A stretch of 64,000 bases of DNA from assembly GCA_963702005.1 (NCBI GenBank), contig OY969696.1:2976001-3040000 (forward strand). Direction: 5' to 3'. A program made the position numbers and the translations under genes. A model generated the notes under the pieces. It worked only from the letters and a program-made list of their open reading frames with translations, had not been told where the DNA came from and did not search any database. Source of the stretch: Candidatus Aminicenantes bacterium. GTDB lineage: Bacteria; Acidobacteriota; Aminicenantia; Aminicenantales; JAFGBC01. Shown here one piece after another: positions 1 through 64,000 of this stretch (positions are counted from its first letter, which is position 1; each line of letters starts with the position of its first letter).

Positions 1-2
1 GG

Positions 3-632
3 GGTATTCTCCTTGTCGCAGTTGTGGAACCAAGCCGCCAAGCCCTGCGAGGCGGCGAACAGATAGACATTCTGGGCGATGAGACCGGTGTCCGTAAAAT
101 AATAGGACTTCTGGACCTCCGGATCTCCGATCGACCGGTCCGGCTGCCCTTCCCCCACGACGTATCGGCCGGTATCCACGATATAGAAGATATTCAGGGG
201 AGCGCTCGGGGCGGAGCGCCGGCCGGCCCTGGCCCGAAAGTCGCCCGAGACGACGGGCAGCAGACGGTGAGGAACCGCTTCATAGAGGTAAACCCCTTGA
301 GGCAGGACGACGTAGAGGTCGATCTCTTGCGAGTTGCTGGCGGACGCGGCGGTTCGCCCCGGCTTTCCCATGAGTCCCGCCTCCGGGCGGTTCACCCCGA
401 ATGCCGCCCAGAGTAGATTCGAGAGCGTCTGGGGAGACAGCGGCTCGGGGCCGATCGTCCGGGTCGTCTTCCTGTCCTTCAGGGCGGCCAGCACGGACTT
501 GCCGCCGTCCGTCTCCGGTTCGGGAAGAGTGATAGGCTGCAGCTCCTGCGCGGACCCTAAGGCGGGGACATTGAGCTTGGCGATGGCCGGCAAAGCCGCC
601 ACCGCGCCCTTGACGAATGTCCGTCGTTTCAT
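3..632 (-). CDS. Nitroreductase/SagB-ThcOx-like flavoprotein with twin-arginine signal peptide (runs off the window start)
   Basis: Not in the ORF track. Manual translation from ATG at 632 gives MKRRTFVKGAVAALP...LKERKTTR...LSNLLWAAFGVNR...GRTAASASNSQEIDLYV...DTGLIAQNVYLFAASQGL. AGGAGG RBS upstream. Confidence 0.85.
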   Translation of the reverse strand, partial: MKRRTFVKGAVAALPAIAKLNVPALGSAQELQPITLPEPETDGGKSVLAALKDRKTTRTIGPEPLSPQTLSNLLWAAFGVNRPEAGLMGKPGRTAASASNSQEIDLYVVLPQGVYLYEAVPHRLLPVVSGDFRARAGRRSAPSAPLNIFYIVDTGRYVVGEGQPDRSIGDPEVQKSYYFTDTGLIAQNVYLFAASQGLAAWFHNCDKENT

Positions 633-662
633 CCGATCCTCCTTCATCCGATAGTCTCGCCG

Positions 663-3071
663 CTAAAAGCTCCCGGGCGCCGTGAGACCCCGGGCCAACA
701 GGGACAGAATTTCCAGAAGATAACGATCATAGTTAAACAGTATAAAACCGCCCGTTTTTTGCTTCCGCGTTTCAAGAATCTGGACGATGACCCGGTCGAC
801 CGGAAGCGATTCGCTCGAAGCCCCGATCCCGGGACGGACCGGCACCCGGCCGCCCACCTGATGGATTTGACGCCGGACGGATTCGGCGAAAGCGGTCGAA
901 TCCGATGTATAGTCCATGGGCAGGACAAAATCGAGGTAGCCCGCGCGGACCCAGCTCAGCCAGTCCTGGCCGACCGATTCCCGGCAGTCCGGATAATCCG
1001 AGAAAACGGCGGCCGAGATCCGGACGGCCGGCTTGATCGTCTTGACGCGATCGTGGACGTCCTTGACCAGCCGCGTGATCTGCAGGCAGCGCCAGTCCCG
1101 ATACTCCTGCCGGAGCGAGCCGCTATAACAGTCCATCGGCCAGTCGGAAACGGCCTTTCCACGGTAGGCTTCAAACCGCTTCCGGCATCCTCCGCAATAG
1201 CAGGTCGTATCGTCGGGATAGCGGATATAGTCAAAATGAATGCCGTCCACGTCATAATGGCTGACGACCTCGAGGAGCGAATCCCGTTCCAGGGCTTCGT
1301 TGAGGGGGTTCGAAGGGCAGAGCCAATCGACGTCGTTCCCGTAAGCATCGACTTGGGTCCGGTCGGCCGCTCTCATCTCGCGGATGAACGACGGCGGCGC
1401 CGAGAAAAGATTCCAGTCGACCTTCCAGACATGCATTTCCAGCCCGGCCGACCGGCAGGCGGCCAGACACTGGGCGACCTGGTCGCCATAACGGCGGAAT
1501 TCATCCGAGCGGGGAAGAAGCTTCGACGGATAGTGGGCTCGACCGCCGTCCAGCATGTTTGGAAAAACGGCGCCGAAGCCGCTCCCCTTCAACTCCCGAG
1601 CCGAGCGCGGCCAATCGCCCGGCCAGACGCCCGTGCCCGTATGATTCCAAACGGCGCGGAACTCCCCCGTCCGCGGGCGCTGGCAGAGAGCATAGGCTTT
1701 GACAAGAGCCTCATGCGCGGCGAAGGCCGGGGACAGCACGGCCGGGTAACGTTTCTGGGCAAAGGCCGTCTTCGCGGTCGTCCATGAATTCTCGGCCGCC
1801 GCGAGCGCGTCTGCCACGTCCTTGGGGTTGAGACTGGCCGGGCCGAGCTTTGCGATCCCGGCATACGCCTGCTCGAAGCTTTTATAAAGGGCGACTTCTC
1901 CCAAGACGTCCAGGACCCCACGGGCGATGCCCGGGGCGACTTCGGGCGCATCGTGCATGAGCAGGGCCAGGATCATCTGCTGCTTCCCGAGCGGATCGTC
2001 CGTCAACAGAACATGCGACATGTAAGAGCCGTGAGGGCCGTTCAGCAAAGCGGGATAATCCAGGATTTTTCCGCTGTCGTCCTCCCAGCGGGCCAGGACT
2101 TTCGTGGCCGACTGCGAGGACGCTACGATCATGAAATTCCAAGACGCCTGCAAAACGCGCTTGGGCATTCCCGGCAGTCTCATCGTGAATGACAGGGCGC
2201 TGACTTCGGTCTCGGTCCAATCCGTCTGGTCGACGCCGAGAAGGTCCGTGATCCGGTCATCGATGTCGTAGAAGGCCCAGACCTTTCCGCCTCCGGCGAT
2301 GAAGGTTCGGACGCGGTCGACCTCGCCGTCGGACAGGGCGCCGTTGTAGGGAAAGATAGCGAGCCGCGAACCGGCCAGACCGCCGGACTCGACATCCCCG
2401 TCGGAGATCTCGCCGAAAGAGACCTTGAACCGGGTCAGCCATTCCCGGAAAGGTCGGATGTACTCATCCCCCTCCTCATCCGATCCGCGGGCTCGCACGA
2501 TCGTTACGGACGGGCTGTAGGCCCAGAGACGGTCCGCATAGATCACGGTATCTTGCGAAGTCGAACGCCAGGGCGAGAGCCGAATCGCGTCGATCCGATC
2601 CCATCCGGCCGGATCATCTTCCGTGGCGAAATCGCCCTTCTGGAAAACGAGCGTGTTCCAGCCGGAGCCCCCGATGTCCTGACTCTCGGCGTACCAGCCG
2701 AATTGACTGTGAAAATAGAGGGTCACGACATCCACGGGTCCCGGGTTCGAACAATACAGGCGCAGCGCGAAGCACTGATAGCCGCTGAGGTCAAGCGACA
2801 CGGTCCGGTCCCAATAGCTGCGCTCGCGATCGGAGCCGGTGAAATCGCAGGGAAACACGCCGAGAAGCTGAGAGCCCCAGGGCCCGCTTTTCGCGATTTC
2901 GGTCTGCGGCGACCCCGGGCCGCTCTGCCAAGCGGCCCTGATCGCCGCCGCCGTCGGATAGCTGAAGGTATCTATCTCAAGGCCCAGGGAAGCGGCGGCC
3001 GAGATTAAAACGATCAGCAACCCGCCCAGCGGCGCCGCCCACGCCGGAAATCGATTCGATCCCTGAATCAT
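663..3071 (-). CDS. Secreted glycoside hydrolase-like protein with C-terminal GHL10 (YddW/DUF187-type) TIM barrel
   Basis: Signal peptide; motifs EFRAVW, GLEMHVW, WLCPSNP, YDVDGIHFDYIRYP, QDW..W...GYLDFVLPMDY. Confidence 0.75.
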   Translation of the reverse strand: MIQGSNRFPAWAAPLGGLLIVLISAAASLGLEIDTFSYPTAAAIRAAWQSGPGSPQTEIAKSGPWGSQLLGVFPCDFTGSDRERSYWDRTVSLDLSGYQCFALRLYCSNPGPVDVVTLYFHSQFGWYAESQDIGGSGWNTLVFQKGDFATEDDPAGWDRIDAIRLSPWRSTSQDTVIYADRLWAYSPSVTIVRARGSDEEGDEYIRPFREWLTRFKVSFGEISDGDVESGGLAGSRLAIFPYNGALSDGEVDRVRTFIAGGGKVWAFYDIDDRITDLLGVDQTDWTETEVSALSFTMRLPGMPKRVLQASWNFMIVASSQSATKVLARWEDDSGKILDYPALLNGPHGSYMSHVLLTDDPLGKQQMILALLMHDAPEVAPGIARGVLDVLGEVALYKSFEQAYAGIAKLGPASLNPKDVADALAAAENSWTTAKTAFAQKRYPAVLSPAFAAHEALVKAYALCQRPRTGEFRAVWNHTGTGVWPGDWPRSARELKGSGFGAVFPNMLDGGRAHYPSKLLPRSDEFRRYGDQVAQCLAACRSAGLEMHVWKVDWNLFSAPPSFIREMRAADRTQVDAYGNDVDWLCPSNPLNEALERDSLLEVVSHYDVDGIHFDYIRYPDDTTCYCGGCRKRFEAYRGKAVSDWPMDCYSGSLRQEYRDWRCLQITRLVKDVHDRVKTIKPAVRISAAVFSDYPDCRESVGQDWLSWVRAGYLDFVLPMDYTSDSTAFAESVRRQIHQVGGRVPVRPGIGASSESLPVDRVIVQILETRKQKTGGFILFNYDRYLLEILSLLARGLTAPGSF

Positions 3072-3085
3072 GCTGGCTTAATCCT

Positions 3086-3155
3086 GCCGTCGTTATGATG
3101 CCGCGCGGCTCTATTTTTTTATACAGGTTGCCCGTGAGCCTGTCAATCTCCCGAG
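3086..3155 (-). repeat. Diverged copy of the NtrC-family gene 3' end (repeat copy R1), containing a sigma70 promoter facing the GHL10 gene
   Basis: Ungapped similarity to 11178-11247; reads REIDRLTGNLYKKIEPRGIITTAG versus REIDTPRSNLYKKLDQYGIKITAG. Minus-strand TTGACA (3146-3141), 17 nt, TATAAA (3123-3118). Confidence 0.75.
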
Positions 3156-3216
3156 TTTTCTCACGGCGCCGGCCTGAATTGACAACCCTTTCTGTCTCGT
3201 TCTATCATCCGTTGGG

Positions 3217-3375
3217 ATGAAAAAAGGCCAAGCCGTCTTCCTTGTCGCCGCTCTTAGGATCTTGGCATCGCCGGGATTCGCTCATCTCACAATCGCCCGG
3301 GGTGGAAAAGCCCTGGCCGCGGTGGTTGTCGCCGAAAAGGCCTCCGAAACAGAGCGCCGGGCGGCCTGTCAATGA
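3217..3375 (+). pseudogene. 5' fragment (52 aa) of a paralog of the DUF4838-like gene at 4014
   Basis: MKKGQAVFLVAALRILASPGFAHLTIARGGKALAAVVVAEKASETERRAACQ* matches AQIVIARGGRAVAAVVVSENASATELQAA of the 4014 protein, then stops. Confidence 0.75.
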
Positions 3376-3376
3376 A

Positions 3377-3883
3377 TTATCGACTCGGCCTCGTGAATCC
3401 TACCGATAGGCCAGCCCAGATCTGGAAACCTTCATTGGGATGATAATAAGGAGTCAGGCCGAGACGAAACAGCAGGCCCCCTCGAGTCGTCAGGCGCAAT
3501 CCCAAAAAACTTCCCCAAGTCAACCGATGTCCTCTAAAATTCTCCATTAAAAAGTAGTCATCTCTGTAGACAATAACGGGACCGATACCGGCCTCGAAGC
3601 CGCGGTCGACAAACGAAACCATCATCAACAGGCTGCCCAATCCCCCGCCTGCTCGAAGACAGACCTGTTCGTTCATCATGTATTCCACATTAAAGCTGCC
3701 GTAGATCCCGGTTCCCAAGGCCTCGAAATAGACTCCGCCCGCACCCTTGCGGGATTGGGCCGCAAAGGTGGAAACCGAGAGCGCCGCCGTCAAGAAGAAA
3801 ATGAGCACGATCGGCTCCCCCGCGGATCCAAGCGAAAAGGTCTTGACTAGATTAAGTGCGCTTTTAGTCATAACTTCCCCCAA
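3377..3883 (-). CDS. Hypothetical secreted protein, possible small outer-membrane beta-barrel
   Basis: 168-aa ORF with a signal-like hydrophobic segment, alternating Gly/aromatic strands and WAGLSVGF near the C-terminus. Start uncertain. Confidence 0.55.
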   Translation of the reverse strand: MGEVMTKSALNLVKTFSLGSAGEPIVLIFFLTAALSVSTFAAQSRKGAGGVYFEALGTGIYGSFNVEYMMNEQVCLRAGGGLGSLLMMVSFVDRGFEAGIGPVIVYRDDYFLMENFRGHRLTWGSFLGLRLTTRGGLLFRLGLTPYYHPNEGFQIWAGLSVGFTRPSR

Positions 3884-4013
3884 ATATTTTTACTACGAAT
3901 CTTCCCCGTCAGTCAATTTTTTTTATCCGGCTGGCCGAGGCTTGCGAAGAAGGTATCTGCGCTTGTATTTAAAGCCGCATGGAAATATCATCGGTTACAG
4001 GTAGGAGAGAATC

Positions 4014-5807
4014 ATGGTCCCGATAAGATCCGTGAAAACGTTCGTGCTGGTGATCATCGCCGTATTGATCTTGACGACGGCCGGTGCGGCCCAGATCGTC
4101 ATCGCCCGGGGCGGCCGAGCCGTCGCCGCGGTGGTTGTTTCGGAAAACGCATCCGCGACGGAGCTTCAAGCGGCACGGGAGATCGCTTTTTTCCTCCACA
4201 TTGTGACCGGCGGCGACTTCGCGATCGTCAGCGCCGCCCCGCCGTCAAGGCCCAGGCTGCTCGTGGGAGAGGGCGCAGCCCGAATCGCCGACCCGGCCTT
4301 CGCGGCTGCGTCCCTGGCGCCGGAGGAAATCCTCATCCGTTCCGCCGGCGGCGATCTCATCCTCGCCGGCGGCAGCCCGCGCGGAACGCTCTATGCCGTC
4401 GAGACGTTCCTCGAAGACGTCGTCGGCTGTCGCTGGTGGACGTCGACGGCCAGCCATATCCCATGGAAGCCGACGCTGAATATCGGCCCCCTCTCCGTTC
4501 GCTATGCTCCGCCCCTCGAATACCGCGAACCCTTCTGGTACGTCGCCTTCGACGACATCTGGTCGGCCCGGAACAAGGCCAACGGCATTCGCTCCGGCGG
4601 AAACGACCTCTACGGCGGGAGGCATATTTACGAGGGCTTCGTCCACACCTTCTACCCGCTCATCCCCCCCGAGAAATACTTCAAGGACCACCCCGAATGG
4701 TTCGGCGAGATCAACGGGCGGCGAACGGGCGAGAACGCCCAGCTCTGCCTGACCAACGAGGAGATGAGGCGGGAGCTGGTCAGGAACCTCAAGGAGCGGC
4801 TGCGCCTCAATCCCAAAGCCACCATCGCCTCGGTCTCGCAGAACGACTGTTTCAATCCCTGCGCCTGCCCGCTCTGCCGGGCCGTGGATGAAGAGGAAGG
4901 GAGCCCGTCGGGCCTTCTCCTCCGCTTCGTCAACGCCGTCGCCGCGGACATCGAGGAGGAGTTTCCCGGCGTCGCGATCGACACCCTCGCCTATCAGTAC
5001 ACCCGTAAGCCGCCCAGGATCACCCGGCCGCGTCCCAACGTCATCGTCCGGCTCTGCAGCATCGAATGCTCCTTCAGCAGACCCCTCGACGACGAAACCA
5101 ACAAGGCATTTTACGACGACCTCAAAGGGTGGTCGGCGATCGCCGACCGGCTGTTTATCTGGGACTATACGACCGACTTCTCCCACTACATCCAACCCCA
5201 TCCCAACACCCGGGTCCTCGGCCCGAACATCAGGCTCTTCGTCCGGAACAAGGTCCGGGGGATCTTCGAGCAGGGCGCCTACCAATCCTGGGGGTCGGAG
5301 ATGGCCGAGCTTCGAGCTTGGATGCTGGCCAAGCTCCTCTGGAACCCGACGCTCGACCCCTCGAAGCTAAGAGGGGAATTCATCAAGGGGTATTACGGCC
5401 GGGCGGCCGGCCGCATTTCGGCTTACCTGGACCTCCTCGACGGGGCCGTCCAGGCCGCCGGGGATAACATGGGCTGCTACTCGCCGCCCGATGCCAAGTT
5501 CCTATCCCTGGACACTCTCGTCCGGTCCTGGGATATCCTGAAGGAAGCTGAGGGCAGCGTCCGGGGGACGATCGAATACGCCAGCCGTATCAGACGCGTT
5601 CAGATGCCCGTCGTCTATGTCGTCCTGGCCAAATGGGATGCCCTCCGCAAGGAGGCCCAAGACCGGAGACTGGCTTGGCCGTGGATGTCCGGGAGGGCGG
5701 AATGGCTCGACTGGTTCCTCAAGGCCGCCCGGGCCGAGGGCGTCACGATGATCTCCGAGTGGCAGACCTTGGACGACTGGGCAAGCAAGGGCGGCCAGGC
5801 CCGCTGA
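4014..5807 (+). CDS. DUF4838-like secreted protein with GH20/GH67-type N-terminal domain
   Basis: AGGAG RBS and signal peptide; motifs GGSPRGTLYAVETFLE..GCRWW, HPEWF, QLCLTN, SVSQND, C-x-C-xx-C, TLAYQYT, FIWDY. Confidence 0.75.
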   Translation: MVPIRSVKTFVLVIIAVLILTTAGAAQIVIARGGRAVAAVVVSENASATELQAAREIAFFLHIVTGGDFAIVSAAPPSRPRLLVGEGAARIADPAFAAASLAPEEILIRSAGGDLILAGGSPRGTLYAVETFLEDVVGCRWWTSTASHIPWKPTLNIGPLSVRYAPPLEYREPFWYVAFDDIWSARNKANGIRSGGNDLYGGRHIYEGFVHTFYPLIPPEKYFKDHPEWFGEINGRRTGENAQLCLTNEEMRRELVRNLKERLRLNPKATIASVSQNDCFNPCACPLCRAVDEEEGSPSGLLLRFVNAVAADIEEEFPGVAIDTLAYQYTRKPPRITRPRPNVIVRLCSIECSFSRPLDDETNKAFYDDLKGWSAIADRLFIWDYTTDFSHYIQPHPNTRVLGPNIRLFVRNKVRGIFEQGAYQSWGSEMAELRAWMLAKLLWNPTLDPSKLRGEFIKGYYGRAAGRISAYLDLLDGAVQAAGDNMGCYSPPDAKFLSLDTLVRSWDILKEAEGSVRGTIEYASRIRRVQMPVVYVVLAKWDALRKEAQDRRLAWPWMSGRAEWLDWFLKAARAEGVTMISEWQTLDDWASKGGQAR

Positions 5808-5827
5808 TTCTCAGGATCGGCCCGAAC

Positions 5828-6307
5828 TCATTCGCGCGGGTCCAGCAGCGCACAATCCCGTCGAACCCCGCGAATCGCGGTTAGAACAATGATTAAAAGG
5901 CCCCACCCAAAGTACAGAATGTGAAGAAAGGCCACTGACCGGAGCAGCGCCACCTCAACCGTGATCCAAACGATCAAGATCACGCCGGCCGCTAACGAAG
6001 CGGCCCAACTCCAGTGAACTCGCTTAAACGGATTAAGCGCTTCCGGCCAACGCCAGCGCGGCCTCTTCCATAGAGCATAGGCAACGGCCATAGGAAAGAT
6101 CCCGTTTAGGGAGAACAAAATAGCGCCCGGCATAAGAAAATTTCGGAAGGGGGAATATTTCAGCATGCTGATGGGCATCTTGAGCAAATGCCCATCAGGG
6201 GCAACCATCAACGCCCCGCCGCCCGCCAAGGCCCCCAAGCTTAAAAGAATCAGGAGAAGCATCAATAGCCGCACGACGGCGGGGCTGCGATCGCCGTCAT
6301 TTTTCAT
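5828..6307 (-). CDS. Hypothetical integral membrane protein (about 4 TM segments)
   Basis: 159-aa ORF with AAGGAG RBS and several hydrophobic helices. Confidence 0.7.
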   Translation of the reverse strand: MKNDGDRSPAVVRLLMLLLILLSLGALAGGGALMVAPDGHLLKMPISMLKYSPFRNFLMPGAILFSLNGIFPMAVAYALWKRPRWRWPEALNPFKRVHWSWAASLAAGVILIVWITVEVALLRSVAFLHILYFGWGLLIIVLTAIRGVRRDCALLDPRE

Positions 6308-6353
6308 TTCCGGACGCTCCTTATAACGGGAATTTTCTCCCTAAGAAAAAAAA

Positions 6354-6736
6354 CGGCTGGAGGGGGACATAAGCCGAATTCTGTTCCCGCGTGAACGGGG
6401 GCGGTTATTTATCTGGCCGGCCGGTTGCCCGGACGGTCCTGCGGCCTACCCACCCCTTCGGACGGGCCGTCCTCGAACGGGGTCTCTTTGGCCTTGCTCC
6501 GGATGGGGTTTGCCGTGCGCCCCGTGTCGCCACGAGGCCGGTGAGCTCTTACCTCGCCGTTTCACCCTTGCTCCTCCCGGGCCCGGAGGCCCGCGAGGGG
6601 CGGTCTGGTCTCTGTGGCACTTTCCCCCGGTCGCCCGGAGTCGCCGTTAGCGACCATCCTGCCCTATGGAGTTCGGACTTTCCTCCCCCTCCTCCTCAGT
6701 CGGAGGAAGGAGCAACCGCCTCGCCCACTCCAGCCG
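6354..6736 (-). ncRNA. rnpB: RNase P RNA (type A)
   Basis: Minus strand carries GAGGAAAGTCCG near the 5' end, AAAGTGCCACAGA, and GAACAGAATTCGGCTTA near the 3' end. P1 ends are complementary (CGGCTGGAG/CTCCAGCCG) and followed by a T run. Confidence 0.97.
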
Positions 6737-6762
6737 TTTAAAACTTACCAGTTCTTATTCTC

Positions 6763-6791
6763 TTTATACAGGTTACCGCACGACGTGTCAA
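6763..6791 (-). promoter_or_regulatory. Sigma70 promoter of rnpB (inside repeat copy R2, 6643-6793)
   Basis: TTGACA (6791-6786), 17 nt, TATAAA (6768-6763), just upstream of the rnpB 5' end. Confidence 0.8.
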
Positions 6792-6980
6792 TCGCCGCTG
6801 AGGGCTTCCTAGCGCGGACGGGATGGCGGGCATAATCCCTCAGGTCCGGCCGGCGTGCCGCTGATTGACTTCTATTTCCGGCTATGTTAGTTTTTTTTTA
6901 TGGGGGCAAATATCAAAGCTATCGGCTTTCGGTCGTTTTCTTATTTGATCCCCATCATTTCCATCTCCTACGGAGGCCCC

Positions 6981-9083
6981 ATGAAAAGAGCCATGGTCTT
7001 TTTCGGTTTGGCGTTGGCCGTCCTGGCGCCGGCATCATTTCCCTTCCCTCCAGGGCCTCCGTTCGATTCCCCTCAGGCCTATTCCTCGGTGCCCGATTTT
7101 GGGAGCATCCCCCTGCATTTCATCCCGAACAGCGGACTTTATGACGCCCCGGCCTTGTTCTATGCCAGGACATCCCGCTACACTCTGTGGCTGACGAAGA
7201 ACGGCCTGGTGTTTGACGTCATGAGCCGTCGGGCTTCCGGCGCCCCGGCCGAGAGGAGCGTCTCGAGGCTTGAATTCCGCGGGACGAACCCCGATCCGGA
7301 TGTCGTGGCCGCGGATCCCTCCGAATACAGGGTCAGCTATTTCGAGGGGAACGACCCCAGCCGCTGGCTAACGGGCATCCCAACCTCCTCGACGGTCGTC
7401 TATCGCGGGGTCTACCCTCGGATCGACCTTAAGATCTACGGAGTCGAGCGCGAAGTCGAGTACGACTGGGTCGTGAAGCCGGGCGGTGACCCGGCCCTCA
7501 TCCGATTCGTCTACGAGGACGCGCAGCGGACGGACATTGAAAAGGACGGGAGCCTTGTCGTTGAGGCGGGGCTCGGCGGCTTCAAACACGGCAAGCCCGT
7601 GGCCTATCAAATAATCGAGGGCCGCCGGAGGACGGTCGAGGCCGCCTTCATGAAGGCGGGAAAAAACGAATACGGAATCAAGCTCGGTTCCTACGATAAA
7701 TCCCTTGATTTGATTATCGACCCCTATATCATGGCCTATGCCAGCTACCTGGGGGGGTCGCTGACCGAGTCGGTCGGCGGACTGGTCGTCGACGGCGAGG
7801 GCGCCATCTATATCGCCGGTTATACCTCAAGCCCCAATTTTCCCGCTCCCTCCCGATCGGCCGCGGCCAGGAGCGACGAATTTGTCACGAAGATCTCTCC
7901 GGACGGCACCTCCCTTGTCTATACGGCGTTTTTAGGGATCGGAGCGATCGATAAATATTTCGAGCTGCCCGGGCTCGCCGTCGACGCGGCCGGAGCAGCC
8001 TATCTCGCCGGCATGACGGGATCTCCGAATTTTCCGGTCAAGAACGCGTTCCAGAAAAAATACGGCGGCGGACTCCATGACGGCTATGTGGCCAAGATCG
8101 CCCCCGACGGCAAAAGCCTCGTCTATTCGAGCTACCTGGGCGGGGACGGAGCGGACACCTGCCTGTCGATCGCCGTCGACGCCAAGGGCGCCGCTTATGT
8201 CACGGGCTATGGCGGGAGTTCGAACCTTCGCATGAAAAACCCCTTCCAAGAAAAGAATTCCGGCCTTAACGACGGCTTCGTCAGCAAGGTGGCCCCGAAC
8301 GGAAAGAGCCTGGTCTATTCCACCTATATCGGCGGCACGCTCGACGAGTGGACCCAGGGCATCGCCGTGGACAGCTTCGGCGCCGCCTATATCGCAGGGC
8401 TCACGGAAAGCCATGACTTTCCCTTGAAGAATCCCTATCAGAAGGCCAATAAGGGTTCGGGCGACCTCTTCATCACGAAATTCGCACCGGACGGCCAGAG
8501 CCTCGTCTTTTCCACCTTATTGGGCGGGCCGGGCTATGACGAGGTCTTGGTCATCGCCCTGGGCGCGGGCGGAACCGTCTATATCGCGGGGCATACCGAG
8601 GGCGCCTTCCCGCTGAAGAAACCCTTCCAGCCGGCCCGCAAAGGCCCGACGGACGCGATCGTGGCCGAACTCGCGGCGGACGGCCAAAGCCTTGTCTTCT
8701 CGACCTACCTGGGCGGCAGCGGGGAGGATTGGTGCAACGGGTTGGCCGTGGACCGCGACGGGGCGGTCCTTGTGACGGGGGAGACGGGAAGCTCCAATTT
8801 TCCCAAAAAGGACGCGTGCCAGCCGATCAAAAAGGGGGACTATGACGCCTTCGTGACGAAATTCTCGCCAACCGGCCAAAGCCTCCTGTTTTCGACATTT
8901 CTCGGCGGGTCCGGCTCGGATTTCGGCTTCCGGATCGCCGCCGGCGTGGGCGGAGAGATCTATGTCGCCGGCCGCACGAACAGTCTCGGCTTCCCCCTCC
9001 TCAAGCCCTATCAAAAGAAATATGGCGGCGGCGACTACGACCTGTTCCTCTCGAAATACGACTCAATTTCGCGGACGAGATGA
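6981..9083 (+). CDS. Secreted SBBP (seven-bladed beta-propeller) repeat protein
   Basis: GGAGG RBS before ATG 6981 (the ORF track starts at 6900); repeated units LVYSTYLGG...D....IAVD..GAAYIAG.T.S.NFP. Confidence 0.85.
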   Translation: MKRAMVFFGLALAVLAPASFPFPPGPPFDSPQAYSSVPDFGSIPLHFIPNSGLYDAPALFYARTSRYTLWLTKNGLVFDVMSRRASGAPAERSVSRLEFRGTNPDPDVVAADPSEYRVSYFEGNDPSRWLTGIPTSSTVVYRGVYPRIDLKIYGVEREVEYDWVVKPGGDPALIRFVYEDAQRTDIEKDGSLVVEAGLGGFKHGKPVAYQIIEGRRRTVEAAFMKAGKNEYGIKLGSYDKSLDLIIDPYIMAYASYLGGSLTESVGGLVVDGEGAIYIAGYTSSPNFPAPSRSAAARSDEFVTKISPDGTSLVYTAFLGIGAIDKYFELPGLAVDAAGAAYLAGMTGSPNFPVKNAFQKKYGGGLHDGYVAKIAPDGKSLVYSSYLGGDGADTCLSIAVDAKGAAYVTGYGGSSNLRMKNPFQEKNSGLNDGFVSKVAPNGKSLVYSTYIGGTLDEWTQGIAVDSFGAAYIAGLTESHDFPLKNPYQKANKGSGDLFITKFAPDGQSLVFSTLLGGPGYDEVLVIALGAGGTVYIAGHTEGAFPLKKPFQPARKGPTDAIVAELAADGQSLVFSTYLGGSGEDWCNGLAVDRDGAVLVTGETGSSNFPKKDACQPIKKGDYDAFVTKFSPTGQSLLFSTFLGGSGSDFGFRIAAGVGGEIYVAGRTNSLGFPLLKPYQKKYGGGDYDLFLSKYDSISRTR

Positions 9084-9111
9084 CATGATTAGACGCCCGA
9101 AAGGGCCTTCC

Positions 9112-9257
9112 GTCGTCAGCGGCCCTCCCGCCCGGGGGAGCCGGGGCTCTCCTCCTCGTCCGAGGCGGGACCGCCCGCCTCTCCCATTCCAACCGTTATA
9201 CTAATTCCTTACGGCCCTCATTTCTCATACAAGTTACGGCGCGGCCTGTCAATCTCT
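9112..9257 (-). repeat. Decayed copy of the NtrC-gene 3' end plus rnpB 5' end (repeat copy R3)
   Basis: Minus strand reads IDRPRRNLYEK*GP*GISITVGMGEA (compare IDTPRSNLYKKLDQYGIKITAGVGEA), then GGAGGAGAGCCCCGGCTCC...GGGCGGGAGGGCCGCTGACG, which resembles rnpB GGAGGAAAGTCCGAACTCC...GGGCAGGATGGTCGCTAACG. Confidence 0.8.
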
Positions 9258-9505
9258 CTCATTGACCCGTTCGCCGACGCCACCCAGCCTTGCAGTACTC
9301 ATGAACCGGGAACGGTTCGTGGGTGCCGCCCTGAAAGGCTGCACTCATGGCTTCCATAAGTGTCGAAGGGTTGACTCTCCACCCTGATCGGCATTATATT
9401 TTATTAATAAATGCCCGAAGGCGGCGATCTTACAGCCAATCGAGCGGGGCAGTGGGCCGTGGTTGAAGACTTTTCCTTGCCCGGCCCGGATGGAGAAAGA
9501 CGGCC

Positions 9506-11080
9506 ATGAAAAGCAAAACCACACGGCGTTCGAACGCAAGGGGGACGAATCGTCCGGACAACCGTCCCCGCCCCGCCGGGGGCGGCCCGGCTGACGCGGG
9601 CCGGGAGCGCAACCTGTTGAAAGCCATCCTCGATACGATTCCCGATAAGGTCTACTTCAAGGACCTCGACAGCCGTTTCATCCGAAACAGCTTGGCCCAT
9701 GCGAAATCCTTCGCGGTCGAAGATCCCAACGACCTCATCGGCAAGACGGACTTCGATTTCTTCTCGGAAGAGCATGCCCGGCAGGCGTTCGAGGATGAGC
9801 AGAGGGTCATCCGAACCGGAAAGCCCTTGATCGGGATCGAGGAAAAAGAGACCTGGCCCGACGGCCACGTCAGCTGGGTGTCCACGACTAAGATGCCCCT
9901 GAAGGATGACAAGGGAGAAATCGTTGGGACCTTCGGGATCTCCCGGGACATCACGGCCCAGAAGGAGGCCGAACAGGCCATGATCCGCGAGCGCTATTTG
10001 CTCCATGCGCTCCTGGATACGATCCCCGATCATATCTACTTCAAAGACGTCGACAGCCGTTTCATCCGGAACAGCCGGGCCCATGCGAAATCCTTCGGGG
10101 TCGAAGATCCCAACGACCTCATCGGCAAGACGGACTTCGATTTCTTCTCGGAAGAGCATGCCCGGCAGGCGTTCGAGGATGAGCAGGAGATTATCCGGTC
10201 CGGAAAGCCCTTGATCGGGATCGAGGAAAAGGAAACCTGGCCCGACGGCCATATCACTTGGGCGTCCACGACCAAGATGCCCCTCAGGGACGAAAAGGGG
10301 CAGATCGTAGGGACGTTCGGTATCTCACGCGACATCACTCGCCAGAAAGAAACCGAACAGGAAGCCAAGAAGCTCACCGAGGCGCTGAAACGGTCCAACC
10401 GGGAGCTCGAGGAGTTCGCCTATGTGGCTTCTCATGACCTCCATGAGCCTCTTCGGATGATCTCGAGCTACCTTCTGCTTATTTCCCGGCGCTACCAGGC
10501 CCAGCTGGATCAAGACGGCCGGGAGTTCATCGGCTTCGCCGTGGACGGGGCCCAGCGGATGCAGGCCATGATCAACGACCTCCTCACCTATTCGCGCGTC
10601 ACGACCCAGGGGAAAATATTTTCCCAAATAGAGCTCGAAGCCGTGTTGCAGCGCGCCCTGTTGAACCTCAAGGTCGCTATCGCCGAATCGGGCGCACGGC
10701 TGACGCACAACCCGCTGCCGGCCGTCAGCGGGGACGATCGTCAGATCGAGCGCCTGTTGCAGAACCTCATCGGCAACGCTTTGAAGTATCGCCGGCCGGA
10801 CGTCGCTCCGGAGATCCAAGTCTCCGCAGAGAAAAGAGACTCCGAATGGGTCTTCGGAATCCGCGACAATGGGATCGGGATCGACCCGAAATATTTCGAC
10901 AGGATCTTCGGCATTTTTCAGAGGCTTCATACCCGGGAGCAATATAAGGGAACCGGGATCGGGCTGGCGATCTGCAAGAAGACCGTGGAGCGCCACGGCG
11001 GCCGGATCTGGGTGGAATCGGAAGAGGGGAAAGGGGCGACCTTCTACTTCACGCTTCCGGTCCAGACCGAGCTAGCCTAA
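9506..11080 (+). CDS. Cytoplasmic PAS-PAS sensor histidine kinase
   Basis: Two near-identical PAS/PAC domains; H-box FAYVASHDLHEPL; N-box NLIGNALKY; DNGIGI; GTGIGLAICKK. Confidence 0.93.
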   Translation: MKSKTTRRSNARGTNRPDNRPRPAGGGPADAGRERNLLKAILDTIPDKVYFKDLDSRFIRNSLAHAKSFAVEDPNDLIGKTDFDFFSEEHARQAFEDEQRVIRTGKPLIGIEEKETWPDGHVSWVSTTKMPLKDDKGEIVGTFGISRDITAQKEAEQAMIRERYLLHALLDTIPDHIYFKDVDSRFIRNSRAHAKSFGVEDPNDLIGKTDFDFFSEEHARQAFEDEQEIIRSGKPLIGIEEKETWPDGHITWASTTKMPLRDEKGQIVGTFGISRDITRQKETEQEAKKLTEALKRSNRELEEFAYVASHDLHEPLRMISSYLLLISRRYQAQLDQDGREFIGFAVDGAQRMQAMINDLLTYSRVTTQGKIFSQIELEAVLQRALLNLKVAIAESGARLTHNPLPAVSGDDRQIERLLQNLIGNALKYRRPDVAPEIQVSAEKRDSEWVFGIRDNGIGIDPKYFDRIFGIFQRLHTREQYKGTGIGLAICKKTVERHGGRIWVESEEGKGATFYFTLPVQTELA

Positions 11081-11118
11081 AAAGTCCCTCAAGGAAACGC
11101 GCTGTTCGGAGGCATCTG

Positions 11119-11247
11119 GCCGTCAGCGACCATCCTGCCCGCCGGAGTCAGGGCTTTCCTCCGCCTCTCCCACTCCGGCCGTTATTTTGATGCCGTACTG
11201 GTCTAATTTCTTATACAAGTTGCTGCGAGGGGTGTCGATTTCCCGGG
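11119..11247 (-). repeat. Repeat copy R4: rnpB-5'-like sequence embedded in the 3' end of the NtrC-family CDS
   Basis: AACGGCCGGAGTGGGAGAGGCGGAGGAAAGCCCTGACTCCGGCGGGCAGGATGGTCGCTGACGGC aligns with the rnpB 5' region if the P3 hairpin is deleted. Confidence 0.8.
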
Positions 11248-12547
11248 CCGTCTGGGAGACGTTCCAACCGTTAGATTCGAGCTTGGCCAGGATGAAATCC
11301 TTCTCGGCCAGGTCCCTGAACTCCCGGAGCGTCTTGACGGCCTTGGCGTCCGGAAGAAGCACCGCCCGCTCGCCCGTGATCGTTTCGGGCAGGTCTCGCT
11401 TGCGGATGACGTCGCCGTCGGTCATGATGATGAGCCGCTCGACCAGGTTCCGCAGCTCGCGGACGTTCCCCTTCCAGGGGTATTTCATCATGGCCTCAAG
11501 GGCCTCTTCGGCGAATCGCTTGGGCCGGGCGTTGTTCTCCTCGGCGTAGTTCCGGCAGAAATAATCCGCCAAGATCGGGATGTCCTCCCTGCGCTCGCGG
11601 AGCGGGGGCGAGACGAGCGGGACGACGTTGAGCCGGAAGAAGAGGTCTTCCCGGAAGCGGCCCCGGCCGATTTCGTCGCGAAGGTCCTTGTTGGTCGCCG
11701 CGATGACCCGGACATCGACCTTGTTCGTCCGGCTGGAACCCACCTTCTGGACTTCGCCCTCCTCCAGGACCCGGAGGACCTTGGACTGGGTTTTAAGGCT
11801 CATGTCGCCGATCTCGTCGAGAAAGATGGTCCCGCCGTCGGCCTGCTCGAACTTGCCCGACTTTTTCTCGGTCGCTCCGGTGAACGCCCCTTTCTCGTGG
11901 CCGAACAGCTCCGATTCGATGAGCTCCTCGGGTATCGCCGCGCAGTTGACCTGGACGAAGGGCTCCTTGGCCCGGAGGCTCTGGTTGTGGATGGCCCGGG
12001 CGATGAGTTCCTTGCCCGTCCCGCTTTCGCCGAATAGGAAGACCGTCGCGTTGGTCGGGGCGATTTTCTGGACTTCCTTCCAAAGGGCCTGGATGAGGGG
12101 GTGGTGGCCGATGATCTCATAGCGCTTCTCGGCCTTCCGCTTGAGATCCTGGCATTCGCGGAGGAGCCGGTTCTGGGTCAGGGCGTTCCGGATCCGGAGC
12201 AGGACCTGGTCCCGGGACAGGGGCTTCTCCATGAAGTCGAAGGCGCCTAGCTTGGTCGCCTCGACGGCCGTCTTGACGGTCGCCTGGCCTGAGATCATGA
12301 TGACGTCGGGGGCGTAGGGCTTCCGGCGCAGCTCCTGGAGAATGCCTAGTCCGTCCTTCCCCGGAAGCATGATGTCGAGGAGGATGAGGTCGGGCATCTC
12401 CTGGACGGCCAGCAGGTCCAGCGCGTCCTCTCCCGAGGAGGCCTCGACTACGATATAGCCCTCGTACTCGAGGATCATCCGCAGTGATTTGCGGATGTTC
12501 TCCTCGTCGTCGACGATCATGATCCGGGCCTTGATGTCATTTTTCAT
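11123..12547 (-). CDS. Sigma54-dependent NtrC/NtrX-family response regulator (REC-AAA+-Fis HTH)
   Basis: IVDDE and LLDIMLP receiver motifs; GESGTGKE; GHEKGAFTGA; FLDEIGD; WKGNVREL; C-terminal HTH. ATG 12547 preferred over TTG 12562. Confidence 0.95.
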   Translation of the reverse strand: MKNDIKARIMIVDDEENIRKSLRMILEYEGYIVVEASSGEDALDLLAVQEMPDLILLDIMLPGKDGLGILQELRRKPYAPDVIMISGQATVKTAVEATKLGAFDFMEKPLSRDQVLLRIRNALTQNRLLRECQDLKRKAEKRYEIIGHHPLIQALWKEVQKIAPTNATVFLFGESGTGKELIARAIHNQSLRAKEPFVQVNCAAIPEELIESELFGHEKGAFTGATEKKSGKFEQADGGTIFLDEIGDMSLKTQSKVLRVLEEGEVQKVGSSRTNKVDVRVIAATNKDLRDEIGRGRFREDLFFRLNVVPLVSPPLRERREDIPILADYFCRNYAEENNARPKRFAEEALEAMMKYPWKGNVRELRNLVERLIIMTDGDVIRKRDLPETITGERAVLLPDAKAVKTLREFRDLAEKDFILAKLESNGWNVSQTAREIDTPRSNLYKKLDQYGIKITAGVGEAEESPDSGGQDGR

Positions 12548-12706
12548 CGGTCTGCTCCGCAACCCCCGCTATTTTACCACAAATCCGCCCGGGAATAATT
12601 CCGGGGACCTCAGACCCGATCCGAATTAAGTCGTGTGTCCCCAGAATTATTTTACATGCGGCGTAAAATTATTTAACATGAAGGGGCAGGCCCAAGGAAA
12701 CAAAAT

Positions 12707-12722
12707 TGGCACGAAATCCGCA
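12707..12722 (+). promoter_or_regulatory. Candidate sigma54 (-24/-12) promoter of the M16 peptidase pair
   Basis: TGGCACGAAATCCGCA (GG-N10-GC) about 20 nt before ATG 12744, divergent from the sigma54 activator gene. The -12 half is imperfect. Confidence 0.55.
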
Positions 12723-12743
12723 TTACAAAGAACGGCGGGCCGG

Positions 12744-14129
12744 ATGAAAGCGAGAAATAACTCGACCCTCCTTCCCTCCTCCTTCCTTTTCCTCGCCGCT
12801 TTTCTCACGGCCCACCCCCTCTTTTCCTCTCCGGCTGAGGTCAGCAAATTTTTCAGCCTCGACAACGGCCTGAGGATTTTCCTCCTCGAGAAGCGCGATG
12901 TCCCGCTCCTCAACATCGCGACGGCCGTCAACCTGGGCTCCAAGGACGAGACCGCGGAGACGAACGGCCTCGTCCACATCCTGGAGCACTGCATCCTGTT
13001 TCGGGGGACCGAGGCCCGCGCCGGGGGTGACGCGGGCCTCGGGGCGAGGAGCCACGGCGCCTACTTCAACGCCCATACCGATCAGGACCTGTCCCTGTTC
13101 GAGATTTCCCTCCCGGCCGCCGAGGCCGATTTCGCCCTCCGCCACCAGCGGGAGTTGCTGTTCAGCCTCGGACTGAGCCCGGAGGAGCTCGCGTCGGAGA
13201 AGGAGATCATCCTCGAGGAGCTCAGCATGCTCGAGGACGACGCTCAGAGGTACGCCGGATTCCTCGCTCAGCAGAGCGTATTCAAGGGACACCCTTACGA
13301 GAAGCCCATCTATGGGTCCCGGGACATCATCCGGTCCGTCACGGCCGACCAGGTCCTCGCTTTTTACAGGAAGTTCTTCGTCCCGGCCAACGCGGCGCTG
13401 GCCGTGGTGGGGGACTTCGACGTCGCGGATATGGAGGCCCGGGTCCGGGCCGCCTACGGCGATTTGGCCAAAACACCGTTCACGCCCGCCCATTTCCCGA
13501 AGGCGGCCCGTCTCGAGAAATCCGTCGAAATCAGCGAGACCCGGGACGTTCAAGAGGCGACCCTCGTCCTGGCCTGGGCCGCGCCGGACGCCGATAATCC
13601 CGATCAGTTCGCCATAGACGTCCTGACCGAGATCTGCGGCCGCGGCGTCAATCCCATGCTGAACAGCGTCCTCCGGGGCGGCCGCCGCGACCTGATCAAG
13701 ACACTGTCCATGAGCTATCTCGCCCACCGCTACGGAGGCGTTACCTTCCTGACCATGACCCTGGAGCCGGGGAACGTCGCCGCCGCCAAGCGGCAGGCCG
13801 TCGATTTCATGATGAAGGCCCGGAACCTGAACTTCGCCAAGGACGACTATATGGGCGAGGACCGCCTGTACGTCTTCGATTTTCTGGGGAGCGCCAAGAA
13901 CCAGATCCGGTTTGCGACCGAAGCTTTTCAGGAGAACGGCCTCGCCATCGCCCGCTCCCTGGCCAAATACGCCCTCTTCTCGGACAACACGGACGGTACG
14001 AACTACCTGGCGGCGATCGAGCGCTTGACGTCCTCGGACCTCAGGAGGGTCGCGGCCCGCGTCTTCAGCGAAGGCGAGTTCGCTTCCGTCGTCATCCTTC
14101 CCAAGGATAAACAAGGAGAACGGAAATGA
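12744..14129 (+). CDS. M16 (pitrilysin/insulinase) family zinc peptidase, catalytic subunit
   Basis: HILEH (HxxEH), FNAHT, EKEIILEE; signal peptide. The ORF track start at 12633 is probably too long. Confidence 0.9.
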   Translation: MKARNNSTLLPSSFLFLAAFLTAHPLFSSPAEVSKFFSLDNGLRIFLLEKRDVPLLNIATAVNLGSKDETAETNGLVHILEHCILFRGTEARAGGDAGLGARSHGAYFNAHTDQDLSLFEISLPAAEADFALRHQRELLFSLGLSPEELASEKEIILEELSMLEDDAQRYAGFLAQQSVFKGHPYEKPIYGSRDIIRSVTADQVLAFYRKFFVPANAALAVVGDFDVADMEARVRAAYGDLAKTPFTPAHFPKAARLEKSVEISETRDVQEATLVLAWAAPDADNPDQFAIDVLTEICGRGVNPMLNSVLRGGRRDLIKTLSMSYLAHRYGGVTFLTMTLEPGNVAAAKRQAVDFMMKARNLNFAKDDYMGEDRLYVFDFLGSAKNQIRFATEAFQENGLAIARSLAKYALFSDNTDGTNYLAAIERLTSSDLRRVAARVFSEGEFASVVILPKDKQGERK

Positions 14130-15445
14130 GGGAGCGGACGGCCGGCTCGGCCCGGGCGAGTATCCTCGCCCTCCTGGTCGGGCTCCTGGCCGGTCCGGCT
14201 CTTCAGGCCGACGCCGAGGCCGGAGCGACCCTCCCCTCGCGCCGCTCGCTCGAAAGCGGATCGGCGCTCATTTATCAACGGGATACCGCCTCGGCGGTCA
14301 CGGTCCTAGGAATAGTCATCGGCGGCGGGAAAGCGGCCGAGCCCGACGGTAAGCAGGGCCTGGCCCATCTCGTGACGCGGCTGTCGCTCGAGATCACCGA
14401 TGAGGGCAAAGCCCAGGACCTGATGAGTCAATCCACCCGGCTGTCGACGGCGGTCGAGCAGGATTACGCTCTCATCCTCATCGAAAGCCTTTCCTCCCAT
14501 TTCGAGGAAGCCTTGAAAACGGCCTCCGAAATCATCCTGGATCCGCTTTTCTCCGGCTTCCGGATCGATTTCATCAAGGAAGCCATGGCCCATCAAGCCA
14601 AGCTCGAGCAGGATGACGCGGTCCGGGCCGGCCAGCCGGCCGCTTTGAGGGCGTTCTTCGGCCCCGCCGGCTACGGCGCCTCGGTGTTCGGGAGCGAGGA
14701 AAGCCTCAAGGCCATCCAAAAGGACGATATCCGACGCTTTTACAGAGACCGTTTCAGGGCCGGCAACGTATCGTTCATCGCCGTTTCGGACCTCGAAGAA
14801 GCAACCATCGAAGGCTGGCTCCGAAAATATTTCGCCAAGCTCCCGGCCGGAAGCCCCTCCCCGTCCGATGTTCTTCCCGCGCCCGCCCTCAAGGAGAAAG
14901 AGATCACGCTCGACAAGGACGCCAAGCAGACCTTCGTCTCCTTCGCGTTCCCCCTCCCCATCCTGTCGCTCCGGACGTATGCGCTCGGCTCGCTCCTCGA
15001 GACGGGCTTGGGCAAAGGAGTCGATTCGAAGCTCTGGCCCCTGAGGTCGAAGGCCCGGCTCGCTTATAATGTCGGCGCCCGGGCGACGGCCGGCCGCGGC
15101 GGCGGCGTCCTCGAGGCTTACCTCGAAACCGACGCGAAGAAAACGAGGGCGGCCCTTGAAGCTCTCGAGACAACGCTCAAGGACTTCGCCGTCTCGGGAT
15201 TCAGCGGGCATGAGCTCCAAATAACCAAGGGCTACGCCAAAGCCGATTTTCTCAGAGCCTATGAAGGGAAGGAGCCTCGCGTCAGGCTTCTAGCTTTCTG
15301 CGAGGGATCGGGCCTTGGGCTCGACGCTTACAACCGTTTCGCCGAACTGGTGGATGACGTCGGTCTGGAAGATATGAACGCCTTCTGCCGGAGCGTCCTC
15401 GAGCCTTCCCAAGCGGCCCGGATCCTCATCGGGCGCCTCCAATAG
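14126..15445 (+). CDS. M16 family peptidase, non-catalytic partner subunit
   Basis: ATGA overlap with the upstream gene; GLAHLVTR in place of HxxEH; SKLWPLRSKARLAY (R/Y pair). Confidence 0.85.
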   Translation: MRERTAGSARASILALLVGLLAGPALQADAEAGATLPSRRSLESGSALIYQRDTASAVTVLGIVIGGGKAAEPDGKQGLAHLVTRLSLEITDEGKAQDLMSQSTRLSTAVEQDYALILIESLSSHFEEALKTASEIILDPLFSGFRIDFIKEAMAHQAKLEQDDAVRAGQPAALRAFFGPAGYGASVFGSEESLKAIQKDDIRRFYRDRFRAGNVSFIAVSDLEEATIEGWLRKYFAKLPAGSPSPSDVLPAPALKEKEITLDKDAKQTFVSFAFPLPILSLRTYALGSLLETGLGKGVDSKLWPLRSKARLAYNVGARATAGRGGGVLEAYLETDAKKTRAALEALETTLKDFAVSGFSGHELQITKGYAKADFLRAYEGKEPRVRLLAFCEGSGLGLDAYNRFAELVDDVGLEDMNAFCRSVLEPSQAARILIGRLQ

Positions 15446-15462
15446 GCCCGGACCCGGAAGTT

Positions 15463-16832
15463 TGTTATTTAAAGTTGAAAAGTGGACAGTTTAAAGATGA
15501 AAAGTGGACACCTGGGTTACATTCCTCAAGAAGGAGGAATGTATGGAACAGGTTCACAGACGGTTCACGACCGAGCATGTCCGGAATCTCTTCAGGGGGT
15601 ACACGGAGGGCCTCCTGGACCGCGCGGTTGTCGAAGAGGCCCTCGGCATCGGAAAGGCCCGGTTCTTTGCCCTTCTCAAGCTCTATAGGGAGGATCCTGC
15701 GGCGTTCTCGATCGCTTATCACCGGCGGTCCCCCGCGAAGCTGCCTCTCCAGGCCGAAGGGGAGATGAAGGGGGCGCTGATCGCCGAAAAGGCTCTCATC
15801 GAAGACCGGACCCTCCCGATCACCTCCTACAACTACTCCGCCATCCGGGACCGACTCCTCAAGCGGGGAATCAAGGTCTCGGTCCCGACGATCATTAGCC
15901 GGGCCAAGGCGTTAGGATGTTACAAGGGACATCCTCCGAAGAAGCTCCACGACCGGCAGGTCCTGACCACCGCGATCGGCGCCCTGATCCAGCACGACGC
16001 CTCTCATCACCGCTGGTCTCCTTACGCCCAGGAACAATGGGTCCTGATCAGCTCCCTGGACGACTACAGCCGCAAGCTCTTGTATGCCGACCTGGTTCCC
16101 CACGAGACCACCTGGGCCCATATCCAGGCGGCTGAGGCCCTGATCTGTCGCTATGGCTTACCTTTACAGTATTACGTGGACTCCCTGCGCGTCTTCCGCT
16201 TCGTCCAGAACCGGGACAGTTTTTGGAAGAAGTTGAACCTCAGGACCGATGACGTCGATCCCTACTGGAAGCAGGTCCTGAAGAGTCTGGGCGTGGAGAT
16301 CATCTATGCTCTCTCGCCCCAGGCCAAGGGCAAGATCGAGCGCTCCTATCGCTGGCTTCAGGATCGGATCGTGCGGACGGCGGCCCTCGAAAAGCTCTCC
16401 ACCCTCGAGGAGGTCCGCCAGGTCCTCCAAGAACGAGATGCATCGCTATAATCGACTCCAAGTCCACGCGACGACCGGCGAGATCCCCGATTATCGCTTT
16501 GCGAAGGCTCGCAGGGCCGGCCAGTCCCTCTTCCGCCCCTTCCTCGTTCCTAAACCCTACCACGCCTCCAAAGATGTCTTCTGCCTCAAGGAAACGCGGG
16601 TGGTCAACCCCTATCGACGCCTCTCCTTCTACAAACAGGAAATCCCGATTAAGCACGTCCCCCCGGGCGAAGAGGTCGACCTGCACCTGGTTCCTAACCT
16701 CGCCAATGAGACCGTGGAGATCCGAGTCTGGTGGCACAACTCAATGGTCGCCTCCACTAAGTTCCCGATTAAGGCTTTTCCACGTGTCCACTTTTGAAGT
16801 TTAAAGTGTCTACTTTTCAACTTTTCCCAACA
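15463..16832 (+). mobile_element. Insertion sequence, 1370 bp, IS1202/ISNCY-like (IS481-related DDE), with 16-bp target site duplication
   Basis: Ends TGTT...AACA; imperfect TIRs of about 49 bp, each with two AAAAGT(G/A)GACA boxes; direct repeat CCCGGACCCGGAAGTT at 15447-15462 and 16833-16848. Confidence 0.92.
15543..16797 (+). pseudogene. DDE transposase, split by one extra base near 16432-16434
   Basis: AAGGAGG RBS; LIQHDASHH, LDDYSR, YYVDS, SPQAKGKIERSYRWLQDR; the protein continues as EMHRYNRLQVHATTGEIP in another frame. Confidence 0.88.
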
Positions 16833-16848
16833 CCCGGACCCGGAAGTT

Positions 16849-16877
16849 TTGACAACCATTTGCGTCTAAACTAGGAT
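16849..16877 (+). promoter_or_regulatory. Candidate sigma70 promoter of the RND operon
   Basis: TTGACA, 17 nt, TAGGAT, starting immediately after the right target duplication. Confidence 0.55.
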
Positions 16878-16935
16878 AGAGGTCTATATAAAAAGGTCGC
16901 CTAAGATCGCGCCAAAGGAGGATCGATCGAATCCC

Positions 16936-18285
16936 ATGAACGATAAGAGCGCTCAAGGCAAGAAACGAGGAAGACGAAGGGCTATTCCGCTGTTGCTCCT
17001 CCTGCTCGCCGCAGCGGCCCTCGGCGCGGCCGACGATGAGGTCCTGACCCTCGAATCGGCCATCCGGCTGGCTCTCAGCCGTAACGAGCTGGCCCTGCAA
17101 GCCGACCAGCGGCTCAACGCTGCCGAGGCCCGGATAGGCCAGGCGCGCGCGTATTTTCTGCCTACCCTAACCGGAACGGGCACCTATACCCGCCGGCCCT
17201 TTGAGGTCAAGAGATCGGTTGGCAACTCTCAGATCGTCGTCCAAAGCCTCAACGGCATCGCCGGGGTTGCCTTGCTCAACTTGACGATCTTCGATTCCCG
17301 GAGCCTTCCGACTTTGCTCCAAGCACGCTCGGACCGAACCGCCGAAAGGTATGCGACGGTCGAGGCCAAGCGTCAACTGGCCTTCGAAGTCGGCAACGCC
17401 TTCCTGACGACGCTCGGCGTGGATCAGGTCCTGGACGCCGCCAAGCACCGGTTCGAATACGCCCGGCAGGCCCTGGAGGCCGCCCGGGCGCGCTACGCGG
17501 CCGGGCTCGTCTCGGTCAACGACGTGACCCGGGCCGAGCTCGAGTACGCGACGGCCGAAATGGGGATTACTCAAGTCCAAGGCCAGGTCGAGACGACCTA
17601 TCTCCAGCTCGGCAATCTCCTCGACGAAAAAATCACGGCGGGGCGGAAGCTCCAGATTCCCGAATTCCTCCTCCAGGCCGCCGAGATCGAGCAGACGGCC
17701 GTCGAGGACCTCATCGCCCAGGCGCAGGACCGACGCTTGGATTTGACCTCCCTCCGCTGGCGAGCCAAGGCCCTGCACGCGTTGACCATCGAACCCCTGC
17801 TTAAATGGCTGCCCGCCCTGTCTTTCAACGGTCAGTATCGCTACACGAACGAGGCGGGCCTGACCGGCCGGAGCACGAACTGGAACTTAGGGCTGACCTT
17901 GACTTGGAGCGTTTTCGACGGCCTGGCCCGGAACTCCGAATACTCGGAACGGAAGGCCAATGCCATCCTGTCCGACCTCGAGGTCCAGGCGACCTTGCGG
18001 AAGGTTGAGCTCGACGTCCGCGACGCCTTTGTATCGCTCGAAAACCAGAGGGCGGCCCTCAAGCAAGCCACGGTCGCCGACGAGGTCGCCAAAAGGAACG
18101 CCGCCGAGACGGCCGAGCTCTATCGTCAGGGACTGAGCACGGCCCTTCAGGTCGCGGACGCTAACGTTCGCCTCTTCGAAGCCGAAGTCGCACTGGTCCA
18201 GGAGCGCTACGGCCTCGCCATCGCCTACCTCAATCTCGAAGCCGCACTCGGATTCGATCCGTTCGGTAAGGAGCCCCACCAGTGA
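16936..18285 (+). CDS. TolC-family outer membrane efflux protein
   Basis: Signal peptide, LTLESAIRLAL, two outer-membrane-efflux-type helical repeats; first gene of a tripartite operon. Confidence 0.9.
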   Translation: MNDKSAQGKKRGRRRAIPLLLLLLAAAALGAADDEVLTLESAIRLALSRNELALQADQRLNAAEARIGQARAYFLPTLTGTGTYTRRPFEVKRSVGNSQIVVQSLNGIAGVALLNLTIFDSRSLPTLLQARSDRTAERYATVEAKRQLAFEVGNAFLTTLGVDQVLDAAKHRFEYARQALEAARARYAAGLVSVNDVTRAELEYATAEMGITQVQGQVETTYLQLGNLLDEKITAGRKLQIPEFLLQAAEIEQTAVEDLIAQAQDRRLDLTSLRWRAKALHALTIEPLLKWLPALSFNGQYRYTNEAGLTGRSTNWNLGLTLTWSVFDGLARNSEYSERKANAILSDLEVQATLRKVELDVRDAFVSLENQRAALKQATVADEVAKRNAAETAELYRQGLSTALQVADANVRLFEAEVALVQERYGLAIAYLNLEAALGFDPFGKEPHQ

Positions 18286-19436
18286 AAACACAACACCCCT
18301 GGATCCCCTTGATCTTGACGCTGGCCGTGAGCTTAGCTTCCGCCGACTGCAAGAAAGGCCCGGCGGGGGGCGGCGGCGAGCAGAGAGCCTTCGACCGGTC
18401 CAAGATCACTTTCCCGGTTGAAGTCCAGACAGTGGAACTTCGCTCGCTCGTCTACACCGTGAACGCAGTGGGCTCCGTTGACGCCTTTGAGAAAGTCCAG
18501 GTCACGGCCCGGGTTCCGGGCGTCGTGGACCGGGTCCTTTTCGCCGAAGGGAACTACGCCAACGTGGACCAGATCCTGGTCGAGATCGAGCCCGAACGTT
18601 ATCGTCTGGCCGTCGAAGCGGCCCAGGCCGCCTACGACAAAGCCCTGGCCGCCAAGGCCGACGCCGAGGCGGGTCTCAAGCGGCGCGAAACGGTCATCAC
18701 CCAGAATCCCGGGCTGATCCCGGGCGAGGAGCTCGAGACCTGGCGGACCAAAGTCCTGCTGGCGGCCTCGGATGTCGCCCAGACCAAGTCGTCCCTTAAT
18801 CAGGCCAACCTCAACCTCCACGACGCCTATGTCCGGGTTCCTTTTTCGGGCATCCTCCAAACGCGGACGGTCCAGACCGGACAGTATGTCGAGACGGGAA
18901 CGGTCCTGGCCACCCTCGTCCGGCGCGATCCCATGCTTCTCCGCTTCAAGGTGCCCGAGCGGGACGCCGCCCGCTTCCGGATCGGGATGAAGGCCCTGTT
19001 TAAGGTCAGGGACAACACCCGGGACTACGGCTCCCGGATCGTCCACATCGCCGCCGCCGCCGACGATGTCACCCGGCTCGTCGACGTGACGGCCGAGGTC
19101 GACAACATCCGGGACGAGGCCCTCCGGCCCGGCTCGTTCGCAGAGATCACGGTCCCGGTCAGCAGCGAGCGGAAAGCACCGGTCATACCCCAGACGGCCA
19201 TCCGGCCCAGCGACAGGGGATTCCTGGCCTATGTCGTCGAGAACGACAAGGCCGTGGAACGCATCCTGAGCCTGGGCATGAGGACGGCCGACGGCCAAGT
19301 GGAGGTCCTCTCGGGCCTCACGCCCGGCGAGACTCTGGTTATCCGCGGCGGCGAGGCCTTGCGCAACGGGGCGCCGGTCCGCCTGGGGATGGCCAAGCCG
19401 CAAGCCAAGCCGGCCGTCAATCAAGCCACGAAATAG
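18282..19436 (+). CDS. RND efflux periplasmic adaptor (membrane fusion protein)
   Basis: VTARVPGVV, VRVPFSG, LRPGSFA, GLTPGE motifs; GTGA overlap. Confidence 0.92.
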   Translation: MKTQHPWIPLILTLAVSLASADCKKGPAGGGGEQRAFDRSKITFPVEVQTVELRSLVYTVNAVGSVDAFEKVQVTARVPGVVDRVLFAEGNYANVDQILVEIEPERYRLAVEAAQAAYDKALAAKADAEAGLKRRETVITQNPGLIPGEELETWRTKVLLAASDVAQTKSSLNQANLNLHDAYVRVPFSGILQTRTVQTGQYVETGTVLATLVRRDPMLLRFKVPERDAARFRIGMKALFKVRDNTRDYGSRIVHIAAAADDVTRLVDVTAEVDNIRDEALRPGSFAEITVPVSSERKAPVIPQTAIRPSDRGFLAYVVENDKAVERILSLGMRTADGQVEVLSGLTPGETLVIRGGEALRNGAPVRLGMAKPQAKPAVNQATK

Positions 19437-19460
19437 CAGTCGCGTGAGAGGACGTCTTTC

Positions 19461-22400
19461 ATGAACCTGACAGAAACCTGCGTCAAAAAGCCCGTCCTGG
19501 CCTGGATGCTGATGGCCGCGACGATCGTCTTCGGCCTCGTGGCCGCGTCGCGGATCGGCATCAGCCAGTTCCCGGACGTTGATTTCCCGAATATCTCAGT
19601 GTCCGTCGTCTGGGAGGGCGCCGCTCCCGAGGTCGTCGAGAACGACATCGTCGAGCCCCTGGAGGAAGCCCTCGTGCAGGTGGAAGGGCTCCGGACTATC
19701 ACCTCGTCCTCGCGGATGGGCTCGGCCAACATCACCATCGAGCTCGAACTCTCGCGCAACGTGGACCTGGCCCTCCAGGACGTCCAGACCAAGGTCTCCC
19801 AGGCGGCCCGGATCCTCCCCCGCGATATCGACCCCCCGGTCATCTCCAAGTCCAACCCCGAGGACCAGCCCATCATGATGGTCTCCATGGGCGGACCCTA
19901 CCCGGCCCGAGTGATCAGCGACTACATCCAGTACGGACTGAAGGAAAAGATCCAGACCATCCCGGGCGTCGGCGAGATCACCATGATGGGCGTCCAGACG
20001 CGAAACGTCCGCGTCTGGCTGGATGCGGCCCAGCTCGACGAAAAAGGCCTGACGGTCAGCGACGTCATCCAGGCCCTCCAGCGGGAGCACATCGAACTGC
20101 CGGCCGGCCGGCTGGAGACGTCGGGGCGCGAGGTCAACGTGAGAGTCCTGGGCGAGGCCATGGACCTCGAGACCTTCCGCCACATCGTCATCCGCGAAAT
20201 CAACGGCGCGCCCATCTACCTCAGCGACGTGGGCATGGTCGAGGACGGCTTCGAGGACGTCCGGCGCATGGCCCGTCTGGACGGCATCCCGGCTCAGGCC
20301 ATCGGGATCAAGAAACAGCGCGGGGCCAACGCCGTGGCCGTGGCCCGGGCGGCCAAGGAGGCCATCGCTCAGTACCAGAAGACCTTGCCGGAAGGGATGC
20401 GGATCAGCGTCGTGTCCGATTCGACCACCTTCATCAAGGACTCGGTCAAGGAGATCCAGCTCGAGCTCTTCCTGTCGGTCATTCTGACCGCGCTCGTCTG
20501 CTGGATGTTCCTCGGATCGTTGTCCAGCACTCTGAACGTCATCCTGGCCATCCCCATGTCTCTCATGGGAACGGTCGCCATCATCTATTTCCTGGGGTTC
20601 ACTTTCAACACCTTCACCCTGCTCGGACTGGCCCTGGCGGTGGGCATCGTCGTCGACGACGCCATCATGGTCATGGAAAACATCTTCCGCCACCGGGAGG
20701 GCGGCAAGGGCCTGGTGGCCGCCGCCCTGGAGGGAACCCACGAGATCGCCTTCGCCGCCCTGGCCGCCACCCTGGCCGTGGTGGCCATCTTCGTCCCGGT
20801 CATTTTCATCAAGGGCATCATCGGACGGTTCTTCCTCCAATTCGGCATCACTCTGTGCCTGGCCGTGCTCCTATCCTACGTCGAAGCCGTGACCTTGGCT
20901 CCCGCCCGCTGCTCGCAGTTCCTGAAGACCACCCGCGAGGGACGAAGCCGGATGGGCCTCCTTGTGGATAACAGCTTCCGCTGGCTCGAGAGGACCTACG
21001 CCAGGGTTCTGCGGGTCGGCCTGCGCAAGTCGGGTTTGGTCCTGATCCTGGCCGCCGTCCTCTTCGTTGTCTCCCTGGTGGTCATGACCCGCATGCCGTC
21101 CGAGTTCGTCCCCTCCCAGGACCTGAGCCGGCTCATGATCCGGCTCACGACCGCGGTCGGCTCGGACCTGACCGAGACCGACAAGCTCGTCCAGAAGTGC
21201 GAGGCCATCGTCGCCCCGAAGCCGGAAGTCAGCCAGATCTTCGCCTTCATCGGCGGCTATGGGGGCCAGGTCAACGGCGGCAGTCTCTTCGTCAGCCTGG
21301 TCCCGCCCAAAGAGCGCAAGCTGACCCAGGCCCAACTCTCGGCCATTGTCCGCCGGGAACTCAATTCCATCCCGGGTGTCCGCGCGGTCCTGCAGGATCT
21401 TTCCCAGCAGGGCTTCACCGCCCAGCGCGGCTTCCCGGTCGAATTCTCGGTGCGCGGTTCCGACTGGGACAAACTGGTCTCGGTCAGCCAGGACGTTATG
21501 GCCAAGCTCCGTGAAAGCGGACTGGTCGTAGACCTGGATACGGACTACCAGCTGGGCATGCCCGAGCTGCGCGTCTTCCCCGACCGGGCCATGGCCGCGG
21601 ACGTCGGCGTCTCGATCGACGACGTGGCCACCAGCCTGAACGCCCTGGTGGGCGGACTGCGGGTGGGCAAATATAGTTCCGGCGGCCGTCGGATCGACGT
21701 CCGGCTCAAGCTCATGGCCTCCCAGCGCTCTCGGCCGGAAGACATCGCCCGTCTGCAGGTCCGGACGCGATCAGGACAGCTCGTGCCTCTTTCCTCCCTC
21801 GTGACCACGGTCGAGCGACCCGCCCTCCAGGCCATCACCCGCCGCGACCGCGAGCGGGCCATCTCGATCTACGCCAACGTCGCCCCCGGGCATTCCCAGA
21901 ACGAAGCCATCGGCTTCGTCGAGACCATGGCCAAGGACCTGCCCGTCGGCAACCGCATCGTCCTCGGCGGGGCCAGCGTCGCCTTCCGCGAGTCGATGGG
22001 CAGCCTGCTCTTCGCCATGATCCTGGGCATCGCCATCGCCTACATGATCCTGGCCTCGCAGTTCAACTCCTTCAAGCACCCCGTGACCATCATCACCATC
22101 CTGCCCCTGTCGATCGCCGGCGCCGCCTTCGCCCTCCTGGCCACGGGACGGAGCATCAACGTCTTTAGTATGATCGGTCTTTTGCTGCTCATGGGGATCG
22201 TCAAGAAAAACTCGATTATTCTCGTCGACTACGCCAACAATTTCAGGAACCAGGGTTTCGACGCCAGGACATCCATGGAGAAGGCGGGGCCGATCCGGTT
22301 GAGGCCCATCCTAATGACGGCAACGGCGACCCTGATGGCGGCCATCCCTCCCGCCCTGGGCCTCGGTTCCGGGTCCGAGATCCGCACACCCATGGCCATC

Positions 22401-22514
22401 GCGGTTATCGGCGGCCTGGTCCTGAGCACGATCCTGAGCCTGGTCGTCGTGCCGGCCTTCTACGTCATCGCCGACCGGCTGGGCGGGAAACGAAAACTCA
22501 AAAAGGCGGAATAG
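19461..22514 (+). CDS. RND efflux permease (AcrB/AcrD/AcrF family)
   Basis: 1017 aa; GIVVDDAIMVMENI, GIVKKNSIILVD, RLRPILMT. Confidence 0.96.
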   Translation: MNLTETCVKKPVLAWMLMAATIVFGLVAASRIGISQFPDVDFPNISVSVVWEGAAPEVVENDIVEPLEEALVQVEGLRTITSSSRMGSANITIELELSRNVDLALQDVQTKVSQAARILPRDIDPPVISKSNPEDQPIMMVSMGGPYPARVISDYIQYGLKEKIQTIPGVGEITMMGVQTRNVRVWLDAAQLDEKGLTVSDVIQALQREHIELPAGRLETSGREVNVRVLGEAMDLETFRHIVIREINGAPIYLSDVGMVEDGFEDVRRMARLDGIPAQAIGIKKQRGANAVAVARAAKEAIAQYQKTLPEGMRISVVSDSTTFIKDSVKEIQLELFLSVILTALVCWMFLGSLSSTLNVILAIPMSLMGTVAIIYFLGFTFNTFTLLGLALAVGIVVDDAIMVMENIFRHREGGKGLVAAALEGTHEIAFAALAATLAVVAIFVPVIFIKGIIGRFFLQFGITLCLAVLLSYVEAVTLAPARCSQFLKTTREGRSRMGLLVDNSFRWLERTYARVLRVGLRKSGLVLILAAVLFVVSLVVMTRMPSEFVPSQDLSRLMIRLTTAVGSDLTETDKLVQKCEAIVAPKPEVSQIFAFIGGYGGQVNGGSLFVSLVPPKERKLTQAQLSAIVRRELNSIPGVRAVLQDLSQQGFTAQRGFPVEFSVRGSDWDKLVSVSQDVMAKLRESGLVVDLDTDYQLGMPELRVFPDRAMAADVGVSIDDVATSLNALVGGLRVGKYSSGGRRIDVRLKLMASQRSRPEDIARLQVRTRSGQLVPLSSLVTTVERPALQAITRRDRERAISIYANVAPGHSQNEAIGFVETMAKDLPVGNRIVLGGASVAFRESMGSLLFAMILGIAIAYMILASQFNSFKHPVTIITILPLSIAGAAFALLATGRSINVFSMIGLLLLMGIVKKNSIILVDYANNFRNQGFDARTSMEKAGPIRLRPILMTATATLMAAIPPALGLGSGSEIRTPMAIAVIGGLVLSTILSLVVVPAFYVIADRLGGKRKLKKAE

Positions 22515-22600
22515 GATTCCTCATTCAAAATCGGCCGGCGGGAAGAAAAAAGGACCTGTTTCGTCTAAAATATGAACTATCGTACAGGAGGTCTGAGATC

Positions 22601-24427
22601 ATGAAAAAGCCGTTCATCGCCGTGTCTTTGATCCTGATTTTGGCGCTCTTCTCCGGGGCCCAACAGGCCCAGCCCCAGCAACCGAAGCCCGAGGACATTC
22701 TCAAGAACCTGGTCACCGTCGAGACACCGCTGGCCGTCCCCGACGCCCTGAAGACGGGATTCGAATCCATCACGGCCAAAGACTCGATCACTCTGCTCTC
22801 CTACTTGTCCTCCGACCTCATGGAGGGCCGCGAGACGGGGACGCGCGGCTACCAACTGGCCGCCGAGTATGCCGCCTCGCTCCTGTCCTTGTGGAAGGTC
22901 AAGCCCCTGGGAGACGCCCCGCGGCCCCAGGGATTCGGCCGCTTCAGCCCGCCCGCCCCCGGGGCTCCGGCCGCTCCCCCCGTCGAGAAGACCTACTTCC
23001 AGAACATCATCTTCAAGGAAATCAGCGACGCGGCGGCCGAGATGACGCTTGAAGTCCACAAGGGCGATCTGATCAAGACCCGCGTCTACCAGGCCGGGGT
23101 CGATTACGCGAGCATGTCGTCCACTCCCGAGACCGTCAGCGCCCCGGTCGTTTTCGCCGGCTACGGAATCACGGAGAAGACCGTCGGCTACGACGATTTC
23201 AAGAACCTCGACGTCAAAGGAAAGATCATCCTCATCCTGTCCGAGGCCCCCGGCAAGGACGACCCGAAGTCTCCGTTCCAGGCCACTAAGGAGCTCAAGG
23301 ACAAGTACTTTCCAACCTTCAGCCCGATGCAGATGATGAGGATGGGCGAGGGTTTCAGCAAGATTCGAGAGATCGCCAAGCTCGGCCCGGCCGCCGTCCT
23401 CCAAGTCCAAAATAAGGGCAAGGACGCCGACATCTACCGCTCCCTGGGCGATCCCCGCCCGACGAGCGACGACCGGCCCATCATCAACCGCCCGCGCCGC
23501 CGTCTGCTGGTCCCGGGCACGGCCGGCAACATGCCCTGGGAACGCTCCTCCGTCATCACGATCACTCGCGAGATGGCCGACGCCGTCCTGGAAGGGAGCG
23601 GCCTCAAGCTCGACGACCTCCAGAAGAAAATCGAGACGACCTACAAGCCGACCTCGCTCGTCATCCCCGGGACCCGGCTGACCCTGACGACGACGGCCAA
23701 GACGTCCCTGGTCAAGGCCATGAACGTCCTCGGCATCATCGAGGGCACGGACCCGGTCCTAAAGGATGAGTTTGTGTTCATCGGCGCCCATCTTGACCAC
23801 CTGGGCGCCTTCGGCGATTACGTCTTCAACGGGGCGGACGACAACGGCTCGGGCTCGGTCGGCGTCCTGAATATCGCGCGGGCCATGGCCCTCAGTCCCC
23901 GGAAGCCCAAGCGCTCCGTCGTCTTCGCTCTTTGGACGGGTGAAGAGGAAGGCTTGCTCGGCTCCCGCGCCTATGTCATGAACCCGGCCGTACCGCTGGC
24001 CAAGACCGTCGCCTACTTCAACCTGGATATGATCAGCCGGCCCTACGACGAAAAATCCATCCAGCGGATGGCCTTCATGATGAACGTCCCGGCCGGCCCG
24101 GACCTCCTCAAGAAGATCCACCCGGCCAATTTCCTAATCCTCAACTTTGCGGCCGGAGCCGGACTGGCCGAAGCGCTCCGGGCTGCCGATCAGTACGTCG
24201 GCCTGGACCTCTACCTCCGCGAAGCCCAAGCCCAGGAAGGCCGCGGCATGGGCGGCTCGGATCATTCGTCCTTCGCCGGCGTCAAAATCCCCTGGCTGTT
24301 CGCGATGGCCTCGATGACCGATGATTATCACCAGACGAGCGACAGCGTCGAAAAGGTCAGCGGGGACCTGATCGAAAAAACCTCGCGCCTCGCTTTCGCC
24401 ACCATCTACGGCCTCGCCGACAAATAG
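22601..24427 (+). CDS. M28 family peptidase with PA domain
   Basis: GAHLDH, GADDNGSG, TGEEEGLLGS, NLDMI, SDH, DYHQTSD. Confidence 0.92.
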   Translation: MKKPFIAVSLILILALFSGAQQAQPQQPKPEDILKNLVTVETPLAVPDALKTGFESITAKDSITLLSYLSSDLMEGRETGTRGYQLAAEYAASLLSLWKVKPLGDAPRPQGFGRFSPPAPGAPAAPPVEKTYFQNIIFKEISDAAAEMTLEVHKGDLIKTRVYQAGVDYASMSSTPETVSAPVVFAGYGITEKTVGYDDFKNLDVKGKIILILSEAPGKDDPKSPFQATKELKDKYFPTFSPMQMMRMGEGFSKIREIAKLGPAAVLQVQNKGKDADIYRSLGDPRPTSDDRPIINRPRRRLLVPGTAGNMPWERSSVITITREMADAVLEGSGLKLDDLQKKIETTYKPTSLVIPGTRLTLTTTAKTSLVKAMNVLGIIEGTDPVLKDEFVFIGAHLDHLGAFGDYVFNGADDNGSGSVGVLNIARAMALSPRKPKRSVVFALWTGEEEGLLGSRAYVMNPAVPLAKTVAYFNLDMISRPYDEKSIQRMAFMMNVPAGPDLLKKIHPANFLILNFAAGAGLAEALRAADQYVGLDLYLREAQAQEGRGMGGSDHSSFAGVKIPWLFAMASMTDDYHQTSDSVEKVSGDLIEKTSRLAFATIYGLADK

Positions 24428-24523
24428 GCTCGGGATCCGAATTCGGGCCGGCCGGTCGGGCAACCTTTCCGGCCGCCCCTGCGTCTTTTAGGGGTGTAGT
24501 TTCTTAGCAAGGAGGTTGCCGTT

Positions 24524-25333
24524 ATGACCGCAAGAACTCGAATCGCAGCGATCGGCTTGGTCTTTCTCCTGGCCGGCGGAGGCGCTTTCCTCCGCGCCGA
24601 TTACCAGGAGGAATTCGCCAAGACCGTCCCCCTCAAGGCGGGTGGCATCTTCAGCCTCGAGAACGTCAACGGGCGGGTCTCCATCTCCACCTGGAAAGAA
24701 GACAAGGCCGAGATCAAGGCCCTGAAGGTCGCCGAACGCGACAAGGAAGACCTCAAGGAGGTCGAGATCGTCGTCGAGGAGAAGGCCGGGGTTGTCAGCG
24801 TCAAGGCCGTCTGGCCGAAATACAGCCATAACCTTCGCGTCTATGTCGATTTCGACGTCCGGGTCCCGGAAGGCGCCCTGCTCAAGGGCGTCGAGACGGT
24901 GAACGGCGATGTCCATGTCACCGGGCCCTACGGCGCCATCGACGCCGAGACGACCAACGGGACGATCGAGGCTTCCGACGCCAAGGGAGATCTTGACGCC
25001 GAGACCACCAACGGCGATATCTTGGTCCGCGGCGTCGAGGGCCGCGTCAAAGTCGAAACAACCAACGGCTCCATCCGGCTCGAACAGGTCCGCTTCGCGG
25101 GCGGCCTCGAGGCGGAGACGACCAACGGCGGCATCACCCTGCGGCTGGAGGACCCGGACAAGGTCAACGCCAACCTCCGGGCCGAGACGACCAACGGTCA
25201 CATTTCCTTCGACTTCCCGGTGACCCTCAAGAAAATGCGGAAGTCGCCCCACGATCTGGAGGTCGAAATCGGGCAGGGCGGACCGCTGATTTCCCTGTCC
25301 ACGACCAACGGCTCGATCACGGTCACCCGCTGA
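24524..25333 (+). CDS. DUF4097 (putative adhesin) beta-strand repeat protein
   Basis: Signal peptide and repeated ETTNG.I units. Confidence 0.85.
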   Translation: MTARTRIAAIGLVFLLAGGGAFLRADYQEEFAKTVPLKAGGIFSLENVNGRVSISTWKEDKAEIKALKVAERDKEDLKEVEIVVEEKAGVVSVKAVWPKYSHNLRVYVDFDVRVPEGALLKGVETVNGDVHVTGPYGAIDAETTNGTIEASDAKGDLDAETTNGDILVRGVEGRVKVETTNGSIRLEQVRFAGGLEAETTNGGITLRLEDPDKVNANLRAETTNGHISFDFPVTLKKMRKSPHDLEVEIGQGGPLISLSTTNGSITVTR

Positions 25334-25631
25334 CCCGAAACCGCATTTCCGCATCGGGGGGGAGGCCGTCCGCCCCCCCCGGTATTCATCCGCCGAGATA
25401 ACGCCCCGACCTCGCTCACCGCTCTCTTTGGAGCTGGTCCCGAATAGATAGAGGCCAGGGAGTCCTGGCCTTGAAACTAAACGATCGAAAGGGGGGATAG
25501 GAGGGAGAATCAGGAGGTCATTCGCTCATCGTCCCATTAGACCTCCGACTCGGCCCGCTTATTCCAGGTTGGTTCTTCTAGAAGACCGGAACACCCGGAC
25601 CGGAGAAAAATATGATAGAATAAATGTGTTC

Positions 25632-25988
25632 ATGAGCCTCGATACGACGACGAACAAACCGCTCAAATTCGGGGTCAATCTGGCCGGCCTCCTGATCGCA
25701 GGCTGGCTTCTTTGGCCGTTCTACAAGATCGACGCCTCCGACTATGCCCACGCTCGAGCGAATGTTTATCGCCTGGCCTTCGGGCTCATGATACTGATCA
25801 TGTACTTGGGGAAGCTGACTTTCGACGTCCTCGCGCCCCAGGGACTGGCCCGGCGCGTCTCGAATCTCAAGACGGCCGGGCTTCTCCTGTTCGGCCTGCT
25901 GATCACCGCCTTCATCATCTATGTGGTCATCCAGGCCGGAGCCCTCTTCCTCCAGAACGGAGCCAGCCAGGATACGGTTCCCTTCTGA
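25632..25988 (+). CDS. Hypothetical membrane protein (about 3 TM segments)
   Basis: Hydrophobic ORF; start uncertain (ORF track 25569). Confidence 0.55.
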   Translation: MSLDTTTNKPLKFGVNLAGLLIAGWLLWPFYKIDASDYAHARANVYRLAFGLMILIMYLGKLTFDVLAPQGLARRVSNLKTAGLLLFGLLITAFIIYVVIQAGALFLQNGASQDTVPF

Positions 25989-26072
25989 AGACAATTCACA
26001 CATCGTTTCCATTCCGCTTGGACCGCTTGCGGGTTTCTCCGCTCTATGATATATCTGCCCGGTATCCTTACG

Positions 26073-26975
26073 ATGAAAACGCTGCTTATCGTCAATCCCG
26101 CCGCGGGGCACGGCCGGGGGAAAAAATGCTTCGAGCGGCTGGGGCCGCGGCTCGGGGACGCGATTCCGGGACTCATCGTCCGGATTTCGGAATATCCCGG
26201 CCACGCCGTCGAGCTTGGGCGACGGGCGGGCGAGGAAGGGTTCGAACGCCTGATTCTCCTGGGGGGCGACGGCACGCCCTTTGAGGTCGTCAACGGCCTT
26301 TATGCCGGCGGACGTCCGGAGACGCGTCCCGAGATCGGCCTGATCCCGGCCGGGACCGGGAATTCCTTCGTCCGCGACTTCGGCGTTCTCAGCGCCGATC
26401 AGGCCCTCGACAACATCCTGGCCGGCCGCCGCCACCTCGTCGACCTCATCGAGTTCGAGCATGAGTTCGGCTTCGGAACCGCCCGGCGCTATGCCCTGAA
26501 TATCCTGGGCGTCGGCCTCATCGCCGATATCCTCCAGCTGACCAACGAGCGCCTCAAATTCCTGGGCGCCGCCGGGTACAGCCTGGCCGTTCTCCTCCGG
26601 TTGGCCAAAGGCATGGCCAACCGGATCGAGATCGAGACGGACGGCCGCGCCCGGACGGTCGCCGACAGCGCCTTGGTCGTCTCCAACTCCAAGTACACGG
26701 GCGGCAACATGATGATCGCGCCGGGCGCCGACCTCTCGGACGGCCGCGCCGACCTCGTCCTCTTCAACCGGGTCAACCGCCGCGAGATCGTCGCCATCTT
26801 CCGGGGCGTTTTCTCGGGCCGCCATACGGCGCACCCTAAAGTCGAGGTCCTCCAGGCCGCCCGGATTTCCGTGGCCGGAACCCCTTCCCTGCGCGTCATG
26901 GCCGACGGCGAGCTGCTGGGGATGACGCCGCTCCGGCTCAGAGTCCTCCGGGGCGAGCTGACCATTCTGGTATGA
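26073..26975 (+). CDS. Diacylglycerol kinase family (YegS/BmrU) lipid kinase
   Basis: IVNPAAG, GGDGT, IPAGTGNSF, ADGE. Confidence 0.92.
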   Translation: MKTLLIVNPAAGHGRGKKCFERLGPRLGDAIPGLIVRISEYPGHAVELGRRAGEEGFERLILLGGDGTPFEVVNGLYAGGRPETRPEIGLIPAGTGNSFVRDFGVLSADQALDNILAGRRHLVDLIEFEHEFGFGTARRYALNILGVGLIADILQLTNERLKFLGAAGYSLAVLLRLAKGMANRIEIETDGRARTVADSALVVSNSKYTGGNMMIAPGADLSDGRADLVLFNRVNRREIVAIFRGVFSGRHTAHPKVEVLQAARISVAGTPSLRVMADGELLGMTPLRLRVLRGELTILV

Positions 26976-27694
26976 CCGGCATCGGCGAACGTCTCCGCTC
27001 CAATCTCCTCTGGGGTGCCGCCCTTCCCGTCTTCGCGGCCTCCTGCGTTTGTCTCTGGCTGGCGTCTTTCGTCCTCGGCGGCCGCGCTCTGGAACGCCTG
27101 CTCAAGTTTTTATGCCGGCTCGTCCTCTCCGTATGCGGCATCCGCGTCCATGTCCGCGGCGCCGAAAACGTCCTCCCCGGAAGGCAGTATATCGTGATGA
27201 TGAATCACGTCAACTTCTTCGATCCTCTGGTCCTTTGCTCGGGCTTCCCGGGGATGGCCCGCGGGGTCGAGGAGGAAAGCCATTTCCGCTGGCCGGTCTA
27301 CGGAGCGACCATCCGGCGCCTCGGCGTGATCCCGATCAGCCGCAGGGACAGGACCAAGGCCGTCGAGAGTCTACGGCGCGCGGCGGTCTGGATCCGGTCG
27401 CGTCCGGATTATTCCTTCGTCATCCTTCCCGAAGGGACGCGGACCCTCGACAACAAGCTGAGCGAATTCAAACGGGGAGGGTTTCTGCTGGCCTTGGAGA
27501 CGGGCTTGGACATCCTTCCCATCGTCCAAACAGGGGCCTTCCGGATCGCCCGCAAGGGAAGCCTGCTCATACGTCCCGGCCGGGTCGAGCTGACGATAGA
27601 GCCGGGCGTGTCCCCGGCCGGCTATACCGGGGATAAGGTCGCCGAGCTCCTGGAGCGCGTCCGCGCCGTCTTCCTGCGCCGCGCCGAAGGCTGA
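26972..27694 (+). CDS. Lysophospholipid acyltransferase (PlsC-like)
   Basis: NHVNFFD (NHxxxxD), PEGTR, FKRGGF; ATGA overlap. Confidence 0.9.
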   Translation: MTGIGERLRSNLLWGAALPVFAASCVCLWLASFVLGGRALERLLKFLCRLVLSVCGIRVHVRGAENVLPGRQYIVMMNHVNFFDPLVLCSGFPGMARGVEEESHFRWPVYGATIRRLGVIPISRRDRTKAVESLRRAAVWIRSRPDYSFVILPEGTRTLDNKLSEFKRGGFLLALETGLDILPIVQTGAFRIARKGSLLIRPGRVELTIEPGVSPAGYTGDKVAELLERVRAVFLRRAEG

Positions 27695-31216
<3,522 letters not shown>

Positions 31217-31304
31217 GGTAGGACTCCTTGGCCGGTCGGGTCTTTAAAAATCCAAACAGTTCATTATGCTCATTTCAGGGAAAATTTCAATAAAAAAAGC
31301 GGCT

Positions 31305-31910
31305 TCAGTCCTTGAGCTCGGTCCGTCCTTCCAATGCCTTCTTGATCGTCACCTGGTCGGCGAAGTCGAGGTCCGAGCCGACCGGAAGCCCCATGGCCAG
31401 GCGGCTCAGCTTGGCCCCGGAGTCCTTGAGGAAGCGGACGAGGAAGAGGGCCGTCGCCTCGCCCTCGACGGTCGGGTTCGTGGCCAGGATGATCTCGCGG
31501 AAGCGGCCCGTCCGGACTCTGTCCAAGAGACGGTCGACCTTGAGCTCCTCCGGGCCGACGCCCTTGAGGGGGGCGAAGGTCCCGAGAAGGACGTAATACC
31601 GGCCGTGGAAGGCGCCGGTTTTTTCGATCGAGGCGATGTTGAAGGGCTCCTCGACGACGCACAGGACGTCGTCGCTGCGGGAAGGATCCGAGCAGATCGC
31701 GCAGGGATCGACGTGGGTGATGTTATTGCAGCGGGAGCAGTAGAAGATGGACCGCTTGGCGTCGCGGATGGCCTCGGCCAGCCGGTCGCCCTCCTCGGCG
31801 GGCAAGCCGAGAATGTGGAAGGCGATCCGCTGGGCCGTCTTGGCGCCGATGCCGGGGATGCGGCGGAGCTCCTCAATCAGACGGTGGAGGGGCTCGGCGA
31901 ACTCGAACAT
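31305..31910 (-). CDS. recR: Recombination mediator RecR
   Basis: PGIGAKTAQR HhH motif, C4 zinc finger, ILATNPTVEGEATA. Confidence 0.97.
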   Translation of the reverse strand: MFEFAEPLHRLIEELRRIPGIGAKTAQRIAFHILGLPAEEGDRLAEAIRDAKRSIFYCSRCNNITHVDPCAICSDPSRSDDVLCVVEEPFNIASIEKTGAFHGRYYVLLGTFAPLKGVGPEELKVDRLLDRVRTGRFREIILATNPTVEGEATALFLVRFLKDSGAKLSRLAMGLPVGSDLDFADQVTIKKALEGRTELKD

Positions 31911-32221
31911 CAGAACATGCCCGGGATCTTGAGGCCAGCTCCCAAGCTCCCCAGCCGCCGGGCCATTTCCTCGTCGGCTTTGGCGGCCGCGTCGCGGACG
32001 GCGGCCACGATAAGGTCCTGGAGCATCTCGATGTCGTCGCGGTTGACGACCTCGGGGTCGAGCCGGATTCCAAGGATGTTCTTATGGCCGTCGATGGTGA
32101 CGACGACCATGCCGCCCCCGCTCGTCCCCTCCAGCCGGAGCTCGGCGAGCTCCTTCTGCATCTTTTCTTGCATCTCCTTGGCGGACTGGAGCATCTTCTG
32201 GAGATGTCCCAGGTTCTTCAT
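31910..32221 (-). CDS. ybaB: YbaB/EbfC nucleoid-associated protein
   Basis: SGGGMV, DIEMLQDLIVAA; conserved position between dnaX and recR. Confidence 0.95.
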   Translation of the reverse strand: MKNLGHLQKMLQSAKEMQEKMQKELAELRLEGTSGGGMVVVTIDGHKNILGIRLDPEVVNRDDIEMLQDLIVAAVRDAAAKADEEMARRLGSLGAGLKIPGMF

Positions 32222-32222
32222 A

Positions 32223-33665
32223 TCAGTCCTCCTCCTCGGGCTTGGTCATGGGCTCGACGGCGACGACCTGGGCTTTGAAGGTCGCGTCGAAGGTCCGGAA
32301 GGAGGGATCCTTGAGGGCCGCCTCGAGATCGCGGGCCTTCCGAATCCGATCGCTCCCGGTATCGCGGACCGGAACGGTCCCCTCCCCGCTCCGCTCCCGG
32401 GGAGGGGCCGCCGACGACGGCGGTGACGATCCGGCCCGCGGGTCGGCCGGGATATGCTCGCGAGGGCCGGGGCCGCCGGCGCCCGGGGACGTCGGGATTG
32501 AAGCCCCGGATCCGGCGACGCCCAGCTCCAGCTTGAGGCCCTCCAGCTCCTCGAGCAGCTCCCCGAGGGGAACGATTCGCCGGAAATGACTGAGCCGGAT
32601 GAGGGCCGTCTCGAAGCTGATCCGGGGGTGGGACGAATACTTGAGCGCGGCCTCGCCCTGCTGGAGGGCGATCAGGAAGCGGAGGATATCCTCCACGCCG
32701 ACCTTTTCGGCCTCGGCCCGGAGCAGGGCCAAATCCTCCTCGCCCAAGGGGAGAAGGTCGCGCGGGTCGGGCACGATCCGGACCAGGAGCAGGTTCCGGA
32801 AATGCTGAATGAGCTCCTTGTAGAAAGCCCGGAGGTCGTAGCCCCGGTCGATGACGGTTTCGACGAGCGGGAAGAGACGGTCGGAGTTCTCGCCGATGAC
32901 GGCCGTCGAAAACTCCAGAAGGAGCCGGCGGTCGATCACCCCCAGGATTTCCTTGAGGGCCTCATCCCCGACCTCGTTTCCGCAGAAGGCCACGGCCTGG
33001 TCGAGCAGGCTTTCGGCGTCCCGGAGGCTCCCCTCCGAGGCCTCGGCGATCAAATGGAGCCCGGCCGGGGAGACGGCGATGCCCTCCCGGGCGGCGATCG
33101 AAGCCAGATGGTCGGCCATTTCCTTCTGGCCGATTTTGCGGAACTCGAAGTGCTGGCAGCGGGAGACGATCGTCGGCGGAACCTTGTGGAATTCGGTCGT
33201 GGCGAAGATGAAGACGGTCGAGGGCGGCGGCTCCTCGAGGGTCTTGAGGAGGGCGTTGAAGGCGGGGCCGGTCACCTGGTGAACCTCGTCGATGATGACG
33301 ACCTTGGACCGGCTCTGGATGGGCTTATAGCGGACGGCTTCGCGCAGCTGGCGGATGTCGTCGATGCCGCGATTCGAGGCGCCGTCGATCTCGAGGACGT
33401 CGAGGGCGCGGTCTTCGTTGACGGCCGTGCACGACTCGCAGACGTTGCAGGGGGTCGGGGTCGGCCCGTTGATGCAGTTCAGGGCCTTGGCCAGGATCCG
33501 GGCCGCCGTCGTCTTACCGACGCCCCTCATCCCGGAAAAGATATAGGCCTGGGCGACCCGGTTTGATTTGATCGCGTTCTGGAGGGTCTGGACGATCGAT
33601 TTCTGGCCGACGACCTCCTCGAAGGTCTTGGGCCTGTACTTGCGGGCGAATATCTCGTAGGGCAT
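32223..33665 (-). CDS. dnaX: DNA polymerase III subunit gamma/tau
   Basis: ARKYRP, GMRGVGKTT, EIDGASN, IIDEVH, SRC. Confidence 0.97.
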   Translation of the reverse strand: MPYEIFARKYRPKTFEEVVGQKSIVQTLQNAIKSNRVAQAYIFSGMRGVGKTTAARILAKALNCINGPTPTPCNVCESCTAVNEDRALDVLEIDGASNRGIDDIRQLREAVRYKPIQSRSKVVIIDEVHQVTGPAFNALLKTLEEPPPSTVFIFATTEFHKVPPTIVSRCQHFEFRKIGQKEMADHLASIAAREGIAVSPAGLHLIAEASEGSLRDAESLLDQAVAFCGNEVGDEALKEILGVIDRRLLLEFSTAVIGENSDRLFPLVETVIDRGYDLRAFYKELIQHFRNLLLVRIVPDPRDLLPLGEEDLALLRAEAEKVGVEDILRFLIALQQGEAALKYSSHPRISFETALIRLSHFRRIVPLGELLEELEGLKLELGVAGSGASIPTSPGAGGPGPREHIPADPRAGSSPPSSAAPPRERSGEGTVPVRDTGSDRIRKARDLEAALKDPSFRTFDATFKAQVVAVEPMTKPEEED

Positions 33666-33766
33666 CGAACCTTGACTCCGGGTTGGGGAGTTATATTAGC
33701 ACATTTCCGGCCCAAAACAAAAACGGGGCTTGGGACAGGCTCAGCCGATGGAGTTCGAAGGACGCG

Positions 33767-33961
33767 GCGGCTCGGACCAGGCCATTCGAGGGCACGCGGC
33801 GATTTCCCCGGCGAGGAAATCTTGCTCGCTTCGAGCCTCCGCTCCCGCCTTCGCTTCGCTCGGCGGCCCGTGCCCGCTCCGGCTCTCAGACGACCCTCTT
33901 CATGGCCTGGTGCCTCGCCGACCTCGACATGAGAATACCCGATCGACCCTTCGAAGGGCCT
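33767..33961. repeat. Structured ~200-bp dispersed repeat, copy 1
   Basis: Highly similar to 37709-37911; nested inverted repeats (ACCAGGCCAT/ATGGCCTGGT, GATTTCC/GGAAATC, GCTCG/CGAGC, CCCT/AGGG). Confidence 0.85.
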
Positions 33962-34042
33962 TCTCCGCCAAATAGTCCTAATCCTACCTTGATGGAACAA
34001 GCAAAGGAAAATGATTGAGATAGCTCCCGGTGACGTTATAAT

Positions 34043-34927
34043 ATGGAAAACGCTACAGAACTTCTGATGAGCCATAAGTCGAGCCTCCTCCATGTCCACG
34101 CGGCCGTCGTATTGTTCGGGCTGGCCGGGCTGTTCGGGAAATGGCTCGCGCTCCCCCCGACTCTCATCGTCCTGGGCCGGGTCGTGTTCGGGAGCTTGGC
34201 GTTGGCCGTCGTCCTCCTCGTCACCGGCCAAGGATTCCGGGTTCGCACCGGCCAGGACGCGCTCTTATTTCTCCTTCAAGGTTTTATCCTCGCCCTTCAC
34301 TGGGTTCTGTTCTTTCGATCCATCCAGATCTCCTCAGTAGCCGTCGGGCTCCTATCCTACTCGAGTTTCCCGGTTTTTACGGTCCTCCTGGAGCCGGCCG
34401 TTTTTAAGGAGCGCCTGGACCGCCTCAACATTCTGATGGCGGGAATGTGCCTGGGCGGCATCCTGCTCATCGTCCCCCGCTTCAACCTCTCCGACGCGAC
34501 CGTGCGCGGACTGGGCTACGGCCTGGGAGCCGGCTTGACTTTCACGATACTGACCCTCATCAACAGGTTCCAGACGTCTCGTTACGGGAGCCTGGAAATA
34601 GCGCTCGGCCAGGACTTGGCGGCCGTTCTCTTTCTCAGCCCTTTTCTGCTGACTCCGCGTCCCGTATTCTCGGCCCGGACTCTTCTGCTCCTTGCCCTCC
34701 TGGGCGTATTCTGCACCGCTCTGGCCCACACCCTTTTCATAGGATCCATGAGGCGGATCAAGGCTCAAACGGCGGCCATCATCAGCTCATTGGAGCCGGT
34801 CTACGGAATGGCTGCGGCCGCCTTCCTTCTCGGAGAGAGATGGCCCCTCCGCACGATCCTGGGAGGGGCCGTTATTCTCGGGACGACGCTGATCGTGAGC
34901 CGGCGGGCCCGGGCGCGCGGCGCCTGA
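34043..34927 (+). CDS. EamA/DMT family transporter
   Basis: About 10 TM segments in two repeats; ISSLEPVYG. Confidence 0.9.
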   Translation: MENATELLMSHKSSLLHVHAAVVLFGLAGLFGKWLALPPTLIVLGRVVFGSLALAVVLLVTGQGFRVRTGQDALLFLLQGFILALHWVLFFRSIQISSVAVGLLSYSSFPVFTVLLEPAVFKERLDRLNILMAGMCLGGILLIVPRFNLSDATVRGLGYGLGAGLTFTILTLINRFQTSRYGSLEIALGQDLAAVLFLSPFLLTPRPVFSARTLLLLALLGVFCTALAHTLFIGSMRRIKAQTAAIISSLEPVYGMAAAAFLLGERWPLRTILGGAVILGTTLIVSRRARARGA

Positions 34928-34941
34928 GCGCGCCGTCGGCT

Positions 34942-36090
34942 TCAGTCCTTTTTAAGCTTCCGCTTCTTGACCTTATCCTCTTCGGCTTTATGCCGTTTGT
35001 CGAGCTCCTCTTTCTCGGCTTCGTGGCGCTTCTTGAGCTCGACGACCTTGTCCTGGATTTCCTTCTCGATTTTCTGCTTCTCCGGCTCGCTGGGCGCCTT
35101 CTTGACGTCTTCTTCGACCTTCCTCCTCATGAGGCCGAGCTCTTCCTCTTGGCTCCTCTCGAGAAGGCGGGTTTCGTCCCGCTGGTCCTCCTTGAGCTCG
35201 TCCTCCTCGGAGAGGAGGACTTTCCGGTCGCCGCGCAGAGGCCGGTTTCTGATCTCTTGACCCGCTTCTTCCTTGCTGATGACGCGCCGCGGCTTGGCCT
35301 GGTCGTTCTTGAGGAGCTCGGGGCGGTAGATCTCGACCTCGCGCGGGCCGAGCCGGGCCTGTCCGGGCTGCCGGGCGTCCCTCAAGTCGTACTTGACGAC
35401 TTCGTTCCGGGTCGCGCGCCGGATCTGGTCGATATCGATGCCCTCGTTCACGATCCGGCTGTTGCGATAGACGATGTTCGTCTTGATGACGGTATAGTGA
35501 ATGATCGTGATGTTCCGCTCATAAGGAAGGACGTAGCGTCCGAGGTCGGCATCGAGGAAATAGCGGCCGTCGATGAAGAGCCAGTAATAATCCGGGACGT
35601 CGTCCACGTAAATCATGCCGCCGCGCCAGGCCGCGCCCGGGGGAAGGGGCGCCCATCCGTAATAGAGATCGCCCCAGCGCCAGGCGACCCAGGCCGGCCC
35701 CCAAACCGTGTCGGGAACCCAGAACCAGCCCATGTCACGGTCCCAGCCCCAACGGCCGTAGTGGAAGGGGATCCAGCCCCACTCGAAGGCCGAGATCCAG
35801 GTCCAGCCATAATCGGTCCAGACCCAGCGGCCGTGGGTATAGGGACGCCAGCGATAGGGAACGCCCCGCGGAACCCAGACGTTGCCGAAGGGCGCGTTCC
35901 AAACCCAATCGCCGTACTCCGAGAGATAATCGTAGAAATAGGAGATGTCACGGTTGCGGCCGTAGCTGTAATCCTCGCGGTCCCGAGAGGTCGCCCGCTG
36001 GGGACCGGAGTAGTCGTCCCTGGGGACATAGATGACGCAGCCCGCCAGGAACAGGACAAGGATGACGGCGATCCAGATCATGCGTTTCAT
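34942..36090 (-). CDS. DUF6600-like lipoprotein with charged coiled-coil tail
   Basis: LAGC lipobox; FYDYLSEYGDW, WRPYTHGRWVWTDYGWTW, WGPAWVAW. Confidence 0.8.
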   Translation of the reverse strand: MKRMIWIAVILVLFLAGCVIYVPRDDYSGPQRATSRDREDYSYGRNRDISYFYDYLSEYGDWVWNAPFGNVWVPRGVPYRWRPYTHGRWVWTDYGWTWISAFEWGWIPFHYGRWGWDRDMGWFWVPDTVWGPAWVAWRWGDLYYGWAPLPPGAAWRGGMIYVDDVPDYYWLFIDGRYFLDADLGRYVLPYERNITIIHYTVIKTNIVYRNSRIVNEGIDIDQIRRATRNEVVKYDLRDARQPGQARLGPREVEIYRPELLKNDQAKPRRVISKEEAGQEIRNRPLRGDRKVLLSEEDELKEDQRDETRLLERSQEEELGLMRRKVEEDVKKAPSEPEKQKIEKEIQDKVVELKKRHEAEKEELDKRHKAEEDKVKKRKLKKD

Positions 36091-36143
36091 GGCCTTGTGC
36101 CTCCCTGCTTATCGATTCTCATAGACTTCACAATTTATTATAT

Positions 36144-36159
36144 AGCAAAAGCCATGCCA
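36144..36159 (-). promoter_or_regulatory. Sigma54 promoter of the DUF6600-like gene
   Basis: Minus-strand TGGCATGGCTTTTGCT closely matches the TGGCAC-N5-TTGCW consensus. Confidence 0.75.
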
Positions 36160-36284
36160 AATGATCTAGGGGAAGAATTCAGGGGAGGAAGAGACACGGA
36201 ACCCGGCGCTGTCCTCCTTGGAGGACAGCCAGCTGTCCGCACGGCCACAGAATGCCCGGACGCTTTTTTATCGAACCGCTATCG

Positions 36285-37493
36285 TCAGGCCGCAAGGTCC
36301 TTGAAGACCTTTTTAATCCGCTTGAAGGCCCAGTTGAGGTCCTTCTCGGAAATGATGAGCGGGGGCGCGAAGCGGATGACGTGGTCGTGAGTCTCTTTGC
36401 AGAGCAGCCCCTCGTTCTTGAAGGCTTCACAGAAGCGGCGGGCGCCGCCGGCCTCGGGATGAAGCTCGATCCCGATCAGCAGGCCCCGGCCCCGGACTTC
36501 CTTGATGTGTTTGCTCTTGATGGTCTTGAGCTTCTCCATGAAGTAGGCGCCCTGGGCGGCCGCCCTGGCGACGAGATTCTCCTCCTGGATGACCCGGATC
36601 GCCTCGCGGGCGACAGCGCAGGCCAGGGGATTCCCGCCGAAGGTCGAGCCGTGCTCGCCCGGCTTTAAGACGCCCAGGATCTCCCGCGTCGAGCAGACGG
36701 CCGAGATCGGGATACAGCCGCCGCCCAGCGATTTCCCGATGACGACCATGTCGGGCTTAACCTCTTCATACTCGCAGGCGAAGAGCTTCCCGACCCGGCC
36801 CAGGCCGGTCTGAATCTCGTCGGCGATGAACAGGACATTGTGCTTGGTACAGATGTCCCGGACGGCCTTGAGGTAGCCGGCGGGCGGAATGAGGATTCCG
36901 GCCTCAGCCTGGATGGGCTCAACGATGATGGCCGCCGTGTTGGGAGTGATGGCCGCCTCGAAGGCCGCCGCATCTCCGAAGGGGATGATCTTGAATCCCG
37001 GCGTAAACGGCCCGAAGTCCCGGCGATAGAGGGGCTCGGTCGAGAAGCTGATGAGGGAGACGGTCCGGCCGTGGAAGTTGTTCGCGCAGGCGATGATTTC
37101 GGCCTGGTCCTGTGGAACGCCCTTCTTCTGGTAGGCCCATTTGCGGGCCGTCTTGACCGCCGTCTCGACGGCTTCGGCGCCCGAGTTCATGGGCAGCATC
37201 ATCTCGAACCCGGTCAGGTCGCAGAGCTCCTTGTCGAGGAACGGGAGTTGGTCGTTCCGGAAGGCGCGCGAAGTCAGGGTGATTCGCTTGGCCTGCTGGA
37301 CGAGGGCCTTGATGATCCTGGGATGACAGTGGCCCTGGTTGAGGGCCGAATAGGAGCTCAGGAAGTCGAGATACTTCCGACCTTCGACGTCCCAGACCCA
37401 AATGCCTTTCGACTGGCTGATGACAACGTCCAGGGGATGATAGTTATGAGCCCCGTATAGGTCCTCGAGAGTGATCAGGTCTTTGCTGTCCAT
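36285..37493 (-). CDS. rocD: Ornithine--oxo-acid transaminase
   Basis: GAHNYHPL, YSALNQGHCHP, LTSRAF, DEIQTGLGR, PGEHGSTFGGNPLAC. Confidence 0.95.
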   Translation of the reverse strand: MDSKDLITLEDLYGAHNYHPLDVVISQSKGIWVWDVEGRKYLDFLSSYSALNQGHCHPRIIKALVQQAKRITLTSRAFRNDQLPFLDKELCDLTGFEMMLPMNSGAEAVETAVKTARKWAYQKKGVPQDQAEIIACANNFHGRTVSLISFSTEPLYRRDFGPFTPGFKIIPFGDAAAFEAAITPNTAAIIVEPIQAEAGILIPPAGYLKAVRDICTKHNVLFIADEIQTGLGRVGKLFACEYEEVKPDMVVIGKSLGGGCIPISAVCSTREILGVLKPGEHGSTFGGNPLACAVAREAIRVIQEENLVARAAAQGAYFMEKLKTIKSKHIKEVRGRGLLIGIELHPEAGGARRFCEAFKNEGLLCKETHDHVIRFAPPLIISEKDLNWAFKRIKKVFKDLAA

Positions 37494-37547
37494 GCGACGC
37501 TCCCTCCAGGTCTCCGCGACGGCCGTCCGGCGGGTTCATTATTTCAA

Positions 37548-37642
<95 letters not shown>

Positions 37643-37708
37643 ACGTCCATAAAATCAAGGATCCGCAGTGAAGGACTAAGCTATCAAAAAACCGGAATCA
37701 GGTCAAAT

Positions 37709-37911
37709 GCGGCTCGGCCCAGGCCGTTCGAGGGCACACTTCGATTTCCCCAGCGAGGAAATCTTGCTCGCTTCGAGCCTCCGCTCCCGATTTGAAGACT
37801 AGCGTCCCCAAATCGGACCATGCCCGCTCCGGCTCTCAGACGACCCTCTTCATGGCCTGGTGCCTCGCCGACCTAGGAAATAGAATGCCTGATCGACCCT
37901 GCGTAGGGCCT
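37709..37911. repeat. Structured ~200-bp dispersed repeat, copy 2
   Basis: Highly similar to 33767-33961 except for a replaced central hairpin; overlaps the hom stop codon. Confidence 0.85.
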
Positions 37912-38964
37912 CTTCACCCCAGCGCCTCTCGCTATATGGATATGGATGATATCCTTGAGGAGGGCGGCGGCCGCGCCGCGCGGGTCGGACTTGCCGCCGC
38001 TGACGGTTACCGCCCCCATCGTGTCCGTCGTGAAGGTAATGCCCTTGCTCGTGTCCCGTACCCCGAAAAGCGGATGTTCCGGCTCCAGGACGGCCGGGCC
38101 GACCCTGAGCGTCCAGCCGCTTCCCGCCTCGGCCTTTGAGCAGCTGCCCAAGAGCTTGACGGTCCTACCCTGCCCGGCCACGGCGCGAATGACGGTCTCG
38201 CTCTCCGGGCCGATCCCGTCGACCCGGACTTCCCCGAGGTCGAAAGCCGTCTCGAGCACGGCATTGGCGATGAGGACGAGCTTGCAGGCCGTGTCCCAGC
38301 CCCCTACGTCGAGAGACGGGTCCGGCTCGGCGATGCCCTTGGCTTGCGCCTCTTCAACGGCGCGGCCGTAGCTCAAGCCCTCTTCCATCCTGGTCAGGAT
38401 GTAGTTTGAGGTTCCGTTGAGAACCCCCTCGATTTTCAAGACCTCGGCTCCGGCCAGCGACATGACCCCGACATCCAGCGTCGGCAATGCGGCGGCCGTC
38501 GCAGCGCTGTAGCGGATCTCGACTCCGGCCCGCCGGGCCGCTTCCTTGAGACCGGTATAATCCCGTACCAACGGCCCCTTGCCCGCCGTCGCGACGTTCC
38601 AGCCCTTGGCCAGGGCTTCGCGGATGATGCCCAGGCCCGGCTCTCCGCTCCGGATGGACGAGGGCGTGCAATCCACGAGCACTCCGGGCCTTCCCTTTCC
38701 CAAGACATCCGTAAGCGTGGTCCCCTTCGCCCAAGCGCCGGGCCGGGCGGTCGGCTCCTCCGCCTCCGCGGCCAAGGAAGCGCCGTCCAAGCCTCCCTGG
38801 GAATAGAGTATGCCGCTCTTCCTGACGATGGCGACCAGCCTCAATCGAAGTCCATAGCGGGACCGCAGCGGCGCCGCTTTCTCGGCCGCGATCCGGGCAA
38901 AGGCCCTGCCGACGTGGCCGAAGCCGGCCAGAATGATCGCGACGTCCTTATCGTTTTCGGTCAT
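37873..38964 (-). CDS. hom: Homoserine dehydrogenase
   Basis: GFGHVG, EGVLNGTSNYIL, GIAEPDPSLDVGGWDTACKLVLIAN. Confidence 0.9.
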   Translation of the reverse strand: MTENDKDVAIILAGFGHVGRAFARIAAEKAAPLRSRYGLRLRLVAIVRKSGILYSQGGLDGASLAAEAEEPTARPGAWAKGTTLTDVLGKGRPGVLVDCTPSSIRSGEPGLGIIREALAKGWNVATAGKGPLVRDYTGLKEAARRAGVEIRYSAATAAALPTLDVGVMSLAGAEVLKIEGVLNGTSNYILTRMEEGLSYGRAVEEAQAKGIAEPDPSLDVGGWDTACKLVLIANAVLETAFDLGEVRVDGIGPESETVIRAVAGQGRTVKLLGSCSKAEAGSGWTLRVGPAVLEPEHPLFGVRDTSKGITFTTDTMGAVTVSGGKSDPRGAAAALLKDIIHIHIARGAGVKRPYAGSIRHSIS

Positions 38965-40432
38965 GGATCGTTTCCCTGTCGCTCTTCCCCCGAGCCAGCG
39001 AGGCGAAGACCCCCAAGAAGCAAAGAAAGGCGAAGACGATGAAGGCGACTCTCAGGCTGACCAGGAACCGGCCGTAGAAGGCCGGGGTGATCCGGGCTTG
39101 GCCGATGGCGACCGAAAACAGCATCATGACGATCGCCAGACTCAGCATCTGCCCCACCAAGCGCATCGTCCCCAGCGTCGCCGAGGCGACTCCATAATGC
39201 TTTTTCTCGACGGAGCACATGACGGCGTTCGTGTTCGGAGACGAGAACAGAGCGAACCCGAAGCCGACCAGCAGCAGGCCGGCGACGATGGAGGCGAGCG
39301 CCGTGCCTTCCGTCACGAAGGCGAAAACAAGAAGGCCGAGGCTCGACAGGGCCATGCCCGCCGAGGCCAGGATGCGCGGGTCCCTACGGTCGGAGAGCTT
39401 CCCGGCCAAGGGAGAAAAAGCGGCCATGACGACGGGTTGCGCGACCAGGACCAGGCCCGCGGCCTGGGGGCTCATCCCCTTGATATATTGGAGATAGAGG
39501 CTCACCAGGAAGCTCAAAGCCGACGTGGCGCAGTAGTTTATGAGGGCGGCCAGGTTGGAAAAGCCGTAAACCCGGTTCCGGATCATGAGCCGGACGTCGA
39601 ATACGGGCATGGCGACCCTTTTTTCCAACACGACGAAGACCACCGCGCCGACTGTTCCGGCCAGGGTCATTCCGATTCCCAGGCCGGTAGGAAGCCGGGA
39701 AAACCCGAACATGAGGGCCAGGAGCGTCAAGGCAAAGAAAGCCGACCCGGCCAGGTCGAACGTCTCGCCGCGCGCCTCGGCCCACTCCCCTTTGAAATGC
39801 CAGGCCACCAGCGCGATGATCAGGAGGCCGATCGGAACCTGGGTCCAGAATAAGCTCCGCCAGCCGAAATACTGGGTCAGGATGCCTCCGACGACCGGAC
39901 CGAGCGACAAGCCCAAATAGACGGCCGCCGTGTTGATTCCCAGCGCCCGGCCTCGTTCGCCGGGCGGGAAGACCGAGGTCAGGAGCGCGACCGCCGTCCC
40001 GAAAATCATGGCCCCCCCCAGGCCTTGGCCGACCCGGAAGGCGATCAGGATCGCGGCCGAGGGCGATAGGGCCAGAACCGCCGAGGCGACCGTATAGATC
40101 ACGATGCCCCAGGCGAAGATTTTTTTGCGGCCGATGAGATCGGCGAGCCGGCCCATCGGCACCAGAGATATGGCGGCGGCAAGTATATAAGCGGAAGCCA
40201 CCCAGCCCAGCCGGACGGCGTTCAGGGAAAATTCCCGTCCTATCGAAGGGAGGGCCAGGTTCAGGGACGAGCCCATGAAGGGCGTCAGAAACGAAGCCAA
40301 GGCCGTAATGATGAGGGCCGAGCGCCGGGTCAGAGCCAGGGCCGGCGACGAAACTGGCGGAGAGGGCGGGATTCGAACCCGCGATTCCGATTGCTCAGAA
40401 TAACGGTTTTCGAGACCGTCGCCTTCAACCAC
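38948..40432 (-). CDS. MFS transporter, DHA2 (14-TMS) type; start codon uncertain
   Basis: GRLADLIGRKK motif A, ERGRALG, LGPVVGG, GWRSLFW. The open frame extends into the upstream tRNA gene. Confidence 0.9.
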   Translation of the reverse strand: MVEGDGLENRYSEQSESRVRIPPSPPVSSPALALTRRSALIITALASFLTPFMGSSLNLALPSIGREFSLNAVRLGWVASAYILAAAISLVPMGRLADLIGRKKIFAWGIVIYTVASAVLALSPSAAILIAFRVGQGLGGAMIFGTAVALLTSVFPPGERGRALGINTAAVYLGLSLGPVVGGILTQYFGWRSLFWTQVPIGLLIIALVAWHFKGEWAEARGETFDLAGSAFFALTLLALMFGFSRLPTGLGIGMTLAGTVGAVVFVVLEKRVAMPVFDVRLMIRNRVYGFSNLAALINYCATSALSFLVSLYLQYIKGMSPQAAGLVLVAQPVVMAAFSPLAGKLSDRRDPRILASAGMALSSLGLLVFAFVTEGTALASIVAGLLLVGFGFALFSSPNTNAVMCSVEKKHYGVASATLGTMRLVGQMLSLAIVMMLFSVAIGQARITPAFYGRFLVSLRVAFIVFAFLCFLGVFASLARGKSDRETIHDRKR

Positions 40433-40446
40433 TCGGCCACCTCTCC
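40355..40446 (-). tRNA. tRNA-Ser(CGA)
   Basis: GGAGAGG acceptor stem, anticodon arm ACGGT-CTCGAAA-ACCGT, long variable arm, GGTTCGAATCC, encoded CCA. Confidence 0.97.
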
Positions 40447-40490
40447 GCTAAACGCCATATCATATCATATTTGACAAGAGCCGTCGCCGT

Positions 40491-40961
40491 TCAGGAGGAC
40501 GAACGGCCGGGGCGATGTCTTTTCGCCTTGAAGAACTCCTTGAGGGCCCGGCCGCAGGCAGGGGCGAGGATCCCGCCCCGGACCTCGATGCGATGGTTGA
40601 CCTTATCGAACGGAAAGACGAGCGCAGACTCTACGGCTCCGGCTTTGGGATCGGGCGCGCCGTAGACGATCCTCCGGATCCGGGCCTGGATCGCGGCGCC
40701 CAAACACATCGCGCAGGGCTCGATCGTGACATAGAGGTCGCAGCCGGCGAGGCGGTAGTTGCCGGTTCGCCGGGCGGCCCGCCGTATCGCGACGACCTCG
40801 GCGTGGGCGGTCGGATCCGTAGCGCCGATCATTCGGTTGCGGCCGCGGGCGATAATCCGGCCTGCGGAGACGACGACGGCGCCTACCGGGACTTCATCCT
40901 TCCGGCTCGCCTTGATGGCTTCGGCCAGCGCCGCCTTCATGAAAATCTCATCCCGATCCAT
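40491..40961 (-). CDS. tadA: tRNA adenosine(34) deaminase
   Basis: EVPVGAV, DPTAHAE, YVTIEPCAMC, DPKAGA, FFKAKR. Confidence 0.95.
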   Translation of the reverse strand: MDRDEIFMKAALAEAIKASRKDEVPVGAVVVSAGRIIARGRNRMIGATDPTAHAEVVAIRRAARRTGNYRLAGCDLYVTIEPCAMCLGAAIQARIRRIVYGAPDPKAGAVESALVFPFDKVNHRIEVRGGILAPACGRALKEFFKAKRHRPGRSSS

Positions 40962-41080
40962 GGCGGTCCTTCGAGGGCCATTGTATCGTCCGGCCGGCCG
41001 GTTTTCAACCCGGGGACGGAGCTTTACAGCCCGGCCCCCCTCGCCTTAAACTGGGGAGGATTCCATCCCGGGAGACAGTC

Positions 41081-42286
41081 ATGGACCAACTTGAATGCCT
41101 CTTTTGCAGCAAGGCTTTCGTCTACGATCCCTTCTCTCCTTTCTGCCCGGACTGCCGAGAACCGCTCCTCGTCGCCTCGCCCAAAACGCCGTGCGCCTTT
41201 CATCCCGATAAAAGCCTGTCGCTCGAACGTTTCCGGGAATTCCTCCCCCTCCCCGAGATCGACCCCGGCCTCAGCCTGGGCGAAGGCTCGACTCCCCTCC
41301 TCGCCCTCGGCCGTCTCTCGAAGCGCTTCGAACTCCCCGCCCTCTACGCCAAGAACGAGACCATGAATCCGACCCAAAGCTTTAAGGATCGGGGAACGGC
41401 CGTCGCCGTCCAAAACGCGCGGCGGCTGGGATTCAAGCGGATCGGGACGGTTTCAACCGGCAACATGGCGGCGTCGACGGCCGCCTACGGGGCGCGGGCC
41501 GGGCTGGAGACTTTCGTCCTGCTTAAGGACGGGACGCCCGAAGAAAACATCCTGATGGCCGGGGTTCATCATCCTCATCTGCTCGTCATCGAGGGCGATT
41601 ATGGGCGGCTCTTCTATGAAAGCCTGTCCCTGGGCCGCAAGCATCGGATTTTCTTCATGAACTCGATCGACCCCTTCCGCATCGAAGGCTACAAGCTTAC
41701 CGGCTTCGAGATCTTCCTTCAGCTGGGAGGCCGGGTCCCCGATTACCTCGTTGTGCCCCTCAGCTCGGGCGGGCATCTCGTCGGGCTTCTCAAATCCTTC
41801 CTGGAGCTCAAAGAACTGGGGTTCGCGGACCGGATCCCCGTCGTCGTCGGCGTTCAGGCCGAGGGTTGCGCTCCTCTGGCCCGGGCCTTTGCGGCCGGAG
41901 CGTCCCGTTTCAGCGTCTTCGAAAATCCGCGGACGATCGCCCACGCTATTTCCAATCCCCATCCCCCGGCCGGGGCTCTCGTCCTGAAGATGATGAAGGA
42001 ACGGGGAGGGCTCATCACCGCGGTTTCCGACCGGGACATGCTGGAAGCCCAGGAGCTCCTCGCCGCGGATGGCCTGTTCTGTCAGCCCGACTCGGCGACG
42101 ACGCTGGCGGCGCTCATTAAGCTCGGCCGGACCAAGGCTCTCGACCCCGACGGCGCGGCCGTCCTCGTCATCACGGGAAGCGGCCTCAAGAATCTCAAGG
42201 TCTTGGAAGCTTCGCGTCTGCCGCGGCGGAGGGTGACGCTGGCGGGATTGGCGGGCGCCTTGGCCGGAAGGACGGCCGAGGTTTAA
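41081..42286 (+). CDS. thrC: Threonine synthase
   Basis: N-terminal Cys cluster, LGEGSTPL, NPTQSFKDRG (PLP lysine), STGN, ITGSGLK. Confidence 0.88.
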   Translation: MDQLECLFCSKAFVYDPFSPFCPDCREPLLVASPKTPCAFHPDKSLSLERFREFLPLPEIDPGLSLGEGSTPLLALGRLSKRFELPALYAKNETMNPTQSFKDRGTAVAVQNARRLGFKRIGTVSTGNMAASTAAYGARAGLETFVLLKDGTPEENILMAGVHHPHLLVIEGDYGRLFYESLSLGRKHRIFFMNSIDPFRIEGYKLTGFEIFLQLGGRVPDYLVVPLSSGGHLVGLLKSFLELKELGFADRIPVVVGVQAEGCAPLARAFAAGASRFSVFENPRTIAHAISNPHPPAGALVLKMMKERGGLITAVSDRDMLEAQELLAADGLFCQPDSATTLAALIKLGRTKALDPDGAAVLVITGSGLKNLKVLEASRLPRRRVTLAGLAGALAGRTAEV

Positions 42287-44100
42287 AGGAGGGGCTCGCC
42301 GGCCTTCGAGCCGGCGTTATCGTCCGGAAGCGGCCCTTTCTGCTGGAGGATGAAGCGTACCTTCTCCTCGAACTCGCGGGCTTGGACGGGCATGAAGACG
42401 ACCAGGTCGTAGCTCAGCGTGTCAAGACGGTCCTGGTCGATTTTTTCAAACTCCTTGCGGACCAGGACGATGCTCATTTGGGACCAACGGGGATCCGTCT
42501 TGATCTTTTCGCAGAGATCATAAGCGCCCGCCTTGGGGTTGTTGAGGTCCAGGATCACGGCGTCCGGCCGGAAACGGTCCATCTCGGCCGGAGCTTCCTC
42601 CCCTTCGTTGATGATGGAGAGCTCGAAATCCTTGTGCCCGAAAGCCATCCGGACGACCTTTTGAGTCAACCCGTTCGGCGTGACGAGAAGAAGCCTGTAA
42701 CGAGAGAGGAGAGTCGGCGTGGGCTCGGCAGCGGGCTCGAAGCTGGGCTCGGGGCCGGGCTCGGGAGTCCGACTCGGCGCGGGCTCGGACGGGAGCTCGA
42801 AATCCCATCGGAACTCGGGCTGGGAAAGAGGCTCCGGCTCGGGCGCCGGCCGGGCCGGCGGGGCGGGCCGCTTGGCCTCCAGGATCTCCAGAGCCGGGAA
42901 CGCGGTTCGCAGGGCCTCGGTTTTGCCCTCCGGGCGAGCCGGCTCCGCGACAGGCCGAGCCGTCTCCCGGACGGGGCCTCCGAACCAATCCGTCATGAGG
43001 CTGCCCAAGTCGTCGGCCGCATAGTGAGACCGGCCGTCTTCGTCCAGGAACCTCTCCAAGTCCTCCCTGAGGTCTTCGACCTTCTGGTGCCTGTTCCGGG
43101 GTTCGTACTCGAGGGCCTTGAGAATGGTCCTTTTCAGCGAATCGGGGGCTTCGAAACTCCGGGGGATGACCGGGATGACCTGACCGAGAAGGATCTTGCG
43201 GAACACGGCCGGATCCAATGTCTTGGGGAATATCGGTTGTCCGGTCGCCATTTCATACAGCAAGGAGCCGATCGCGTAGATGTCGGTACGGCCGTCGACC
43301 GGCTCGCCCCGAGCCTGCTGGGGAGAGAGGTAAGAGATCTTGTTGCGGAACGACGCGGGAACGGCCTGATAAAGCCTGAGGGCCGTCCGGAACAGGCTGA
43401 AATCCGTCAGCAGGACGTCCCCCTGAGGAGTCAGCAGGACGTTCGAGGGCGCGATGTTCCCATGAATGATGCCGAGCGGGATGCCGCCGGGTCCGGGAGT
43501 CGCGAAAGCCGACTCCAAAGCCAGGCAGACCTGGGTCCCGATATAGGCGAGCGCGGGAAATGGAATCTGGCGTTTGCGGGTCTTGGCGACGTTCAGGATC
43601 GCCCCGGCGTCCGTTCCTTCGATAAAATCGAAGACGAGAAAGCCGTACTCGTTGAGCTTCCCGAAGTCGAGCATGGGAACGATGTTGGGATGGGACAGCC
43701 TGGCCAGCAGCCTGGCTTCCTCGAGGAAGACGGCCATGACGTTCTCTTTCTTGAACTGGAGGCGGATCCGTTTGAGGACGCAGGGCCGTCCGTTCTGGCC
43801 TTCGGCCCGTTTGGCTTTGAAGGTTTCGGCCAAGCCGTCGTAGCCCAGCTTTTCGACCAGGATATAGCGGCCGAATTCGGGCAGGAACTCCGGCCCGCCA
43901 TCGAGCCCGTCCGGGGATCCCGGAGGCGAGGACCGGTTTCGCCCCTTCCGTTCCAGGTCCGAGAGGATGTCGGTCAGCTTGGACTCGATCTCATCGGAGA
44001 CGCCTTTGTCCTTCTTCCGGGAGACGTGCCCATCGCGGAGGACATCCGCCTTGAGCTCGTCGATGAGCTGATTCACCTTTTTGTCGATATCTTTCATCAT
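42283..44100 (-). CDS. Hanks-type Ser/Thr pseudokinase with Pro/Glu linker and C-terminal atypical receiver domain
   Basis: Kinase subdomains LGYDGLAETFKA, VLKR, HPNIV, HGNIAPSN, TDFS, YLSPQQ, TDIYAIG; C-terminal RPDAVILDLNNP...YDLCEKIK receiver fold. Confidence 0.85.
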   Translation of the reverse strand: MMKDIDKKVNQLIDELKADVLRDGHVSRKKDKGVSDEIESKLTDILSDLERKGRNRSSPPGSPDGLDGGPEFLPEFGRYILVEKLGYDGLAETFKAKRAEGQNGRPCVLKRIRLQFKKENVMAVFLEEARLLARLSHPNIVPMLDFGKLNEYGFLVFDFIEGTDAGAILNVAKTRKRQIPFPALAYIGTQVCLALESAFATPGPGGIPLGIIHGNIAPSNVLLTPQGDVLLTDFSLFRTALRLYQAVPASFRNKISYLSPQQARGEPVDGRTDIYAIGSLLYEMATGQPIFPKTLDPAVFRKILLGQVIPVIPRSFEAPDSLKRTILKALEYEPRNRHQKVEDLREDLERFLDEDGRSHYAADDLGSLMTDWFGGPVRETARPVAEPARPEGKTEALRTAFPALEILEAKRPAPPARPAPEPEPLSQPEFRWDFELPSEPAPSRTPEPGPEPSFEPAAEPTPTLLSRYRLLLVTPNGLTQKVVRMAFGHKDFELSIINEGEEAPAEMDRFRPDAVILDLNNPKAGAYDLCEKIKTDPRWSQMSIVLVRKEFEKIDQDRLDTLSYDLVVFMPVQAREFEEKVRFILQQKGPLPDDNAGSKAGEPLL

Positions 44101-44672
44101 GAGCCGCGCTTATCCATTTCGCGCCGGATCGCCTCCCCCACGATCCGCGTCAATTCGGGATAAAGACGCTCGAGGACGCGGGCGCTCAGCGACTCCAAGC
44201 CCTCCTCGGGCGGTCCTGAGACGGCGGCGGGCATGTCCGCCGGAGACGCGCTGGGGAGCGAAGCCGGCGGCCCCGCCTGGGGAACGGGCTGGCCTTCGGC
44301 CGGAATGGCGGGCGGGGGAGGAACCTCCGGCTCGATGCGGATGATATCGGATGCCGCCGACCGGGCCGCTCCGGCGCCGGGGGCGAGGACCATCAGGCAG
44401 AAATCCTGGGCGTTGGCCACGAAGAAGCTCAAGGTGATCCGGAGCTTCCGGTCCTCGGTCCGGAGCGAAACCTCCTTGATCTTCTCCAGCCCCAAGGTTT
44501 CTTGGACGCTGTGGATCGTCTGCTGGAGCGGGAAGGCGAAGGCGGACAGGACCTCGGGATCGTACATTTCCCCCCGGGCGTCGACGACCAGGCCGTCTCT
44601 GTCGACGACGACGGCCTGATGGAGCTTCCCGTCCCGAATCATGTCTTCGACCGTCTTGGAGATGAATTTCAC
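44097..44672 (-). CDS. Roadblock/LC7 domain protein with Pro-rich linker and helical C-terminal tail
   Basis: AVVVDRDGLVV roadblock hairpin; tail VLERLYPELTRIVGEAIRREMDK; 4-bp overlaps on both sides. Confidence 0.75.
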   Translation of the reverse strand: MKFISKTVEDMIRDGKLHQAVVVDRDGLVVDARGEMYDPEVLSAFAFPLQQTIHSVQETLGLEKIKEVSLRTEDRKLRITLSFFVANAQDFCLMVLAPGAGAARSAASDIIRIEPEVPPPPAIPAEGQPVPQAGPPASLPSASPADMPAAVSGPPEEGLESLSARVLERLYPELTRIVGEAIRREMDKRGS

Positions 44673-45247
44673 AGCCTCGCCTCCTGTTCCAGACGCTCCA
44701 GCAAACGCCGGACCATGACGATGAAGGACTCGCGGAGGTTGATCCCCTTGAGGGCGCTAACCTCGAAGGCCGGGTAGCCGTTGAGCCCGAGCAGCTTGCC
44801 CAGTTCGTCGGCCGGGTAAGTGTCCTCGAGGTCGATTTTATTGTAGAGGACGATGATCTCGGACTGGCGGAGCTTTTCGATGTTATCGAGGTAACGGTTG
44901 AATTCGACGACGAATTCCCGGTTGTGCTCGAGCTCCTTCTTCTGACAGTCGACGACGAAGAAGATGCCGTCGGCGTCCTCGAACAGCATCCGGCGCGTGC
45001 TGAGATAGTAGTCCTGGCCGGTGGCCGTGAACAGGCGGACGACGATGTAGGTGCTGATCTGGATCGGGGTGAAATCGAAAAGGAGGGTCTGGCCGAACGA
45101 GGTTTCGATGGACTTGATCTCGCTCGTCATCTTCATGTCCTTGGGGATGACGTTCTGGTACAGCCACCTCAGGCATGTCGTCTTCCCGGCCAAGGCCGTG
45201 CCGAAGAAGAGGATCTTGAAGTAGATCTTGCTGCCGTAGGTCTTCAC
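44669..45247 (-). CDS. MglA-family small Ras-like GTPase (192 aa)
   Basis: GTG start overlapping the upstream stop (GTGA); KILFFGTALAGKTT, TLLFDF, FTATGQ, DGIFFVVD, NKID, SAL. Confidence 0.9.
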   Translation of the reverse strand: MKTYGSKIYFKILFFGTALAGKTTCLRWLYQNVIPKDMKMTSEIKSIETSFGQTLLFDFTPIQISTYIVVRLFTATGQDYYLSTRRMLFEDADGIFFVVDCQKKELEHNREFVVEFNRYLDNIEKLRQSEIIVLYNKIDLEDTYPADELGKLLGLNGYPAFEVSALKGINLRESFIVMVRRLLERLEQEARL

Positions 45248-45702
45248 GAGCCTTCCTTCTCGAACCTGGACAGGATGTCGGCGATGCTCCGGCTGTCGGG
45301 AAGCCGGAACTTCATCTCCTTGACCATCTCCTCGCGGATTTCCATGGTGTCCTGCATGATCTTGGTGATGGCGTCGATGGCCCGCTTGGCCTCGAGCCGG
45401 ATCATCCCGATGTAGGCGTTCTTGCCGGCGATGATCGTCAGGAGACCCCGCGGCATCCGGTTCTGGCAAAGCTTGAGGTCCCCGTACTCGACGATGATGC
45501 TGTCGAGTTTTTGCATGAGCTCCGTTCCGACCTGGGCGTAGGAGTTGTAGCAGGCGGCCAATAGGGCCCCCAGGTCCTCCGATTTCATGTCGAACTGGCC
45601 GGCGACCTCTATCGGAATGCCGTCGATGTCGATCAGGATGACCCCGACGACCTCGGGCACGCGCTTCATGATCCCGTCGATGATTTCTTTGATGTTGGCC
45701 AT
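45244..45702 (-). CDS. Roadblock/LC7 (MglB/MglC-like) protein with C-terminal extension
   Basis: VVGVILIDIDGIPI, LGALLA, IIVEYG, GMIRLEAKRA. Confidence 0.9.
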   Translation of the reverse strand: MANIKEIIDGIMKRVPEVVGVILIDIDGIPIEVAGQFDMKSEDLGALLAACYNSYAQVGTELMQKLDSIIVEYGDLKLCQNRMPRGLLTIIAGKNAYIGMIRLEAKRAIDAITKIMQDTMEIREEMVKEMKFRLPDSRSIADILSRFEKEGS

Positions 45703-45720
45703 GATTCCTCTTTCCGCGCG

Positions 45721-46800
45721 TCAGGGGGCCGGAGCTTTCCCGGCGGTCTTCAACAACTGATCCAGCGATTCCTCGACTTTGAAGCGGACCATGAGCGGGT
45801 TGGGTCCGGCTTCCAGGACAAATCCAAAGACGATGGCGTGAACGCAGACAAGGATATTGACGTGTCTCGTGTTGATTTCGATGTACTTGAGGGGGCCTGA
45901 CCGTAGCGCCCCGCGCGGGATGCTCCCGACCGACTGGACGACGCGGAGGAAGTTTTGGGAGGGGAAGTTGATGTCCCGGTACTTCGCATAGCCGACCAGG
46001 TCCCCCCCGTCGAACAGGACAGCCAGGTAGAGCTCCTTGACGCTCGACATCTCCTTGAGAAACTCGACGATCTCGGGGACCGTTTCCCGGATATAGGGGG
46101 ATAGATTCATCCGCCGTTCCTTGGCCCCGATGGCCAGGATCTTGGCCAGGGTCCGCTCCCGGACGTTGAGCATCTCGGAGACATAGGACTGGGTCAGCGA
46201 GCCGGACGATTCGATCTCGTTGAGCATGGCCTGGAAGGCGAGGTGGACCTCGCTCTGCTTGAGCTGGACCTTGAACTCCTTGACCCCTTCGCTGTTGTCC
46301 CTCATCTCCTGGATGAGCCGCTGCTCAATGAAGAGATCCTCGGGAAGAGGGTCCAGGAAATACAGGGTCCCATCGGCGAAGGAAAAGACGTCCTTGACGC
46401 GGAGGGAGTCGTCCTCCCACTCCTCCCGGGTGTGGCTGGTCGTCGCCATCCAGCCGAGGGGAAGGACGGACAGGACGCTTTTCAGGATGGCGGGCTCGGC
46501 CGCGAAGTAGATGAGCTGAATCGGCGGAGCGCCCAACTCCTCTTCCGCGAAGGACAGCTCGAAAGCCTCCCGCTGGGCTTCCGGCTCCTTGGTCTCGATC
46601 AACTTGGCCCCCTTGATGTAGCGGGCGTCCTTGGGGATAGCGCCGCAGAGAACGAACGTCCGGTACTGGGGGATATTATACCTCCACAGCGATAAAAGGC
46701 TGTTGGCGGATTCGACGTTCGGGGCCTGGATGACGATCCGATTCCGATACCAGATGGCGGCCAGCAGGGCGGCTTCCCAATTCTCCTGGAGCTTGGTCAT
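45721..46800 (-). CDS. Hypothetical 359-aa protein: alpha/beta N-terminal domain, HTH-like segment, C-terminal roadblock-like domain
   Basis: ATGA-coupled ORF within the operon; C-terminal LYLAVLFDGGDLV...LKYIEINT...FGFVL...PLMVRFKVEESLDQL follows the roadblock pattern. Domain calls made by eye. Confidence 0.65.
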   Translation of the reverse strand: MTKLQENWEAALLAAIWYRNRIVIQAPNVESANSLLSLWRYNIPQYRTFVLCGAIPKDARYIKGAKLIETKEPEAQREAFELSFAEEELGAPPIQLIYFAAEPAILKSVLSVLPLGWMATTSHTREEWEDDSLRVKDVFSFADGTLYFLDPLPEDLFIEQRLIQEMRDNSEGVKEFKVQLKQSEVHLAFQAMLNEIESSGSLTQSYVSEMLNVRERTLAKILAIGAKERRMNLSPYIRETVPEIVEFLKEMSSVKELYLAVLFDGGDLVGYAKYRDINFPSQNFLRVVQSVGSIPRGALRSGPLKYIEINTRHVNILVCVHAIVFGFVLEAGPNPLMVRFKVEESLDQLLKTAGKAPAP

Positions 46801-47201
46801 GACCTTTCCTTCCCCGGCGCCGGGAGCATGAGGGCGTCGAAGATCTCCTCGAGGGCGGGCGTGACTTCCTTGATCAGGATCTTGGCCAGGCCGACGTTGA
46901 GCTTCTTCCGTCCCAGGAGAAGGACGTGAAAACCGCGGTCGGGATGCTTATGAATGAGGAGGATGCTTTCCTGCCATTCGACCTGCATCTGATTGAGGTC
47001 TGCGGCGCCGGCGCTGATCGCGACGGCATTGGCGGCATCGATGATATCGGCGATGGAGACCAGGACTTCGCTGGGCGGCGATCCTTCGAACTTCGAGAAG
47101 AGGAGCGTTCCGTCCGGGCCAAATAGGGCGAATCCCTCCTTGTCGGCCAGGTAAGAGAGACGCTCCAGGACGAAAGCCAGCTTGGGGCTTTGGATGATCA
47201 T
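46797..47201 (-). CDS. Roadblock/LC7-like protein
   Basis: GFALFGPDGTLL, LNQMQVEW, VLLLG, NVGLAKILIKEV. Confidence 0.8.
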   Translation of the reverse strand: MIIQSPKLAFVLERLSYLADKEGFALFGPDGTLLFSKFEGSPPSEVLVSIADIIDAANAVAISAGAADLNQMQVEWQESILLIHKHPDRGFHVLLLGRKKLNVGLAKILIKEVTPALEEIFDALMLPAPGKERS

Positions 47202-47684
47202 GGTTTGGTCCCGGCCGGTCCGGGAAGGCTCTTATGTCCCGTAATAATCACGATATCCGCCTTGAGCTCCGAGACTTCCATATCCTCCAGCCCGATCGTC
47301 CGGGAGGCGTCGAGAACGGTCCGGCAGCCTCTATCCCGGGCGAAGCCTAAAAGCGCCGGCGCATCGTTGACCGCTCCCGCTGCATTTGAAGCGTGATTGA
47401 GAACGGCCACCCGGGGAGTCCGCTTCTCGACGGCTTCCCGCCAGAAGATCCTCACGGACCCTGCCTTCGACGTTGCAGGGAACGATCTCCAGCTGAACGC
47501 CGTTCCCCGCGAACCGGTCAAGGGGCCTGAGGACCGAATTATGCTCCAAAGCCGTAGTCAAGACAAGGCCCTTCTCCGCCGCCACCTCCTCTGCCATGCC
47601 GGGGGGCTTGGGAAAAGACGTGGCGGCGTTATTCAGGTAGACGGGAGCGCGCTCGGGAACGGACTGAATCCCGTCCTCGCCCAA
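47198..47684 (-). pseudogene. Class V aminotransferase (cysteine desulfurase family) remnant
   Basis: YLNNAATSFPKPP joined almost directly to TTALEHNSVLRPL (internal deletion), then a frameshift, NHASN, LDAS, TGHKSLPGPAGT and a premature end. Confidence 0.85.
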
Positions 47685-47852
47685 CGCACGGCCTCCCTAA
47701 ACAAATAAAAAATAAATTTAAGTGCTCAGATCGTATCGTATTTATCCGCTCTGACGACGACGAATTCGCCGTAGGGATCACCCTTTTCGATGCCCTTGAC
47801 CTGCTTGGCCCGGAACGTGACAGCGGCCATTGTCCTTCTCATTTTGGGGGGA

Positions 47853-48224
47853 TCATCCCGTGAGGGCGTCCTCGAACTTGTCGACTATTTCAGGCAGGAT
47901 GACGTTGAGCAGGAGTCCGGTCGCGATCTTCTTGGTATCGACGAAAAGCCCCCACTGGTACCCGTCCATGGGGATGATCAGAAACATCTTCGAGTCCGCC
48001 AAATCAACGATGTAGTACCTGCCCAGGAGCGGGAAATTGCTCCCCTTCAAGGACTTCGTCAAAAAATTCGTGACCTGGTTGAAGAGGGCGCAGGCTTTGG
48101 GCTGGGAGTTGATTCCGTAAATGCTCTGCCCGTCCGCGGATGAATAGATATCCGTGGAGAGAATGCCGTCTCCCAGATCCTCCTTGAGCTTGTCGACCGC
48201 TTCTTTCATTTTCTTAATGTTCAT
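47853..48224 (-). CDS. Roadblock-like protein (123 aa)
   Basis: From ATG 48224: LKEDLGDGILSTDIYSSADGQSI...ACALFNQV...YYIVDL...GLLLNVILP, consistent with the roadblock alpha-beta2-alpha-beta3-alpha order. Confidence 0.7.
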   Translation of the reverse strand: MNIKKMKEAVDKLKEDLGDGILSTDIYSSADGQSIYGINSQPKACALFNQVTNFLTKSLKGSNFPLLGRYYIVDLADSKMFLIIPMDGYQWGLFVDTKKIATGLLLNVILPEIVDKFEDALTG

Positions 48225-48529
48225 AAGTTTCCACCCATATCTGTTCTCGGAAATCGCGCCTTGGACTTCGGAATTAGCGCTTCCTCGCCTTCGTTTCCAC
48301 CTCCTCAGCGCTGAAGTTCTTCGTTTCATCCATGAAAAAACGGCCTTTCATTGCTTCGCTCTTCTATTTTTGGGTCCCCGATCAAGGGGGTCAATCACCC
48401 CTCTCGGTGAATTCAGGGGTGAAATTCTCCTCTTTGCCGATGAGATTTCGACTCCGCCGGCATCCCCCTCCCTCCCCCGAACGTCTAACCCTTGGAAACC
48501 CGAAATCCGGGTTCGAGCCGGGTGCCTGA

Positions 48530-50270
48530 TCAAGCTTGGGGCCGGAGGCTGATGAAGGTCTGCTCCGGGCTTTCCTCGTACACGAGACCCGTCCTCGGAT
48601 AGAAGTAGAACCGGTTAGCGAGCCCCAACGCAAGGAGAAGGACGGCCATGACGGGGGAAAAAGACGGCGAAGCCCTGGGGATTGCGGAAAAGGGATGCCT
48701 CCAGCCGGGACACAAGAGAGACGAAGATCAGGAATCCTCCCAGGTAGACGAACCACAAGAACTGAAGGCGTTCCTTGCCCGGAAGCGAAGAACAGGCAAA
48801 GGGGATTTTCGGGAAGCGAAGGAAGAAAAGCCCCTCGAGAAAAACCGAGATCGACAGCCCGAACAGGGCGTGGAGAAGGGCGTTCGTCCAGCCCCAGCTG
48901 AACAAGGAGACGGCCCCCACGGCCAGAAACAGGGGAACCAGGCCCAGCCAAAAAACGGCTTTTTTGAGCCCGCTAAAATAGTGTCTGTGGACGGGGTGCT
49001 CGGTCAGTCGGAACACCCAAATCGCCTCGGGCGCGACTGGACTGGCCGTCAAGACCCTCAGTCCGGCCAAGAGAAATAAGGACATGATGATCGGGGCGGC
49101 CAGGAACGCTCCATGGGGAGGGCCCGGCGACCTCTCTTGGGTGCCGGCCCAGGAGATCAGGATGAGAACGAGGGCGACGGGCACGGACATCGTCGCCGCC
49201 GCCATCCACTTGTGACGCGGGCTCCGGGCCAGGGTCCGGCCGAAGAAAAAGAAGACGGCCCTTTCCACCGGATTCCTTAGGGCGATCGCGCTAAAGGCGC
49301 GTGCCAGCAGGCTCCTGACCCCCAAGAAGAGGGGCCGCCGCGTGGCGGCCTCCTGGGATTTGACGACTTGGCGGCGGTAGCCCGCCGCGAAGACCAAGGA
49401 GAACGCCCCCAGTCCGGCGGCCAAGGCCAGAGCTCCGTAGAACGCCAAGGCTCTGAAGACGGGGTCGGGGTTTCCGAGGAGCCGTTCGTAAAGGCCCGTA
49501 AACCACATGGGCGGGAAATAGAGGATGATCGTTGACTTCCGATCGGCGAGGCTGTTCAGGAACTCGAACATCCTGGGATTGCCTAGCGTGTCTGAGATGA
49601 GCGAGAGCAGAAATACGACGAAAAAGATCAGGAGCAGGAAGCGCAGGGTCATCGAGACCAAGCGGAAGAGCCCGGGGCCGAGGACGGCCATAAGGAATCC
49701 GACCAGGACCGCGAAGAAAAAGAAGGTGAAGATATTGGCGGCCAGGCTGCTCAGAAGGTGGACGAAGAACAGGCGCACCGTGAAGGCCATTCCGTGGGGC
49801 TGCCACTGGGGGAGGTAGATCGCGAAGGCGAAAACGGCCAGGGCGTTGGCGATGAGGGTGAACAGGCCGACCAGGAGGACGAACGAGGACAGCTTGGACC
49901 AGAACAGGGTCCAAGGGCGGACCGGGAGCGGCATCAAGTTCTGGAAGTCCTGGCGGCCCAGAAAGAGGATGTCCCATTCGACGACGACCAAGAACGCGGT
50001 CAAAACCATGAGCAAGCTCAGCAGATAGCACTTTTCGAGCCAGGATTGTCCGGCGTCGGGAACGAACATGTACTTGAAGAGGATGCTGTTGGCCGTATGC
50101 CCGACCAGGGCGGAGACGACGGCCGAGGCGGCGATCAGCTTGAGCTTCATCTCCTCCTCAAAACCGACGTCCTCGTTGAGGAAGAACCGCCTGAAGAAAT
50201 GCCGGGTCAGGACGACGAACGGCCGCAAGCCGGCCGGCGGAGAAGGCCATCGGAAGGGGAAGCGCGCCAT
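48530..50270 (-). CDS. ABC transporter permease-like membrane protein, frameshifted near the C-terminus
   Basis: Multi-TM ORF downstream of an ABC ATPase. One extra base in the T5C5 tract at 48653-48662 separates the last TM and the tail VMAVLLLALGLANRFYF...YEESPE. Confidence 0.75.
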
Positions 50271-50276
50271 GCCGCC

Positions 50277-51059
50277 TCAGGTCCGCATCATGGTCTCGGC
50301 GAGGCGCCGGGCGACGAGTTCGGTGTCCTCGTGGACGACGAGCTGGCTGAAGATCTCGGCGAGGCCGTTGAGGTTCATCAGCCGCCGCAGCCCTTCGACG
50401 GAATCGTCGGCGACGATCGACCCTTTGTGGATGATGATGACGCGGGAACAGATCTTTTCGGTGACTTCCAGGACGTGGGAGGAGTAGATGACGACCTTGC
50501 CCGCGGCGGCCAGCCGCTTGACGAGGTCCCGGACGACAAGGGCCGTCGTCACATCCAAGCCGGAGAGGGGCTCGTCGAAAAGAAGAACGTCGGGATCGTG
50601 GAGGAGGGCCGCCGAGATCAGGATTTTCTGCCTCATCCCCTTCGAGTAGGAAGCCAGAGAAGAGTGTTTGTCCTCGTCCAGGCCGAATAGCTCCAAGAAG
50701 CCGCGGACCTTGTCCCTCAGAACTGATTCGGGGATCATCCGCAGCCGCCCGACGAGGAAGAGGTAGTATTGTCCGCTCAGGTGCGGATACAGCTCGGACT
50801 GCTCGGGGACGTAGCCGATCCTTTTTTTGTAGGCGTACAGGTCGCGCCGGATGTCGCGCCCTCCGAACAGAATGGACCCCTCGCTGGGGTCGAGGAGACC
50901 CGCCAACATCTTGATCGTCGTCGTCTTGCCGGCGCCGTTCGGGCCGAGGTAGCCGATGACTTCCCCGGGCCGGGCCACGAAACTCACGGCGCGGACGACC
51001 GGAAAGACGTGATAGGTCTTGGTGATTTCCCTCAATTCGAGTGTGGCGTCAGTTCTCAT
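50277..51059 (-). CDS. ABC transporter ATP-binding protein
   Basis: GPNGAGKTT, YSKGMRQK, LLFDEPLSGLD, SSH; ATG 51059 preferred. Confidence 0.95.
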   Translation of the reverse strand: MRTDATLELREITKTYHVFPVVRAVSFVARPGEVIGYLGPNGAGKTTTIKMLAGLLDPSEGSILFGGRDIRRDLYAYKKRIGYVPEQSELYPHLSGQYYLFLVGRLRMIPESVLRDKVRGFLELFGLDEDKHSSLASYSKGMRQKILISAALLHDPDVLLFDEPLSGLDVTTALVVRDLVKRLAAAGKVVIYSSHVLEVTEKICSRVIIIHKGSIVADDSVEGLRRLMNLNGLAEIFSQLVVHEDTELVARRLAETMMRT

Positions 51060-51075
51060 TGTTGTTTCTTTCCTA

Positions 51076-51091
51076 AGCAAATTACATGCCA
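51076..51091 (-). promoter_or_regulatory. Candidate sigma54 promoter of the ABC transporter
   Basis: Minus-strand TGGCATGTAATTTGCT. Confidence 0.65.
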
Positions 51092-51249
51092 AGCCCGGCA
51101 GACTTAAAGCCGGGGCTTCGTTCATTCTCAATAAAAGCTCTGTAAAGTTATTTTACGGACTCAAAAAAAAGGCACCGCAGCATTGCTATTGTACGATCGC
51201 CCTGAATATGCTAAGTCTGAAGATCGAATCCCGGTCCGGAGGCTAATCG

Positions 51250-53766
51250 ATGTCCCACAAGGCCGTTGTCGCGATCATGATCACTGCGCTCGGTTTCGGA
51301 ATCCTCGCCGCGTCCGCTTGTTCGCGTGGAGGCGTGACCGAAGGCCGGCCGCCCGCCCCGGCTCCCTGGCCGACCCCTATCCCCTGCCGTATCCAGAACG
51401 GGGCCAATCCCGACCTCTTCCTGATGGCGCTGGGGGAGGTCGGCACGCCGCTCGCCGACGGCCGCTTCGACCCGGCCCGGGACTTGGTGACGCTCGCCGA
51501 CGGCCGCGAGATCCCGAATTACTTTAAAGACGAGCTCGGCGTCAAATATTTCCGTCCCCTCGACAAGTCCGTCTTCCCGCTGCCCCCGTCGGGCTGGTGC
51601 TCCTGGTACTACTATTATCAAGAGGTGAGCGAAAAGGTCATCGAAAAGAACGCCGCCTGGCTGGCCGCCAACCTCAAGGACTACGGCGCCGTCTACTGCC
51701 AGATCGACGACGGCTGGCAGGGCCGCGGCCACGGCAGCAACGACAACCGGGATTGGACGACGATCGACAAGCGCTTCCCCATGGGAATGGCCGCGCTCGC
51801 CCAAACCATCAGGAACCTGGGTCTCAAGCCGGGGATCTGGCTGGCGCCGCACGGCCAGAGCAACGCCGATGTCGTCAAGCGTTGGAACGCATTCCTCCTC
51901 GGCAGGGACGGCCGATCCGCCTCCTCGACCTGGGAGGGCGATTATCTGCTCGACCCGTCGCGGCCGGAGGCCCTCGCCTATCTCAGGGACCTCTTCAAAA
52001 CCCTGGCCGAGAGCTGGGGGTATGATTATTTCAAAATCGACGGCCAGCCCATCGTCGTCGAGGAATATAAAGCGAAGCTTGCGCTCATGAAGAACCCGGC
52101 CCGGGATCCTGAAGCCCTCTACCGCCGGACGCTCGAAACCATCCGTGAGGCCATCGGACCCGGCCGCTATCTCCTCGGCTGCTGGGGCGTCCCGCTCGAG
52201 GGCGTCGGCCTCTTCAACGGCTCGCGGACGGGCGGCGACATCGTCCTCGGCTGGGATGGATTTGGGGTGGCCCTCGACGCCACCATGAATTATTACTTTC
52301 TCCACAACATCGCCTGGTACTCGGACCCGGACACCATGCTCCTCCGCTATCCTCTGACCCTGGATCAGGCCCGCGTCTGGGCGACCCTTCAGGGGCTGAC
52401 GGGCCAGGCCCTGTTCTCGAGTGACGCGCTTCCCGACCTCCCCGACGAGCGGGTTGAGCTTTTGCGCCGCGTCTTTCCGGCGGTCGACATCCGGCCCATC
52501 GACCTCTTCCCGGCCGGCCGCAACAAGAAGATCTGGGACCTCAAGGTCAGCCATCTCGGCCGCTCCTACGACGTCGTCGGCTGTTTCAATTTCGATGAAA
52601 CCAAAACGGCCGGGGTCGAACTCCTCTGGAAAGATCTCGGCCTCGACAAGGATGCTCCGGTCCACGTCTTCGATTTCTGGAACAGGGAATATCTTGGCTG
52701 CTGGGACAAGGGATTTTACGTCCCGCTGGCCCCCTCGAGCGTCCGGGTCCTGACCCTTCTCGCGGATAGGCCCGAGCCCCAGCTCATCTCGACGTCCCGC
52801 CACATCAGTCAAGGCTGGGTTGATCTCGTCGAATGCGGCTACAACGCCGAGGAGATGGCCTTCAGCGGCGAGAGCCGCGTCGTCCGCGACGACCCTTACG
52901 AACTCCGCTTCGTTTTCCCGCGCGGCGGCCCCGGCTTCCGGATCCTGTCCGCGGACGCCCGGGCCGAGGAAGTGACTTTCAAGAACCACGGCCGCTGGGC
53001 GACGGTCACCATCCGCCACCCCATCAACGCCGTAGTTCCCTGGAAGGTCCGATTCGAGCCGGCCGTCTATTACGATTTCCCGGTCCGCGCTCCCTCCGGA
53101 CTCCGGGCCGATATCAAGGGCTTGAACCGGGTGGCCCTGAGCTGGGATTCAAATTATTATCTCAACGCCGGATACGCGGTGAGCGTCGACGGCGCCCAGC
53201 GTTTCATAACGCCCGTCAATCGCTGCGAAATCTCGCTCCCCGATCCGGGCGCCGAATACGAAATCAAAGTCGCAACGGCCTGGCAGGATGGAACGGTCAG
53301 CCCCAAGACGGCGTCCGTCAAGATCAGGCCTCTGGACGCGGCCGCGCTCGAGGTCTTCCTCTCCGAACTCGACCCGGCTTCCGCCTCCTGCGGCTGGGGC
53401 GTCCCTCAAAACGATCGCGCCGTTTCCGGGGCCCCGCTCCGGATCGATTCGACAACCTATCCGAAAGGGATCGGGACGCATGCCGTTTCGGAGATCGTCT
53501 ACAATCTGTTCGGCCTGTTCGGCTCTTTTGAATCCGCCGTCGGAATTGACGCGGCGAGCGAAGGGGACAAAGGCTCGGTCATGTTCGAAGTCTACGCCGA
53601 CGGGAAGCTCCTCTGGACGAGCGGCCTGATGAAGAAGTCGACCGGCGCCAAGACGCTCATGCTCGACGTCCGCGGCGTCAAGGAGCTCCGTCTCAGGGTC
53701 GGCGACGGAGGGGACGGGATCGACTACGACCATGCCGACTGGGCCGGCGCCCGCCTCCTGCGCTGA
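51250..53766 (+). CDS. Alpha-galactosidase-like (GH27/GH36 clan) lipoprotein with FN3-like and NPCBM/NEW2 domains
   Basis: GWCSW, QIDDGWQ, YDYFKIDG, SRTGGD, DPD; C-terminal YPKGIGTHA...DHADWAGARL; ASAC lipobox-like motif. Confidence 0.85.
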   Translation: MSHKAVVAIMITALGFGILAASACSRGGVTEGRPPAPAPWPTPIPCRIQNGANPDLFLMALGEVGTPLADGRFDPARDLVTLADGREIPNYFKDELGVKYFRPLDKSVFPLPPSGWCSWYYYYQEVSEKVIEKNAAWLAANLKDYGAVYCQIDDGWQGRGHGSNDNRDWTTIDKRFPMGMAALAQTIRNLGLKPGIWLAPHGQSNADVVKRWNAFLLGRDGRSASSTWEGDYLLDPSRPEALAYLRDLFKTLAESWGYDYFKIDGQPIVVEEYKAKLALMKNPARDPEALYRRTLETIREAIGPGRYLLGCWGVPLEGVGLFNGSRTGGDIVLGWDGFGVALDATMNYYFLHNIAWYSDPDTMLLRYPLTLDQARVWATLQGLTGQALFSSDALPDLPDERVELLRRVFPAVDIRPIDLFPAGRNKKIWDLKVSHLGRSYDVVGCFNFDETKTAGVELLWKDLGLDKDAPVHVFDFWNREYLGCWDKGFYVPLAPSSVRVLTLLADRPEPQLISTSRHISQGWVDLVECGYNAEEMAFSGESRVVRDDPYELRFVFPRGGPGFRILSADARAEEVTFKNHGRWATVTIRHPINAVVPWKVRFEPAVYYDFPVRAPSGLRADIKGLNRVALSWDSNYYLNAGYAVSVDGAQRFITPVNRCEISLPDPGAEYEIKVATAWQDGTVSPKTASVKIRPLDAAALEVFLSELDPASASCGWGVPQNDRAVSGAPLRIDSTTYPKGIGTHAVSEIVYNLFGLFGSFESAVGIDAASEGDKGSVMFEVYADGKLLWTSGLMKKSTGAKTLMLDVRGVKELRLRVGDGGDGIDYDHADWAGARLLR

Positions 53767-53869
53767 GCTTGCTATTTCAGGTCCGGATCGCCGAGGGCCA
53801 TATAAGCGGGCGCGGCGCGGCCGTTTCGCCGCAAGGCGGCGCTCAGACGAGTCCTCCGCAAGCCGCGGA

Positions 53870-54781
53870 CTAGACCTTGATGGGCGTGATGATCAGCAGG
53901 AAAGTGATGAAAAGGAAAATCAAGGTCACCAGCGGAAAGATATACCAGGCGGCCCGGCTCAGCGCCGACGGCTTCTCGATGCGCCCGGCCTTGGCCATCC
54001 GGTCCTCCCAGGGCGCGCCGGCCAGCGCGGTCAGGGCGAAGCTGGCCGTGAGCGGCGGCCCGGCCGCGGTCCTTCCCGCATACAGAACGAACGCCGTCGT
54101 GCCGCCCAGGACGATCAGAATGGCCGGCCCATAAAACACCCAGGTCCAGGTCTTGAAGGGAAGAGCCGGGGCCGACAGGAAGGGCCGGACCACCGTCCAG
54201 GCGATCATGCCTAAGAAGAGAACGTAGCCGGCGACCGTTTCCGGCACCGATCTCCTCGCCGTTTCAGGGCTCGTCTGCAAAAGCTTCGCGGGCCCGGATT
54301 CCATCGCCTGCAGCCGCGCTTCCCCCGCAAGTTTCCAGCCCGGGACAAAGCAGACGGCGGCCAAAATCAACCCGAAGACCGAGGGCAGGAGGGAGGCGGC
54401 CATGGCGGAGGCAACGGCGGCGATCCCGCCCTTGCCGGAAAGGGATATATCGTTGAGAGCGTTGACGAAACTCAAGACGCTGGCCAGCACGCCCATCATC
54501 CAGAAATTGCGGGCCATGGAGTCCCAGAACAAAGCCGAGGTCCGGACCGCCGGCCGGACGGCCGTCCCGCCCGCCGCGTGGCGGAAGGCCGCGGCGATCT
54601 CGGGCACGGAGTAGCTGATCAGGGCCAGCGCCGCACCGCCCAGCAGCACCAGCAGGACACCGTAGCCCCGCATGAAACCAGAGAACCGTCCGAACACCAC
54701 GATGGCGGCCGCCAGAATGGCGAAAGCCAAGATCCTTTGCCAAATCTGAAATGTTTTTTTTGTTTTCAAACTTTCTGACAT
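53870..54781 (-). CDS. Membrane protein with MotA/ExbB-like duplicated TM unit
   Basis: GGAGG RBS before ATG 54781; VLLGG...ISYS, GVLASVLSF, MAASLL..FGLILA..F.P..KL. The second unit appears shortened. Confidence 0.5.
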   Translation of the reverse strand: MSESLKTKKTFQIWQRILAFAILAAAIVVFGRFSGFMRGYGVLLVLLGGAALALISYSVPEIAAAFRHAAGGTAVRPAVRTSALFWDSMARNFWMMGVLASVLSFVNALNDISLSGKGGIAAVASAMAASLLPSVFGLILAAVCFVPGWKLAGEARLQAMESGPAKLLQTSPETARRSVPETVAGYVLFLGMIAWTVVRPFLSAPALPFKTWTWVFYGPAILIVLGGTTAFVLYAGRTAAGPPLTASFALTALAGAPWEDRMAKAGRIEKPSALSRAAWYIFPLVTLIFLFITFLLIITPIKV

Positions 54782-54798
54782 CTTAATCCCTCCAAGAT

Positions 54799-55328
54799 TC
54801 ATGAGAGGTCCCGAGGCCTCTCGGGCCGTCCCGACGGGCCTCGCTGCCGCCCCGAGCCGGATCCGGTCGGCGGCGACGGTCGATTCCAGGAAAACCGGGC
54901 CAGGAGAAGGACATCTTCGACAATCCCATCCTTCCCGGAAGAGGGCCGGGTTATCCCGACTTCGGCCGGCAACAAAGATACCGGGTCGACGGACAACCTG
55001 ATCATCCTCCGGTCCGCCGAATCCGTGAATAGGAATTCCGCCCTTCCAGGATCGAGCGGCTTTCCGCTTCCAAGCGGGCTCCATTGTTTTTCGATGCGAT
55101 CGGCGAGCGAATCCGGCGTCAAAAGCCAAGCGCATTTTGAAGCGCGTCCTCGGCCAGGCCCGGATGGCGGACGACACGCCAGATGGACTTCATCATCTGC
55201 GGCTCGAGGGGCGCGACGAACCGTTCGTAGCGGGCTTTATCATCCATTAAGGGATGATCCAAGGCCGAGTCTTGAGCGTCGAGGCCGGCTCCCGGGATGG
55301 CCTCTGCGATGGCCGGAAGGCTTTCCAT
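54799..55328 (-). pseudogene. ECF sigma factor N-terminal remnant joined to the C-terminal remnant of a downstream gene
   Basis: YERFVAPLEPQMMKSIWRVVRHPGLAEDALQNAL (sigma region 2) stops at 55119; an unrelated reading frame follows immediately. Confidence 0.65.
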
Positions 55329-55447
55329 GGCGTCTCCCGCTTGAGGTACCGTAAGAGCGGGCGGCATTGTTTACAGGACGGGCCGAAAACCAGCATCCCC
55401 ATAGAATCCCTGACCGCTAAAAGCGTTCCGATGACTGGGAGGTCAAA

Positions 55448-55957
55448 ATGAACATGACATCCAAATTCCCGATGACGGCAGCCCTGTTCGCTCTTTCGAT
55501 CGTGCCCGTGCTTTCGAGCTTGGATAAGCCGGCCCTCGGCGCGAAAATCAAGGAAGCCGCCGTCGTTTTATTGAACCCGGCCTCCGAGGCCGCCAGCCTG
55601 GAAACCGCGTTCAAACGGCTCGTTGAAGTCGTCGACACGGCCGCTCCGGAATCTGGCTTTCCGGCCGAGTTCGGCGCCAAGATTAATAAGGCGCGGCAGG
55701 TTTTCGCCTCGACGTCAATTCTGAATCCGGCCGGGCTCAACCTTCTCCGCGAAGCTTATGCCTCCATCAACGGCGGACAACCCTTCCGGTTCCCCGAGGG
55801 GCTGACCGGACTCGCGGCCATCCGCGCCCATATCGAGAAATTATCGGAGAGCGCCCTGAAGAACTTCGAGGCGGGACGAACGGGCGCGTCCGTCAAATCC
55901 ATTCTTGAGATCCTCATTATGATCGTGACCCCCGTGGAAGCGCCGGAAGGAGTTTGA
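55448..55957 (+). CDS. Hypothetical secreted helical protein
   Basis: GGAGG RBS, signal-like N-terminus, 169 aa. Confidence 0.65.
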   Translation: MNMTSKFPMTAALFALSIVPVLSSLDKPALGAKIKEAAVVLLNPASEAASLETAFKRLVEVVDTAAPESGFPAEFGAKINKARQVFASTSILNPAGLNLLREAYASINGGQPFRFPEGLTGLAAIRAHIEKLSESALKNFEAGRTGASVKSILEILIMIVTPVEAPEGV

Positions 55958-56093
55958 TTGGGGTCGGACCGACACGGAGCCTGTCGCTGGCCGCACCGGC
56001 CCTCCTTCAGTGACATCTCGCCTAATCCCAATCGCGGAGTTGACAATCGCATTCCATCACGTTAATAATTGAGAGCATGGGCAGGAGGATCAT

Positions 56094-58103
56094 ATGAAAA
56101 AGTTTTGTGTTCCGGTCCTATGGGGAATTTTGTCTCTGACCCTGTTCGCTCACGAAAACTCTTCCCCCTCGCCCGGCTTCAATCCCGGCCTGCTCGCACA
56201 GGATAAGGCCGCCTCCTGGTCCTCGCTCGGACCCTATGGCGGGGACATCCGGGCCATGGCCGTCAGCTCCCAAAACCCTTCTCAGATTTGGGCCTTATCC
56301 GTTACCAATCCGTCGCTCATCGGGAAAACGACCGACGGGGGCGCGACCTGGAATATCGCCTCTGTCAGCGCCGAATGTTTCTACGACCTCAAAATCCATC
56401 CGGTGACCGGCGTCCTCTACGGACTTAGCGATACGGCACTGTACAAATCAAGCAACGGGGGCACGACCTGGACTAAGTTCAAACTGGGAACCAACCAGCA
56501 CGGGTTTTGGGGGCGGCTGGCCCTCCATCCCTCAAATCCCGACATTGTCTATATCGGCGGCTATTATCAGAACGCAAGCTCCAAGAATAACATGGCCTTT
56601 TTCAAGTCCGCGGACGGCGGCACAACTTGGAGCGTTAAGACCTTTGAAGATGCCTCCAGCGACGGTCTGCTCAACGGCATCGCGGTCTCCCGCTCAAGCC
56701 CGAATGTCATTTACGCATTGGGCTACTTCACTGATTCGCAGGGCCGATTTAATGTCCGAATCTACAAGAGCGTCAACGATGGAGTCAGCTGGATCGGCCA
56801 ATCCAACCCCGAAGACCGGTTGTTCCGCGACATCGTCGTCCATCCCACCGATCCCAATAAAGCCTATCTTGTGACGGAATATCATGTCTGGCGGACCTCC
56901 AATGGAGGGAATACCTGGACTCCAAACAACGGTTCCGCCGGCGGCTATGTCCTTGCTCTCGATCCCTCCTACCCCGATACGCTCTACGCGGGGTATTACA
57001 ACACGGTCTACCGAAGCCTGAACGGCGGAGCGGACTGGGAGCAGTCAACTTCGGGAGTCTACGGCGATGTCTTTGCCATCACGGTCCTGACCGATAAGGT
57101 CCTCTGCGGGTCGTTGGCGGGGATCTTCGCGACCCAGTCCGGAGCGGGAACCGGCCTCACTTCCTGGCCGACCTGGACGGATTCGTCCAACGGACTGAAA
57201 GCCGCTACGTTGAAATGCTTCGCGGTCGCGCCCTCCTCCCCGAATACCCTCTATGCCGCAGTTTATGCCCGGGGGGTCTTTATCAGCAAGGATTCCGGAT
57301 CAACCTGGGCTATGCTGCCCTACTCCTCCGCGTCCAGTTTTTTCAGCCGGCTTGAGGTCCATCCGTCTCATGCCAACATCGTTTACGGCCTCTTCTACGT
57401 CTCGGGAGAGGACTCCCTTTTTAAAACCGCGGATGGAGGCAAGACCTGGACGAAGCTCGTGTCCGCCGAATGCGAAGATTTCGTGCTGAGCCAAAAGAAT
57501 CCCGGCCGGATCTTCATTGCCGGGACGAGCTCGGTCGGCTCCCAATATTACATGGCGCTCCACCGGTCCACGGACGGAGGGGCGAAATGGACGCACATCA
57601 AGATCTCCTCGACGGCCGGGAGCTGCGGGTATGCGATCGCTCTCGACCCCAAGAACGACAATGTCGTCTATGTGGGAGGAACGTCCGCAGGCGGAGGCGC
57701 GGCCCTCTTCAAGTCTTCCGACATGGGAAAGAAATGGACGAACATCACGGGGGATATCCAGGGCAAAATCGTGGACATCGCGGTCGATCCGACGACCTCC
57801 GACCGGATCTATGTCGCGAGCATGGGCGGCCTTTTTAAGAGCGAAAACGGGGGGAGCACCTGGAAGGCCGTCCGGAACGATTCCATCTGCTGCCTCTTTG
57901 TTCATCCGACCTCGCCCAAGATCGTCTATGCGGTTCAAAACTCGGGCAAGGGGATCTTCGTGAGCAAGAACTACGGAGCGACCTGGAGTTCCTTCAACCA
58001 GGGACTCATCTACAAGATTGTTGTAGCCCTGGGTCTCGACAAGAAAACCGACACGCTTTACGCCGCGACCTACGGCGCCTCGGTCTGGAAACGAAAAATA
58101 TAA
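56094..58103 (+). CDS. Secreted BNR/Asp-box repeat beta-propeller protein (VPS10/GH74-like)
   Basis: Many S.DGG.TW repeats; WSSLGPYGG; ATYGASVW. Confidence 0.88.
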   Translation: MKKFCVPVLWGILSLTLFAHENSSPSPGFNPGLLAQDKAASWSSLGPYGGDIRAMAVSSQNPSQIWALSVTNPSLIGKTTDGGATWNIASVSAECFYDLKIHPVTGVLYGLSDTALYKSSNGGTTWTKFKLGTNQHGFWGRLALHPSNPDIVYIGGYYQNASSKNNMAFFKSADGGTTWSVKTFEDASSDGLLNGIAVSRSSPNVIYALGYFTDSQGRFNVRIYKSVNDGVSWIGQSNPEDRLFRDIVVHPTDPNKAYLVTEYHVWRTSNGGNTWTPNNGSAGGYVLALDPSYPDTLYAGYYNTVYRSLNGGADWEQSTSGVYGDVFAITVLTDKVLCGSLAGIFATQSGAGTGLTSWPTWTDSSNGLKAATLKCFAVAPSSPNTLYAAVYARGVFISKDSGSTWAMLPYSSASSFFSRLEVHPSHANIVYGLFYVSGEDSLFKTADGGKTWTKLVSAECEDFVLSQKNPGRIFIAGTSSVGSQYYMALHRSTDGGAKWTHIKISSTAGSCGYAIALDPKNDNVVYVGGTSAGGGAALFKSSDMGKKWTNITGDIQGKIVDIAVDPTTSDRIYVASMGGLFKSENGGSTWKAVRNDSICCLFVHPTSPKIVYAVQNSGKGIFVSKNYGATWSSFNQGLIYKIVVALGLDKKTDTLYAATYGASVWKRKI

Positions 58104-58250
58104 GCGTCCGCTTTCCTTGAATAGAAATGCGGATTTGATAATTTTTTGATTTGCCCAAAAAGGCAAGGGCTTTGCCTGTCAACGGATCGCTCCTGCGGGC
58201 CGTATTCTGTTTATGGCCGTATTTCATCGCTCTTTCGCAAGGGAATTCCC

Positions 58251-59912
58251 ATGAAAAAGATAATCATCCCCATGATGTTTTGTCTCGCTCTCTCCAATAG
58301 ACTCTCCGGACAAATCCCAGACCTGGTCAAGAATGAAGGCATCACGAGTCCAATGCACCGGGCCCATATCGGCGAAGTCACCTTCATGTCCAATCCCATC
58401 CCGGTTCAGGACTATCGGGAATCGGATTTTCTGAAGATTTTTGAATTGAAGGAAAATTGCGACTTGAATATCCGGACGTTCATGGGAAACTCCCTGACAA
58501 ACTATCTGCATCAGTTGGCGCCCGAAATGAGCGCGGAGGAACTGAATAAAATCGGCAACTATCAATTTTCGTTCACTGTCGACGGGGCCCTGGTTTACAC
58601 CGAAAACCTCAATCCGGGCGCGGGAGGCCTCGAAGGCAAGAATACGCAAACCGTTTTCCGCGTCCCTTTGATCAGTACCACGGAGGAAGATTCCTGGGGC
58701 CGTTTTCTCTGGATGCGGTTCATGATTAGAGGGGGCGAGGATGTCTTGACGGAGGGAAAGCACGCCTTGAAAATCGAGATCCGGCCGTATATTAAGAATC
58801 CGGACCTGAAGACGGGGGAACTGATCGCCGCGGGGCACATTATCCTGGATGTCGTTAAGCCCAAAGTCGACGAGGCGAAGATCGGGCCGCAGCCCATCCA
58901 ACCCGGCAGTGGATGGCCGATCTCGAACGACCTCTACGACAGGGAAAAGATCCGGGACCTCAACCGGAAGATCGCCCAGAAGGATTTCAAGGACATCACG
59001 AGCCTCGTCGTTATCAAAGGCGGGAAGCTCTTGATCGAGGAATATTTCAACGGGGCGGATAGAACGACGCTCCACAATACGCGTTCCGTGGGAAAAACTT
59101 TCACCTCGGCGCTCATGGGGACCGCCATTCGGGACGGATTCATCAAGGACGAAACCCGGACCCTGGGGGAATTTTACGACCTCAAGTCCTTCGCCAACTT
59201 CTCCCCGAAGAAAAACGCCGTCACGCTTAAGAATTTATTGACGATGAGCTCGGCCTTCACCGGGTCGGACCTGGACGAAAACTCGCCGGGAAACGAAGAA
59301 AAGATGTACCCGACATCGAATTGGGTGAAATTCGCGCTGGACCTGCCGATGGACGAAGCCAAGGAAAACGGGAAGCAATGGGATTATTTCACGGCCGGCG
59401 TCGTCCTGCTAGGCGATATCCTCGACAAATCCGTCCCCGGCGGGTTGGAGCGATACGCCGACAAGCAGCTATTCAAACCTTTGGAAATCACAAGATACGA
59501 GTGGCAATATACGCCCCAAAAGGTCGTGAATACTGCGGGCGGCCTGCAGATGACGTCCCTGGACTACGCCAAATTCGGGCAGCTCTATAAAAACGGAGGC
59601 CTCTGGAACGGCGCGCCCGTTCTGCCGAAACATTGGGTCGAGAAGTCATTTCAAAAATATCTGAAGATCCCCAATAATGAAAACGGCTTCTACGGGCTTT
59701 TGTTCTGGAACATGACCTACAAAGTGAACAGCCATCCGTGCGAGACGTTCTATTGCACGGGAAACGGCGGCAACAAGATCTTCATTTTCAACGACCAGCC
59801 CCTGGTTATCGTCATCACGGCCACCGCCTATGGCAAACCCTACATGCATCCCCAGGTCGATAAGATGATGGAAAGGTACATCCTGCCCGCCGTCTTGAGG
59901 TTGAAAACGTAG
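58251..59912 (+). CDS. Serine hydrolase (beta-lactamase-related) with N-terminal extension
   Basis: RSVGKT (SxxK), LLTMSS, WDYFT, GNGGNKIFI; signal peptide from ATG 58251. Confidence 0.88.
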   Translation: MKKIIIPMMFCLALSNRLSGQIPDLVKNEGITSPMHRAHIGEVTFMSNPIPVQDYRESDFLKIFELKENCDLNIRTFMGNSLTNYLHQLAPEMSAEELNKIGNYQFSFTVDGALVYTENLNPGAGGLEGKNTQTVFRVPLISTTEEDSWGRFLWMRFMIRGGEDVLTEGKHALKIEIRPYIKNPDLKTGELIAAGHIILDVVKPKVDEAKIGPQPIQPGSGWPISNDLYDREKIRDLNRKIAQKDFKDITSLVVIKGGKLLIEEYFNGADRTTLHNTRSVGKTFTSALMGTAIRDGFIKDETRTLGEFYDLKSFANFSPKKNAVTLKNLLTMSSAFTGSDLDENSPGNEEKMYPTSNWVKFALDLPMDEAKENGKQWDYFTAGVVLLGDILDKSVPGGLERYADKQLFKPLEITRYEWQYTPQKVVNTAGGLQMTSLDYAKFGQLYKNGGLWNGAPVLPKHWVEKSFQKYLKIPNNENGFYGLLFWNMTYKVNSHPCETFYCTGNGGNKIFIFNDQPLVIVITATAYGKPYMHPQVDKMMERYILPAVLRLKT

Positions 59913-59924
59913 GAGTGCCGTTCG

Positions 59925-60782
59925 CTATTTCGCGTCGGGTACATGCTGCAGGAAATGCAGAACGTCGTCGTTGAACAACGCCGGGTCCTGGAGGAAGGAG
60001 AAGTGGCTCACCTCCGGCTGGAGCAGCAGGCCGGCTCCCGGGATGGTCGCGGCCATGAACTCGGTATTCTCGCGCTTGATCGCCTCGTCATGATCGCCGT
60101 CGACGATCCAGGTCGGCGTCTTGATGCCGGCGAGCCGGGCCTTGGTGAAGCTGGGCTGGGTCGCCCACATCTTGCTGAGCTGGTTGAGGAAGTCGTTATA
60201 CTTGGTCGGGGTCGCCGACAGCATCTCGTACTCCTTTTCCGCCCGGAGGAAAAAGGCGTTGAAGACGTCGCTCTTGCTGATGTCGGTCATGCCGCTCGGG
60301 TCCGAATTAGCGGCGAAGGCGAAGAGCTTGGTGATGCGTTCGGGATGGCTGATGGCGATATCGAGGCCGAGGATGGCGCCGTCGCTCCAGCCGACGATGG
60401 CCGCCTTCTTGATCTTCAGAAAGTCCAGCAGCGCGACCACGTCCGAGGCCATCAAGTCATAGCCATAAGGCTGGTCGTTGCGCGTGCTGCGGCCATGACC
60501 GGGGCTGTCCATGACGATGACCCGGCAGTGTTTGTCCAGGGCGGGCACCAGGCTGCCCCAGTAGTTGGAATTGGCGAGCCCCCCATGGAGCAGGATCACC
60601 GGCTGGCCCTTGCCGAACTCAGCGTACCAGATCTTAACACCATTGACCGGCGCATAGCCGCTGACCGAGGCCTTGGGCAGGGTCGGGGTGGGCGGCAGGA
60701 CCATCCATTGGTCCTCGGCGCGGGCGATAGCGACCGCTCCCATGAAGGCTAGAACACAGATGACGGGACCACGATGGCGCAT
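59925..60782 (-). CDS. Alpha/beta fold hydrolase, secreted
   Basis: LLHGG, GHGRS, GWSDG nucleophile elbow, catalytic D and H near the C-terminus. Confidence 0.9.
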   Translation of the reverse strand: MRHRGPVICVLAFMGAVAIARAEDQWMVLPPTPTLPKASVSGYAPVNGVKIWYAEFGKGQPVILLHGGLANSNYWGSLVPALDKHCRVIVMDSPGHGRSTRNDQPYGYDLMASDVVALLDFLKIKKAAIVGWSDGAILGLDIAISHPERITKLFAFAANSDPSGMTDISKSDVFNAFFLRAEKEYEMLSATPTKYNDFLNQLSKMWATQPSFTKARLAGIKTPTWIVDGDHDEAIKRENTEFMAATIPGAGLLLQPEVSHFSFLQDPALFNDDVLHFLQHVPDAK

Positions 60783-60895
60783 CGGAAACCTCCCTTTTTT
60801 TATGAAATTGCTTTTTCCGGGGCATGGTGAAAGACCGCAGCGGTCCGATGACGATCTCAAGAAGCTCCGAAAAAACGGATTCTTCCCTTCCGGGT

Positions 60896-61405
60896 TTACT
60901 GGCCTTCCATGGTGAATTCCCGCATATCGAACCAGAATCCCAGCCCGGACACGGAGTCCATCTCGGCTTGGACGATGGCCTTATGCCCCTCCTCGATCTC
61001 GACGAAGCGCTGGAAAAGAGCCTGCCCTTCGGGCGGAAGCTCCTTGACGACCGAGGCGTAGAACCGGCTCGTCTCGACCTCGACGTCCAGGGCCTTCTTG
61101 AGGAGGCGCACCTCCTCTTCCCGGGCCGCGACGACGACCTTGCCTTTGAGGGTCCGGACGCCTTCCTCGATGCGTTCCCGGGACGGGATGAGCGTGTTCA
61201 GACCCTCGACCTTGACCCGTCCCGTCATCTTCCATTCCTTGAGCCGGGATTCGAGGTACTCGACATGCTTCTTCTCCTCCTCGACCAGCGTCCGGAACAC
61301 CCTCTGACCGATCGGGTCATTCGACGACCGGACGGCATCCTGGTAGACCGTCACCACTCTGTTTTCGTACTGGAGGGCCGTCTTGATGGCTTCTTCGATT
61401 TCCAT
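60896..61405 (-). CDS. Rubrerythrin/ferritin-like di-iron protein
   Basis: Two E...EExxH units (EEEKKH, IEEGH). Confidence 0.85.
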   Translation of the reverse strand: MEIEEAIKTALQYENRVVTVYQDAVRSSNDPIGQRVFRTLVEEEKKHVEYLESRLKEWKMTGRVKVEGLNTLIPSRERIEEGVRTLKGKVVVAAREEEVRLLKKALDVEVETSRFYASVVKELPPEGQALFQRFVEIEEGHKAIVQAEMDSVSGLGFWFDMREFTMEGQ

Positions 61406-61437
61406 TCCTTTCTCCTTGACCAATATTTCAACGATTA

Positions 61438-62439
61438 TCAGCGGATGCCGAAGTGAAAGGGCGTCCGCTCCTCGCTCCGATCCGTGGCCGGGGGCGGCTC
61501 GGGCGAGAGGGCCGAGATCTCGGCCCGGAGCTCAGGCGTCATCGGGATGTCGACGGAGGCGACCGAGCTCCGGAGCTGCTCGATGTTCCGCGCCCCGATG
61601 ATGGGCGCCGTGACGGCCGGGTTGCTTCCGACCCAGGCTACGGCTAGGCTCGCAGGGTCGAACCCGCGCGACCGGGCGAGCTCGACGAAGCGGTCCGCGA
61701 TCTCATAATTCATATTATCGCCGTATCGCGTGACATAAATCTTGTTGCTCACCAGGCGCCCCGCGGCGGGCTTCTTCCCCACCCCATACTTCCCGGCCAG
61801 GAGGCCGCCGCCGAGCGGGCTGTAGGGAATGACGGCCAATCCTTCGGCCTGGGCCATGGGAAAGATCTCCGTTTCGGCCTGGCGTTTGACGAGGTTGTAC
61901 ATGGGCTGGAGGCAGGCGAAAGCCTCCAGGCCCTCCCGCCCGGAGATCCCCAGCGCCTTTTCGACCTGCCAGGCGGCGAAGTTGCTCGCCCCCGTATAAA
62001 GGATTTTTCCCTGGCGGAGGAGGTCGTCCAGGGCCCGAAGCGTTTCCTCGAGCGGGGTTGCGTCGTCGAAGCGATGGATGAAGTAGAGGTCGATCCGGTC
62101 GGTCGCCAACCGGCGCAGGCTTCCCTCGACGGCGTACATGATATGGCGGCGCGAAGCCCCCATGGCGTTCGGGTCCTGGCCCGCCGCGAAATAGACCTTG
62201 CTGGTGATGACGACTTCCTCGCGGCAGTCCTTGATGAGCCTGCCCAGGATCTCCTCGGACTTCCCTCCGGCGTAGACGTCGGCGCAGTCGAAAAAGTTGA
62301 TCCCCTTGTCGCGGCAGTACTTGAAGAGCTCGGCCGAAACCGACTCGTCGGCGTCCCCGCCGAACGACATCGTGCCGAAACAGAGGGCCGAGACCTTGAC
62401 GCCCGTCCTGCCCAGGAATTGATAGTTCATACCGATCAT
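61438..62439 (-). CDS. Aldo/keto reductase
   Basis: LCFGTMSFG, FDCADVY, GSLRRLATDRIDLYFIH, YSPLGGG, PIIGAR. Confidence 0.95.
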   Translation of the reverse strand: MIGMNYQFLGRTGVKVSALCFGTMSFGGDADESVSAELFKYCRDKGINFFDCADVYAGGKSEEILGRLIKDCREEVVITSKVYFAAGQDPNAMGASRRHIMYAVEGSLRRLATDRIDLYFIHRFDDATPLEETLRALDDLLRQGKILYTGASNFAAWQVEKALGISGREGLEAFACLQPMYNLVKRQAETEIFPMAQAEGLAVIPYSPLGGGLLAGKYGVGKKPAAGRLVSNKIYVTRYGDNMNYEIADRFVELARSRGFDPASLAVAWVGSNPAVTAPIIGARNIEQLRSSVASVDIPMTPELRAEISALSPEPPPATDRSEERTPFHFGIR

Positions 62440-62667
62440 TTTATCCGCATCGTTGCGGAGAAAAAAGTGTATTAATTAACTATTTTATTATCATTTAATT
62501 ACAGCAGCCAAGCCGCTGGAAAAACTTGATTTCGGGCGGCTTTTCCTGTATATTAAGCGCTCCTTTTCGGGTTATTCAGCCGCCAAGAGCCAAACCCACC
62601 GACGCTCATTCCGTTGGCATCCTTCATAAGCCCATCCGAAAAGACAATAAACTAGGGATATTTATCC

Positions 62668-64000
62668 ATGACAAGCGACATCGCGACCATGCGCAATATC
62701 GGTATCAGCGCCCACATCGATTCGGGTAAAACGACGCTGACCGAGCGGATCCTATTTTACTGCAAGAAGATCCACCGCATCCACGAGGTCAAGGGCAAGG
62801 ACGGGGTGGGCGCGACCATGGATCACATGGAGCTCGAGCGCGAGCGCGGGATCACGATCACCTTGGCCGCGACCTACGTGGCTTGGGCCGATCATTCCAT
62901 CAACATCATCGACACCCCCGGCCACGTCGACTTCACGATCGAGGTCGAGCGATCCCTCCGTGTCCTCGACGGGGCCGTCCTCGTCCTTTGTTCGGTCGGA
63001 GGCGTCCAGTCCCAGACGATCACGGTCGACCGCCAGCTTAAACGCTACGACGTCCCCCGGATCGCCTTTATCAACAAGTTAGACAGGGTCGGCGCCAACC
63101 CGGTCAAAGTCAAGGAGCAGCTCGTCGAGAAACTCGGCCACAACGCCGTCCTGATGCAGATCCCGATCGGGCTCGAGGACCGGCACAAGGGCGTCGTCGA
63201 CCTCATCTCCCGGAAGGCCTTCTACTTCGACGGCGCCGACGGCGAAATCGTCCGGGTCGAGGATATCCCGGCCGAACTCGCCGCCGAAGCCAAGGCCCGC
63301 CGCGAGGAGCTGATCGACGCCGTGTCGATGTTCTCGGACCGCCTGCTCGAGGCCGCGCTCGAAAACCGGATCACGGACGACCTCATCCACGAGGCCGTCC
63401 GCAAGGGGACGGTCGTCCGCAAGCTGACGCCCGTCTTCATGGGCTCCGCCTACAAAAACAAGGGCGTCCAGCCGCTCCTCGACGGCATCGTCCGCTACCT
63501 CCCCAGCCCGGCCGACGTCGAGAACTGGGCCCACGACAAGGAGGAAGAGGGACGGAAGGTCCCCCTGCGGACCGACGACGGCGCCCCGACGGTCGCCCTC
63601 GCCTTTAAGCTCGAGGACGGCCCCTACGGCCAGCTGACCTACATCCGGATCTACCAGGGCCATCTCGAGAAGGGCGACGAGATCGTCAACACCCGCTCCG
63701 GGCAGAAGGTCAAGGTCGGGCGCCTGGTCCGGATGCACGCCGAGAGCATGGAGGATATCCCGAGAGCCGGAGCGGGCGATATCGTCGCCCTGTTCGGAAT
63801 CGACTGCGCCTCGGGAGACACCTTCGCCGCACCCGGCTTAGACCTGGTCATGACCTCGATCTATGTTCCCGAGCCCGTCATCTCGCTGGCCATCACGCCC
63901 GTCGATAAAAAGGCCCAGGACCGGATCGCCAAAGCCCTCAATCGCTTTACGAAGGAGGACCCGACCTTCCGGACCCACGTCGATCCCGAGTCGCACCAGA
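62668..64000 (+). CDS. fusA: Elongation factor G (partial, runs off the window end)
   Basis: Not in the ORF track. [65 protein letters not shown]. Confidence 0.96.

Follow-up and report, generated by a model that had tools for sequence, protein, structure and literature searches.

A conserved cluster of an MglA-family GTPase, several roadblock proteins and a previously undescribed protein in Candidatus Aminicenantes

Gene content of the locus

The DNA analysed, referred to as the window, is a stretch of 64,000 nucleotides from a Candidatus Aminicenantes bacterium (GCA_963702005.1, OY969696.1:2976001-3040000). A cluster of seven open reading frames (G1 to G7) was found on its minus strand, delimited as in a preliminary description of this DNA. 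Its features are as follows, with positions counted from the first nucleotide of the window.

47853-48224, minus strand: G1, 123 aa, possibly roadblock-like, accessory
47198-47684, minus strand: class-V aminotransferase pseudogene, frameshifted and truncated, between G1 and G2
46797-47201, minus strand: G2, 134 aa, very probably a divergent roadblock protein
45721-46800, minus strand: G3, whole open reading frame
46096-46800, minus strand: G3 residues 1-235, predicted alpha/beta three-layer domain and helical part
45730-46086, minus strand: G3 residues 239-357, roadblock domain
45244-45702, minus strand: G4, 152 aa, MglB/LAMTOR3-like roadblock protein with a conserved C-terminal extension
44669-45247, minus strand: G5, 192 aa, MglA-family small GTPase, GTG start
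44097-44672, minus strand: G6, GTG start, roadblock domain, Pro/Ala-rich linker and C-terminal amphipathic helix
42283-44100, minus strand: G7, kinase-like domain, Pro-rich linker and atypical receiver

The third-codon-position GC content (GC3) lies between 0.78 and 0.90 in all seven genes, which is typical of the host, and since orthologues are moreover conserved in other genomes, the seven reading frames are considered real genes. The earlier reading of seven co-oriented, intact genes is thereby upheld, as is that of junctions made mostly by 4-bp overlaps, which occur at four of the six (G2/G3, G4/G5, G5/G6 and G6/G7) and suggest translational coupling. At the two exceptions, G3 and G4 are separated by 18 bp and G1 and G2 by 651 bp, the latter gap holding the aminotransferase remnant. 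No mobile-element genes were present in the cluster. A 19-residue hydropathy scan of the seven proteins found no convincing transmembrane segment, in line with the earlier statement that none was obvious; the highest value (2.02) falls on beta strands predicted in the roadblock of G3.

The aminotransferase pseudogene had gone unmentioned before. It matches Pfam Aminotran_5 (2.7e-12) over profile positions 138-208 of 371 only, and a three-frame reading showed the remnant spread over two frames and without the C-terminal half. A piece of 20 aa remains at locus L025, and at L026 G1 adjoins G2 at about 50 bp with no remnant between them. The upstream edge of the cluster is fluid, with G1 and the pseudogene varying between loci.

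Searches with G1 gave no match in Pfam, NCBIfam or the PDB sequences, and none of the 21 members of its family has a Pfam roadblock match. Comparison of the family profile (A4) with a broad roadblock profile (A14) by hhalign gave an E-value of 0.0047 at a probability of only 7.5%, with 79 columns in register, and among the ESM Atlas feature neighbours at 0.95 is a cluster automatically named ‘putative Roadblock/LAMTOR2’, which is no more than a lead. G1 is possibly roadblock-like. Although G1 had been counted as a member, none of the five other genomes with the module yielded a protein of its family, and G1 is an accessory gene outside the conserved core.

Roadblock proteins, GTPase and kinase-receiver protein

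The preliminary description had proposed up to five roadblock-like domains. Three of these are firm (G4, the N-terminus of G6 and the C-terminus of G3) and that of G2 is very probable; the fifth, G1, is the one left without a Pfam or PDB match. G4 matches Pfam MAPKK1_Int (8.6e-8, 32.5 bits, cut-off 25) and Robl_LC7 (8e-5), and its profile finds solved roadblocks at 0.005-0.04 and MglB at 0.035. No other protein of the module is as well conserved, the mean column identity of G4 across 10 orthologues being 73%. The N-terminus of G6 matches Robl_LC7 (3.3e-6, 27.2 bits, cut-off 23), the roadblock spanning residues 1 to about 112 (nt 44337-44672). In an alignment of 10 orthologues this part is conserved and the linker variable, and the C-terminal helix is present in five (window, L025, L026, L032 and L033). 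The C-terminus of G3 has the alpha-beta-beta-alpha-beta-beta-beta-alpha fold and superposes on solved roadblocks.

G2 itself has no Pfam match, and its assignment comes from sequence comparisons within the family. The family profile (A3) found the PDB roadblock 7f8m_A (E 0.0047, residues 7-121 on 7-120), followed by 9jue_D (0.021, full-length) and cvnB5 (0.65). Genes at the position of G2 match Robl_LC7 at L033 (3.7e-5, 23.8 bits, cut-off 23) and L032 (0.0077) and MAPKK1_Int at L031 (2.7e-4), and two close homologues bear the source name ‘Roadblock/LC7/MglB family’. A combined profile of the cluster's roadblock genes matches solved roadblocks at 2e-21.

The single MglA-type GTPase noted earlier was recovered as G5, the closest solved relatives of which are MglA of Thermus thermophilus (3t12_A, 1.6e-20) and of Myxococcus xanthus (2e-19); the best non-MglA chain in the PDB is a Thorarchaeota Rab at 1.5e-6. 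Pfam matches are Arf (1.2e-11), Ras (2.4e-9) and Gtr1_RagA (1e-7). The protein carries a P-loop GTALAGKT, a TATGQ as GTPase G3 motif, NKID and SAL, of which the first three are invariant in all 10 orthologues, as is the segment S50-F51-G52-Q53-T54. By its sequence, G5 belongs to the MglA family, and its nucleotide-binding motifs are intact. A Rag GTPase, which would have a C-terminal roadblock of its own and form heterodimers, was rejected as an identity for this protein of 192 aa, which consists of the GTPase domain only and matches Gtr1_RagA more weakly than Arf, Ras and MglA.

GTPases of the MglA family have Thr for the Asp of the Ras-type G3 motif (TxxGQ), group 1 being marked by RT and TVPGQ and groups 2-5 by TT and GTPGQ (PMC4316618). 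Group 1 was rejected for G5, which has QT and TATGQ instead, the position of the group-1 arginine finger being Gln in 10/10 orthologues. A second MglA-like gene of the genome (L027, 4499-5359) does encode ERT and TVPGQ, and this group-1 type was found in 40 of the 41 genomes of the order. It has no roadblock gene alongside; as the only roadblocks detectable genome-wide are the operon's own, some of these may serve the second MglA.

G7 was confirmed by its motifs as the pseudokinase-receiver fusion described before. The kinase-like domain (about nt 43084-43860) matches Pkinase at 7e-23 and the receiver (about nt 42334-42696) matches Response_reg at 1.6e-4 with 22.3 bits, below the cut-off of 30.2. 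In alignment A9, the window and L026 have HGN and DFS/DFC where L031-L033 have HRD and DFG, and the Gly-rich loop position reads GYDGLAE in the window against GSGGMGE in L031-L033; the beta-3 Lys (VLK) is retained. With the HRD aspartate, DFG and Gly-rich loop degenerate, an active Hanks-type Ser/Thr kinase was rejected. The same holds for a phospho-accepting receiver at the C-terminus: the window and L026 have TP at the acidic pair and M at the conserved Lys, and the score is under the cut-off, even though the window keeps the phospho-acceptor Asp (ILDLN). The receivers of L022, L023, L032 and L033 retain the Lys and the phospho-acceptor Asp, and their acidic pair reads DD or D (L033: AD-N). 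Some relatives have two receivers in place of kinase and receiver, and what stays constant in this downstream protein, in all six complete versions aligned, is the receiver at the C-terminus; the L031 version, cut by a contig end, is outside these six.

The G3 protein and conservation of the cluster

G3 is a previously undescribed protein that founds a rare family, with 41 representatives among 1.84 billion proteins and full-length matches in two of the 401 genomes of a phylum sample. Residues 1-235 are modelled confidently as a Walker-less P-loop-like sandwich and a helical domain: an alpha/beta three-layer domain (about 1-170) and a long helix with a three-helix winged-helix-like bundle (about 171-235). 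The structural neighbours of this model are tied between FlaI/GspE ATPases and DENN domains (FLCN, DENND1A/B, DENND10), and the front half of the predicted structure looks like a nucleotide-free ATPase or a DENN domain. A DENN module would be expected to show a P-loop-like five-stranded sandwich that lacks nucleotide-binding residues, with a helical d-DENN behind it. A P-loop ATPase of the FlaI/GspE/PilB class was rejected, the Walker A motif GxxxxGK[ST] expected behind the first core strand being absent. In the window, the loop that follows strand 22-25 reads APNVESAN; it is unconserved among 38 members, with no conserved Gly or Lys. None of these 38 members matches the DENN families (DENN, d-DENN, Folliculin_C) at E<=10, and PF02141 and PF16692 have no match in the genome. 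A longin (u-DENN) is absent before the core, as the alpha/beta domain starts the protein directly and the roadblock lies at its C-terminus. All invariant residues, including Arg, Lys and Glu, are located in the N-terminal part and none in the roadblock, so the N-terminal domain is the constrained part of G3.

The genes G2-G3-G4-G5-G6 and a receiver protein were found in the same order at 10 distinct loci of genomes labelled Aminicenantes (the window, six loci and three further ones), at protein identities of 35-95%. At all 10, G3, G4 and G5 are adjacent in this order, with one roadblock gene directly upstream of G3 and another directly downstream of the GTPase. High-identity orthologues of G5 occur in six of the 40 other genomes of the order, each adjoined by G3, and the remaining genomes carry only a paralogue of 31-36% identity. 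The gene neighbourhood thus recurs in other genomes, which supports a conserved unit rather than reading frames lined up by chance.

The most distant locus, L037, has a roadblock gene, a G3-like gene overlapping it by 4 bp and then a DnaA-type ATPase gene, the product of which shares, at its C-terminus, 53% identity with the G3-like roadblock over 107 residues. This similarity points to pairing through roadblock domains. The invariant G3 arginines are kept at L037, yet there is no small GTPase within 13 kb, so that these arginines are not specific to GTPase catalysis.

Relation to known systems and proposed function

The claim that the composition matches neither classical system held. Like the present cluster, the actinobacterial conservon (CvnA-D) is an operon in which a GTPase of the MglA family stands beside a roadblock protein, a protein of kinase type and one whose function is unknown. 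A conservon was rejected for this cluster, since neither a CvnA-type histidine kinase nor CvnC (DUF742) was found by Pfam and NCBIfam in the seven proteins. Moreover, G5 has a canonical NKxD, absent in group-2 MglA (PMC4316618), and there are more roadblocks here.

With the MglA/MglB module of Myxococcus xanthus and Thermus thermophilus (MglC, RomR/RomX) the cluster shares an MglA-family GTPase with Thr for Asp in the G3 motif, adjoining roadblock genes, more than one roadblock paralogue and an associated receiver-domain protein. It differs in the Gln at the arginine finger, in TATGQ instead of TVPGQ, in having four to five roadblock domains against one or two, in the added P-loop-like/DENN-like G3 protein and in the fusion of the receiver to a (pseudo)kinase. 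The cluster could be an ordinary polarity module with extra MglB paralogues (compare MglC of Myxococcus) and a RomR-like receiver, in which the N-terminal extension of G3 has no special role. This is unlikely, given that G5 lacks the group-1 arginine finger and TVPGQ, that a separate group-1-type MglA is present in the genome and nearly throughout the order, and that G3 is rare and has its invariant residues in that very extension.

[quoted passage not shown] This protein is predicted to have an alpha/beta domain at the N-terminus and a winged-helix region at the C-terminus; compared by description, G3 is similar in that its alpha/beta domain is followed by a winged-helix-like bundle. In contrast to the present cluster, the GTPases of group 3 have a deviant G4 motif and GTPGQ, and the unknown protein is described as receiver-like and without a roadblock.

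The closest described analogue, judged on the part of the report available to us, is an Asgard operon of a LAMTOR1-like roadblock, a Rab-like GTPase and a DENN-domain protein, proposed as a GEF-like module (Liu et al., 10.1101/2020.10.19.343400); this analogue had been missed earlier. As far as that description goes, both have roadblock(s), a small GTPase and a further protein, of DENN-type fold there and possibly so here; the present cluster is unlike it in being bacterial, with an MglA-like GTPase, extra roadblocks and a kinase/receiver protein, and in a DENN-like part without DENN-family sequence match that is fused to a C-terminal roadblock. From Rag-Ragulator-FLCN/FNIP it differs in that G5, whose sequence is not Rag-like, lacks a roadblock at its C-terminus, and in the lack of a LAMTOR1-type membrane anchor; compared with longin-DENN proteins, the domain order of G3 is inverted. 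That the cluster is the bacterial equivalent, whether homologous or convergent, of the Asgard operon and of eukaryotic FLCN/Ragulator logic, with the N-terminus of G3 a true DENN (core and d-DENN) to which a roadblock, and not a longin, is joined and with G2-G3 a GEF or GAP for G5, we regard as somewhat less probable still than an ordinary polarity module. That unrelated signalling genes lie together here by chance, or that the cluster is an island of defence or mobile genes, is very improbable: the PADLOC defence-kinase models PD-T4-6 and mad6 match G7 and the upstream edge is fluid, but these matches span the generic kinase domain only and none of the six other operon proteins has one, the gene order is kept at 10 loci across the identity range given above, genes overlap by 4 bp, GC3 is host-typical and mobile-element genes are lacking.

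The reading that we favour, and hold to be rather probable, is that of a small-GTPase switch restricted to this lineage and descended from the MglA/MglB type, comprising the GTPase, four or five roadblocks, a new regulator and a receiver-bearing adaptor. In this switch, the platform for G5 would be an MglB-like roadblock (hetero)dimer of G4 and G6, the genes of which lie on either side of the GTPase gene and overlap it by 4 bp. A second dimer would consist of G2 and the C-terminal roadblock of G3, the genes of which stay adjacent, overlapping by 4 bp, even at L037; both pairings are suggested by gene order only. The second dimer would present the N-terminal domain of G3 to the GTPase, where this domain, in which Arg, Lys and Glu residues are invariant, may be an exchange factor, a GAP element acting in trans or a reader of the nucleotide state. 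Lacking an intrinsic arginine finger, G5 probably needs a partner for hydrolysis. The receiver protein would link the switch to phosphorylation signalling, through an active-looking kinase and receiver, or two receivers, in relatives; in this genus the dead kinase and degenerate receiver may serve as scaffold only.

On the best reading, G2-G3 is a candidate regulator of an MglA-derived switch on roadblock platforms. The N-terminal 235 residues of G3, passed over in the preliminary description, are the most distinctive part of a module which, in outline, resembles the GTPase-regulating complexes of archaea and eukaryotes.

Operon structure and conservation of gene order

The cluster comprises seven genes on the minus strand, numbered in transcription order, and a gene remnant between the first two:

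47853–48224, minus strand: G1, 123 aa, putatively roadblock-like
47198–47684, minus strand: class-V aminotransferase (cysteine-desulfurase-like) remnant in the G1–G2 gap
46797–47201, minus strand: G2, 134 aa, divergent roadblock protein
45721–46800, minus strand: G3, 359 aa, P-loop-like N-terminal domain (G3-N) and C-terminal roadblock
45244–45702, minus strand: G4, 152 aa, roadblock protein
44669–45247, minus strand: G5, 192 aa, GTG start, MglA-family GTPase
44097–44672, minus strand: G6, 191 aa, GTG start, roadblock, linker and helix
42283–44100, minus strand: G7, 605 aa, kinase-like and receiver domains

Overlaps of 4 bp were found at four of the six junctions (G2/G3, G4/G5, G5/G6 and G6/G7), with 18 bp between G3 and G4 and 651 bp between G1 and G2; the GC3 of all seven genes lies between 0.78 and 0.90. 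The aminotransferase remnant is frameshifted (two frames) and internally deleted, and its C-terminal half is missing (the profile match stops at about position 208 of 371); its stop overlaps the start of G2. The remnant is absent from the congener L026, where G1 and G2 are spaced by about 50 bp, and locus L025 retains a 20-aa piece of it. The flanking genes, a convergent PLP-dependent enzyme, an ABC ATPase and a 551-aa protein without a family, gave no sign of belonging to the cluster. A scan for promoters and terminators inside the operon was uninformative (three promoter-like sites with 1.0 expected, three terminator-like sites with 7.9 expected). Elsewhere in the window, the G+C content of 56001–60000 is 0.57 and 0.525, compared with about 0.60–0.65 for the remainder.

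A protein search with G5 produced some match in 40 of 41 genomes of the order. Orthologues (55–91% identity) were present in six of the 40 other genomes, the rest having a paralogue of 31–36% identity. G3, G4 and G5 are adjacent and in the same order in all six genomes with a G5 orthologue and in three further public loci, which with the window gives 10 distinct loci. The cluster proposed in the preliminary description is real and conserved. In each locus, G3 is immediately preceded by a gene of about 120–135 aa and G5 is immediately followed by a roadblock gene. The orthologue alignments have a mean column identity of 73% for G4, 71% for G5, 58% for G3 and 38% for G6.

Relatives of G3 number 18 at 90% clustering among 5.8 billion proteins, and 41 representatives at 50% clustering among 1.84 billion proteins, 37 of them 336–382 aa long. 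In a 401-genome sample of the phylum, the G3 profile matched over its full length in two genomes (that of the window and G010), and a third gave a roadblock-only match. The named records are labelled Candidatus Aminicenantes or Aminicenantia, apart from two 'uncultured Eubacteriales' and one archaeon. The archaeal locus (L030, Candidatus Methanofastidiosia) has the same match statistics for all operon proteins as L031 (Candidatus Aminicenantia, same contig series), which makes the archaeal label doubtful; the two are probably one sequence binned twice.

The GTPase, the roadblock proteins and the receiver protein

The nearest solved structures to G5 are MglA of T. thermophilus (1.6e-20) and of M. 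xanthus (2e-19), the next chain following at 1.5e-6. By sequence, G5 is an MglA-family GTPase, yet a non-standard one. Group 1 of MglA is defined by an Arg beside the G2 Thr and by TVPGQ, and groups 2–5 by Thr-Thr and GTPGQ (PMC4316618). In G5, Gln-Thr and TATGQ take these positions, without exception in 10 of 10 orthologues, and the protein falls outside group 1. MglB works by positioning MglA's own arginine, as Miertzschke and colleagues reportedly found in 2011; lacking such an arginine, G5 should need an element supplied in trans or a different mechanism. A second MglA-like gene is present in the same genome:

G000:C1:1507498–1508358 (4499–5359 of locus L027), plus strand: second MglA-like gene of group-1 type (ERT, TVPGQ)

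Its product of 286 aa ends in a Lys/Glu-rich tail of roughly 90 aa. It is nearly order-wide (40 of 41 genomes), and in the window's genome no roadblock gene lies beside it.

G1, G2 and G3 had no match in Pfam or NCBIfam. G4 exceeds the Pfam cut-off for LAMTOR3/MP1 (MAPKK1_Int 8.6e-8; 32.5 bits with a gathering threshold of 25) and, although bacterial, scores higher on this family than on the general Robl_LC7, which it nearly passed. Its last 35 residues (KFRxPDxxxIxDILSxF) show almost no variation among 10 orthologues. The N-terminus of G6 is above the Robl_LC7 cut-off of Pfam. Apart from G6 and G4, Robl_LC7 detected a single weak site in the window's genome, at C1:3165449. When the roadblock genes of these loci were combined into one profile, it matched solved roadblocks at 2e-21. 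The G2 family profile gave full-length matches to solved roadblocks (E 0.0047 and 0.021), and the genes at the G2 position in other loci matched Robl_LC7 (3.7e-5 in L033, 0.0077 in L032) or MAPKK1_Int (2.7e-4 in L031); on these profile comparisons G2 is accepted as a divergent roadblock. An hhalign comparison of G2 with G4 was insignificant.

The G1 family matched a roadblock profile weakly and in register (E 0.0047, probability 7.5%), and its language-model neighbours in the ESM Atlas include a cluster auto-named 'putative Roadblock/LAMTOR2', which is a lead; hhalign of the G1 family with G4, G2 and L033:4907-5272 returned nothing useful. G1 adjoins G2 only within the window's genus, and the G1 family was found in none of five other genomes that carry the module (one of these is a single contig). 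G1 is an accessory gene, and its roadblock fold is putative. Of the up to five roadblock-like domains counted initially, those of G4 and the G6 N-terminus stand by Pfam and that of G2 by profile; that of G1 is putative.

Locus L031 contains two extra upstream roadblock genes (4121–4537 and 5046–5444), the latter matching Robl_LC7 at 1.3e-20. A 160-aa ORF on the plus strand of this locus (4582–5064), for which no family was found, resembles the N-terminal extension of the ORF at the G2 position (5492–5626), with FSLFGY...LRQAGKD... and FSLLGLG...LRETGKK... as the common stretch.

Pfam places a Pkinase domain (7e-23) and, with a weak score, a receiver in G7. A defence-system assignment was rejected, the PADLOC matches being to the generic kinase domain of G7 only. 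Across loci, the constant part of the downstream protein is a C-terminal atypical receiver, preceded by a kinase domain in L032, the window and L026, by a receiver and a kinase in L033 and L031, and by a canonical receiver only in a second family (L022, L023). The kinases of L031–L033 have HRD, DFG and a GxGxxG loop, whereas those of the window and L026 have HGN, DFS or DFC, and GYDGLAE, and their receivers have lost both the acidic pair and the conserved Lys. The initial 'pseudokinase-receiver' reading is right for this genus. The degeneration of kinase and receiver is recent. The parallel loss of both sets of catalytic residues within one genus provides a clean natural case of a signalling enzyme becoming a scaffold.

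The G3 family and its N-terminal domain

In one respect the operon is more specific than first thought, being centred on a new protein family, G3; in another, the accessory G1 with its putative fold, it is less so. Residues 1–235, modelled alone from 11 sequences, gave a confident prediction (pLDDT 88.4, pTM 0.86) of a five- to six-stranded alpha/beta sandwich followed by a long helix and a three-helix bundle. Its structural neighbours include five C-terminal domains of secretion and pilus ATPases (GspE 10.9, FlaI 9.7, PilB 9.1, HP0525 8.6, CpaF 8.0) and four DENN entries (DENND10 9.3, folliculin 9.1 and 8.8, DENND1A 8.7). According to the available part of Zhang et al. (PMC3521125), core DENN is a minimal sandwich of P-loop-like type that lacks nucleotide-binding residues and precedes the all-helical d-DENN; this fits the G3-N model and would explain why it matches both groups.

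A receiver-like domain was dropped, as response regulators appeared only at Foldseek probabilities of 0.20–0.23. An active ATPase is ruled out, since the loop at the expected Walker A site is unconserved in 38 family members. For a DENN domain proper, none of these 38 members matches a DENN family, PF02141 and PF16692 have no match in the window's genome, and Foldseek of the model against the PDB gave nothing at E<=0.001. Residues 1–235 had no usable match in the ESM Atlas, and the family profile found weak roadblock matches for the C-terminus among PDB sequences (best 0.071) and nothing for the N-terminus. We therefore label the modelled G3-N as Walker-less P-loop-like and DENN-like in outline, a label that carries no claim of homology.

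A metagenome scan with the G3 sub-alignment found one locus, L037, the sole distant G3 relative with context:

L037 gene 1: roadblock gene (Robl_LC7 6e-8)
L037 gene 2: G3-like gene, overlapping the roadblock gene by 4 bp
L037 gene 3, 7127–8476, plus strand: DnaA-type AAA+ ATPase (Bac_DnaA 2.8e-37) with a C-terminal roadblock
L037 gene 4: receiver-PAS-histidine kinase

Over its C-terminal 107 residues the ATPase shares 53% identity with the roadblock of the G3-like protein next to it, and the 13 kb of the locus contain no small GTPase. We know of no description of such a DnaA-type ATPase-roadblock fusion. The layout suggests that the pair of a roadblock and G3 is the family's old core, and that the G3 roadblock probably pairs with a second roadblock, through which an NTPase is recruited. 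Such recruitment would resemble, by analogy only, the way in which roadblock domains hold Rag GTPases together.

Proposed mechanism and relation to known systems

In the mechanism we propose, G4 and G6 would form an MglB-like platform for G5, and G2 would form a second roadblock dimer with the C-terminus of G3, presenting G3-N to the GTPase as an exchange factor, a trans-GAP element or a reader of its state. The receiver protein would couple the switch to phosphorylation, acting in the window's genus as a scaffold only. We lean towards this general picture, with considerably less confidence in any single assignment within it. A complex prediction for G3 and G5 scored 0.00, which weighs neither for nor against binding.

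The module would work like the MglA/MglB switch, from which G5 departs in lying outside group 1. Unlike the actinobacterial conservon, the operon has neither a histidine kinase nor DUF742, and its G5 has a canonical NKxD. The suggestion that the composition matches neither classical system is borne out by both differences. Nor is it Rag-Ragulator, since G5 is MglA-like and lacks a roadblock domain. In Myxococcus the kinase gene masK adjoins mglBA and its product reportedly binds MglA, which would give the link to a kinase a precedent. The operon is a variant of the MglA-roadblock type built around a new protein family. The literature searched did not describe this gene set or join Aminicenantes with 'small GTPase'; the neighbourhood tables of PMC4316618 could list relatives.

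In composition, the nearest published analogue appears to be the Asgard operon of a LAMTOR1-like roadblock, a Rab-like GTPase and a DENN protein, as far as the accessible part of that report goes (10.1101/2020.10.19.343400). DENND10-like folds in Bacteria and Archaea are mentioned, and left unpursued, in the accessible part of a 2026 paper (PMC13392464), so a bacterial DENN-like fold as such would not be unheard of. A bolder reading, which we consider unlikely, makes G3 a bacterial DENN-type regulator (core-DENN and d-DENN) fused to a roadblock instead of a longin, with a G2–G3 roadblock-dimer platform loading or switching an MglA-derived GTPase without an arginine finger. If true, the operon would be a bacterial counterpart of the Asgard operon and of FLCN/Ragulator logic, the DENN-plus-platform design would predate, or stand outside, the archaeal-eukaryotic line, and L037, with its DnaA-type ATPase carrying a paralogous roadblock, would be the same platform recruiting different NTPases.

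In eukaryotes, membrane traffic and nutrient sensing depend centrally on small GTPases that sit on roadblock or longin platforms and are regulated by DENN-type proteins. To our knowledge, the prokaryotic roots of such platforms are known mainly from MglA/MglB and Asgard archaea. The operon is a compact, soluble and conserved bacterial system that unites an MglA-derived GTPase lacking an arginine finger of its own, a number of different roadblock proteins, and a new protein in which a nucleotide-free P-loop-like (possibly DENN-like) domain is fused to a roadblock. With its small, tractable proteins one could study partner choice by roadblock dimers and the way in which an element acting in trans can drive an MglA-type GTPase; should the DENN connection hold, the question of the origin of that regulator fold would widen.

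Follow-up and report, generated by a model that had tools for sequence, protein, structure and literature searches.

The operon and its genes

The window is the whole 64,000-nucleotide stretch of DNA analysed here, and positions are counted from its first letter. The gene under study (the target) occupies 45721-46800 on the minus strand and encodes 359 amino acids; both the reading frame and every motif string quoted for it in the earlier note were confirmed. It is the second gene of an operon that reads, on the minus strand, RoblA, target, RoblB, MglA-type GTPase, RoblC and Ser/Thr kinase-receiver, with 4-base overlaps at the RoblA/target, RoblB/GTPase, GTPase/RoblC and RoblC/kinase junctions. 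The features of the locus are:

47853..48329, minus strand: small conserved gene upstream of RoblA, 123 amino acids if it starts, as is probable, near 48224 (otherwise 158); a homologue directly precedes RoblA in the related locus L002
46797..47201, minus strand: RoblA, roadblock protein, 134 amino acids; 4-base overlap between its stop and the start of the target
45721..46800, minus strand: target gene, 359 amino acids; motif-less P-loop-like domain, helical segment and roadblock domain
46291..46800, minus strand: target residues 1-170, three-layer alpha/beta domain, topology like that of the P-loop NTPases, Walker A absent
46096..46290, minus strand: target residues 171-235, long helix 171-199 and helix-turn-helix (HTH)-like helix pair 204-227
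45736..46083, minus strand: target residues 240-355, roadblock/LC7-fold domain
45244..45702, minus strand: RoblB, roadblock/MAPKK1_Int-like, 152 amino acids, with a C-terminal helical extension (Pfam MAPKK1_Int 8.6e-08, Robl_LC7 8e-05)
44669..45247, minus strand: MglA-type small GTPase, 192 amino acids; GTG start at 45247 overlaps the RoblB stop
44097..44672, minus strand: RoblC, 191 amino acids, roadblock domain and Pro/Ala-rich tail (Pfam Robl_LC7 3.3e-06); 4-base overlaps on both sides
42283..44100, minus strand: Ser/Thr protein kinase (residues 77-360) with a C-terminal receiver-like domain (residues ~469-589), 605 amino acids (Pfam Pkinase 7e-23)

RoblA gave nothing in Pfam, and its profile matched roadblock structures in the PDB (7f8m, E 3.3e-4). 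This supports the roadblock-like nature that had been assigned to the upstream gene. The target chain itself begins with the alpha/beta core and has no N-terminal longin (uDENN) domain, the module for which RoblA had been proposed to stand in; its one domain of longin/roadblock fold is the C-terminal one. The receiver-like domain of the kinase scored 22.3 bits against Response_reg, under the Pfam cut-off of 30.2 bits. The order RoblA-target-RoblB-GTPase-RoblC is kept in all seven related loci (L001-L006 and L009, a count in which L005 and L006 have identical ORF sets), over which the identity of the target falls as low as 39-44%, and the kinase follows RoblC in each of the four loci long enough to show it (L002, L003, L004 and L006). 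RoblB is the most conserved member of the operon, with a mean column identity of 80% (6 sequences) against 73% for the GTPase and 42% for RoblA.

Several minor features of these genes were recorded. RoblB carries, past the roadblock core, a highly conserved C-terminal helical extension (residues ~100-152; IRLEAKRA...KFR.P....ILS.F) resembling the C-terminal helix of MglB, for which one study reports allosteric binding to MglA (PMC6785124). The kinase of L004 has receiver domains at both ends, and in L006 the kinase domain comes after a receiver-like piece. PADLOC matched the kinase alone, through the generic PD-T4-6/MAD6 kinase models, and none of the other six proteins, and a defence-system reading was set aside. 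The upstream small gene was considered as a fifth roadblock gene and rejected, as the 123/158-residue product gave no Pfam, PDB or roadblock-profile signal. It may belong to the operon in relatives, and in L002 it lies only ~49 bases from RoblA. In the window, a remnant of a class-V aminotransferase gene is wedged between the two: two short ORFs in different frames at 47198-47684 (minus strand) match only positions ~81-208 of the 371 in Aminotran_5 (E 0.034 and 2.7e-12).

The operon GTPase and the distribution of the target family

The small GTPase that had been noted next to the target lies in the same operon, and Pfam and PDB profile matches show it to be of the MglA type. Its Pfam matches were to Arf (2.9e-11), Ras (7.1e-09) and Gtr1_RagA (2.3e-07), and its profile matched MglA in the PDB at E 4.9e-28, compared with 4.2e-11 for the best Arf. 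The motifs are G1 GTALAGKT, an MglA-type G3 TATGQ that is invariant in 7/7 sequences, and G4 NKID; a TxxGQ G3 GTPase that is encoded with roadblock partners fits the MglA-family GTPase/roadblock switch. Canonical MglA (group 1) carries an arginine finger of its own beside the G2 threonine, and this is absent here. A glutamine (SFGQTLLFDF), again invariant in all seven sequences, stands opposite the intrinsic arginine finger of Myxococcus xanthus MglA (TDRTLFFDF). The available text of a survey of the family reports MglA groups 2-5, that is all but group 1, to be without the intrinsic finger (PMC4316618). Elsewhere in the genome a second MglA-like GTPase (E 7.7e-22) is encoded with a canonical arginine finger, TERTFFFD, and TVPGQ, which makes the GTPase of the operon an additional, specialised paralogue. 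The second GTPase (G000:C1:1507498-1508358; L044:2999-3859, + strand) has a charged C-terminal extension of ~90 residues, and no roadblock-looking gene was seen among its flanking ORFs of at least 110 amino acids.

The family to which the target belongs is rare. In a set of 5.8 billion proteins, 18 target homologues were found at E<=1e-3, all of 345-365 amino acids and one of them named Candidatus Aminicenantes. An exhaustive HMMER search of 1.84 billion representatives returned 40 at the same threshold, 36 of them 336-382 amino acids long and four shorter pieces, and no longer or fused form was present in this pass; some 30 of the clusters are distant family members. The named records that contain members are titled Aminicenantes, with distant members in records of candidate division KSB1 and of Thermodesulfobacteriota. 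The target gene is single-copy in its 4.3-Mb genome, and full-length matches were obtained in two of 401 sampled genomes of the phylum, its own genome counted, and in two of 301 genomes (centre included) of a second sample centred on another carrier. The genome of L001 (G406) has two full-length family copies, on contigs C171 and C102 (E 1.4e-136 and 2.2e-112). The identical operon ORF sets of L005 and L006 come from records titled as one archaeal (Methanofastidiosia) and one bacterial (Aminicenantia) metagenome-assembled genome, which suggests that one of the two bins contains a misassigned contig; they therefore provide no evidence for the family in archaea.

Architecture and fold of the target

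The full-length AF2 model of the target (pLDDT 73.8, pTM 0.64) has an alpha/beta part (~1-166), a long helix (171-199), an HTH-like pair (204-227) and an alpha-beta-beta-alpha-beta-beta-beta-alpha part (240-355), the last of which is modelled as a roadblock fold, in agreement with the C-terminus predicted by the earlier note. Residues 1-192 alone, modelled from an alignment of 53 sequences, gave pLDDT 92.3 and pTM 0.88. No Pfam, NCBIfam or PADLOC family was assigned to the target. The target is a real, rare and unnamed bacterial protein in which a motif-less ATPase-like (and DENN-like) domain is joined to a roadblock domain.

Sequence comparisons of the family returned little beyond itself. 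The target matched no DENN-type Pfam family at E<=1, and the Pfam DENN model PF02141 had no match at E<=10 across the whole 4.3-Mb genome. When all 53 members were compared with Pfam, no family was matched by more than three of them, and the 25 of 39 matched families that were listed included no DENN, T2SSE or roadblock family. A profile of the 53 members retrieved only family members from the 5.8-billion set at E<=10 (17 rows, 8000 top candidates scored), profile A1 gave four chance-level rows against PDB sequences (E 0.34-0.54), and the ESM Atlas gave no usable match to residues 1-235.

Structural comparison points two ways. Foldseek with the N-domain model found nothing at E<=0.001, and its sole low-rmsd rows were the GspE, FlaI, PilB and VirB11 ATPases at TMq ~0.4; among its top 999 chains the PilT/VirB11/FlaI class was again the best match. 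The fold-match scores were 10.0 for FlaI, 9.0 for PilB, 8.7 for HP0525 and 8.6 for CpaF, and three distinct DENN structures stood within the top 16 of the 48,161 chains compared. The matched chain ranges are presumably the C-terminal domain of the ATPases and the cDENN/dDENN lobes. The N-domain thus has the fold of the PilT/VirB11/FlaI C-terminal ATPase domain, and it also agrees with the description of the DENN core, defined in the available text of PMC3521125 as an alpha/beta three-layer domain of minimal P-loop-NTPase topology without nucleotide-binding residues. Residues 26-33 of the target, where Walker A would be expected between strand 22-25 and helix 29-38, vary across the family, without conservation of G, K or T. 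A further candidate, a pseudo-GTPase in which a Rag-like G domain is joined to a roadblock domain, was dropped, as no small GTPase was among the 50 N-domain rows listed; the full model compared with Gtr1-Gtr2 gave an rmsd of 20.

The earlier note had treated a match of the N-terminal region to a degenerate P-loop domain as evidence against a DENN, and formally such a match is what was found, ATPases winning on raw fold scores. This separates the hypotheses poorly, however, because the DENN core is itself a P-loop-NTPase topology that lacks nucleotide-binding residues. The target is DENN-like in modelled fold class and in gene context, and to that extent the DENN reading is supported. No sequence method links it to DENN or to the secretion ATPases; the evidence for kinship lies at the level of predicted folds, towards ATPases on one side and DENN on the other.

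Conservation is concentrated in the N-terminal half of the protein and falls mostly on charged or polar residues. Positions with at least 80% identity over the 53 members include R19, P44, R47, G53, P56, E86, E87, P93, Q95, G116, W117 and E159, as well as Q179, K181, E197, E209 and E228, among others. Most of the residues that are invariant across the family (R19, P44, R47, G53, E86, G116, W117 and E159) fall within residues 1-170, and the last five of the positions listed, which are near-invariant, lie in the helical segment 171-235. Conservation peaks at residues 41-60, 81-120 and 181-200 and is lowest in the roadblock part. Since many of the conserved positions are charged, the alignment suggests that they form a binding or catalytic surface, not a passive spacer.

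Role of the target and comparable systems

As the target sits inside the operon of a small-GTPase switch, it is probably a regulator of that switch. From gene context and fold, we lean towards the view that it serves a specialised MglA-type GTPase switch as a regulatory subunit without catalytic activity, docking through its roadblock domain. We propose that this domain would pair with a stand-alone roadblock protein, most simply the translationally coupled RoblA, and that the pair would form a platform like that of Ragulator or MglB on which the GTPase docks; roadblock and longin domains are described as GTPase platforms in the available text of PMC3521125. The motif-less P-loop-like domain would then contact the GTPase or its effector and tune GTP hydrolysis or nucleotide exchange, and the kinase-receiver protein would supply the input. 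As the GTPase has no arginine finger of its own, the invariant arginines R19 and R47 are candidates, one of which might serve as a finger supplied in trans. Against a regulator, the best structural matches of the N-domain are ATPases, not GTPase regulators, and no sequence or profile method ties this domain to any family. A predicted complex of the target with the GTPase, GTP and Mg scored 0.00 in two runs without controls, which is uninformative either way.

One alternative is that the target is a true DENN homologue, in which the N-domain and helical segment would be a bacterial cDENN and dDENN with a roadblock domain fused C-terminally, acting as a GEF or GAP for the operon GTPase; it would then be related to the longin-less DENN proteins encoded in the roadblock/GTPase/DENN operon of Asgard archaea. 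DENN folds are few in the PDB and yet three were in the top 16, which differs from a generic P-loop resemblance. We nevertheless consider such kinship unlikely, given that no DENN sequence model was matched and that the DENN structures are not the closest known fold, the ATPases scoring better. It could instead be that the N-domain is a dead copy of the C-terminal ATPase domain of a secretion motor of the PilT/VirB11/FlaI class, so that the target would connect an MglA-type switch with the motor of a type IV pilus or of secretion, for instance as a protein that binds PilB/PilT hexamers or caps them, while the roadblock domain received the GTPase signal. The fold scores favour this origin, but the family profile of the N-domain aligned with the C-terminal domains of 40 T2SSE proteins, which came from the target's genome and 12 related ones, out of register and with a probability of 0.1% (hhalign, E 0.42). 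Moreover, the target gives no Pfam T2SSE signal, none of the Walker A, Asp box, Walker B and His box is recognisable in it, its N-domain falls ~85 residues short of the ATPase segment that it matched (chain 246-502) and the operon contains no pilus or secretion gene. We therefore regard descent from such a motor as distinctly improbable. By eye, YR..V.CG..PK, PPIQ..YF and GW.ATT had been matched to the Asp box, Walker B and His box respectively, a correspondence that hhalign did not support.

Another possibility is that the target is a transcription factor whose HTH (202-227) binds DNA as the output of the GTPase/kinase pathway, on the model of the receiver-wHTH proteins encoded beside group 3 MglA genes. 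Such wHTH neighbours are described in the available text of PMC4316618, and the helix-turn-helix-like pair that the earlier note had seen is indeed predicted in the target. Weak matches to HTH_20 (0.083), HTH_IclR (0.085) and HTH_51 (0.13) were obtained, each from a single member of the 53, and no HTH family reached significance. Across the 53 members, residues 200-235 carry net charges between -8 and +7, with a mean of -1.1. Basic segments, of up to +7, mark the Aminicenantes-type clade, and those of the distant clades are strongly acidic (to -8); DNA binding, judged from this composition, is therefore not a conserved property or function of the family. Within the Aminicenantes-type clade, given its basic segment, the target may yet bind nucleic acid. 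The helical segment is also part of the region (residues 5..235 of the full model) that superposes on DENND10, where it falls within the helical lobe. Residues 200-235 are more likely a structural helical lobe, and a transcription factor is, in our estimate, very improbable.

If the target is, as we favour, a regulatory subunit of the GTPase switch, its architecture and context, by analogy, resemble those of a longin/roadblock-plus-DENN regulator of the folliculin type and those of the Asgard operon. The latter, as described in the available text of the report, encodes a roadblock (LAMTOR1-like) protein, a small GTPase and a DENN-domain protein for which a folliculin-like action was proposed, DENN having until then been seen in eukaryotes only (bioRxiv 10.1101/2020.10.19.343400). 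Compared by description, it is the closest arrangement described, both operons combining a small GTPase and one or more roadblock proteins with a motif-less protein of DENN or P-loop-like fold, and function being predicted in both as regulation of the GEF/GAP type. The present system differs in that it is bacterial, that its core gives no Pfam DENN signal and has a roadblock domain fused on its C-terminal side, and that three to four roadblock genes and a Ser/Thr kinase-receiver gene are added. In comparison with Folliculin-FNIP and C9orf72-SMCR8, which combine longin and DENN and act on Rag, Arf or Rab GTPases on the Ragulator platform, the target has the reverse domain order, with the core first and the roadblock domain last, and shows no similarity in sequence; the operon GTPase is of the MglA type and not a Rag, and ATPases fit the fold better.

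Bacterial systems offer further parallels. The MglA/MglB polarity module of Myxococcus and Thermus (with MglC or RomR-RomX) differs in its GTPase, that of the present operon having a glutamine in place of the arginine finger, and in its make-up, as four roadblock domains, a P-loop-like domain and a eukaryotic-type kinase are encoded here. The operon also resembles multi-roadblock MglA loci. The actinobacterial conservon, in the available text of PMC4316618, consists of the CvnA kinase, the CvnB roadblock protein, CvnC of unknown function and CvnD, an MglA group 2 GTPase; like it, the present locus keeps a kinase, a roadblock protein, an uncharacterised protein and an MglA-family GTPase without the arginine finger in one conserved operon. 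It has, however, a Ser/Thr kinase-receiver instead of a membrane histidine kinase, and a three-part subunit of 359 amino acids, not CvnC, and no Pfam DUF742 match. Unlike the secretion ATPases (archaeal GspE, 2oap; FlaI, 4ihq/4ii7), the target has no Walker A/B, Asp or His boxes and no N-terminal PAS-like domain, and its N-domain, shorter by the ~85 residues given above, is fused to a roadblock domain. From all of the systems compared it is set apart by the fusion of a dead P-loop-like, a helical and a roadblock part in one subunit, by the eukaryotic-type kinase-receiver gene and by its bacterial hosts. In the literature covered, mainly titles and abstracts, there was no bacterial DENN-like or roadblock-fused protein of this kind, although the neighbourhood tables of PMC4316618 might include the operon.

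Regulators of the DENN/folliculin type were long held to be eukaryote-specific and, according to the available text of the Asgard report, were later extended only to those archaea (bioRxiv 10.1101/2020.10.19.343400). Perhaps, and we consider this doubtful, the family is a bacterial counterpart, and possibly a relative, of DENN: a nucleotide-blind P-loop-like domain joined to a roadblock domain that would regulate an MglA-type GTPase without an arginine finger on a multi-roadblock, Ragulator-like platform under the control of a kinase. If this were true, the N-domain, equally close to DENN cores and to ATPase domains of the FlaI/GspE class, would suggest that the DENN fold arose in prokaryotes when a domain like that of the secretion ATPases was inactivated, and that this took place outside the Asgard archaea and eukaryotes, perhaps even earlier than them. 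The operon could serve to test this descent, and its six soluble proteins are a small, expressible system for the control of small GTPases by roadblock platforms and dead P-loop domains. Even as a mere analogue, the target would be a new type of subunit for bacterial MglA/roadblock switches, wired to a eukaryotic-type kinase.

A more distant member of the family was found with alignment subset A5, which gave two loci, one of them informative (the metagenome locus L012). The member in L012 is 42% identical to the subset query with which it was found, and the gene order is a roadblock gene (Robl_LC7 6.1e-08), the family member (4-base overlap), a 449-amino-acid protein and a hybrid sensor kinase. 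The 449-amino-acid protein (L012:7076-8425, + strand) has a DnaA-type AAA+ ATPase domain (Bac_DnaA 2.8e-37) and a C-terminal roadblock domain that is a close paralogue of the one in the family member (hhalign 96.3%, E 1.6e-09). The idea that the N-domain is homologous to this DnaA-type ATPase was rejected, as hhalign aligned the roadblock parts only. As judged from the encoded domains, the family would here again be paired with an NTPase through roadblock domains, and the partner NTPase could differ. No small GTPase adjoins the family member in this one distant locus, and GTPase regulation may consequently be limited to the Aminicenantes-type clade. With an AAA+-roadblock fusion beside a fusion of dead P-loop and roadblock domains, the arrangement in L012 brings Rag heterodimers to mind.
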